DNA of 56,827 nucleotides from contig NW_018408109.1 in NCBI RefSeq assembly GCF_002113885.1, forward strand, positions 1,329,396 through 1,386,222, in the 5' to 3' direction. The DNA comes from Mizuhopecten yessoensis. Lineage: Eukaryota. Position numbers and translations under genes: made by a program. The notes under the pieces were generated by a model. The model saw only the letters and a list, made by a program, of their open reading frames with translations, had not been told where the DNA came from and did not search any database. Of the stretch, positions 1 to 56,827 are shown piece after piece (position 1 is the first letter of the stretch; each line of letters begins with the position of its first letter).

Positions 1-1044
1 GATATTATATTCATGCCAGAAAAAGGTTTTCAGTGCATAATTGAAATTTTGGCAAGTGGTACAAGATTCGTTTAATAATTCAAATATCAAGGTACAGAGT
101 TTTATTAAACTTTTTCTCCATGTATACAGCTAACGGTGATGGTGCATAGGGATTGATGTTTCATAAGGCATTCATGGGTCCATAACGGGTGAAAGGTGAC
201 TTGATCATGAGCCACTAACTGGCAATCTTCACAGGTGATGAAATTGCAAACTATTTGATCTTTCTTGAGTCCTTATATATTGAATAAATCTATCACTAGC
301 GAATGGGTAAGTTATTATTAAATACAGCGTTGTGATAATAACGCGCAGTAAAGGTAACAATCAAGGCGTGTAGATTATCAATAAACCACGTTCTGACACT
401 ATCAAGTTTTAAAATAACACACTGTCGTGATCATCACTAAGGTAAACAAAACTAAATAGATATCTGGATCGTTCGACACACAAGAGATCGGTGAGATTTA
501 TTACCTGTGGCAAGAAAGTGTATATAACAATGACTGCTAAAATTAGATCAAATTTGACTCAGGTTAATTTCAATCTCAAGTAGAAAATAGGTCTATTATC
601 ATTGGAACACTACACATACCAATAGCTGACGACATCAAACACGTTTATTTGGACAGCAGACAGCACACATTATCATTTAAAGTCACAGAAAAATCAACCT
701 ATATATGTATAAAGGACGTGTCAGACTCTCGGATCTTAAAACAGTATATGAACCCTCTAAAAAGAGAATAATAACCTGTTATACCCTGTCTGCGAATATG
801 AGACCATGAATGTAATAAAAAACCTTTTTGAACTTGTGACTCCCATATATATATGCTACAATCTAAGTGATTAGGTTTATAGGTAAAATAGGTAAAGATA
901 CCATTGCATAGGTTTAATTGCTTACAAAATTTTCACTTCGGAGTATTTTCCAGAGTATATTCATCTTTGGTTTTGATACTGTGAATGAACATTGCCTGGA
1001 TAGGAACATTGTAAATTAATGTTGAGTTCCCTTTTCCTGGTCGG

Positions 1045-2571
1045 GAGTTAATGTTTCAAACCAAATAAGGTTAAACACTCTAATTACCTGTTATTAAAGA
1101 GTTAATGTTTCAAACCAAATAAGGTTGACTCTTAACCTGTTATTAATTAAAGAGTTAATGTTTCAAATCAAATAAGGTTAAACACTCTAATTACCTGTTA
1201 TAAAAGAGTTAATGTATCAAACCAAATAAGTTTAAACACTCTTTACCTGTTATAAAAGAGTTAATATTTCAAACCAAATAAGGTTAAATACTCTTTACCT
1301 GTTATAAAAGAGTTAATATTTCAAACCAAATAAGGTTAAATACTCTTTACCTGTTATAAAAGAGTTAATGTATCAAACCAAATAAGTTTAAACACTCTTT
1401 ACCTGTTATAAAAGATTTAATGTTTCAAACCAAATAATGTTGACTCTTAACCTGTTATTAATTAAAGAGTTAATGTTTCAAACCAAATACGGTTAAACAC
1501 CCTTAACCTGTTATAAAAGATTAATGTTTCAAACCAAATAAGTTTAAACACTCTTTACCTGTTATAAAAGATTTAATGTTTCAAACCAAATAATGTTGAC
1601 TCTTAACCTGTTATTAAATAAAGAGTTAATGTTTCAAATCAAATAAGGTTAAACACTCTAATTCCCTGTTATAAAAGAGTTAATGTTTCAAACCAAATAC
1701 GATTAAACGCTCTTTACCTGTTATAAAAGATTTAATGTTTCAAACCAAATAAGTTTAAACACTCTTTACCTGTTATAAAAGAGTTAATATTTCAAACCAA
1801 ATAAGGTTAAATACTCTTTACCTGTTATAAAAGAGTTAATGTTTCAAGCCAAATAAGGTTAAGCACTTTTTAACTGTTATAAAAGAGGTAATGTTTCAAA
1901 CCAAATATGGCTAAACACTCTTTACCTGTAATAAAAGAGTGAATGTTTCAAGCCAAATAAGGTCAAACACTTTTTAACTGTTATAAAAGAGGTAATGTTT
2001 CAAACCAAATATGGCTAAACACTCTTTACCTGTAGTAAAAGAGTTAATGTTTCAAGCCGAATAAGGTTAAACACTTTTTACCTGTTATAAAAGAGTTAAT
2101 ATTTCAAACCAAATAAGGTTAAATACTCTTTACCTGTTATAAAAGATTTAATGTTTCAAACCAAATAAGGTTAAACGCTCTAATTACCTGTTATAAAAGA
2201 GTTAATATTTCAAACCAAATAAGGTTAAATACTCTTTACCTGTTATAAAAGAGTTAATGTTTCAAGCCTAATAAGGTTAAACACTTTTTAACTGTTATAA
2301 AAGAGGTAATGTTTCAAACCAAATATGGCTAAACACTCTTTACCTGTAGTAAAAGAGTTAATGTTTCAAGCAAAATAAGGTTAAACACTTTTTAACTGTT
2401 ATAAAAGAGGTAATGTTTCAAACCAAATATGGCTAAACACTCTTTACCTGTAATAAAAGGGTTAATGTTTCAAGCCAAATAAGGTTAAACACTTTTTACC
2501 TGTTATAAAAGAGTTAATATTTCAAACCAAATAAGGTTAAACACTCTAATTACCTGTTATAAAAGAGTTAA
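1045..2571. repeat. Minisatellite, 52-bp unit, about 29 copies (in KIF28-like intron 3)
   Basis: Unit AAAAGAGTTAATGTTTCAAACCAAATAAGGTTAAACACTCTTTACCTGTTAT recurs every 52 bp (e.g. 1261, 1313); two variant units alternate in the 3' half. Confidence 0.97.
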
Positions 2572-5024
2572 TTATGGACTTCTATTGAGGTGAATATGTG
2601 GTTTTATGAACTTCAGAAAGTTATATTAACCGAGATGAGAAAACAGAAGGTTAATATCATTTTCTTAGGTTCATATAATCACATATTAATCAAAATAAAA
2701 GTATTAAAATATTATATTGTATGCTAAATAATGTTTCAATAATTAAACAAGATAAAATGAATGAAAATTGTTCTTCATTTACAGTATACAGGGGGCTGAG
2801 ATCCAGGATTTGTTCAGGGGGAATGCACTATTCCAGATTTCCAGTATATTTTGCGACAAATGCTGTCTGATCAAATGTCATTAGTAAACTCTTCCCTGCT
2901 TTGATCTGGATGAGTCCATTATGGTCTATACTAAATCTTTCTTGATTTTTTTTCCCTACTTCTCTTGTCTATTAGTAAAATGCCCAAGTGGAATGACTAA
3001 TTAATGTAATAATTCAATTTTGGTAATTCATTTATTTCAATTTTGAATTGTCCTTCTTGCAAATATAACACATATGTGCCCTGTGGCTACTACGGACCAC
3101 CGACCATACAGGTAAAAAGTCTGTATCATGGTTTTCTGACCCATTTAATTGATGCTGGGTTGGTCAATCAATTAGTGTCAACACCAATCATTGAATATTC
3201 CATTCACACAATATATAGATGCAGCATATATATATACGCACTGAAACAAATTAAGTCTAGGACAGGGGCCGGGGTGTCACGTGCGCTGTTGACACCTACT
3301 TTGGATTCGCCTTTAGAATACAGGTACTTATGAAGCTTTAATTACCAGGACTAGTCATCAAGACACTTGACTTATTGATAATTCATCACTGGAAAATCAT
3401 ATTTTGCATTTATAATGATCAATGTTTCTGGTTGTTTCTGATCATGACCCAACTAATTAGCTGTACTCCGCATGCATCAAATGAAATTCAATTTGATTTT
3501 TTGATTCTACTGTTGGGTATGCACATGCACCCAAAAAAATAACATTATTTTCTGAAAACATATTTGTGATTAAAATATACCTGTACATGTATAATGATAA
3601 TATACAAAATTCAATATAGCGCCCTATCTAGCTAGAATAAGCCTCTCTTAAGCACTTTACAGTACATAGATAAACAATTAATACAAATAGCATATACATT
3701 AATCATTACAATATTGAGGAATTCACAGGAGCTGCCTTAATTATCAGGCACTTAACTAATATATATATAGTCCTATGCCACCTGGCTAATATCTCCCTAT
3801 GTGTGTGTTAATGCCTGTGTGTGTGCTGGATGGTGTATATGTATACCATATTTATCCTGAAATAATAAGCCCATGCCAAATATTAGAGTTTCTGTAGAAA
3901 TACATATAAGGCTTAATATTATTTTATTGTCCTTTAATAAGCTCATTGCCTATTTTGAATTAAAGTTTATATATGTTTCGGCCCCTTTGGACTATTGAAG
4001 GAGAAAAACAGGCTTTATTTGCCAAAAATGATTTATAGTATAAACATCTTAACCTTAAAATGACCACTAAACATTTTAAAGATTAAAGGACGAATCATAC
4101 TAGAATATATCGTAAATTACATGTTACTGTAAATGTCTGTTTTTATTACGTTTAAATATCCCAAGGTTTAATACGACTGTTTTGTTGGACTGAGGACTCA
4201 ATGTTTACCCTGTCTGGGCTATTGGTGACTTTCACATCCATTGCTATTGTGTCCATTTAAACGTTGTCACAATGTCTCACCGGAACAATGGACAGGGAAC
4301 TCCCACCCCGTGTTTGTTGTAGTATCACAAACAAATATTACCCGTTTATATACAATGTTTGTTTCGGAATGTTCATTTCCTTCCTCGATCCCGTTTATGT
4401 ACTAGTTCTGTTAATTTACAGGTACAAGGCAAATGGTGTTGTAAAATAAACAGATTGCAATAATCACACAATCTCTACAATATGTCATTGTGTAAAATTA
4501 TTTACTCGAACGAGAAAAAGGAATTTAAAAGTGAACTCCTTGTATTACTATAAGTGGTTCAATAGTCTATCCCTGATAATTGTTTTTTTAATGGAAAATG
4601 TCAACTCCACAATAATCATGAAAGAAAACAGAAATTTTAAAAGAACTTGGCCAGACTTATAATAATATATTTATATTGTTGCAGCACTAATTCCTTTCTT
4701 AAATTTCGTTAAAATATTCAGTTTCATTGTCCTTATAATTGTGTTACGGCACAATGTTTATCTGAAAGGTAAAAGGTTTTTGACCCAGAGATCTTTTCTA
4801 AACTTACTCTTGTGAAGTTTTCTATTTTGGACAGAGAATACAATTTCTTTTAATACCAATTTCGACTATAACCAAATAAGCAGCATATTCCATATGTAAT
4901 TTCAATTAAATCAATTCATTTCATAGATCACCTTAAACTACTATACTACACACTTTTTTTAGATTCTGTTACAAAGTTTCTATATTATCAGTCTCAACCC
5001 CCTGAATAAAGAAAGGTAATTTTA

Positions 5025-6165
5025 AGTAAGAGGCTAGATGGGCCTGTGTTGGTCACCTGTTATCCATCACACATCTGTGACTTTCAAATGGTTTCAAGAT
5101 CAGATTTATCTATCTAAAAGGTCCTTAAGGATGATCCGTGACCCACTACAATATGTTTTTTTAAATAACCTCCCCTTAATTGTGTTTTAGATGTAACAAG
5201 TTGGGCAAGGACATAATTCTGTTGAACTGAGGTAGAGCATTTGTATGACAATCAGAAGTCTAGGGTTCAAATCTTCTAGTCTAGTTCTACCGGATTTTAA
5301 CTCTCCGGTTACTGATGCTGATTACATTTAGTTTACTTCATCTTTATTTTTAGTGATTCTTAAATCATTACGCTGGACATCGCAGATTTTTTGTTTAAAA
5401 GTTTTAAGATTATTTATAAAACATTCAAAGGTTGTATATAAATATACATTAGCCCCTGAAATTTAGATCCTGCACCTCATAGCACTTTACAACATTAAAC
5501 TATAATAAACCAGGCCAAGACTCAGGAACTTAGTCCTTTTGCTTATTCAGAAGACATCTGTTAAAGGTTTTTACACATTTGACCCTTATGACATTGAAAG
5601 TAGGCATATATGTGAACAAATTTGATAGCCCTTCATTCTTGAATGCTACAGGCCAAATACGCCTCTTTGTCATTATGTGGTTTAAACGTTTTACAAATTT
5701 GACCCCTGTTGATATGACCTTTGAGAGTTCTAGCAAAATCAATAGCCCTTCATCAAATCATGCTACTGGTTTAACATTATCACCCTATGCCTCTTGGATA
5801 TTTAGAAGAAACTGTTTAAATGTTTTAGCAAATTTGACCCCTGTAACCTTGTACAAAGGTCAAGGTGGTCTTTGATTTAATATAAACTTTACAATTATGA
5901 AACAAGCCGTTACAACTGATGTTAATAAGTCATGTTGGCCCAGATCGAGATGTTAATGTGCAGGGAGTCTTAATGTGGGAGGAAACTGAGTTCCAGGAGA
6001 AAACCCATCTTCCTTCACAGTCCTTCAGTTCCTAGCTTGCTTAATTATACTGGCCACATATCTATCACCACCAAAGACCTTTTGGAATTCAGACGAATTT
6101 GATTAAAAAATTTACAAATTTGACCCCTGGTGTGACCTTGAAAGTATGAGCAAGGTCACAGCAAT
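5025..6165 (+). mobile_element. Degenerate HINE/pearl-like non-autonomous element with internal repeats and SINE fragments
   Basis: Starts AAGAGGCTAGATGGGCCTGTGTTGGTCACCTG; recurring TTTGACCCC...ACCTTG...GGTCAAGG modules at about 5580, 5700, 5835 and 6120; reverse V-SINE core fragment at about 5965-6010. Confidence 0.5.
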
Positions 6166-6912
6166 TAAGCTGTATGTCCTATTGACATGCCAGGTGAGTT
6201 AACTACCTATGCTACTCAATATTTCATTGTTTAACTTATCTTTATAACTTATACATATTACATTGTTTCCCCCTGAAACTTTCCTGTTTCATAGACTATT
6301 ATTATATATAGATTTATGACCATGTAGAGATAATTTCATATTCTGGCCAGCCTGCAGAGAAATAGACAAATATAGTTGTAGCATGCAGGATGTTTTAATT
6401 ATCAATATATATACGTACATTCCCAAGAGATTTTTTGTGTAGCTGACTCAGACTAATACCACTAGGACAATTACAGGTAGAGTCTGCAGTAATCCATACC
6501 TATATATATATATATGTACTCCAGCACCACCACGGACAAATTGTCTGCACGATGTATGGTACAATTGCATTCGGTGATAATATTCTATTGTTTGTTGTTA
6601 AAGTAGCTATGATACCGACCATAAAGATACGTCTCGGTGCTGGCTCTATAAAAATTGTACACCAGGTGATCAGCTTGGTGTTTGTTTTGTATACAAAATT
6701 ACACCTTGTCAGATTCATAGCCGCTAAGCATCCACATACAAAAAATCTATAATCATGAGATTATTGATTTATATGAAATATTGTTTGCCCGACATGAAAC
6801 AATTAATTTTGCGGATGTTGTCGGCTGTGTGATCTACTGATTCACTTTGGTGTCAAAAAGCAACAACCCATATATTGTACATTACCTTGATTCACGCTCC
6901 AATAATGTCCTA

Positions 6913-6984
6913 CAATTATGACTCTGAGTCAAACTTCAATTATGACTCTGAGTCAAACTTCAATTATGACTCTGAGTCAAACTT
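6913..6984. repeat. Perfect 24-bp triplication containing AP-1 sites
   Basis: CAATTATGACTCTGAGTCAAACTT x3 at 6913, 6937 and 6961. Confidence 0.95.
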
Positions 6985-7105
6985 ATTGCCACTGAAATAT
7001 ACATATGAGTGTTATATTTACATGGATAGTATATAACAGGTACATGTAGGCAGTAATAATGAAATTTCTCCCAAACTCAAAACACAGGTGCATTTCCCTT
7101 TTTTT

Positions 7106-9105
7106 TAGGGAAAAGATAATATATCTGCCATTTACCTAACCTATGGAAAGATTATATATCTGCCATTTACCTAACCTAAGGAAAGATTATATACCTGCCA
7201 TTTACCTAACCCAGGGAAAGATTATGTACCTGCCATTTACCTAACCTAGGGAAAGATTACATACCTGCCATTTACCTAACCTAGGGAAAGATTACATATC
7301 TGCCATTTACCTAACCTAGGGAAAGATTATATATCTGCCATTTACCTAACCTATGGAAAGATTATATACCTGCCATTTACCTAACCCAGGGAAAGATTAT
7401 GTACCTGCCATTTACCTAACCTAGGGAAAGATTACATATCTGCCATTTACCTAACCTAGGGAAAGATTATATATCTGCCATTTACCTAACCTATGGAAAG
7501 ATTATATACCTGCCATTTACCTAACCCAGGGAAAGATTATGTACCTGCCATTTACCTAACATATAGGGAAAGATTATATACCTGCCATTTACCTAACCTA
7601 GGGAAAGATTACATATCTGCCATTTACCTAACCTAGGGAAAGATTATATATCTGCCATTTACCTAACCTATGGAAAGATTATATACCTGCCATTTACCTA
7701 ACCCAGGGAAAGATTATGTACCTGCCATTTACCTAACATATAGGGAAAGATTATATACCTGCCATTTACCTAACCTAGGGAAAGATTACATATCTGCCAT
7801 TTACCTAACCTAGGGAAAGATTATATATCTGCCATTTACCTAACCTATGGAAAGATTATATACCTGCCATTTACCTAACCCAGGGAAAGATTATGTACCT
7901 GCCATTTACCTAACATATAGGGAAAGATTATATACCTGCCATTTACCTAACCTAGGGAAAGATTATATATCTGCCATTTACCTAACCTAGGGAAAGATTA
8001 TATATCTGCCATTTACCTAACCTATGGAAAGATTATATACCTGCCATTTACCTAACCCAGGGAAAGATTATGTACCTGCCATTTACCTAACATATAGGGA
8101 AAGATTATATACCTGCCATTTACCTAACCTAGGGAAAGATTATATATCTGCCATTTACCTAACCTTGGGAAAGATTATATATCTGCCATTTACCTAGCCT
8201 AGGGAAAGATTACACATCTGCCATTTACCTAACCTAGCGAAAGATTATATACCTGCCATTTACCTAACCTAGGGAAAGATTATATATCTGTCTTTTAACT
8301 AACCTAAGGAAAGATTATATATCTGCCATTTACCTAACCTAGGGAAAGATCGTATACCTGCCATTTACCTAACCTAGGGAAAGAATATATACCTGCCATT
8401 TACCTAACCTAGGGAAAGATTAAATATCCGCCATTTACCTAACCTAGGGAAAGATTATATACCTGCCATTTACTTAACCTAAGGAAAGATTATATATCTG
8501 CCGTTTACCTAACCAGAGTAGGGAAAGATTATATATCTACCATTTACCTAACCTAGGGAAAGATTTCATATCTGCCATTTACCTAACCAGAGTAGGGAAA
8601 GATTATATATCTACCATTTACCTAACCTAGGGAAAGATTTCATATCTGCCATTTACCTAACCAGAGTAGGGAAAGATTATATATCTACCATTTACCTAAC
8701 CTAGGGAAAGATTTCATATCTGCCATTTACCTAACCAGAGTAGGGAAAGATTATATATCTGCCATTTACCTAATCTAGGGAAAGATAATATATCTGCCAT
8801 TTACCTAACCTAAGGAAAGATTATATATCTGCCATTTACCTAACCTTGGGAAAGATTATATATCTGCCATTTACCTAGCCCAGGGAAAGATTATATATCT
8901 GCCATTTACCTAATCTAGGGAAAGATAATATATCTGCCATTTACCTAACCTAAGGAAAGATTATATATCTGCCATTTACCTAACCTAGGGAAAGATTATA
9001 TATCTGCCATTTACTGTACCTAGGGAAAGATTATATATCTGCCATTTACCTAGCCTAGGGAAAGATTATATATCTGCCATTTACCTAATCTAGGGAAAGA
9101 TTAAA
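7106..9105. repeat. Minisatellite, 35-bp unit, about 57 copies, with higher-order repeats
   Basis: Unit GGGAAAGATTATATATCTGCCATTTACCTAACCTA; variant markers recur every 177 bp and later every 74 bp. Confidence 0.97.
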
Positions 9106-9811
9106 CTGCTGATGCTTTCATCCTGAAAATATCACCACTTCTCAATATAGGATCGTTTCATCATTCTTAACCCCAAGAGGGTGAATGATTCTTTTATTTC
9201 TTCTGTTGATCTAATTATCTTTTGAAGTCAGAATCATATGATTTAATACAGATGTCAAATAGATTGCATGTTAATACATATTAATGAAGACTTCGACTTA
9301 ACAATGACATGTCAAAACATTCCATTCATTGTCTTTCCAGAGTACATAAAACACATTCAAGTTTCAAACCTAAACCATTCCATGAGAAAACCAGGTGTAT
9401 ATGAGGAAGCTGAACCAATAGATGATATAATATATAACACAAGTGATTGTAATTGTAATCAAGCCATATCATGCGTGACTTCTCTATAATTATACAATAT
9501 CTTGTGATAAACACCAAAATTGTTAAAAGCAGTGGGGACAGGACCTTACCATGTCATGTACAGTACTGACGACCAAATATACAATGTATGTATGTACATT
9601 GGAACAATTACAACATCATTCATGTTGAACTGGCCAAGCATATGTACAATGTGTTTATGTAGGAAATGGACAGTTACAATATATATATATGTAGCATAGG
9701 AACATATATATACGATGGGGAAATTTACAATGTATTTATGAAAGCCTTGAAGGAGAAACGTTTTTAGGTAGGATAGAACATGCAATGAATTAAAATGATT
9801 TGGACCAATTA

Positions 9812-10347
9812 CCATAAAAACCCATGCACATTTTTTTTCAGAAATTTAATACCTAAAGTGGGGGGTGCGTAAAATACACAGGTATAGAAAATTTCAAGTT
9901 TTTTTCAGTAAGATCGACGATTCTGGGAGATCCCCATCTTGGATAACTCCCTTGGTACACGGAACTCTAAGACAAACTACGGTCAACAAATTTATTGATG
10001 TCAAACATTAATAAAAGATACAGTTGATACATAATATGTTGTTATCTGAGTTTATGTGAAAAGTATTATTAAATAGGTAACCGTTAACAAAGAAAGTTTA
10101 GCCAAATTCCTTTGCCAGAGAATTCCGAATCGCCGATCAACTTACGACGTTACGTTTCGACATCTTGGTGCGTTTCCCCATACTATTATGAAAATGTAGT
10201 TGTTCAATTTAAGCTCCGTTCCATGCAAGTTCTGTAAGATTTTTTGGGTGCGCAAAATATTCGGGTAAAAGCTTTTTTCACGATTTTCAGCCTCAAAAAG
10301 TACCTGCGCAAATTACACAGGTGCGCAAATTACATGGGTTTTTATGG
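9812..10347. mobile_element. Tc1/mariner-pogo-type MITE with TA target-site duplication
   Basis: TIR CCATAAAAACCCATG ... CATGGGTTTTTATGG flanked by TA (9810-9811 and 10348-10349). Confidence 0.85.
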
Positions 10348-10349
10348 TA

Positions 10350-10740
10350 CACTGTATTCATGTAGGGTATGATGGGAAAAATTACAATGTATTAATGCAG
10401 GTCTGAAACAGTTATAATGTATTTATGTAAGACTGGAACAATTACACTGTATTCATGTAGGGCATGATGGGAAAAATTACAATGTATTAATGCAGGTCCG
10501 AAACAGTTATAATGTATTTATGTAAGACTAGAACAATTACACTGTATTCATGTAGGGTATGACAGGAAAAATTACAATGTATTAATGCAGGTCTGAAACA
10601 GTGATAATGTATTTATGTAAGACTGGACCAATTACATTGTATTCATGTAGGGCATGATGGGAAAAATTACAATGTATTAATGCAGGTCTGAAACAGTTAT
10701 AATGTATTTATGTAAGACTGGACCAATTACACTGTATTTT
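10350..10740. repeat. Tandem repeat, 95-bp unit, about 4 copies, each a trimer of roughly 32-bp subunits
   Basis: CACTGTATTCATGTAGGG... starts at 10350, 10445, 10540, 10635 and 10730; degenerate monomers continue left of the MITE (about 9560-9810). Confidence 0.92.
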
Positions 10741-11663
10741 TGTACATATGTTCACGTTCACATAACAATGCATTCATGCTGCAGCCAAACCTATATAACA
10801 CTTGATCATTATATTATTACACATGACAAATTACATAACTGAAGGTAATATATACGGAAAACGAAGGCAGCATTTTGAAAACAAAACTTAGGCAAAACAA
10901 ATCTTTGCAGAAATAGCAAGCCATAATGTGCCGGTCATTTCTGCAACCAATCATAAGGAAATCAATCCCACAGGTGATATACACAAATCAAATTGTGTCA
11001 CATATCAAATACAGGCATTTAATGATAATGTTTTGATTTCAAAATAACTTAAATACAGACAACTCCATATCTAGGTGAATTGTGGGTCATATAATATTTA
11101 CAATAAGCAGTTCACCTGATACACTGTCTGTCAAATGAAAGCAGATGATCATTTTAACACAAAAAAAGTATATCATAAGCTCTCATGTCAGGGCAAAATT
11201 ATTCCAGTCTGGTTAGCTTCAGGACAGCTTAATTACACGCAAAACGTGAGTGTTTATAAAAATTGAAAATTGAAACAAAAACTGTCTTTACAGAAAGTTA
11301 AAATGACAATATTTAGGCATGAATATATGCTGAAATTAACTTTGATCTAGTATGCATCCATTGCAGCAGTAGATTAAATAATACATTATTTATATATTGT
11401 GCAGTTTAATGAAATGAATAAGACGAGAAAAAGTCTGTAAGACATGGAGGACACTTTGGCTTAGTGGTTGACCTAAAAATAGTAACTGTGATCTTGGTGC
11501 TCACCTTGAGAATCTGAAATAGGAACTGATCATCCAAGCTTAAGGTGTAAAAAATGGGAAAAGATTTTTTTCCTGACAAAAAAAGCCAAGTACTATAATT
11601 AAATGTGTATGGCCTTAAAACAACTTTCACTATACATGTCCCTCTTTGAGTTATCTCCCTTAC

Positions 11664-14600
11664 CTGGTATTCTTCGTCTGCCCCTGCATTCGCACGTTTT
11701 TCCTCCACTGCTTTGAACAGCTCGTCACAGAAAATAGGGACGATACCTTTGTTGCTGCCGTAACCGACCATGGAGTAAGATTTGCCACTTCCTGTCTGTC
11801 CATACGCAAACAAGGAACAGTTGTAGCCCTTCCATGCATTGTCCAGCACCCCTCTGCCGAGGTCATCAAACACTTTCGTCTGTAACATAAAAAAAAAAGC
11901 GAATTAATTCTCTATAATTACAGCTCAGGCAAGTATGCTATTAACTGCACCACCTGACCAACCAAGTAAATAGTTGACTGAGATGAGCCTTTTGCATATA
12001 ATATATAATATAACTGTATACTGTACAGTAGAGGAGGATTCCTTTTCCCATCCATCAATAATACTATATACCAGGAAATTATTGCTCTGTGAAACTTTCG
12101 CCCTTTGTGCCCATGAAATCAATTTTTGTCCAATGTTAATTTCGCCCTTCACATTAACTCATTCACCCCTGAAAACAAATTTGAACTCTACCAATTCAAA
12201 GGTTGGAATAGTTCATTATGAAATTTCAGGGGTGAATGAGTTAAATAACTATGTTATTATGCTGTTGACTTATATTCACTGCAATGATAAATTTGCCCTC
12301 AAAATGGAGGGGGGAAAAGGTAAAAGTTAAACTGCGGCAAAAATTTCCCAGTATACACAGATTATATACTTTTTCAAGACAACAGTTACCAGCACTTGTA
12401 ATCTACTTTCTTTACTCTTTCCATTGAGTGCCAATGGTGATATCATATATATAGGATCTTACATGAGTTTCCATTCCATATGAAATTTATGTAATGAGTC
12501 TAAGAATTTTTCAATTTAGCAAACCTCTGGCGAGCTAAAATGAAAAACAAGTTTCATAAATTTCATATGAAATGAAAACAAGTGTGAGATTCTTGTTATC
12601 ACATAATCAAAATTTGTGGCATTTATTCGTGTAAAACGACAATTTTCATGCAATCTTGAAATGTAAAAACCCACCATTTTGACACCAGTGCAAAAGTCTG
12701 TGATGTCATGTACTTGTCCAAGACGTGATGTCACAATTGAAACAATTGAAACTTACAAGCAATCACAGGGCTGATAGGTCATATTACATGGGTTAATACG
12801 CAAATAAATATAGCATGGGTATATATATATTCACTGGATAACACAGTACATTATGTGATAAATTTTACTGTTTCCCGGAACTGTCACAATATAATTTAAC
12901 CTAGCTTAGAATTTTTTGACAAATGTAAAAATCAATGTACTGAATCAAAATGAAGAGCCTAAAACTGAACAGGAATTAAAATGATAGAGCTTCATCAGAA
13001 AATTTATATCAACAACTTTAAATTTGATAGCCTAGTTTATAATCACAATGTCAAAGAAATATTATTATTCAAAGGTCTTATGTAGAGATATTGATTTGAG
13101 ACAATAACAAATTTGGCCCACATGACCTAAAATAGGTTGTCAATGATCATTTAGGGTTCTTGAGAGAAGTGTTTAACACATCTGACCCTTTTAAATTTGA
13201 AAGATAGTCAGGGTAATTTCTTCGAACAAAGTTGATGGACCTTCCTTCAACCCAGGAAGCCATATGTCAAATATCATGACTCAAGGTTTTATGGTTTTTA
13301 GAAGAAGTTGTTGGAAGAAAAAGTTGACAATGGCCACCAAGCCAAGTGTTCTACAATTTAGCATTCATGTAAGCTCACAGGCACCTGAACTCTGGAATAT
13401 TCTGTATACTATTAGCTATCCTGATGGGCAGGAATTTTTTAGTGTTCCAGTCAGACACAAATTTTAAAATTGAATAAACTTGAATATCAGAACAATTTAA
13501 CAAAAAGAAAATTCAAAGACTTTGAAAATCTGAGTGAACAACATGCTTGGCAGACAGAGCTTTCAAACTCACAGAATGTCGTGATATTTACCCTATGGTT
13601 CTAAATATAACTTTCTCATTAATAATGTATACATGTATAACCGTTCTGAATAATCAAACACACTTCGACAGCACAGCATGAGTTGTCCTTAAACGGTACA
13701 GCGATTACAAAGTTATTGGTGTGAGAAATCTGTCAATAACATGGTTCATCAACCAGGTTTTAACTCATTCACCCCTGAAGATTCATAATGAACTATTCCA
13801 ACCTTTGAACTGGAAGAGTTCAAATGTGTCTTCAGGGGTCAATGTCAATTTCCTAAAAGTGAACTCGGATAGTATTGAAAATATTTACCATTTCTTGTAA
13901 TTCTCTACCAATAAAAGTTTCATGAATATCACTTGGTTTCCTGTTTATCTCGGTACACAATAAATCATATATAAAAATTATTCAAATTTAAATACACATT
14001 TATTACAATTTAAATAAGACAAAAATTAAATAAACATAAACCATGCAGGCAAATCATGGGAACCCATCTTTAACTAAAAAGAAACATTTATGTAATTCAA
14101 TAAATATCATAACTATGTGTACCGTATTTGCCATAACTAAAGTGCCTGATCGATTTGCTGAAGTGAATTGCTTTAGATAAAAAACACAGGTTGTGGCAGT
14201 AAGTAAAATGCTGTTTTTTAACAGTATTTCATTCAATAATCAGGCAATGTTATTTTATACATGCAGTTTGCGAGGGATCGGAAAACACGCTTGGAACTTA
14301 TATTAATTCCTCTCCTAGATGCTGTTTATCAGACACAACTGAATGATACATCCAAAATTGTTTTTTTCTAAAATGCCAGAAAACACTCTTAATTGATTGT
14401 GAGCCTGTAGCTCTAGGTGTCGGGGATAAAAAGAAGAATCCTACATTTTGGTAACATTTATATATATGCCACAGTTCCTACTCACAAACTGGCAAGTAGC
14501 CAAAATATGGATATAAATACATTAATTACGAACTGTACAATTTGCCTGACCTATTACTTACAGTGCTACCAGACTTAAAATGTATATCCTTGTATGGGAA

Positions 14601-17600
14601 GCCTACCAGGTCACATATGTGATTCTTAATTACAGTTAAGCTGGCCTCATCAAACCGGATTATAAAGGTAACATTACAGGCGTTGTACACAGAAATGTAC
14701 AAATTAACTGACGTTCACCTCAAAGGTTTGAATATACATGTATATAAAGTTCATTAAGAAATTTCAGGGGTGAATGAGTAAATCAATTATAATGCATATA
14801 TAAATATATATCAGACCTACTTGTATCACCTGTACTTGATCAATGTTTAATGAAAAGCTCAATTACTCAAACCTGAGAAGCCAATTAAGTGGCCAATTTA
14901 TTTATTTGTTTATTGTATATGGGGCCAATATTGTCACATTAAAATAGAGGTTTTTAAAAATAGGATCGCTGTTTAGGAGTCCAGTCCCAATACAGATAAA
15001 ACACTGGTCTCATCCCTGAAGACACATTTGAACTATTCCAATTCAATGGTTGGAATAGGTCATTATGAAATTTCAGGGGTGAATGAGTTAAGAGTCCATC
15101 CAGGGGGAAACCAAAAAAGTGGTCCTTTATCACAAATGGCCTCTTAATACAGGTTTAATTTACAAAGAAATCACTACAATGGGGGATATGAAAGGTGGTC
15201 TCTTAATACAGGTGGTCTCTTAACACAGGTGGTCTCTTATTAGACACAATAGCAATTTTTTCGTATCTACAGTAACCTCCACTTTGTTTTGTTTTAAGTA
15301 CATGTACAACTGTAATGCACTATATCAGTGCACTTTCATTAACCAGGAAATCCACCTATAGTTAGATTGGCAGTATAACAATTTGAGGCCCTGTGTTTGA
15401 ATCCTGCACTGGTCCTGCTGAATTTTTATACTAAGAACTCTGTTGGAGATTTATATTCTAATTTTTTATATTTTTTTTGTCATACAATCCTGACAGGTAT
15501 AGTTACTTTTCAGAAGTGATTTATTGATGCCATGTATAGTCACACTGGAAAATAACAGTTTCCGATGTATACATGTAGTTCACATAGTTATACAGTTTTT
15601 GGCAGTGGTACGGGGATCCTTAAAGAAAATAACAGTTTCTGTTGTATAGTTATACAGTTTTTGGCAGTGGCACGGGGATCCTTAAAGAACAGTTTCTGTT
15701 GTAAGTTATACAGGTTTTGCAGTGGTACGGGGATCCTTAAAGTAACTGTAATGCACTTAACAGTATCAATATCCAAGGACTCCTTGTCTATTGAGTGGAA
15801 TTCACTTTCAGATTTCAAACATTTTATTTCACTCATGATCAGCCACACATTTGTAACATATCTGACGATAGACCATGTACTGTGGATCTTTAACTCATCG
15901 ACCCCTGGAGACACATTTTAGCTCTTCCACTTCAAAGGTTGGAATGGTTCATTATAAAATTTCAGGGGTGAATGTCAGAGTTAAAAGGTCTAGTCTAGTG
16001 ATAAGCGTTATATTGCTGTATGTCGTCCTTATAGATATGGCCAGTTGGCCACATACCTCCTACAAAGGTTATTTTCAGGGAGATAACAAAAGGAATTTAA
16101 TCAAAAGCATCTTAAAAATTGTCCATGCCATAAATTGAAATTTTATATGATGTGTACACTTTGAACTTTCAGGAGTATTCCCTTTAAAAGATCCATTAGA
16201 CTACCTGTACCTGTTCAGTGTTGGACTGTAAACTGAACTTAATTAAATCCAACAAAAGTTTAAATATAACAGTTTAGAAATGGAGTCCATGGCTTAATAT
16301 TAAGAATTAGGGAAAAAATGCATCTACAAACCAAATTGTGAATTTTCAGAATTATAGCAATTTTGTAATGATAATGATACATCATTATTCATGAAAAAAT
16401 ATTTCATCTCTACATTGCTGTTACATTGCCATCTGAATGCAAGTTGAGAAATACAAAACAAAACCATTTTTGTTTTGAGATTGGGAAATTTTAAAGAGAT
16501 GCTTGGAAATAATAGCAACATTTTCCATTGGAGAAGCTCTGTATCTGATCAATTCTCAAGCCAATGATGATGTCAAATTTCAGCTCCAACATTTCTATCA
16601 CTCCAGAAAAAGCCCTACATCTGATCAATTCTCAACCGAACCACGATGTTTTGATTTCTATTTGTCTATAACCTCTCATCCAGCTCTAACTGACAAAAAT
16701 TCCAGGAAAAAATGGAAATATTCAGGTTTAAATAATAAGACTATATCATAATGCCAGGAAATAATGCAGGGTTGACACCAAAAACACTGGGTCCGTCGTC
16801 GAATGCCTTGAAACAAACATATATTCATTTGGGCCTAAATAGTATAGCAAAAAATACATCACTTTTGAAAACTGTTTTACCTGTAATTAATGTATCTAGG
16901 TGAAATAAAACAACTTACCTGATCTGCATATTTAGATCCAGTGGGTTCCAAATAGCCATCGCTATTTTCTTTGAACTCATCGTGGGACCAGTAGGAGAAG
17001 TCAAAAGCAAAAGGTCTGGGATCAGTGGACATGTTTTCCGGATCCTGGATCGTCGTCGTCTTCCCCGACATACCAATGATAACTTTGGCATTTCTGGCAA
17101 TCTCTCTTGAGTTGTATGTATAGTCAAGGAACAAACATCGGAAGGAGGGTGGAGGTTAAAATTTATAATGTCAAAAAATGTTGTGTAAAAATACACTTTT
17201 ATAATTATTTTTTAATGTATATTTAATAATAAATCTTTTTAAAAATACAATCTATACAAATTAATCATGCAAAATTCTTGTTCTGCAGTTTTCGCATAAA
17301 TCCATCCACTTTTCTTTTACTTATGCTGCCTATAATTCTTTTAAATAAATTATAAAAGATCTTAACAAATTATGCATACATTTATTTATATATTGCAGAC
17401 AGACTGGGCGAACTTATGACCAGTGACAGGTAACTGTTGGTTAGAGTGTCGGTCTGAAGTTCGGAGGTCCTGGGGTGGACTCCTGATCAAACCAATTGCA
17501 TTTTTTCTCCTTTTACAAATATATCAACACCCACATGTGCTTCTTAATTCATTTCAAATCATTGCATCCGACAAACCGTGTAGGTCCATGGAAATTAATC

Positions 17601-19367
17601 CCACTGCATGTTTAATATCATATGAGGTGATTTATGTGCAGTGGCCGTCGGGGCCCCTACATAATAATTAGATTGGTCCGGGTGATGCAGTGGCTAGCGC
17701 ACTCGCCTTTCACCAAAGGCGGCCAGGGTTCCTTTCCCTGATTGGACGTGAAAAGGTATATGGGCTGGGTCACCTGCCCGCCCACGTGGGTTTTCTTTGG
17801 GTACTCTGGTTTCCTCCCACAGTAAGACCCCAATAAGGCCAACAAGAGTGATTGATATAAGTTAAAATAATTTGTTTCATAGTTGTTGTAGATTAAATAA
17901 AGTTTATATATTTAATTTGATTAATAAGAGGATAGGTTGGGGGGATGGGGGTATTTGTCTTCGGAAAGGGGCAATTACAATATGAATATTTGGGATATAT
18001 ATTCTCTCTCTCCCCTACTCTTTATTTTCGTTGGTGTCTCTCTCCCTAGGCACCCATCTTCGTTTTACCTTATCAAACCAAATATAAACAATCAAACAGA
18101 CAAAACAATGCATAAGTCAGAAAAAGGAAAAAGAGGGGGGAAAAGTAGCTATATTTGTGTTAAGCAACATTCAAAGTTCACCTTAATGAATATGTGAAGA
18201 AATTGGATGGTCAGTGGCACAGTGCATTGGCACACTTGCCTTTTACCAAGGAAACTTGGTTGATTATAAGGCACATCGGTTGATGTTAAGAGTGTCCTTC
18301 CAGAGTTATCAAGGTACAGGTTCAAATCCTGGTCTGGTCATAACATTTTCCATATATATACATGTACATGTATTTACTTTCTTCCGAACTAAATTGCCCA
18401 CATAAGGTAATATAGGGTATTGCGTGCCTTTTGGAAAGAAATCATTGTTAAGGATCTTCTGCACATGTAGATCGAGGGAGCTGGAATATATACAAGGATA
18501 ATCCTGGAGGGGGCTACGGGGCCATAGACCCCTCCATGTTCTAATTTTCTTCAAATTTTACATAGAATGGCCCCTCCTAATTTTGTTATTGACTAAAAAT
18601 TGCTGAAAATTGTCCATTTCTCTCAAATTCCAGGATTTTCCCCGATATATATATATGCATTCTTTGTATATATGTGACAGAACCTGACAGAGACTAGTCA
18701 TTAGCGATGCAGGTTCATAACTGTAGCTTAGTTGGTCAGAGCTTCCGTATTGACTTAAATTACATTCTCCATAAATATACATCACATGTTTGATGCATTG
18801 TCAAAATAAAACGCTCTGACCCTCGTATACATTTTGATAGCTCGCTTGCATGGGTAGGATCTCCTTAATTTATCAACTTGTTGGTCTGCACAAAAGTAAA
18901 ATTGAAGTCAGGAAGTTTTGGGCTATACAAATGAAATTAGGAACATATATATCTATTTGTAAATAGGCATATACTTATACTGAAAATAAACATGTACATG
19001 TAGGTCTGTAAAATACATTAAAATCTCAAGAGCTAATAATTTAAATGAAACTCAATACTAAAAACCATTACTTGCGCTGTTGTTTACATAAACAATTAGT
19101 GGCATGCGAGGTAAGTGTATGTATATGTATGATTGTGTAGCACGCGCCACTATTGACAATGACAGCTTAGCGTACCTAGATACGAACGAGTATCGTGTCA
19201 TGACTGGCCATGACACTTGTTTATACGCCGTAAAATACCTTGTCGGAGTAAACACAGCCTCTGAATCTCCTTTTTGTATCCAACTGACAAACGACACATC
19301 ATGTTAACGGGCAACAAAAGGATATGAAGGGGCGAACCCGCACCGCTACTTTCACACTTTCAGCCAT
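11664..19367 (-). CDS. KIF28: Kinesin-3 family motor, KIF28-like, coding exons 1-3 (gene continues beyond the left edge)
   Basis: Exon 1 19367-19326 MAESVKVAVRVRPF; exon 2 17113-16919 NSREIARNAKVIIGMSGKTTTIQDP...FAFDFSYWSHD...YADQ; exon 3 11879-11664 [37 protein letters not shown] (P-loop). All junctions are phase 0. The FDFSYWSHD motif is kinesin-3; KIF28 subfamily is from recalled similarity. Confidence 0.93.
12065..12358. mobile_element. MITE family A copy with a nested 83-bp TTAA element
   Basis: Shares GGAAATTATTGC...TTTCGCCCTT and AAAATTTCC..TATAC ends with copies at 35145-35325 and 48521-48742. Confidence 0.7.
12158..12240. mobile_element. 83-bp piggyBac-like mini-MITE with TTAA TSD
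   Basis: TTAA-CTCATTCACCCCTGAA...TTCAGGGGTGAATGAG-TTAA; related copies at about 13760-13845, 14750-14780 (partial), 15010-15091, 15890-15984 and 32155-32242. Confidence 0.85.
12450..12862. mobile_element. Non-autonomous element with paired inverted repeats (Crypton-like architecture)
   Basis: CATATGAAATTTATG...CATAAATTTCATATG palindrome followed by TTATCACATAAT...ATTATGTGATAA inverted pair. Family assignment is inference. Confidence 0.5.
15588..15745. repeat. Degenerate tandem repeat, about 63 bp x3
   Basis: GTTATACAGTTTTTGGCAGTGGTACGGGGATCCTTAAAG repeated three times; related motif at about 34105. Confidence 0.85.
17114..19325 (-). other. U12-type (minor spliceosome) AT-AC intron, 2212 bp
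   Basis: 5' splice site ATATCCTTTT (19325 downward); branch site TTCCTTGAC (17131-17123); terminal AC at 17115-17114. Removal gives the conserved VRVRPF|NSRE in frame. Confidence 0.93.
17675..17905 (+). mobile_element. tRNA-derived SINE with V-domain core
   Basis: tRNA-like head GGTGATGCAGTGG..., core GTGGGTTTTCT..GGGTACTCTGGTTTCCTCCCACA, tail AATAAAGTTTA; paralogous to 29405-29630. Confidence 0.85.
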
Positions 19368-19597
19368 TTTTCACGTTCTTCTATTAATTGGCTGTTTCTT
19401 TAACCTCCCTTTTCAAACGGTAAGCGAAAATAATATCGACAGTCTCAATGTCATGACATTTTTTCGTGAAAATAATCACAATATTTTAAAATGAATTTAT
19501 GAATGTTTCAGCCTGCTGATATTACTTTTTATATGTTAAACACAAACGAAATCATACATGAGGGAGAAAGCCAGTAATATAGAAGAGCACATTAGTT

Positions 19598-19664
19598 ACT
19601 TCCGTAAACAAAAGATCGACAACTGTGTTAACTTCCGATCTTAATAAAGCGCGGGAATTTTGAA
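19598..19664. promoter_or_regulatory. Candidate KIF28-like promoter motifs: two ETS-like cores and a CDE/CHR (E2F/DREAM-type) element
   Basis: ACTTCCG at about 19598 and 19631; AGCGCGGGAATTTTGAA at 19648-19664 (CGCGG, 4-nt spacer, TTTGAA), about 280 bp upstream of the ATG. Confidence 0.45.
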
Positions 19665-19747
19665 TGCAGTCAATCCTTTGATCAATCCGCCGCGCAGGAG
19701 TGACTTTTTTTTATACCAATTAAAAAATATAAATTCCAAAACTTTCA

Positions 19748-19815
19748 AAGACAATGAAGCACCCTTCTAAGATAATGAAGCACCCTTCTAAGATAATGAA
19801 GCACCCTTCTAAGAC
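19748..19815. repeat. 21-bp triplication in the intergenic promoter region
   Basis: AATGAAGCACCCTTCTAAGA(T/C) x3. Confidence 0.9.
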
Positions 19816-20754
19816 ACTTCATCAGGTGACTTATAACCAACGTTTACATGACAGATTGGCGTGTATATTCTTTTCATTAGAATTGTTTTTAATATACATA
19901 ATTTATTATTTGTAAGGGTGTTGCCCTTGTTCAATAAAAGAAAGCAAACAGTTAAATTATAATTGATATTTATGACAAAATAAATTAATATTTAATTGCC
20001 AAAATGATCGCCTAAACTACATGTACAAATAAAGTTCAAACTCCAGTTCTTTATTTTTTTACAGACATAAAATATAAATACTCTACGTTATGAAATATAA
20101 CTCGGAAACTCAGAAAACTATTCTACGCCTCACTCGATCTGTTTGTCAATGGAAATAATGTCCGATAAATTCTTGCTTTTCTACACTCGGCAGTGCTTGA
20201 AACAGTTTACTGTTACACCTTCAAAAAAACAAATCTTCGCCTCGCTTCGCTCGGCAGTGAAAGTATAATTGTCCCACTCTTACAAAGAAAGAAGTTCTAG
20301 ATTTTTGTTGGCAGAAATTAGTATACATGAAGAACCGCCATTATAATTCTAATATATTAGTACCAGATCAGTGCAAAAATCTGTCTTTTTCTGAGTTTAA
20401 AATGTTTGGCAACACGTAATATTAATTCCTGGGTATAAAATGACATAACTGAAAGTTATCTCTTGCACTTGAAGTATAAATAAACAACGTTCTGGGCAAC
20501 GGGGTCTGACTTTTAGTCTGTTATTCATGTAGAAAGCTTGTCCTAACAAAATTGCTCACTGTCGCTATAGTGTCATTATAAAACCGAGTTTGACACCTTA
20601 ATCATGTAAGAGAATCGTTCATTATCACACTAGTCCTGGGTTCGATTCACAGAAGAAGTTTTTGTAGCAAACAGTGTTTTTACAGTTTCCGACACCCATA
20701 CAGTGAAAAGACAATTGCATAACGTAACTATATGGACAAAATAGAGAAGTCATT

Positions 20755-20792
20755 TGTGACGTCACATACTAGTTGCCTAGCTGCTTAGCAAC
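20755..20792 (+). promoter_or_regulatory. Candidate promoter: CRE palindrome plus RFX X-box-like site
   Basis: TGTGACGTCACA (core 20757-20764) then GTTGCCTAG-CTGCTTAG-CAAC, 70-105 bp upstream of ATG 20862. Confidence 0.4.
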
Positions 20793-20861
20793 CGTCAAAG
20801 GCGGAGATGATCAGTCTCTCCCCTCGTGTTTACGTTTTATATTAAGTCTTAGATTACCATA

Positions 20862-22431
20862 ATGACTATCAGGTCATTCTTGCTATTTGTGGTATTGTTA
20901 AGCGCAATGCTGCAAGGTCCTGCTCAATACCTGGACCTTACATGGTAAAACGTTTGGCCTACACTTTACATATTACATGTACATATGTTTGGCGTTATTT
21001 CTAAATAACGTGTACAAGTTAAATCAAATGTCTCTATCCAATGTTTGCAAATGTTTAATAATAACTTTGTGGTTTTCTTTTAAGCGTGGAGCCGGAACCT
21101 GGATATGGCCGAAGAGTGTTTCATTATTTCACCGCAACTGAAATTGAGAAAGTATGTCCTACTTCTGCCGATCTGACATGGGTAAGGACTCATATATTAG
21201 TATAATTGTCTGTTCCTTTACACAGTTGAAGATTTTAACTTAATATTTAGTACCGTGTTATAATAAAATAAACTTTGCTGCACATAACACATGTGGGCCT
21301 CAAATCCCATATGTATTTCTTCCACTGGAGATGGATTTACATAAGTTGTAAAACTTGTTTCCAAATCCATTTTCAATAATAGTGTACTGTTTTCCATCAT
21401 ACCGTAAATGAAGAAAGAAAAAAAAAAGAAATACAATTAACCCTAACCCTAACTTTCTTGAATTGACGAATGTGGATCATCAGCTGTTTTAATTAAGTAC
21501 AAAACCCTGGAAATAATCATACTTTAATATATTTCAGCGAATTGGAAAGGAGATATTCTGCACTCTTCTCTGTGTGCTTCTGATGCTTTTGTTGGACTAT
21601 GTGCCGTCGATTGCAAATGGCGCCAAAGTAAGATGGCCAGCCATGGTTTCATTAGTCCGCGAATGGATCAATCGTAAGTAACATAGAGCTCGAGGATTGC
21701 AAAACTGTATGATGTTACAGTATCGGATTTCTGTATGGAATAAGAACTTCATTCATTTCAGCTATTTGTTTTTTTATTTTAGTGTTAAACACATCATCAT
21801 CTTAAAACAGTATCAAGGCACGTGAAAACAAAAGATGCTCCTCCCCGTTATTGAATATCCAATACATTCGGTACAATTTTAATATATGAGCTTTTGAGCT
21901 TTCCTTTTGGATGAACTAAGGAATCGGACGTTGTTTTCGTGATACCGTTTTCTAAATCACTTAAACAGGTCCTGCCCCGTCGTAAAATACATATTTGTGC
22001 TTGGTAAGATCAGTTCCCCTTTTGTAATATACATATGTGTGCTTGAACAGGTCCTGCCCTCTGTCGTTGCATACCTATTGGTGCTTGAACAGTCCAACCC
22101 ATGTTGTAACATACGTGTACATTTTTGTGCTTATACAGGTCCTTCCCGCTGTCGTCACTGCGGTACTGCCCCATGTCAGGTCAAATGGAAATGCTTATGG
22201 AAGACCAAAGGATTTCGTAAGAGGGACAGCGCCAATTTTGTGGAGCGGTCAAAGGCCATGATGGTATTCAACTATGGACTATCGATATCAGTGGAACTGA
22301 CTAAAGAGCTGCCACTGGATGACCTGTTCTTGGAGAGGTGGTTCTGCCAGCGATTTGAGGAGGAGCACATGGTGTTGTTCCCACAGTGTATCCAGCGCCA
22401 TATCAACTACTGGTACCCCGTCCCTCGCTAG
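20862..22431 (+). CDS. Uncharacterised signal-peptide, single-pass membrane protein with Cys-rich C-terminal domain (about 200 aa)
   Basis: Exons 20862-20944, 21085-21181, 21538-21673 and 22139-22431 join by GT-AG introns with matching phases (2,0,1): MTIRSFLLFVVLLSAMLQG... IFCTLLCVLLMLLL (TM) ...CRHCGTAPC...FPQCIQRHINYWYPVPR*. Confidence 0.75.
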
Positions 22432-22691
22432 GTAGGTAGTTTGTTCGTAAGTTTCTTAAAGCCTATTGTCTCCTGAAAAATAACACGTTTGGAAAGATAT
22501 CGGGGATTAAAGGAGCAATGCATTTTATCAGAATATGTAAACTGTTCTCTTTTTGGTATTGTTTCGAACATGTAACAATTTTGACCGGTACATCTTCACC
22601 AGTGGAAAAAAATGTCTTATCTAATAAAAGTTAAATAATGACTTCAAAATGATTGAAATGTTGCAAAATAATTCGTTAATTTTCTTTTCAG

Positions 22692-22770
22692 ATTCATGGC
22701 ACCAATCATCAGGAAGAACATCGATGAGATGAAAGTCGATTATGGAATGGACAGTGTTGACTTTGTGTGA
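22692..22770 (+). other. Probable exon 5 of the uncharacterised gene; coding-like but behind an in-frame stop
   Basis: Strong acceptor TTTCTTTTCAG; phase-2 reading FMAPIIRKNIDEMKVDYGMDSVDFV*; exon 4 ends TAG|GTAGGT. Confidence 0.55.
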
Positions 22771-23314
22771 TAAAGTCTTATCGGTTTCACTGATTCGATG
22801 TACATGTATATAATGAAATATTAACTGCTAGTAGTCATATACATGTAGATGGAGTCAATGCTGGCTGTATTTAACTTGTCAGTTATTACTATGTAGAATT
22901 TTTAACTGTTTTAATGGTCAATTATTTACAGAGCCTATGCTGGTCAAATTTACCAATTTATAACCTAGTTTACCCTGCATTGGCCAGTACTGGTCCGATG
23001 TTTTTGTTCTGGACAGTTCATATATGGGTCAATATAGTAAGTCTGTGTACTATTATTGCTACACTGTATACAAAAGTTTGGCTATTTTTGTAATGGACAG
23101 TTGTGTGTTTGGAGATTTTATTTGTGATAAAAAAAAACACGAGAGAAATTAAATATATTATTTATTATTTTCATGTCCTATCGTTTTGCTAATCCTCGAC
23201 TCATCTTACGTTGTAGACTTAGGTCAGAAACTCTTACAGCGATATAACACAGGCAATGGGAATGGTCTTATTCGACACACATGGCGCAATAAGGTCTGAT
23301 GAGCCTGTCTGATC

Positions 23315-23995
23315 CGACACCCTGTGGGACAACACGTTTGTCAGATTAACTTGTCTAAAACGACACACTGTGGGACACATCATGTTTGTCAGATTAACCT
23401 GGCTAAAACGACACACTGTGGGACACAACATGTTTGTCAGATTAACCTGTCTAAAACGACACACTGTGGGACACAACACGTTTGTCAGGTTAACCTGTCT
23501 AAAACGACACACTGTGGTACACAACACTTTTGTCAGATTAACCTGTCTAAAACGACACACTGTGGGAAACATAACGTTTGTCACATTAGCCTGTCTAAAA
23601 CCACACACTGTGGGACACAACACTTTTGTCAGATTAACCTCTCTAAAACGACACACTGTGGGACACAACACGTTTGTCGGATTAACTTGTCTAAAACGAC
23701 ACACTCTGGGACCCAACACGTTTGTCAGATTAACCTGTCTAAAACGACACACTATGGGACACAACACGTTTGTCAGATTAACCTGTCTAAAACGACCCAC
23801 TCTGGGACACAACATGTTTGTCAGATTAACCTGTCTAAAACGACACACTGTGGGACACATCATGTTTGTCAGATTAACCTGTCTAAAACGACCCACTCTG
23901 GGACACAACATGTTTGTCAGATTAACCTGTCTAAAACGACCCACTCTGGGACACAACATGTTTGTCAGATTAACCTGTCTAAAACGACACACTGC
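23315..23995. repeat. Minisatellite, 48-bp unit, about 14 copies
   Basis: ACACACTGTGGGACACAACACGTTTGTCAGATTAACCTGTCTAAAACG tandem; produces 16-aa periodic ORFs in three frames. Confidence 0.97.
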
Positions 23996-24904
23996 GGCTG
24001 TAATATTAGTTTAGTTTTATTCTCTCTCTCGTGCATTAAATAATTAAAAAGACGAGGAGAAAATGTTATGAATAATTAAATCGATAGCACAGTTTGTTAT
24101 GTTTGCAAAACGAAATATTTCCTCTTTCACCCTTATAAATAAAACAAAATTCCTACAGGAAAACTGTATTTACAGATACAAAACGAGGACGGGGTTTTGA
24201 CAACGAAACAACAAAACACACTGATGAGACTTATCAAGAACATGACACTCGTATCGCACGTGGAAACGGATTGAGCATGAGAACGGTTTCATAAATACGG
24301 GCCTTGGAACAGCTTAACGTCAACAAATTGTTTGCTTCTAGTGGTTGTCTCATGCTATTCGAGGCGGAAGGAGAAGCTTCGGAATGACGCTAATCCAATT
24401 TTATTCATAGCGCTATGAACGCAATTTCTTATGGTAATGCTCATAGAGGTACTTGCAGTGGAAACTTAACATGTAGCCGTGCCAAGGTCAACAGGACGGT
24501 GTAGTGAGTGTCCGTTTATTGTGTACCAGACCTCTGCAGCCTGGTTTGGTCAAAACTGATTTAAACTGTCGGTGTATCACCAATATACACAAATTGCACT
24601 AACGCGCACCATAGAATATGTTCGTTGCCAACTGCGTTCATACTACCGTATACGCCGTCAAAATGCAGTCAATTCTTAAGTAAACTGTATAACTGTGATC
24701 TGAAACGATTTTTTTGCACTTGGCCGCCTCTGAAACGATGAAAATTGCGTCCGCTTCACAATAACGTGACGTCACATTGATTGTTCCTTTTCGATTGTGA
24801 CGTCATTTCCGTAGTGATACTACACACGTTACATAAACATAATTTATCATATGAATACCGGTACCGTGTAATGCATTGTCATAAAGCCATCAAATAAATA
24901 ATGT

Positions 24905-25216
24905 TTATGTAACGGTATAACGAATATCATTCGACATCCGATACCGAAAGCTTAGTTGTATGCACAAGCCGTAAATATCCATTATGTAACTTGGTAAACA
25001 AATTTCATACTCCGATTTATAGTCAAAAGCAACAGTAAGTGAAACCAGAAAAGCACAAATCCAATTAGAAATCTGAAATGATATCACCTTACGTGTGGCT
25101 ACGTACGCAATATAAAACATTTCATAATAGAGGCATACACAACGGTCAACTGCCATGCATACTATTATCAGCATAGCTGCAATGTTTGATCCAAAAGGAA
25201 GTGCCATTTGACACCG
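24905..25216 (-). pseudogene. Decayed class A (rhodopsin-like) GPCR fragment, TM3-TM4-ECL2
   Basis: RCQMALPFGSNIAAMLIIVCMAVDRC (TM3 Cys and DRY-like motif), NWICAFLVSL (TM4 Trp), EICLP (ECL2 Cys); stop at 24905 and a SINE immediately upstream. Confidence 0.65.
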
Positions 25217-25217
25217 G

Positions 25218-25395
25218 GCTCGTGACTGAAGGGTTACGGGTTCGAGTCACGGCACGGTACTGTGTTGTATCTTTGAGCAAAATACTTAACTCTACTCAGC
25301 TGTAAATGAGTACATGGTTGGGCAGTACTTGAATTGTCGAATGCTAGCTGTAAGCGCCGAAATGGCAGCACCGTCTGTATGGCTGGTTGCAAAGC
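25218..25395 (+). mobile_element. tRNA-derived SINE with CORE-like domain
   Basis: B-box GGTTCGAGTC followed by TGTATCTTTGAGCAAAATACTTAACTC...CTGTAAATGAGTAC. Confidence 0.65.
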
Positions 25396-26479
25396 TCTAA
25401 AACCACGGATCCGCTTTGAGATGACCTACGTGTTGCACCATTTGTGCCTGATTGCCACAAAACAATAGCTCAACGATTTCATAAATTGCAACGGCACGAC
25501 CACGCCGCGTAATGAGTTTATTACAAACAAACAAAAAACACATTGCATCCTTAATATACATACTCAAATCAAATCCTATCAGATTCAATGTACATCAACA
25601 TCAATAGCATTACTTAGCTATACTTATCATAATCGCGTATCAGTCTCGTTAAAGTGATACAAAGAGGAAATATCCTCAAAAATTTGGAAAATCTGTGTGA
25701 ACGTTTCGACGTGTTCGCTCTGAATGACCACCTTACACACCCACACGTGCGACGCAAGCACGGACTCTGCATGCTGCCTCATGTGGCACGCATACGACAG
25801 GAGAAAGCAATTTCAGTCTAATTCGTTCCTCAAACGAATGAAATTATATTTATTGTTATTATAGTTACTGAAATACGATTTGGTAAGAAAAACAATGTGT
25901 TCTGTATATGGTCGACGTCATAACCACCAGGGAAATATATTCTTTTCATCTCAAGTGATAATTGTCTGACGGGGAAGACGTCTTGGAATTCTCTCTGCTG
26001 CTATACATATCATTATTTGTAGTAGTACAGTCTTTTTGATGTTTTAATGCAAACATCATCTTTCCATAGTAACTGTTAATTTCAAAGTAATTTTATATAG
26101 AAAAACATCGCTTCCATTGTCGACGATAAGGCTGAATGCCGTTCTTTACATGACAAGCCCTCCGAAAACGTCAACTACATCAAAAGTCCTAATACCTTTC
26201 TGTATATTTCCGTCTTTTGAGCATTTTTTGCCATCTAATTTGTTGACCGTTGTGATATTTCCTCCTGCATCGATTTCATCCAATACTCCTTTGCATTCCT
26301 TTCCCTCTGTGAATCTGTGACCGCAAACAATATTATAGAAATTAATTACATGTATATATATATAACAAGGTAAAGTATTGCAAGTCAATCCATAGTTCCC
26401 CGTCAGTAATAATTTCTGTATTAAACAAACAGTAAACTTATGTCAGAATGTACCTACTGTAAGGAAAGTATCCTGATAC

Positions 26480-27216
26480 ATACTTCTTGCGCTCCACCAT
26501 TCCAAGATGTCCTTGTACACAAAATCGGATTACTACCCCGGACAAACTTTTTCAAAAGTAAAGGTCAAAGGTCAAGGGATAGGTCACAATGACCCAATTA
26601 TTTCAATCTCCACTCCGTCATCACTAGATGTCATTGTACACCAAATCTGCTAATTAGAGGTGAAAAAGTATAGAAGATATGTCTCGGTCAAACATTTTCA
26701 AAGGTGAAGGTCAAAGGTCAAATCTTAGGTAACATGGACCTTCTTTTTGCACTCTGCTATCTGCCATCCCTAGATGTCATTGTACACCAAATCTGGAAAC
26801 TCGAAGTGAAAAAGTATAGAATATATGCACCGGACACACATTATCCAAGGTGAAGTTCAAAGGTTAAGTCTTAGGTAACAGTTACCTAATTCTTGCACTC
26901 TACACTCCGTCACCACAAGATGTCCTTATAAACCACATCTGGTTACTCCAGGTGCAATAGTATAGAAGATATGCCCCGGACAAACCTTTTTCAAAAGTTA
27001 AAGTCAAAGGTCAATACATAGGTCGCAGTGAGGTTATAATGGCCTTCTTCTTGCACTCTGCACTTCGCCATTCAAAGATGTCCTTGCACACCAAATCTGG
27101 TTACTCCAGATGAAATAGTATAGAAGATATGTCCCGGACAAACTTCTCGGACGGACGGGCGGACGGACGGACAACGCAGCCCATACCAATATACGCCCTG
27201 TCGGACGACGGGCGTA
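26480..27216 (+). mobile_element. HINE/pearl-like (Helentron-associated) element with internal array of about 146-bp repeats
   Basis: AGATGTC.TTGTACACCAAATCTG at 26506, 26626, 26772, 26918 and 27076; (CGGA)n microsatellite at about 27148-27172; terminal palindrome CGCCC.GTC..ACGACGGGCG. Confidence 0.82.
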
Positions 27217-28175
27217 GGCGGCGTCATCATAACGTTTCACTTTTATGATGTCTTGTGGCGCTTAATTTATAGGCCGCAACTTTACTCATAAAAAATGATA
27301 TCTAAAACATTTTAATCCTAAAATATGTTAAATAAACTTTCGGTCATCCAAGAGATGAGCCATGTTCCGCCAATACCTTGTTGTGTTATTTTCTCTGAGT
27401 AAACAGAGGTTGCTGTCCTGTAAGGAGGTGTGAGGGTTTATAACTATAGAAGTGCAGTGTAAAAAAAAATGTATCCTATAGCATATTCAGCTTATACAAG
27501 AAATGTAAGATCTTAAATTGGTTATTTGATAGAAACTAAGTTCTTCTAGGAGAACGTTTTTGGAGCCGTTTGACCATTTAAGTTAAAACCTACCTATTAT
27601 TTCTTTATGAGTAGTCTTCTGATATAAAATGCAGTCTCTTCTCCTGGCCACAAACACATACATATGTTGACATTAAAAAGACACTGTAATACTCATAGGA
27701 TGAATATCAAAATCAGCAACAAACTGCAAAAACGTGATACCTTTGAGCATTTGATCAGAAGAGTTAGAAGAGGCAAGCTATAAATTTGGGACTAGACAAA
27801 TTAGACCAAACAAGACCATGTTTTATAGTATACCCTTAACACGTCGTATCGTCAAGTGTGACTGCCATCATCTCGATAGAGACTTAGGGTATCGGTAATA
27901 TAAGGGAGGGTTTATTGTATACAGACCTGTACAAGTGTAGACGTGCCCCCCCCGTCTCTAGAATATGATATAGATATACAATTATTATGAACAGAAAAAT
28001 GATCACTTGGGCGTCTGATCCTATAAGTTCTAAACTATGGGGAGATAAGCTAGTAGTAAAATGCAGTTGAGAAATTCTGGGTCAGGTACAGTGTACATGT
28101 ACTGATATACCCTCTAAGTAGGTCAAGCTGATCGGAAAGGACAGGACATAATTTTATCTACAATCAACATTTAGA

Positions 28176-31100
28176 ATGGCGGACTACAACATGAGACCAG
28201 CTGTAGAGGGTGATTGTGAGGAGATCCTCCGGCTGATACAGGTACGTTAATTAGTAACTAGCTACGGACTGTAGACACGTGCTTGCTTTATATCAGGGCA
28301 ACTCCGTTAGGTACACGGTGACTACACAAAAACATGACCTTTTATTTAAGGACCGGGGTAAATAGCGACACATATACATGCATACATTGTATGTCCCTCT
28401 CTGCACAGAGCAAAAAGTGGGCGTAACTTACCACTGGCACCGATGATGTATTAAGTGTTGTATGTCTCTTTAAAATAAATTATTGAACCACAAATAATTC
28501 ATATTCATTCTGTGGTCTTTAAAATGTGGTTAGATTTTCCCGTCTAATGCCAAATTATGTACCATCAGATGCCTTGCGTTGACGATCTGTATTAAACCAG
28601 TATATATACCGTCGTATAGAGTAGGTTCATTGTATCAAAAGTATACGGAAACGTATGCTGAGATACAAAAGACATGTTAACTACCATGGAATAGAAAGAA
28701 AAAAATACCACTAAATGATATACAGTAAAGTTTAGATCTAATGCCCCTCGTTTAATTTTCCAACTCGTTTACTGCCAACATATTTCAAAGTCCCTTTTTC
28801 TCGTTTTCTTAAGAATTCTTTATTACATCAATGTATTGCAACCCCACCCCACCCCTTATAACGATAAATGGTGGTAGTATAACAAGGTTTTTTAGCGTAA
28901 ACCATTTGTGAATTTTTAGCAAAAATTATAAAAATGTATCGTCTGTTGCAGGAATTAGCTGTCTACGAAAATATGCCGGAGCAAGTGAAGATGACTATTG
29001 AAAGTATGCTTACTGTTTTTGCCTGATTGTGTGAGATGCCGAGGAGCACTTAAGTACCTCTCTACTACTTTATTTTTGCAATAAAACCCCTTAAAAATTA
29101 AATTATTTTTCATAGAATAGAAAGTCTTAAATGTTGTCAACAAATCACAACACGAATACGACGTACGGTCTGGCGTCAATGATACAGATAAAGTTGTTAC
29201 ACAGAAGTGATGACGATGACGATGGAAGCATGTGTGTGACACATGTTTTTGTTTTTATTGTGTGGTTTTTATCAAAACAATGAACGCGCGAATGGTGATA
29301 GCACCAGTAGGGTTCCTGTCGATCGAGACTGATCCCCATCTCTAGAGTGTCTGATCCCATGTTCTCATACTAAGGGGAAATAAGCTATAAAGTAAAATGA
29401 GGGTGAACGGGTGGCGCAGTGGATAGCACACTTGCCTTTCACCAAGGCGGCCGGGGTTCGATCGGACTTGAAAAGGTATGGGTCACCTGCCCGACTACGT
29501 GGGTTTTCTCCAGGTACTCTGGTTTCCTACCACAGTAAGACACCCCCCCTCCCCGCGCGCTAACCCCCGGGCCAACAAGAGTTATTGGCATAAGTTGTAA
29601 ACACTGGTTTCATGATTGTTGTTGAATAAGTCTGTACATTATCATTTAAACTTTCCCCCTTACAGAGCTGAGAAGAGATGGTTTCGGCGAGCAGAAATTT
29701 TTCCATTGTCTTGTTGTTGAGGATACTACTGCGAAAAGTAAGATACCATTAAACTTATTTGTGGCTTTAAAAGGTTATAATATTGTCATTAATGATAGAG
29801 TTGGTTATATGATACTTTACTTTGATTGCAAATATGAATTGAAGACTAGGTAGAAAATTAATAGACTGTGTTTTGAAATAAACCCCTGCATGATCCAAAT
29901 GTATGTCGTCAGAGCCGATTAATGGGAGGTCCTTTGCAACATGGGGGGTTTTCTTCGCTGTTTTCTACTTACAGGACATAAAAGAAACCACAGTTGATCT
30001 GCGGTTCCCCTTGCAATAATAATATTTATGAAACCTCCTGTGGAATAGGGGATTGCGGGTTCTACCATGTGCCCTTCAGGAGGACACATACAACGCAAAA
30101 AAATAAGCTAATGCTTAAGTTACAACACTTCAAAAACCTACTTCCCTCACTTACACATCTTACATTTTTGCTTAGTTTCTTAGTCATACTAGTCTTGTAT
30201 AGTCTAGAGCCCGCTGTCAGAATAACATGACAAAGGACTAACCAACGGCATAGCTCATGTATGTCCAGGGAAAGGGAAAGAGAAGGCCTGCTGTATATCA
30301 TACATGCTGTAGGAGGCGACTGATGTGGGGCCCGATCGGAATATAGCGTATTTTCCTACTTAGAGAATATGGGAGAGACCAGCATTGATCTGCTGCCATT
30401 ATTACAACACTTCGGATCTTTTTTCTATTCTCTCTGAGCTACTTTTACTTTACGACGGTGTCTCCCTAGGCAACCCTCCTCATTCAATTCTGGCTGTCAC
30501 CAGGACGTAAAACCATATCAAACAAACAAACAAATAAAGTTTTGAAATATTTTTTTTCTTTTCTGCTAAGCTTTCTTTATTCATGCAGGATAGCACGGTT
30601 CAGTAGAAAAGACATTTTTTTTTAATTAATAATTTTATTGTATAAAGAACCAAATGTTGGCTTAATAGTTATCTCCCGTAGAAAAAAAAATCGAAAAGGA
30701 AGACATTTATAGCGTGCAAATTACAGCTAATGTCTGTCAGTTTTATAAGTATGTGTATAATTGTTAGGTCCATCATAATACTGAGCATGTGCTATTTTGT
30801 AACAATTATTACTAAAGTTACATTATTTAGAATCAATTATTAGTATGACTTACCATTTTGTAACAATGGTTACATTGCTCATAGGCATAAAGTACGGCGG
30901 GTTAACACTACATATATACATTATAGGGAAAGAAATCAATGCATATAATACGAGTATTTATTACATACTTACTAATAAATACGTTTTTTTTTTGAATATG
31001 CGATACGACACAATTGCTCTAACCCATATCAGCCCTCGCCGTATCACACCCCAAAACCCGTATCAGCCCCCGCCGTATCACACCCCAAAACCCATATCAG

Positions 31101-32805
31101 CCCGCAAAACCCATATCACACCCCATTCGGAAAAAAAAATCATTTTTCAATATTTCAAAAATGAAAATAAATCATAAGATAGTAGTTTTTATTAGTAAGT
31201 ATGTAATAAACAGAATAAAACACGCCTTTTTCCATATCACACCCAGTATCAACCCGAGACTGCAATATCAGCCCGCGGGCCGATATGGAAAAAGGCGTGT
31301 ATTATTCTCTATATAATGTATACGTATGTCGTAGGAACCCTCCCAGAATCAGAAACTTTCTTCTTTGTCCGCTGTTGAGAAAGAAGAACATTGCAATAGT
31401 TGGGATATTTGTTTTTTTCAATCTCTAACCCTTTACTAGTTAAAACCAAACACACGGGTCTCTTGGCATACGAACTGTTTGTTTACCCATTTCTACCGCC
31501 GATACTTAAGAGTCCCTGTTCCACTGCAGGCAGATCACTAGAGAGTTCCACTGAAGTTTTGTGGTATTTACGTATACCGTAACCAGTAACTGTAGCGTGA
31601 GTTGGGCCAGATAGCGCAGTTACATGTAGTTAGAGCGACAGTATAACGTTTTGAAGTTCAGGGTTCGAATCCTACATTTAGTACACATGTATAGCAGCGC
31701 TGATATTTTAAACACCTAACGCTGTTGTTGATTTACATTTTGTATCTTTCATCTTACATTTTTTTTTAAATTTAATAGTCCTGTAAGGTATGTTTTTCTT
31801 TTTCCGAAATTATGTGTGAAAGCTGTAGTTATGGCGGGAAAACAGTTCTAAAATACAGTTACGGTTTTTCGTAATGGAACAGGGATCCTTAAATGATAAT
31901 CCTAAAAGCATAATTATCCGAGCTGATAAAAATCGTTGCAGCTCCAGAAGGCAAAGCTTTCCTGTGGGGGTACGCCCTGTACTACTTCACCTACTCCACG
32001 TGGGAGGGGCGTGTCATGTACCTCGAGGATTTGTACATGTCACCGACCTACAGGGGGCGTGGCACAGGCACCAAACTTTTTCAAGCAGTAACACAGGTAC
32101 AATCTGGCTTTTTAATCTTTTTCTGTGATTCATTTGACATTCTGAATATAACTTCAATGCATTCACCCTGTAATTTCATAATGAACTATTCCAACTTTTG
32201 AAAAGGAAGAGTTCAAATGTGTTTTTAGGGGTAAATGAGTTGAGTTTTCAACTAGCACTACTGTAGGAGGCTATGTGTTTGCACTATGTGTATATATTCT
32301 GTCTTCGCTTTTGTCCAAAATGTATAAATCTCAGGCATACAGTCGATTTCATTTTCTCTTCAATCTGTTAAAAAATTTGGTAAGGAGGTATATATAGAGA
32401 TTGCGGAACGCCTTTTAATGAATGAAGGTAACTGTGACCTAATTTATTGAAACTATGATTGTTCCACAATCAATTGCCTTGTTATATTGTAGTTGCCGAC
32501 ATTAAACACGACGCTGAACAAGTAAACAAAATAGCATTGCCTGTTTCATTTCTGAAAATTACGTGAATATAATTTGTGAGATTACTTTTTGCATCGATAT
32601 AATTGTATTGATATCGATTCTCTGTTTGAGTTAGGTTGGTGTAGAAAAGGATTGTCAGAGGATGCAGTGGGTGGTCCTCAACTGGAACAAACCATCTATA
32701 GATTTCTACAAGTCACGAGGAGCATGGGACGTCACTGCCAAGGAGAACTGGAATATATTCCGAATGGACCGACCGGAGTTGGAACAGCTATCTAAGGCAA
32801 ACTAA
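28176..32805 (+). CDS. SAT2: Diamine/thialysine N-acetyltransferase (SAT1/SAT2-like GNAT), copy 1, 171 aa
   Basis: Exons 28176-28241, 28952-29003, 29666-29737, 31942-32096, 32635-32805, all GT-AG and in phase; ELAVYE, DGFG, YSTWEG, YLEDLY, YRGRGTG (acetyl-CoA motif), WNKPSIDFYK. Confidence 0.95.
29405..29630 (+). mobile_element. tRNA-derived V-domain SINE in SAT copy 1 intron 2
   Basis: A box GGTGGCGCAGTGG, B box GGTTCGATC, core GTGGGTTTTCTCCAGGTACTCTGGTTTCC. Confidence 0.88.
29880..30536 (+). mobile_element. Degenerate SINE/LINE 3' portion with (CAAA)n tail
   Basis: GTAGGAGGCGACTGA motif at about 30310; ends GGACGTAAAACCATATCAAACAAACAAACAAA; similar tail at about 18030-18105. Confidence 0.45.
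30955..31312. mobile_element. Double-palindrome non-autonomous element (Crypton-like architecture)
   Basis: TTTATTACATACTTACTAATAAA ... TTTATTAGTAAGTATGTAATAAA inverted pair, then ACACGCCTTTTTCCATATC ... GATATGGAAAAAGGCGTGT; internal CCCATATCAGCCC repeats. Confidence 0.7.
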
Positions 32806-34249
32806 TATACCGGTCTTTAGGTCAAGAACATTTGTAAGCGTTGATCTTGGACGTGCTGGATACGCACACTAGTGCTCGGAACCGTCTATTCAGACAGTTT
32901 TCCTATATAATTAATCAATGGAAAATTATCTCTTTATGTAATAAGGTGGCAAAAATATCTAAACATCTCTACGTCATTTTAACTTAAGAACATTTAATTC
33001 GTAAACATGAAATAAAAACTTTAGAATTGCTGATAGGACTTTTTTGATCAATAGAAATATTTTATAAATGCCTATATATAATAAAAGATATTATACATTA
33101 ATGTAACTATCGCTTACAAGATTTTACCGACTGTTTGTACATGTATCTTTTCTATATGAATAGTATCTTATGAATTTCAATGATAACATGACAGAGTTCT
33201 TGCTACGTGGTAAATTTATTATTTATATTACAATGCACAGCTGTAAGTTAAGTACTTAATATAATATCATATTATATTTCGAAATGTTTATATCTGGGTT
33301 TTTTTCACTTTCATTCAACAATACTTTATTAAAAACTATGTATCACATTTTGTTTACTATATAAACAACATTATTACGATATCGGTAAAACAAACAAACA
33401 AACATATGCAGAAGGAGTAACAAGAACACGGATTAAAAAGCTGTACAAGGATGAGCAACAGATGAATTCAAAAGGGGAAAAAGATATTAAAAATATAGAA
33501 CAAATATCACTCCAGATCCCAATATTTCGGCCTCCTAGCCGCTTCCAGGGCGAAAGACAGATTGATTCAAGTTACTTTCATTTCCCTTGTTTTAAGTCCG
33601 TCATTTTCTCTACTCCCGAAAAAAAGCAAGATGGACGTTACTTGAATTTATCGTTGACTAGGAGGCCAGGAGGTGGAAATATTGGGATTTAGAGTGACAT
33701 TTGTTCTGTTTGTACATGGATTGTTCTACAGCCAACCAATATTCAGCTGTATCTAGATTCATTGCCATATTAATAATTTAAGTAATTTAAAAAAAAGTGC
33801 ATAATTTGTATGCTGTGTTTTTTTAACCGGAAGTGGTCATGTCGTTTACAGTTGCTATCCCTGTCCCACTGCACTTTCTTTAGTGAACTTCCGTTGTCCA
33901 GTTAGCTTAAACGGTTAGAACTATAGTATAACAACAGCTGAAGACCAGGGGTTAGATCCCGGGTTAGCCTCACTTAACTCTATGCACTCAAAACACTCTT
34001 GTTGATAACAGTTTGTTTGTTTTATCTTTCCTATTTTTCATAAAAGTCCCGCAAGGTACGGATTATTTTTGTAATAAATATCAGCTCTATCGTCATGCCG
34101 GCATTACAGTTTTTGGCAGTGATGCGGAGATTTTAAACAAAGTATCAATGATTCAATGCGTCGTGATCCTATAAGGAAGCTTGACACGATACTGCCATGT
34201 CCATGTAAACCTTCTCTCTGTTTCACAAGCATTACTTCTGCGTGGATGC

Positions 34250-34645
34250 TTTGTTTGGTTTAGTATTGTAAAACGTCCTATCAACAGCTATGGTCATTTA
34301 AGGACGGCCTCCCCTGTGTGCAAGATTCATGCGTGTAGTGTATGCGTGTGTGTTTTGGGGGATTGCGATTTGTTCGTGTTTGTCTCCTTGTGATAGCGCG
34401 GAACTGATGCCGGCTTTATAGTGTTACCTCACTGAAACATACTGCCGAAGACACCCAGCAGGACACCCCACCCGGTCACATTATACTGACAACGGGCGAA
34501 TCAGTCGTCCGACTCCTACATTGCTGAGCGTTAAGCGGGAGTAGAAACTACCATTTTAACAGACTCTGTTATGTCTCGGCCTGGGGACAGAACCCCAAAA
34601 GCCTTCCCCACAGGGGCGAACGCTCAACTACAGGCCAAACGTGAG
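34250..34645 (-). mobile_element. tRNA-derived SINE with Meta-like domain (reverse orientation)
   Basis: Minus strand reads GGCCTGTAGTTGAGCGTTCGCC head, CAGTATAATGTGACCGGGTGGGGTGTC core, and GATAGGACGTTTTACAATACTAAACCAAAC tail. Confidence 0.75.
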
Positions 34646-35144
34646 GCATTGGCAAAGGAGACTTTAGGAAGAAGAAAGTTGTTTAGAAAGAAGAGTAAAG
34701 ATAAGACCCCAAATTTAGTCGCCTCTTACGATCATGCAATGGGGGCAGTAGTTACACTTATTACGCCCTACCTGCAGGGACCCTGCGTGGATGTTAATAA
34801 GGTGAAATGTGATAGTGCCAACTAGATCCCTTGGCCTGTACAATTACCAAAAAACTGTCGCGAAATGTTAATTCTTTTTACAGTTATATCAAAACGGAAT
34901 TTAAGGGGAGGTAACAGTATATTCGAAAATCCACAGCGCAGTGAGGCAGGGATCTCTAACTGTATTGAAAAGAATGCGCATCAAATATGGTAATGCGGTC
35001 GGTGGCTAACTACAAGAGGTTTTTGTTCAAAACAAATTGGCATACCTTTGAAAAGCATGTCAAATTGTAGAGGAAAAACAAAGTTATTGGATGTTCAAGT
35101 AGATCAGACGCACACTGCTTGGTGATGCCTCAAACACAGAACCG

Positions 35145-35325
35145 TACTGTATTCCGGGAAATTATTGCCCAGTCAATCTTTCGCCCTTCGATCATGAAAT
35201 CAATAGTCACCCAGTGATAGTTTCAACCTTCACTGTGAACTAATGTTCGCTGTAATGATTTGCCCTCATCACGAATGGCGAAAAGGCGAAAATTAAATTG
35301 CAGCGAAAATTTTCCGGTATACAGT
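35145..35325. mobile_element. MITE family A (TA-flanked, CTGTA...TACAG ends)
   Basis: TACTGTATTCCGGGAAAT ... ATTTCCGGTATACAGTA inverted termini. Confidence 0.8.
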
Positions 35326-35958
35326 ACATACTAAGACGTGACAAATAATAGCTGTAAACATATGTATCTTGATCATGTGTAAAATGAGATTCGTGCTCAA
35401 TATATTTTCAAGTCTATTGTATCAATTTTATCCATTGTAGACGCACTAACTCTATTATGCATGGTTGGATATACACTACTGATGCCTGCAACAAATTGGT
35501 CTAAATGTGACGAGGGAATTGACTGTATCACGTTATTTAACGTTATTTCGTTTGCTTTGCGATATGAAAGTCGACGTTTTTTTTTACAACTGTCAGTAGT
35601 ATGTCTTGATGTCACCACCCGACTTACACTTTATCAATATGATGACGTGACATTTCTTGGATTGTACCTAGATTGAATGGCAAGTGTCGTCGATGAAGCA
35701 AAAACCCTCACCCTTCCGGAACACCTGGTCTGAATATCCTTGTTGTGATTTCAACGGTATCCTTGCAAATCTTTTCTTCATTCATATTTTGCTTTGTGGT
35801 TTTGTTGATTCAGCTGTAATTTCTTGTTTTTACATGTACATGTATATACTAAAAGGAACACAGTTTAAACCTGAAACAGATCTACACAACTAGCGGCTTA
35901 GCTAGTCCTTGGTCGGAGTAGTAGATTCTTTTATGAGAGCGGAGGGCCCTGGAAGCCC

Positions 35959-36002
35959 NNNNNNNNNNNNNNNNNNNNNNNNNNNNNNNNNNNNNNNNNN
36001 NN
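35959..36002. other. Assembly gap (44 N)
   Basis: Run of N. Confidence 1.
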
Positions 36003-37403
36003 TCTGCAATAACATCAAGATTTTCATTGTATTTGGAATTTGGATCAGAATATATTATTTCTGAAGACATATTCAGTATGCCACAGGCAGTGGTTTTTTT
36101 TTATGTTTTTCGTTTTGTTTTTTGCTTCTTTTTTATATGGCGGATTCGTCAGCATATAATAATATATATAAGCGACTACGCGCCAGTACACAACACACGT
36201 ATTTGTAAGTTACCTGACTTTTATTGTAATATTTTTTACTAAAGAAATGGGCATTTTGGCAAGATTTTTGCTATATATCTTGAACTTAAAATTCATACCA
36301 CGTACGTACGCGTCCTGTTAAAGGAACAAAAATGAGTTATTTTTTAGGAGATTCTGTGTGTATCTAAAAATCAACATAACGAATATGATATGTATGAAGA
36401 TGAAATTCTTTATGAAAGTCGCATCGATGCAAAATTTAAGATCACTTATCACTGCATCCTCGATATCCAGGGGTTACGCCCACTTTTGCTCTCTACAACC
36501 CTCGAATATGTCATAGCAAACTTGATGGCACGAAGATAGCTGTTCGATTGGTCTCAGGTAAAAATTCCTGACCAATCGCTCGGCATCACCTGTCCTTTGA
36601 AGATTATAAGGGAGAGACGCCCGACTTCAAAGCCTGTCGATTGTTACCGTTACGTGACGGCGAGATTCTTTTGATGTACATAAAAGGGTCGAACTAGTTT
36701 TCTTGTCTTATTAACAAGAGGATCACACTGAGCCTTTATCAAAGACACAAACAACGCAAACACCAAATTAGCTACTATGATATTTTTATTTTTTAAGGTT
36801 TGGCGATTATATGGCCACGGCTTCATACAGATGTGGTTACCGACTCTAAATTAGAGTCATAGGGCAAACCAAACTTAGATAACTGCAGATCAACTTGATC
36901 AAACTTGTGCAAAATTGCAAAACTTGGGACAATTGAAATAAGGACAAATAAAGTGAACACTGGGAACAGATGTACACCCCATTTTCCCCACTTTACCAAT
37001 TACTTATTTGACAATAGTTGGTCCCATTAGAAATATTTGTAATTTAAGTGAACACTGGGAACAGCTGTACACTTCAAATTAATTATGCTATTAAATTGCA
37101 AATACAATTTGTGAACTTCACAAACTTATTTAAAGTGAAACTGTTCATTGAATGACAACTGGTCAATATGGTAAAAAATTTCACTGAAGCGGTACTGGTG
37201 TTGCCTCAAAAGACCGCCACATGGCAATGCCTGCAGTCACACAAAAAGGTAGCAGGCATAGCCAACGCCACCATACCGCAAAATTCAAATTAAACATCAG
37301 ACACCCGCTACTACTGTGAGGACAAGCAACTCAGTAGTAAGACTGGGCACCTCATGCCGCCACAGCCAAATAATCGTAATCGCAATTCAAACCTGACAAC
37401 AAT

Positions 37404-38018
37404 TTAGATATCAATACTTTTTGAAAGAATATTGCCAAGATCCTGCTGCAAATGATACAAAAACATTTCATTGCCTAACTCGGACAGATGGACCTTGTCC
37501 ATAAAAAGATCAGGGCAATCTTCCCGTATCTCAGGGTATCTAATATAACTGCCTCCTATGGCTGTGAAATGACTGGCCACTTTGCTATTGACCCTCACCC
37601 TGGCCCTATCAACAGCCACATGAACAATTTCATTTCGCCACTCCAACCGAGGTAAAATTTGTGACCAAACAAATTTTGTCTCTGGCATCAACTTCATCAA
37701 ACTGTCCATTGTTTTTAATATAGAGTGGCGGAGGTCACAACTCACTAGTTGCCCAAGATCATTCCCACCACAGTGAATCACCATAATGTGGGGGGTGTCC
37801 TCGACCGTCAGCAGATGTCTAACGAAAGGCTCCAGTTCTCTCCAACGCAGACCACCTTTCCCTTGCCACCATACACTGGCATGGTAGCGGCTCAGCCCAA
37901 GATTTACTCCATCCCCTGACTTCCTTGCATGGAAAAAGGCCCTTTTCACTAATGAGGACCCCACGATCCAAATACGGTTTCTGACATCTGAAAGTCTTAA
38001 ACTGACAATCAGATGCAA
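37404..38018 (-). CDS. SGNH/GDSL hydrolase-like ORF of the Ngaro-type element
   Basis: IWIVGSSLV (block I), WQGKGG (block II), IHCGGNDL (block III), DKVHLS (block V); uninterrupted 204 codons, no ATG before block I. Confidence 0.85.
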   Translation of the reverse strand: MHLIVSLRLSDVRNRIWIVGSSLVKRAFFHARKSGDGVNLGLSRYHASVWWQGKGGLRWRELEPFVRHLLTVEDTPHIMVIHCGGNDLGQLVSCDLRHSILKTMDSLMKLMPETKFVWSQILPRLEWRNEIVHVAVDRARVRVNSKVASHFTAIGGSYIRYPEIREDCPDLFMDKVHLSELGNEMFLYHLQQDLGNILSKSIDI

Positions 38019-38183
38019 AGCTGACAGGTGATCTCTAGAAAATTTAACTAAAATAAACTGTAGAAATACATTTATACACTTGCCTTGGTAGCTCCAAAAT
38101 ACATTTAAAATATTTTAAATTGATACAATGCTGAGTAATGTTCACCCAGACTACTGCAAGGTACTGTATGAGTCTTACAAGCC

Positions 38184-39167
38184 TCAGCACAACTCCATGG
38201 TTGGGACTCGAATGTATGACTTAAACACCTGTGATTCCCATCTACCCAGTTTTTTTATTTCATCATCAGACATACCAACTGCAGAAGCCCTAGTAGCAGC
38301 GCCTATTCTAAAAGAGTGTGATTTATAACGCTCTGTAGATACTCCAGCTGTATTCAGAGATTTTTTTAACATTGCATTAAATTGATATTTTGTTACCGGT
38401 AATCCACCAAAATGACAAAAAAATGGACCTGGTTTACTTGGCCTGACTGCCAGGAATTGTTTTACCAACAAAACTGGGCATATTGGGGGCTTGGCTACTG
38501 GCAAACATACTGTCACACCTTTACTTAACTGATCGGTCTTGGAACTAGACAATGACAATTGAACACTTGATGCAGATAACACAACATTATTAATACACAG
38601 TGTATGGGAGGTAACTCCCAGCTTATCAACTACTAATTCCCCAACTCTGAAAAACCCAAAAAATGCGACAGAAAAAAGTGTAGAATACAATATTTGTTCA
38701 TACTTTGAACAACAAACCACGTGAAGGGCCTGGAGAAGCTTCACCAACAATTCAGGAGTAACAGGCAACCTGACATCTACCCGTTTTGACAACCTTTGCA
38801 TTCCTGCTAACATTTTTCTGATGATAAAATTTTGTGTATTATCCTCTTGGCCTAACAATTTACACTTAAAAGCTATACCCGACAGATAGGATTTTGCTGT
38901 GCTGGGAGCATAATTGCCGACAGACAGATATGATATAAACTTGATAATATCTTGCAATGGTGGAGGCCAGGATGTGGCGAGATGATACTGTGAACGGAAA
39001 GCCTCGAATACATTTATACTTGCAACATATGCTTTAGTAGTATTCTCAGAAATAGAAGCTGAAATCAATTTCGTAGTTTCAGCTTGGAGATCAACATTTG
39101 GAATGCTACTGGGATTGCTGCCGGCTCTGGATCTGCCATTGGTGCTAGTTGCCGGAACCGAGCCCAC
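38184..39167 (-). CDS. Tyrosine recombinase of the DIRS/Ngaro type
   Basis: FFGFFRVGEL (R), SKTDQ (K), HSFRIGAAT (HxxR), LGRW.S (W) and YIR (catalytic Y); 327 codons without stops; track start is GTG. Confidence 0.93.
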   Translation of the reverse strand: MGSVPATSTNGRSRAGSNPSSIPNVDLQAETTKLISASISENTTKAYVASINVFEAFRSQYHLATSWPPPLQDIIKFISYLSVGNYAPSTAKSYLSGIAFKCKLLGQEDNTQNFIIRKMLAGMQRLSKRVDVRLPVTPELLVKLLQALHVVCCSKYEQILYSTLFSVAFFGFFRVGELVVDKLGVTSHTLCINNVVLSASSVQLSLSSSKTDQLSKGVTVCLPVAKPPICPVLLVKQFLAVRPSKPGPFFCHFGGLPVTKYQFNAMLKKSLNTAGVSTERYKSHSFRIGAATRASAVGMSDDEIKKLGRWESQVFKSYIRVPTMELC

Positions 39168-39290
39168 TGTAGACGAGATATAGAATCTACTACACTGTTA
39201 TGAATACCCCGAATATGGACAGCCTTAAATTGTATATTACCAAACATGGCATGTAACACAAGTGGACGGACTAACTGCATGACCCTTTTC
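39065..39290 (-). pseudogene. C-terminal fragment of DIRS-type RT/RNase H ORF overlapping the recombinase
   Basis: KRVMQLVRPLVL...FKAVHIRGIHNSVVDSISRLQW (HIxGxxNxxADxLSR-like motif); similarity ends at about 39290. Confidence 0.85.
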
Positions 39291-39873
39291 AAAAATAGCG
39301 AAAATTTAGATACAAAAACTTAAAATTTGTTTTGACAAAATATGATTATGCTTACCATGGATTCTGAGATAGCAAGAGGAAGTTATAGGGGAGATAACTC
39401 TAACATGAATATGCTCCGCTAGGCTTAGGTAACAACCAACCAATAAATAAAACCTAATTTGTGCTTAGATAAATCAATTTATTTTTTTACATTAAATTTT
39501 ATTAATTTTGTGTTGACATATTACAGGGGTGTAGAGAGCAAACGTGAGCGTAACCCCTGGTTACCGATGATGCTATCACTGCAAAAAAAAGAAGACAACA
39601 ACAACTAGCCTATAGGCATACTATGATTGCAACAAAATACCGGGTAACATATTTGAACTGACACTAAAAGCAAGCTTGGTGAGAGGGTGACTAACATCGG
39701 TAAAGACCGATCGGGTTTAACGTACATGTGTGTGTGTGGGATATATTCCAGGGCCCTCAACTATTATCACTGATATACAAGTGTGACGCGTACGCTTTAG
39801 TATACTGGTATATTTTAACCCCGCGCCCAGAAGTAGGTCTGAAACACACTTTTATCCACAAGTGACATTAAGA

Positions 39874-42800
39874 ATGTTGGATTACAACATCAGACCAGCT
39901 GTAGATAAGGATTGTGAGGAAATAACTCGACTGAGACAGGTAAGACAAAATACACACGTGTTCACCTCAACGTGTTTGTGTGCACAGGGTGATGACACAA
40001 AAACATGACCTGGAGTTTTTAGTACCGGAACAATTCGCTTAAAGAAGTTGTTGCTTTCTTGAATAAAATATAATTTCATATCAACTGTTTTATATATGTT
40101 TGAAAACAAAATCACATATAGGACCAGGGATGTCCACTACACCTCCCTGATAGGACACATAGGTTCATTAATATTTCCCCCATCTTATATTAAGCGTGGT
40201 CTCTTCCCTATGGCTATGCCCGATATGATACGCGGTGTTGTCTATCTGAAGCTATTTGAATGAATACAGAATTCACTGCGAGTACATTCAATGTTCAGCT
40301 GTGTTATCGATGTTAAAAATGTGTTAAAAGACAATACCAATACTATAACCGATCCTAAGTCTCAGAACCGAAATACACATCAAGGAAATCGAAAAATATA
40401 GAAGATAAATTATGTATAAAAATAACAAAATATGGTATACAAATGCATATCGCTTCTTTCAGGAGTTAGCAGATTACAGCAATGTATTAGAGAAAATGGG
40501 AATGACAGCTGAAAGTATGTATTACTATTTTTGTTTTGTTTTTAATCAAATTGTAACTGATCAATAAATAATCCATATATCGGTATATTTGAGGTTTGTG
40601 TTGTGTCATAGTAGATTTTTGTTGACACCTCCTCAAAGCACCCAGACACCAAACGGTGTCGGAGAATGCCACGTTTTAATATAGTAGTGTGCTCTGGCCC
40701 CACACTAGACTTTTATCTATCAAAATGTCTAAGTCCGGTGTTAGGGCCAGAGGAATCTCGGGCTAGAGCAGTATATGCTTACCAGCATCCTCAATACTCC
40801 AGGGGTTACTCTCATTTACGCTCTCTGTACCCCTGGAATATGTCATAGCAACATCGAAGGCTTGTTGATGAACCAAGAAGACTATTTCGATCCTTTGATG
40901 TACATCAAAAGAATCTCGCGGTCGCGTAACGGTAAAAATTGGCTGACTTTGAAGTCGTGTGTCGCCGCTTTGTAATCTTCAAAGGACAGGTATCAGCCTA
41001 GCGATTGGTCCGGTTTGTTTTACCTGAGACCGATCTCCAGGGTTGCAGAGAGCGTACGTGAGCGTAGCCGCTGGATATTGAGGATGAATTACCAGGACAA
41101 CAATACACGAATTGTGATATTATCAGTAGTTTACTCATAGAACAGACACATCAGCATATAATGTGGTCATATATTTTTCAACTGTTTTTTTGTGACAAGT
41201 CTTTAAGCTGTTAACACTTTTTACAGAGCTGAGAAGAGATGGTTTCGGCGAGCAGAAATGTTTCGAATGTTTTGTTGTTGAGGATACTACAACAAAAAGT
41301 AAGTTTGGTTTAGAATTTTGAAAAAGTGTATGGCTTCCGACAGAAATTATAATGTTGTAACTGACTTATGATTTTTAAAATAATCGATATTGTAAATCTC
41401 AGTTAAAACATCAATAGAAATAATATTATTGAAATGTGTATTGAAAATAACCGTTTTTGTCCATCAAGTTTTGTTGCATACCCTTTATATCTCCTGACTT
41501 TAAGAAGTAAAACCCCAACAAAATAAACTGTCACCTCATTTTGTTGATAGCTATTTGAATCAAATACTGTAGAAGGAAATGCTAGTGTCATCTTGAATAT
41601 TTTAAACATTTTGTATAATCGCTATCACAAGAGAGTTGTTATTTAAGGAACATAATTTATTTTTTCAACATTTATGAGGTCATGACAACATTGTGTTCTT
41701 GACAAATTCCATTTATCGCGTTACATGATGTTCATAATGGGCGGCATCGCGGCGGACGGTGAACAGAGCTACATGTGCAGTACTAGTACATCATGTGATA
41801 AGGTCGAATATGTTATGTAAAAATAACTCATTTTCGTCCATGGGTCTAAACATACAGAATGTAAATATATACAAACAAATTCATCTTTCTCAGTTGTTAT
41901 TAAAGATATAATACTTTAAAAAAAAACACATTTTTTTTTTACTATTTCTGTTACAATTAACTTTAAGGATATACTAATTTGATATTGTTATCGCTAAGAA
42001 TATACCTTTTTGTTTGTGATTTATCTAAAAGATTTGTGTTTGTAACAATTCACAGTAAAAAGTATACCATTTTGTGAAAATGTTAATGTTTGACAAATGT
42101 TCGTAGCAAGGTTGGTTTGCATTGTATGTACTTACGTGAATTAATAAAAACATGAAAACAACAACAATTACATCAACAAAAACAAACAACAAATCACAAA
42201 TAAACGTTTATATGTTTTAGGAAATAATATACACGTGTGATGGGAATAGGACTCAAAAGAATAGTGTGGAGATTATCTGCTTTGTCTTACAATGTAAACT
42301 AGGAAATAATGGCGTGTAAACAAGTATTAACGACTGCAATCTTGATATTGTTACCGCATTGTTTCAATTAAACACTCCCATTCCTCTCTCGGAACACGTA
42401 CGTTCAATTTTCGTATACTTGTCCATGATATGGGTGTGCATAGACCATATCCCGGACCTGCCAATAATCGCCCGGCGCTTGCCATAGCCATTGCACTTCC
42501 GGTTAACACTTTTTCTGAAATATCACGTGTCAGATACAGGACAAGTGAAACAAGCTGAATATGCGTATTCATCTGTATTTGTAATGTTGTTCATTGTGTT
42601 TTATTTCTAAGGTAGAATTTGATTACATTGCCGAAGAAATTTAGATTTGGTGTATGTTTTATGTGTTGCTGCTGATGATGTTGATGCTACAGCGCAGTAT
42701 ATGATAAAACGGTTATCATATTACTATGTCCATATCCTACTCGGTATCAGTCCCCGACCGATTCTAGCCCTCGGGCCACTAAGCATGTATCCTCTTTCTA

Positions 42801-43901
42801 CTGTGAGAGTTCAATTATAATTATGATAACAACCTCAATATTAATACTGGTGATGATTGTTACAGCTGCAGATGGCAGGGCTTTCCTGTGGGGATACGCC
42901 CTGTATTTCTACACCTACTCTACATGGGTTGGGCGTGTCTTATTCCTGGAGGACTTGTACGTGTCAGCGGTCTACAGAGGGCGTGGCATCGGGTCCAAAC
43001 TTTTTCAAACAGTAGCAAAGGTAAAACTGTGACGGTATTGCCCCTATCGAGCACTCCTAAAATGTACTAGTGTGTGTATTCGAACGCGCATTTACTTTGT
43101 TTACGTGTATTACGTCTACCAGACATCCATAAAAAGTGACCTTTTTTTCATGTTTAGTTTCCTTAAACCGGCTTTTCAAGAATTTAATGTGATATTATGT
43201 CATTTGACCTTTATGAAACTATTTGTCACTAACTGGAATTACCGAAGCTTACTGTGTTTGTATTCCGTCCAAACGTTTGCTGTCCTTCGATCAGTTCCAA
43301 AATGTTGTCTGGGTCAGGTTTGGTACACCTTGGCATCACTTACTGTTGTCTCATATTAGAGTGTAAACAAAATATAACATGGAATTTTAATTTTGTTCAT
43401 TAACGTGTGGGGGACTATGAAATGCATAAAATGTATGGGGTAAACTTCCCAACCACGTGGGGTTTATCCAGGTACTCCGGTGTCCTCCCGCATTAAGACC
43501 CCTGCGCGTAACATCCGGGCCAACATGAGTGATTAATATACAAGTTAATTAATATAACTTTTTTCATAATTGTGGTAAGACATAAATAAAGTTTATATAT
43601 AAATGTAGATATTTTGAACGATGTTGGGTCTTGGAAGCATAATCTATGTACTCTGATTACGTGCAAATACGTTTTTTCACATATTGCTTAAGCACTAATG
43701 ATATCTAACTCTATCTGTGTCTGTTTGAATTAGGCAGGTATAACGCAGGGGTGTGAAAGGATGAAGTGGGAGGCCTATAGCTGGAACAAACCATCTATAG
43801 ACTTCTATAAGAACCGAGGAGCTTGTGACGTCACTGCGTCAGAGAACTTGAATGTGTTTCAGATGAATCGACAAGAGTTGGAACACTTATCTAAGTCATA
43901 A
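39874..43901 (+). CDS. SAT2: SAT1/SAT2-like acetyltransferase, copy 2, 170 aa
   Basis: Exons 39874-39939, 40463-40514, 41227-41298, 42866-43020, 43734-43901; same phases as copy 1; YSTWVG, FLEDLY, YRGRGIG, WNKPSIDFYK; open reading. Confidence 0.93.
40786..41086. mobile_element. Empty 301-bp MITE with about 50-bp TIRs and degenerate 9-bp TSD (SAT copy 2 intron 2)
   Basis: CATCCTCAATACTCCAGGGGTTAC... / ...GTAGCCGCTGGATATTGAGGATG; flanks GCTTACCAG / AATTACCAG. Confidence 0.88.
43425..43595 (+). mobile_element. 5'-truncated V-domain SINE
   Basis: CACGTGGGGTTTATCCAGGTACTCCGGTGTCCTCCC...GGGCCAACATGAGTGATT...AATAAAGTTTA matches the 17675 and 29405 copies. Confidence 0.8.
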
Positions 43902-44050
43902 CGATCTGGTTGTCATGATGTCGACAGCATTAGTAAGCGTTTTAACTAAGACATACTGGTCGGGAAAACAATGCATAAAATCTACTTCCGAGATGATTAT
44001 CCTATTTGTGTTTTCATTCTGCATATGTTCAGAATATTCTGTATGTGTAT

Positions 44051-44382
44051 TAGGGATGCAGCGATACATGCGACGATACATCGTTATATTTTGAATACGG
44101 TACGATACGCAATTTATTTTGGAGGTTACGATACACCTCCGATATTTTCCGGATTGTGTCGTTTCTGAATTTAGTCTACTGATATCAGTTCCATGGCGAG
44201 TGACAGCTCCAGCTCGGCATACTCTTCGAAAGACGTGAGATGTGTGAAACTTTAAAAGTAATACCCATTTTTGACAAAGTCTATTTCTACTGTTGCTTTA
44301 TGTATCGTGATACGTATCGTATCGTGACCACAGTATTATGAAACGTATCGTATCGTCTTGTTAATGTATGGTTGCAGCCCTA
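44051..44382. mobile_element. hAT-like MITE
   Basis: TAGGGATGCAGCGATACAT ... ATGTATGGTTGCAGCCCTA termini with subterminal CGATAC/GTATCG repeats; no clear TSD. Confidence 0.7.
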
Positions 44383-44689
44383 ATTAAAACGACATTAAGA
44401 AATTTAAACTATGAAGTCACATGACGCTTACAGACTTGCTTAAAACTGATTAAAATAAGCGCATGGCACATGTACGCACATCTTCGAACAATCTGCAGCT
44501 TCATTTGTGTAACGATTCGAATAATTGCATGGTTCACCTGTCGAGACCTTTGAGTCCCTAGGGACTCTTGTCAGTATCTCTTCATTGAACTTCAATAAAC
44601 TATTCCCCCCTACAACACCTGCGTTGTCCTTCCTTAAAAGACTTTTTACAAAGTAGTCGACTAACATAATCTATCAAAAGCAGTACGAA

Positions 44690-45415
44690 GTTCCTGTGTC
44701 TCTTGGTCGATTGCAAGAGACACTAACGTATGTATATTAATTGAAAACAAATAGCCCGTCTCATTTCTCAGTTGAGAAGACGTCCGTCACAGTTTTGACC
44801 ATCTACTCTGAAGTATTGGTTCCGAAAGAATGGAAGGGACCTTATGTAGCCCTTCGTACTTTGGTATACAATAGTCAGAGTTGACTAACTCCGAGCAGGT
44901 ATGTTTCCGCGTATATATATATTGCGTCACACATATGTACGTGAGATAACTTATCTGATTGAGTGAATGAGTGAGTGGGTTGTGTTCATGCTAAGTACAT
45001 GTTATTCCCTGCACGAACAGTCCACTTATCATTCGAACACCAGCTTTCGAACCATCACTGTTCATCGTGCATTCCCTGGTAAGTAAGTGTGAATGCAGAA
45101 ACATGTATACTTTTATTTAAATATTAAATGTAATTCGTACCATTGAATCAGTCATTGTGTGCGATTTATGTAACGTTTGTCAGTGTTCCTGTCGTGTATT
45201 ATGTATTTGTTTGCTTAGGTTACACTCAAAAGAACCTTAACGGTGTTCCCGAGCCTCTGGGTCCTTTGCAAGAGACTTCAACGTGTATATATGAGATGAA
45301 AACAACTAACCCGTCTCTAGATAGGGTACGGTGACACTTAATTTGAGAAGACGTCCGTCACAGTTATGACGATCTTCTCTGAAGTATTGGTTCCGAAATT
45401 ATGGTGGAGACCTTA
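44690..45415 (+). repeat. Pair of diverged direct repeats of about 160 bp
   Basis: TTGAGAAGACGTCCGTCACAGTT.TGAC.ATCT.CTCTGAAGTATTGGTTCCGAAA occurs within 44690-44845 and 45246-45415. Confidence 0.85.
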
Positions 45416-46266
45416 CAAGAACCTATTGGTTGGCCGATACGAGCCGTATCTTACAGGGGGATACACAGGGGCACTGCGGGCATGTATTCCATCAAATAAG
45501 GCACCATAAAGGATACCACGCATGCAAAAGCGGAAACCGAAGAAACAAGTGATCCAAGCTCAAGCAGTAATGAGAAGGCCCAGATCCTAAGTCAATGTCG
45601 CCATCGAAGATAAATGGCTCCAATCTCCACAAAAACGAAAAACGTTTGAAATGCGTCAATATGACGAAAACTGACGTAGGCAAATCAGATGCAAAACTCC
45701 TAAGCAAGTGAAATGAGGCTGCATTTCATTGCCGTTTCGTCCAATTAAAACTCATTGAATGTAATGGTCAATACAAATGAATGTCTAAAATTTGTTGAAT
45801 CTTATGTAGGATTACACCTTTTATAACGTTGCTGAATTACACATTTTGGATATAATACAATTTATTTTTAACTCATATTATAAACAAACCGTGCGAAATC
45901 AAAATCCAGCTGCATGGTTAAGCCTCGAGGACTGACCGTCCACCAGCACCTGAAAGCCCGTATTTATCTACATGTTAAGTAAATCGATGCAGATATCCGT
46001 GAAATAATTCAGCACCATATGGCGATGAAATAAAATCATAATATTCAGAGGCAAAATTACAAAATAAATTAAAATAAATAACTAAATAAATAAAAAACAA
46101 ATAATTATTCATGAATAATTGTGATATACAGGTGTTATCGCTAAAACAACTCAGAGGGCCTTATATATCAATATAGGGTGAACTTCATGTTATCTGTAGG
46201 GCATGACCTATTCAATCAACTATAGGATAGTGCAGTGAATAGGTTCATCAACAATCGACATTTAGA

Positions 46267-49200
46267 ATGACGGATTACAAAATCAGACCGGCTGTAGAGG
46301 ATGACGTTGAGGAGATACTTCGGCTAATACAAGTAAGTTTGTAAAACTCATTATACCTCATTATACCTCATGTGTATTATTCACGTCTGTATACGGTAAA
46401 TGTAATAGCCCAAACAAATAGCACCTGCTATCACAGGAACGTAACAAATATTGACCTTTATGTGTACGTCACTTTAAGTATAACGTTATATAAATGGAAG
46501 AAACTGGATATTTTTGTAGTGCTTGCAAGTGCAATATTACGTCATATTATATACATATTATCAGTTAGAATTAACAATTACTGAAATTTATTTTAAAACA
46601 AAACAGCAAAATAAATCGCTGAGGAATACAATTTTAATTGTTGATAAATGATGAATGAGTGAGAGAAAAAACTGTCAATTTGCGTGGAAAATTACATAAC
46701 GTAAATCGTTATATCTTTTCCTGTAGGAGTTTACGGAATATCTTCACGTCAAGATACCGGAACAACTAGAGACGATATCTGAAAGTAAGCTTACTATTTC
46801 TTTTGTGACGATAATTAAATTGTTTCTTATAACAAAAGAGGCATAACAAGTTTTATAAAGAGTAGCATGTCTGTACCACGAACATCTAAATTTCATGTGG
46901 GATTCATAGGTAAAACAAAAACGCGTCCAAAATTGCTGTCAACAAATGACGCTATGAAGTAACTGCGTGGTGTCTATCTTATCCAAAAAACGTCATTACG
47001 CGAATCTTGCACTGTGTTTTTTTGTACATACAGTAACCACATCCCTTTACTTTCTATGGGGATATAACTGCAGCACAGATAGGCCAAAACGTATCCGTTA
47101 ACCAGGTAGCTCAGTCGGTTAGAGAAATAGTACACATGTATTAGTGACAGCATAACAATGTGAAGTCTAGATTTCGAATACCGGTCTAGTCCCAGTGTCT
47201 GTTTCCCCACTTATCCCACTGTTGAAGATCATATTTTGTTTAAATCATCTTTAGTGTTTTTCCATACAAGTCCCGTAATGTATGGTTTCCCTATAACAAA
47301 TGATGTATTTAAGCTATGGTCATGCCTATGGTCAACAGTTTCCAATGTGTATTTGCAGTTTTTGACAGAGGTACCGGGGATACTTAAGTATGCAAAATAA
47401 TTACTAACCAATTCTATGTCCTGTATCCGCTACATCTGTATGAACATTTACGGTTGACCCCCTTCCTTGTAGGACTGAGACGGGACGGTTTCGGCGAGCA
47501 GAAATGTTTCGAATACCTTGTTGTGGAGGATACGACTGCAAAAAGTAAGTTTTGTTTCCATCTTTGAAAGATTTGTGTCTAACAATAGTGATGTTAATGT
47601 TGTAATAGACATATGTGGTGATATATAATGCACTGATTTGATTGTAAATATATGTATATATATATATCAGAATCAATAGGAAACAATTTTAGTATAGTTT
47701 AACTTTGTTTAATCACATCCTATAAGTAATACACAATACAAACATGGTTGAACATAATATTATAATGAATCGGAGACAGAAACAAGTGTTGATACAATTC
47801 TTTAAATCTGTTACCTTTCATGGTAACCAACACAAAAATCTAACTATAGATTTAGTGATCCGAATAGGATCAATTTACAGGGACAGTCGGAAGAGAGTGA
47901 GGAAATGCAGTGTAAAATATGATACATGTACACAATATAATGCATTCAGAAATTCGGTACAATGTGGGCAAGACAAAACCTAATGTTGCGTCATCGTTAG
48001 TTTAACTTAAAATTGAACTGTGTTTAATATTCAATTTCAATAAAAGAATATAAATGTTTATATATAAGATCGCTTCATAGACAAGCTACAATATAATTGT
48101 AATAGGACGAGGAATAGTGATAAAGACAGTGCCATCTCTGGGGCTCGAACCCGCGACTCTTGGCTCTCCAGCCCGATGCTCTACCGCTGAGCTAAATAGA
48201 AATTCCCGACAGCTGACGCTTGTAAGCCAACCTAATCAATGCACAACGTTTACATAATTCTGTTTAAAAATCACTGAAACTCATTGGAAATCCTTTTGGA
48301 TATGTGTAATGGAATTGACTTATTTTGACTGTCATCATACATTTTTTCTATTTGTTTTTACTAGTTTCTAAGGAGTGTGAAACTGCCACAGCATAAACTG
48401 ACAACTCCTCACTGGTTATCATGCCTTATGTGAGGTCCTAGAGAAAATATCATTTAAATTAGGGGTGCTTATAGAACAACAAAGTGTACCATCGCTATCA
48501 CTGACATACTACGTACAAAATACTGTTTCCCGGGAAACTTTCGCCTAGCCAGACTTTCGCCCTTTGCTCATGAAAACAATTTTCGCCGAAGTGTTAATTT
48601 CGCCCTTCGAATTTGATAAGTATGTTTATTGTGCTGTTTACTTATTTTCGTTGTCATGACATATTCGCCCTCATATAGGAGGGCGGAAAAAAGCGAAAAT
48701 TAAACTGATTTTAAAAAAGCAAAAGATTTCCGGTATACAGTAATGCATATAAAATATCATTTAGAATATGTTGTACCAATCGCCGAAAAGAATTACGTAT
48801 TTTGTTAATGTTGTAACTAAAATACACAACTGTGTTAAAACCATAACAAACACTATCATCTTGTGTTGTCAATAATGACTAATATAGCATTTTACACTAG
48901 ATATCAATAAAACATTTTTTTGTATCAATTCACACTGAAACCGTAGGAATGTATACAATTTTGGCATTACTTTTATTCGAAAAACATGCTCGGTTCCTGA
49001 TGGGATGTTGTATATTTTTCATGTATTGTCAATAATGAATAATATAGCATTTTACACTAGATATCAATAAAACAATTTTTTGTATCAACTCACATTGAAA
49101 GCGTAATATTTTTCCTACAAATACGATTTCAGTTTTAGTTAAGTATCACAAAAATATACCTATTTGTAACAGTTTTCTCTATATTATTTAGTTTACTATA

Positions 49201-51349
49201 TAATTACGATTCCTGCTGGGAATGTATACAAATTTGGCATTACTTTTATTCGAAAAACATGTTCGGTTCCTGATGGGATGTTGTACATTTTTCATGTATT
49301 GTCAATAATGAATAATATAGCATTTTACACTAGATATCAATAAAACAATTTTTTGCATCAACTCACATTGAAAGCGTAATATTTTTCCTACAAATACGAT
49401 TTCAGTTTTAGTTAAGTATCACAAAAATATACCTATTTTTAACAGTTTTCTCTATAATCTACTTTTATTTTATACCAATTATTATTTAGTTTACTTTATA
49501 ATTACGATTCCTGCTAGGAATGTATACAATTTTGTCATTACTTTTATTCGAAAAACATGCTCGGTTCCTGATGGGATGTTGTATATTTTTCATGTATATA
49601 TGTCCCCATATAAAATTGGGAGCTTTCTGCTGTGTCTTCGGCTTAGGAATCACTTATTAAAATGTGTATCCTCTACAGTGTACTGTCTATTTCCATATTT
49701 TAGTTTCTTACTCTTCCAGAAACCCTTGTCGTACTCTCCTTATATTGTTTCAAGAGGGTGCATGTCAATGCTTCTTATGGTCATAGTTTGTCCTAGTGTT
49801 ATTAATTTTGAGTTCGAATGACGGTTTTGTTCACACATTGGTATTCCCTTGACGTTTATTTTCATACTGAACCATTTCCTACATATCTAATCCCCATGCT
49901 TCACCTGGCACATAAACCGTTTACAAACTGTCTACCGTGATACTAAACAATGGTTATTATAACAACACATGTAATAATACTGACAACCGTTGTTACAGCT
50001 GCTGAGGGCAAGACTGTGTTGTTGGGGTTTGCTTTGTACTTCTACACCTACGCTACACTGGTTGGACGTATCATTTACCTTGAGGATTTGTTCTTGTCAG
50101 AGGCCTACAGGGGGCGTGGCATAGGGGCAAAACTTTTCAAGACAGTAGCGCAGGTAATCCTGAACTCTTCAATTCCCCTTCTGTGATTCTGTTGCAGTGG
50201 ATCTTATCATTATAATTATTAGTTCCTCACTAGTACTACCGCAGGATATTAAAAGTTTGCACTGTCCTTTCATATTAATTTTTCCGTTTCAAAGTTTTTC
50301 CATGCAAATCATTTAACCAATCGTACATAGAGTTTCAAATTTTGGTTTTTACGCAAATATTCTCATTGTCTAACACAATAATAAACGTATAAAGGCTGCG
50401 TTCTTTGGATTTTCCCACAATACTTCGGTGAACATTTCTCTGAGACAAACAAGACGTATGACGCATAGTCAGCATCGAATCGTCGTAGTTCAATATGAAA
50501 ATATTCAACTTTCAATGCTTGTGTCACTGCTAGTCATATTCATTTCGAGACACATGTTTCCGCGTCAATTGGTGAATATCGCGAATTTAAATATTAAATA
50601 CAAAAATAAGTATTCAGAATATAGAAAGGTCAACAGTTAAAAGTTAACACTCTTTCCAAGATAATATTCATTTTGCAGAGTAAAGTTGGACAGTATTCGG
50701 AATAACGAATAACGGAAAACTGTACATGTTTTATATTGTCTCTGTCTCACTCCATGCACGTGTTCAAAAGTTGGGCACCGGCACTGGTTCTATAACCCTT
50801 TAAACCCAATACTCGATAATTGTCAAAAATGAAATTTTGTTCATAGAACATGCTCATGTTCCTGGCTCAGAGTGAATGCCTATTCAATCCTAATTGAACT
50901 CGTTGTTAATATTCTCTGAGGTATCCCCTGTACTTGGAACCTTTCAAAATGTGGGCACCGACATATACTTCAATTGGAAATCCTTTATAATTTTGCATAG
51001 CGAATAACTTTCTAACTTTACTTGTTACCACGAGAAGTAAAGTTAGAAAGTAATTCGTTATTCTGAATAACTTTACTTTGCTAATTAGTTTTTAATGCTT
51101 GTTATGGATGATTTGTTTTCAGTGTTTATATTACATGTACACATTTCTGATAGAGTCATATGTGTGTGTTTGAGTTAGATTGGTACCGCACATAATTGTC
51201 AGAAGATGCAGTGGGTGGCGCACACGTGGAACAAACCGTCCATAGAGTTCTATAAGAAACAGGGAGCAGTGAATATGACTGAAAAAGAGAAGTGGAACAT
51301 ATTCCAACTGACCAGGCCGGAGTCGGAACAACTATCTAAGAAACAATAA
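46267..51349 (+). CDS. SAT2: SAT1/SAT2-like acetyltransferase, copy 3, 173 aa
   Basis: Exons 46267-46332, 46727-46784, 47473-47544, 49999-50153, 51179-51349; exon 2 has two extra codons; YLEDLF, YRGRGIG, WNKPSIEFYK; open reading. Confidence 0.93.
48129..48200 (-). mobile_element. tRNA-like SINE head
   Basis: Minus strand TAGCTCAGCGGTAGAGCA...GGTTCGAGCCC has A and B boxes but no paired acceptor stem. Confidence 0.7.
48521..48742. mobile_element. MITE family A copy
   Basis: TACTGTTTCCCGGGAAA ... ATTTCCGGTATACAGTA. Confidence 0.8.
48867..49597. repeat. Local tandem triplication (units about 160, 273 and 298 bp) in SAT copy 3 intron 3
   Basis: TGTCAATAATGA.TAATATAGCATTTTACACTAGATATCAATAAAAC starts at 48867, 49027 and 49300. 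Confidence 0.92.
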
Positions 51350-54258
51350 CCTATTGATAGTAATGTCGAAAACATTTGTATACGTTTGAACTAAAACTTG
51401 TCTTGGAAGCTACTTCTAGGAGGATTTTCCTGTTTGAATTATGAAGTTAAAGGAAACCAAAACTCGATATGTACTGAAGTAAATAAAAAAAGATTCAATC
51501 AAAGACGTTGTCATGTTTCAATCATTAATTAAGAACAGATCAGTGTAATAAATGATGAAATATATCGTTTAACACTCCCCAGTGAAGTCAGGATCGTTTT
51601 CAACATTCTTCAGTAGTCACATTCAGACATGCAGAAACAGCTGCTTTAAAGGTTCTGCTTCGAGGATCTTCCTGTTAGTTAATTTATTTAATAAAATGTA
51701 GAAATACAATAAGTGAATAAATTAAACCAATTCATCAAGGGTTGTCACGTTTTGAAAATGAATTGACGAAAACGTGTATCTGTGTGTAAAAAATGATGAA
51801 AATATAAAGCTAGAAATTGTCAATTTAGGTAATCTTTTACTAGATATTTGTTATCATATCGACTATAAAATTTAGCAAATTTCATTTGTAGGGACTTATC
51901 TGTCAAATTGTGTTGCAAACCGTCCTTTGATGTTTTGCATATATATATGCATATATCAAACACACAACACTTCCCTTAAATAAATCATTGTTTATTGTAT
52001 TTCATTACTTTAAGCCTGAATATTACGAAAGAGTCAAACATGCACACATGAAAAAAGGAAAGTCATTAATACAAATAAAAAGACATGGACAATAATGAGC
52101 GGAATTCGCTTGAAGTAAGCTAAGTGAAAACAATTAATAGATCTACATATTTCACGTTTGTTCATGCAATACATCTTTATCAAGTTTAGCTGAGAACTGT
52201 TATCATTAGGCAAAAGGCCTGCTTTTTACTTATTCATGACCCATGCAATAGACTTGTATCTAATTTATCTAGTATAGATTGATACGGTTATGCATAGACC
52301 TACCGCAAATATAGGACTTTATCTGATGCAAAAAAATCTAAATTAACTTATCTAGTATTTACTGTCACGATTATGCAAATCTGCAGCATGCACAATTTTT
52401 TAGTTTTTTATTTAATACACTCATATTTTATTGGACAGACCACAAAATCAAACATGTAATTGACATAACAAATACATAAAACTACATCTCGGACATTCAA
52501 TGCGCCTTTAGCTACTGATCTACCATAAAGCAAGTTTTAAAAAGCTGTTGGTACTCCGTACCGCAGTCTGCGATTTTATTATACAAATACAATTTATCGC
52601 ATTAAAAGTTGTCAACATTGTTCTCAACACTGCCGGTTCATGGTAAGTTTAGTACTTTGCCGTCGTCTTTTAGTTTCATTTGTTTCTGGTTTCCTCGCGG
52701 AGCTCTTCATAAGAACATGTTGCCTCACAGTAGTTAATTATTTTCCTGAAAGAAACATGTATCTTTGTCAGAGCTCGAAACATTACACAAAAGTTCCCAT
52801 CCTCAGTTGAATTAGAAGAATATGTGCTCTTATCTTTAACAAGGGTTCTAAACGTTACAACGAGCTTCATGACCTGCTTAATTGACAAAAACAGACGTTG
52901 CAAGCACAACAGCAAAAGGATACTTTTGAATGATGCTCACATAATTTTCATTGTACTTAAAGTCAAGTTACCAAAATGTACAGCAAAGTCTCGGCAAATC
53001 TGGTTCATTTATATTCTATCTTAAGTTATCAATAACTTCCATCACAATTCAGCATAGTTTTAACAGTAAATTTTGAATTTCAAATCGAAATTGAATTACG
53101 AATATGGCTGCCATGGCAGATACAACACATTCACAAATAGGCGCCAAAATAACAGTAAACGGTTAAACCAATCACAGATCATTTCTGTACCACATAAGAA
53201 AACTGATTTACAGTAAAACCTCATTTTACTGCCACCATTTGTTCAAATAAATGTTGGCGTTGTAAAGGGGTTTGGCGATGAATTGAAGGAAATGATAGAA
53301 AACGTGCCATTGAAAAAACGGTTAAGGAGGTGGCATATGTGAGGAGGGGCATTATATCGAGGTTTAATTTTACTGGAATTTGAGTTAAAAGAGAAAACTT
53401 ATTTTACGATAGCTGTCATGGCGGCCAAATAGAAATTCAAACTATCTCCAAAGAAGAAAAATAAATCTAAGACCAGACACTGATAATTTCCATTAAATTT
53501 CAGTAAAATATTTTCAGCAGAATTTGCGTTTAGGTAAGAATAGATTTTCAAAATGGCCTATATGACGGCTATATTTGATTTCAAATTGGTTACAACTCAG
53601 TTGAGACCATATATCGATTATTTCCATCACATTTATGAATAATGAGTTCAAAATAAATGTTCGATATGTCTGCAATCGCAGTAGTACTGAATTTCAAGTC
53701 GTGCGACTGTCGACGAGCAACGGAGGAGCTAAAAATGTTTTTTCACAATCTCGTTTAGGATACAACAAAATGAAAACCACATGGGTGATCCTTTATATCA
53801 CTGGAGCACTTAATAATCTCCTGTGGAACTACAATGTACATATTACAGCTGTCCTGATCTAATGGAAGAGCCCTAGCAATATCTAACACATTTCGAACTG
53901 CGTGTCACTAGCACTGACACACAGGTCAAGTGCTCAAAACGTGTACATACATTTTCTTGAATTGAAATATAATGTCTCGCACTATAGACTTTGTAGAACG
54001 AGACATCCACTGCGCCACAACTTCTACCATGCATGCTCAGCATGTCGTAGCCAGTTGATACCAGCTCAACAAATGTCATACATTCTGAGAGCTATTTATC
54101 GGAGACACAAGATCCAATAAAAACACCGATTTAAAAGATACAGTCCTAAGGATATGTAAACGCATATGTGGGAACACTTTGAGTTTGATTATAACTTGAT
54201 TTAACACGAGATGATATCAAAGCTACGACACCTATTTGTATTGATATGACGGTAAAAC

Positions 54259-54662
54259 TCATGTGAGATATAATACATTAGAACTGTTTCTCCTGTTGTA
54301 CCGTCTCTCTATAAAAGGCAAAACCAGGAGCAATATAACTGCAATGATAGACATTGAACCCGTAAAGTGTAAAGCATGGGCCCAAGTTCCAGTGCTGTCC
54401 TTGATGAGTCCTGCAAATAAAAACAAAACAAAAAGAAAATGTTTGTCAAATATACACATACCCCTTGCTATTGCTTTTATGAATACTTAGTCTAAACGAA
54501 GTGTAATAAACGTGAAGCTTAACCAACAAAGTGGGACCAAGCAAAGTCTACCCAAAGTCAGTTTTATGCAAATAGTTGCTACAGTGACCTACTTTTGATT
54601 AATTGGTGTAGTACTCATCAAGATGTAACGAAATTTGAAAAATGATGAATGTTCGACTTCAA

Positions 54663-54706
<44 letters not shown>

Positions 54707-56827
54707 NTTTAATTTTGCGAATTAGATCCCTTGCTCTAGATTGTGTCATAGACGATGGAGCTTAATAGTTAAATCAAACAAATGTATCCTTCGGACGGAC
54801 CGACTAAAGGGCAAAAACTACATGCCTCTTCCCTTTGTGGCCAGGACACACATGCCTCTTCCCTTTGTGGCGAACGCACACATGACGTTGAGACTGTTGT
54901 TGCCGTCCAATTTGTATGAATAGTAAATCGAAACTAAATATCCGCTTTACCGGCGAAATTATGAAACAGGACAACGTTTGGAATGAAATCAAAACCATGA
55001 TTTGTATAGGAAAAACATAACATCAATCGCTGTCATTAATACCATGGTATTGAATCTGGTGCCTCATATTGATTTTCATTTTTAAATGAACTTTTAGATT
55101 CATATAAAATATGACGGTAATATTAGTCTGCATAACAATCAGAACTAAGGGTAAAGGCTATTACTAATGGTAGCAGATGGAAAATGAATGGCTTAGCTTG
55201 GATATAAAGGTAACAGTTAGCAACAAGTTAAACTAAAATGTTACCATTGTCTCTGAAGCGATCTGTTTATGTTATATTCAAAATAAAATGTTCAATAAAA
55301 AGCACATGTCGCAATGCACTTTGGAGTGTGCAACCGAACACAGACTGATTTAAATTTATTTTAAATATCCCGATATATGATATTTGAACAAAACAGTCGA
55401 TTTCATCTGTTACAGAAGGACATTAATGCAATACCCTAACATCTTGATAGTTTTGTTTTATGTATACAGTATTCGGGGCTATCATATTATATTTAAATAG
55501 GTTTGTCAACGCAATCAGTATGATACAATGTAACACCATTATCTGTGGTTATGAAATAAAAATGCATACAATGTTTTGTATATATCATTTAATTTTATGA
55601 TAATTCGCCATGCAATTCTATTTTTTTTTGTTTCGTTTAATGCATATGTGTGTTGCATTAATAGCTTACAAAAGCTAATTTTTCTCGTTTATGTGTATGC
55701 GACTCTAAATGAACTGTCTTGTATCAATTTAAGAATAACACGAAGCACTAATACACATTTTTAGGAGGTCGTTAAATGCTTTTAACATGTACCACATGTG
55801 ATAGGATATTAAGCTATTTAAAGACACACAGAATTCTCAAAAAGCATGATTAATTTGTAAATCAAGTCAAATGATGATGACCTGTCAAACATGTTTCGGT
55901 CGTGAACAGGTAAGTGCATAACACCTTGACTCAAAGGCTCTCTTCCATGTCTGGCATATTATCAAAGCTAGCTAATTGTTTGGATACATTTGACTGCATG
56001 GTATCTCAGTCTTATTTGCAAGTCTTCAGTCTTAATTTCAAATCAGGCTTAATATTGCGATTTCAGGGTATCCTAAAACACAAATTTGAGACTAAACGGA
56101 TATAATTCTATTTAATTATTTGTCAACTGCACTACAATATACATGTACCTCACTAAATATCACAGTGTGTTAAAACCAACACGTCATATGACCAGTCGGA
56201 TAATCTTCATCGGGTAACTTTCACTCAGTCAACTATTTTCTTTTTCATCATTTCCAAGTCCTTTTTACTGTATATATATATTAAGAATATAATTGGATTA
56301 GGCATAGACATCGCAAATGAACCTTTCTCAATTTCCCCTTAACATGTAATAACTATACAGGTAGGGTATGGTATATACTGAGACGTCCTAAAATGGACTA
56401 AGCTTTGAATAGGACGTTAAGTCCTACAAAAACCAAACCAAACATGAGAACATGTATTCACTGTCACGATAAGTTCGCTACGGAGGGCGACAACGGCGAA
56501 ACTTGCCCGGTATACAGTATATTCAAATATCCTACCAATGTCATTCTGAGAATTCAAGATACATACCTGATGCCCAAGGGTTAATGAGTGTTACAATGGA
56601 AGCAGCTAGACAGATAAATCCCCAGGCACTGGGCAACAATTTTAAGCCGACTTTATCGATCAGAAGTATCAGGAGGGTGCTTTGGTATCCTCCGGCAAAG
56701 CAGCCGTACGACGACATAAACAGGGATAGCGTCAGAAAAGACCGAAACAATGGCGTCACGATCACACCCACGGCACAAACTGCAACACATATGGTAAAGA
56801 TGACGTGACGGCGTTTTGGGAATATGT
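54259..56827 (-). CDS. Monocarboxylate transporter (SLC16/MCT-like MFS), last two coding exons; 5' part beyond the right edge
   Basis: Exon from beyond 56827 to 56567 ...YGCFAGGYQSTLLILLIDKVGLKLLPSAWGF...PWAS(G); terminal exon 54410-54259 (G)LIKDSTGTWAHALHFTG...*; GT-AG phase-1 intron; matches the MCT TM10-12 pattern. Confidence 0.85.
54665..54706. repeat. (AT)n microsatellite
   Basis: About 21 AT units followed by an N. Confidence 0.97.

What the first reader, a model, noticed from the sequence alone, without database searches (positions are those of the whole stretch)
36455..39572. TIR DNA transposon carrying an intact tyrosine recombinase plus SGNH hydrolase cassette from a Ngaro-like retroelement
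Seen: two halves of a MITE (about 50-bp TIRs, flanks TTATCACTG/CTATCACTG) enclose 2.7 kb (about 36781-39513) holding an RNase H tail, a stop-free 327-codon YR with all catalytic residues and a stop-free SGNH ORF. An empty sister MITE at 40786-41086 shows the uninterrupted junction (GCTATGACATATT). The insert lacks gag/RT and shows no retroelement terminal repeats, so normal YR integration of a full element does not explain it. Inference: either a Pack-type capture making a cut-and-paste vehicle for a recombinase/esterase pair, or nested insertion followed by deletion.
Basis: partly seen in the sequence, partly recalled or inferred. Interest (0 to 1): 0.75.

Follow-up and report, generated by a model that had tools for sequence, protein, structure and literature searches.

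The report
Young broken retrotransposon inside old MITE
A shortened copy of a still-young jumping gene sits inside a much older, common small repeat, with its own normal ends and at its usual kind of target site, so this is most likely ordinary nesting and not a new cut-and-paste carrier for a recombinase and an esterase.

Summary
The parts are real, but the junctions and the story are wrong. The insert runs 36736-39501, not 36781-39513. It is an internally deleted copy (about 3.57 kb of gag/RT/RNase H lost) of a young gag-RT/RH-YR-SGNH retrotransposon family. It has the family's fixed ends and the family's preferred target motif. Taking it out leaves a whole 352-bp MITE with no loss, interrupted inside its right TIR. 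The insert differs by 0.4% from a full-length copy; the MITE by 11.6% from its nearest sister examined. Both junctions and the deletion junction occur once in the assembly. Open YR and SGNH frames are expected at this age (74% under neutral change), and older copies are broken. Verdict: nested insertion, likely by the element's own recombinase; Pack-type vehicle not supported. Read contigs could not confirm the junctions or show an empty allele. The one odd point is at family level: complete copies show neither Ngaro split repeats nor DIRS inverted repeats, and seven derivative types break at nt 205-215. The scan noted a similar truncated YR+SGNH insertion on other DNA (e1-9549026).

The parts
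36446..36454 (+). left 9-bp target duplication of the host MITE (TTATCACTG)
   Evidence: 8 of 9 alike with the right copy
36455..36735 (+). host MITE, left part: 75-bp left TIR (36455-36529), interior, and the inner 4 bp of the right TIR
36736..39501 (-). internally deleted YR retrotransposon copy, 2766 bp, with both family ends (starts TAAAATTT, ends TTTGATAA)
36736..36738 (+). TTA trinucleotide, the element's own 3' end (TAA on its strand); same triplet at 39502-39504 comes from the target
36736..37219 (-). 3' terminal module 'B' (484 bp), shared with short non-coding derivatives; AATAAA at 36785-36790, 49 nt from the end
37404..38114 (-). SGNH/GDSL-like esterase frame, 236 codons, GSS / GGND / DKVH motifs, no Met before the GSS motif; acceptor-like AGs at 38035-38058
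   Evidence: (PF13472, E 0.0016, below cut-off)
38184..39197 (-). tyrosine recombinase frame, 337 codons, catalytic motifs present, first Met at codon 129
   Evidence: (PF00589, E 1.5e-5)
39065..39289 (-). C-terminal tail of the RT/RNase H frame
   Evidence: matches the end of the 574-aa frame of full-length copies
39287..39289 (-). deletion junction with 3-nt AAA microhomology; about 3.57 kb of 5' region, gag, RT and most of RNase H missing; single-copy
39290..39501 (-). 5' terminal module 'A' of the retroelement (nt 1-212)
39502..39572 (+). host MITE, outer 71 bp of the right TIR (13 of 71 mismatches to the left TIR)
39573..39581 (+). right 9-bp target duplication (CTATCACTG)
40786..41086 (-). 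empty sister MITE in the opposite orientation, with internal deletions; 9-bp flanks 7 of 9 alike

Best explanation
A 352-bp MITE with 75-bp TIRs and a 9-bp target duplication holds, inside its right TIR, an internally deleted copy of a young gag-RT/RNaseH-YR-SGNH retrotransposon, which was most likely put there long after the MITE by the family's own tyrosine recombinase acting in trans. Shown: the insert has the family's fixed ends, lies behind the family's preferred target motif, removed no MITE sequence, made no target duplication, is 0.4% from a full-length copy and is single-copy as a composite. Inferred: a circular or folded cDNA intermediate recombined at the TAA end joint with the AT-rich TTAA of the TIR; the 3.57-kb deletion probably arose during reverse transcription (about 60%) rather than later in the chromosome (about 40%); the two frames are open because the copy is young, not because they are selected, and without gag they probably lack a start.
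For: Fixed ends: 26 of 27 distinct 3' flanks follow TTTGATAA and 28 of 30 distinct 5' flanks precede TAA (not all flanks are independent insertions). Target rule: T at -3 in 26 of 30, A at -2 in 28 of 30, A/T at -4 in 30 of 30; the window has TTAA. Empty site restored without loss, 352 bp against a 354-bp family majority. Ages: 11 substitutions in 2554 bp plus 5 in 215 bp against L021; MITE 34 of 351 (9.7%) from the majority of 24 sisters, 11.6% from the nearest, TIRs 13 of 71 apart. Junction patterns: left 2 hits (own, plus one 2-mismatch hit with no MITE or element around it; reversed control 5), right 1 hit, deletion junction 1 hit. No MITE hit in loci L002-L052, no element hit in 29 other MITE loci. 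Neutral simulation: both frames stay free of stops in 74% of trials with 11 substitutions, 61% with 17 (substitutions only). Against L021 the two frames show 2 synonymous and 4 non-synonymous changes; copies under about 94% identity carry stops or frameshifts in YR, and even 99%-identical L033 has a YR stop. Paper passages: YR integration leaves the element flanked by the junction trinucleotide, one from element, one from target (PMC7192593); Ngaro insertions into TIR-bounded elements, including into TIRs, and gag-less variants are described (PMC8547959).
Against: No contig listed in 5 public runs spans either junction or the deletion junction, and none shows an empty allele; the tables were cut and repeats break contigs, so this is undecided. 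The assembly is fragmented with gaps, searches scored only 40 candidates each, so copy counts are lower bounds. The A module carries 4 private changes in 215 bp against about 5 in 2554 bp of the body, which I cannot explain. Six coding differences are too few for a real dN/dS test.
Confidence: 0.93

Rival explanations
1. Pack-type composite: the MITE captured the YR and SGNH genes and has moved, or moves, as one cut-and-paste unit carrying a working recombinase/esterase pair.
For: TIRs and a 9-bp duplication do enclose the insert; both frames are open with catalytic motifs. A true YR-in-TIR composite is known in a fungus (MarCry-1_FO, four copies over 97% alike; PMC3212892 passage).
Against: Single copy. 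The target duplication already has a mismatch and the TIRs differ at 13 of 71, including the outer 12 bp, while the insert is 0.4% from its sisters, so the last MITE jump predates the insert. The insert cuts the right TIR at 71 of 75 bp. No pair among 28 sister MITEs is closer than 4.3%, so no recent MITE activity was seen in this sample. Neither frame has a Met ahead of its N-terminal motifs.
Confidence: 0.03
2. Misassembly near the gap: the composite is a chimera of repeat reads.
For: An N gap lies 453 bp left of the MITE (35959-36002); both parts are repeats; no listed contig spans the inner junctions.
Against: Both junctions fall exactly on the family's natural ends and restore the MITE to the base, with the family's target motif. 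Independent contigs join the left flank to the MITE start in 4 of 4 DNA runs and the MITE end to the right flank in 2 of 3 DNA runs. An assembler has no shared sequence to join MITE and element at these points.
Confidence: 0.03
3. The deleted copy is a member of a mobilised non-autonomous YR+SGNH subfamily that supplies recombinase to others.
For: A second copy with both ends, no gag/RT and a similar content exists (L033, break 205 to 3650), and its junction and flank appear in RNA run X15 contigs. Gag-less Ngaro variants form subfamilies in Cafeteria (PMC8547959).
Against: This deletion junction occurs once; L033 has a different junction and a stop in YR.
Confidence: 0.05

Closest known systems
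Hydrolase-bearing Ngaro-like retrotransposons (Xenopus DIRS-53_XT / DIRS-54_XT; PMC9210276, passages and section 8 read)
   Same: Four frames gag, RT/RH, YR, SGNH in this order, overlapping, no methyltransferase hit.
   Different: No A1-B1A2B2 split repeats in any complete copy held; one old short copy (L040) has a B|A joint. The paper also found no repeats in the DIRS-54_XT consensus but did in two of its copies, so absence can be a sampling matter.
Ngaro insertions in TIR-bounded virophage elements of Cafeteria (PMC8547959, section 11 read)
   Same: YR retrotransposon nested in a TIR element, sometimes in the TIR; 5'-deleted gag-less variants; solo end-to-end AB pieces.
   Different: Host here is a small non-coding MITE hit once, with no sign of targeting.
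MarCry-1_FO, a Crypton YR fused to a Mariner transposon (PMC3212892, passages read)
   Same: A YR gene between TIRs and a target duplication.
   Different: MarCry has its own DDE transposase and four copies over 97% alike; this has no transposase and one copy.
Pack-MULE / Pack-TIR elements (recalled, no call)
   Same: Long TIRs and 9-bp duplication around coding sequence.
   Different: The cargo is a transposon with its own intact ends, younger than the TIRs, not captured host gene pieces.
DIRS1-like elements (PMC7192593 passages)
   Same: YR integration without target duplication, at a trinucleotide shared with the end joint.
   Different: No inverted terminal repeats, no internal complementary region, no methyltransferase.

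Membership tests
Ngaro (SGNH type) | gag, RT/RNase H, YR frames in order | tested here: met
   Full-length copies L021, L022: frames of 338/331, 574, 337 aa; RVT_1 E 8e-14, Phage_integrase E 1.5e-5; the first frame has no Pfam name and is called gag by position
Ngaro (SGNH type) | SGNH hydrolase frame after YR | tested here: met
   PF13472 at E 0.001-0.002, below cut-off; motifs present
Ngaro (SGNH type) | no adenine methyltransferase domain | tested here: met
   No Dam hit at E up to 0.5; frame ends with RNase H
Ngaro (SGNH type) | split direct repeats A1...B1A2B2 | tested here: not met
   One A and one B in each of L021-L024, L026, L027, L033, L034, L037 and the window; longest exact direct repeat 15-20 bp in 5 of 6 copies, 59 bp inside an insertion in L024. 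B|A joint once exact in the assembly. Collapse in a short-read assembly is not excluded for the youngest copies.
Ngaro (SGNH type) | RT clade membership | not tested
   No labelled reference sequences were available from tools; nearest named relatives are uncharacterised bivalve proteins at 52-58% identity
DIRS1-like | inverted terminal repeats and internal complementary region | tested here: not met
   Longest exact inverted repeat 11-13 bp; best matches to the ends no better than shuffles (46 and 156 of 200 reach them)
YR retrotransposons in general | integration without target duplication at a short shared core | tested here: met
   Empty site restored with no duplication beyond the shared triplet; no long duplication in the copies except L033 (29 bp)
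Pack-TIR / composite DNA transposon | TIRs and target duplication enclose the cargo | tested here: met
Pack-TIR / composite DNA transposon | transposition of the unit after cargo uptake (copies with same junctions, new flanks) | tested here: not met
   age contrast
Pack-TIR / composite DNA transposon | cargo under purifying selection or expressed from this locus | tested here: inconclusive
   2 synonymous, 4 non-synonymous differences; RNA run X15 contigs match the family and continue into intact RNase H, not this junction
Mutator-like MITE (label recalled) | 9-bp target duplication and long TIRs | tested here: met
   Of 29 sisters 25 had a findable right end: 10 exact 9/9, 3 at 8/9, 6 at 6-7/9, 6 at 4/9 or less; TIR 75 bp
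Mutator-like MITE (label recalled) | autonomous partner with a MULE transposase and the same TIRs | not tested
   No search was run

The most novel reading that the evidence does not exclude
The parent family is a YR retrotransposon that inserts as a single A-genes-B unit with no terminal redundancy: its first 210 bp are added to the cDNA by a template switch, so premature switches give copies like this one that keep nt 1-210 and resume anywhere downstream, and the B|A joint is resolved by the recombinase into gene-bearing A-genes-B and solo A-spacer-B insertions. That would be a third end architecture beside Ngaro split repeats and DIRS ITR/ICR, and this insert is one of its replication errors.
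Probability: 0.3. Interest if true: 0.55.

Novelty: new member of a known kind. Interest (0 to 1): 0.2.

Why it matters
As a composite it does not matter: transposons nested in transposons are common, and this one is a single dead-end event. It is a clean example of a YR integration site, since the pre-insertion sequence can be read from sister MITEs. If the family truly lacks split repeats, the fixed 5' breakpoint and the solo A-spacer-B pieces give a direct handle on how YR retrotransposons rebuild their ends, a step that was still a model in the one experimental paper read (PMC7192593).

Tried and rejected
Reads: two lays on 5 runs (X1, X2, X6, X8, X15; all contigs) gave no listed piece across the inner junctions and no joint for an empty allele; tables were cut, so neither presence nor polymorphism was shown. 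Contig depth over module B was only about 1.1-1.2 times the coding body in three DNA runs, a weak hint against collapsed split repeats; depth is no copy number. Internal complementary regions: weak inverted matches near nt 170-200 and near -470 looked like a split ICR but are at shuffle level. Folding: module A z 0.23; the 3' 495 bp z -2.68 from local hairpins; the natural B|A joint in L040 folds with the two ends paired but z only -1.0 to -1.4, so not support. Long target duplications as a family trait: only L033 has one. Splicing as the cause of the 205-215 breakpoints: no GT donor at the break (sequence). Three 3-mismatch hits to the B|A joint pattern (L147-L149) hold no A or B sequence. 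Sequence look-up in earlier findings gave nothing. Five paper searches listed no description of a young YR retrotransposon family with fixed ends and no terminal repeats; subscription reviews and Repbase were not searchable and supplements were not opened, so this is not a claim of absence from print.

Full report
Observation. The window holds the two MITE halves, the 9-bp flanks, the RNase H tail and open YR and SGNH frames on the minus strand. YR motifs FFRVGE, SKTDQ, HSFR, GRW and SYIR and SGNH motifs GSS, GGND and DKVH are present. The YR frame has 337 codons with its first Met at 129; SGNH has 236 with its first Met at 111.

True limits of the insert. A search of the own genome with the insert gave 81 matches from 40 scored of 116 candidates, several at 99-100%. 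The element is 36736-39501. Over all loci held, 26 of 27 distinct 3' flanks follow TTTGATAA and 28 of 30 distinct 5' flanks precede TAA (some flanks share an origin). The four target bases before the element read (A/T)TA(A/T/C); the window has TTAA.

Parent family. Longer fetches show full-length copies of about 6.0-6.4 kb with four frames: a gag-position frame, RT/RNase H (574 aa), YR and SGNH. The window copy joins nt 1-215 to the RNase H tail at a 3-nt AAA overlap, losing about 3.57 kb. It differs from L021 by 11 of 2554 bp in the body and 5 of 215 bp in the 5' part. The nearest named RT relatives are uncharacterised bivalve proteins.

Host MITE. The left half drew 3739 candidates, 40 scored, best other copy 89%. 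With 36736-39501 taken out, the halves give a 352-bp element against a 354-bp majority of 24 sisters, with the site GAGCCT|TTAATTTTG intact. The family TIR is 75 bp; the insert lies 71 bp from the right end. The window MITE is 9.7% from the majority and 11.6% from its nearest sister; its TIRs differ at 13 of 71 and its duplication at 1 of 9. A 9-bp duplication is the rule (10 exact and 3 at 8/9 among 25 with a findable end, of 29). The 28 sisters compared are 4.3% or more apart; they were picked by likeness to this copy, so younger subfamilies may exist.

Is the composite mobile? The right junction pattern hit once, the left twice (the second a 2-mismatch chance hit with neither element nearby; reversed control 5 hits), the deletion junction once. 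No MITE lies in element loci L002-L052 and no element in 29 other MITE loci. The MITE's mutations predate the insert by roughly ten- to twenty-fold in divergence. So the last cut-and-paste event came before the insertion.

Are the frames selected? Against L021 there are 2 synonymous and 4 non-synonymous changes, too few for a ratio. With 11 random substitutions both frames stay open in 74% of 3000 trials. Among 13 family loci, YR is unbroken only in the copies at 97% identity or more, one 99% copy has a stop, and older copies have stops or frameshifts. Youth explains the open frames. With gag gone and no early Met, expression from this copy is doubtful (inferred); acceptor-like AGs precede SGNH, which fits an earlier unchecked note on Gag-SGNH splicing (e1-9167458) that I did not test.

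Reads. Sixteen of 19 listed runs hold part of the stretch. All laid runs were contigs. They tie the left flank to the MITE start (4 of 4 DNA runs) and the MITE end to the right flank (2 of 3) but list nothing across the inner junctions and no empty allele. RNA run X15 covers the family's RNase H-YR-SGNH region and runs on into intact RNase H; this is family-level and may be DNA.

Mechanism. Shown: fixed ends, target motif, no loss, no duplication, age order, single copy. From papers (passages): DIRS-type integration is thought to use a trinucleotide at the end joint and leave it at both ends (PMC7192593); Ngaro elements nest in TIR elements and make gag-less variants and solo AB pieces (PMC8547959); Ngaro has SGNH and split repeats (PMC9210276; PMC3783388). 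Inferred: a family YR in trans recombined the TAA joint of a deleted intermediate with TTAA in the old TIR.

Family-level oddity. Complete copies carry one A (nt 1-210) and one B (last 484 bp) and no split or inverted repeats, so I do not file the family as Ngaro, though it has Ngaro gene content. Seven derivative types break at nt 205-215 and resume at different places: window, L033, L026, L037, L098, L111, and an A-spacer-B subfamily counted once; an eighth joint at nt 210 appears in 4 of 4 DNA runs. At least six others break elsewhere (L047, L048, L088, L104/L109, L151, L159/L160). One old short copy, L040, has B|A-spacer-B, like the 3' end of an Ngaro; the joint occurs once exactly in the assembly. 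Either a master with split repeats is hidden by assembly gaps or collapse, or the family inserts without them. The shared breakpoint is why I favour deletion during replication. Weak ICR-like matches and junction folding did not pass controls.

Verdict. Ordinary nesting of a young truncated Ngaro-like copy in an old MITE (0.93). Pack-type vehicle 0.03. Interest 0.2; the family's end structure is the only lead worth a follow-up.

Noticed in passing
L033 (G000:C1335, element at locus 4586-7511): A second gag/RT-less copy with both ends is flanked by an exact 29-bp direct repeat, unlike all other copies checked; its junction and flank appear in RNA run X15 contigs.
   Followed up: partly
L040-L045, L099, L114, L121, L126: Non-coding subfamily A(210)-200-bp spacer-B(484); the spacer is absent from full-length copies; L099 is 98.6% alike to the young family in A.
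   Followed up: partly
L040:1176-2156: Only exact end-to-start joint of the family in the assembly; the two ends can pair as a hairpin, z -1.4.
   Followed up: partly
L094, L095, L106, L112; also L049-L052; L159/L160: Groups of loci share the element together with its flank (96-99.8% over up to 1.5 kb for the first group): duplication after insertion or uncollapsed haplotypes.
   Followed up: no
window 31950-32150 and 42850-43020 (+): Two paralogous GNAT acetyltransferase exons flank the nested element; whether it lies in an intron was not settled.
   Followed up: partly
window 39287-39501: Four private changes in the 215-bp A module against about five in the 2554-bp body; unexplained.
   Followed up: partly
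L054 and L079: MITE copies inserted in or beside other copies of the same MITE.
   Followed up: no
L034:609-3540: A 2.9-kb insertion at nt 77 of a young family copy.
   Followed up: no
window 1045-2572, 7106-9103, 10348-10738, 23304-23994, 26536-27143: Tandem arrays of 52, 35, 95, 48 and 146 bp.
   Followed up: no
window 11409-11903 (-): Frame with a GQTGSGKS motif, kinesin-motor-like by recall.
   Followed up: no
window 33497-33707: Small element with 44-bp inverted arms, 86% complementary.
   Followed up: no
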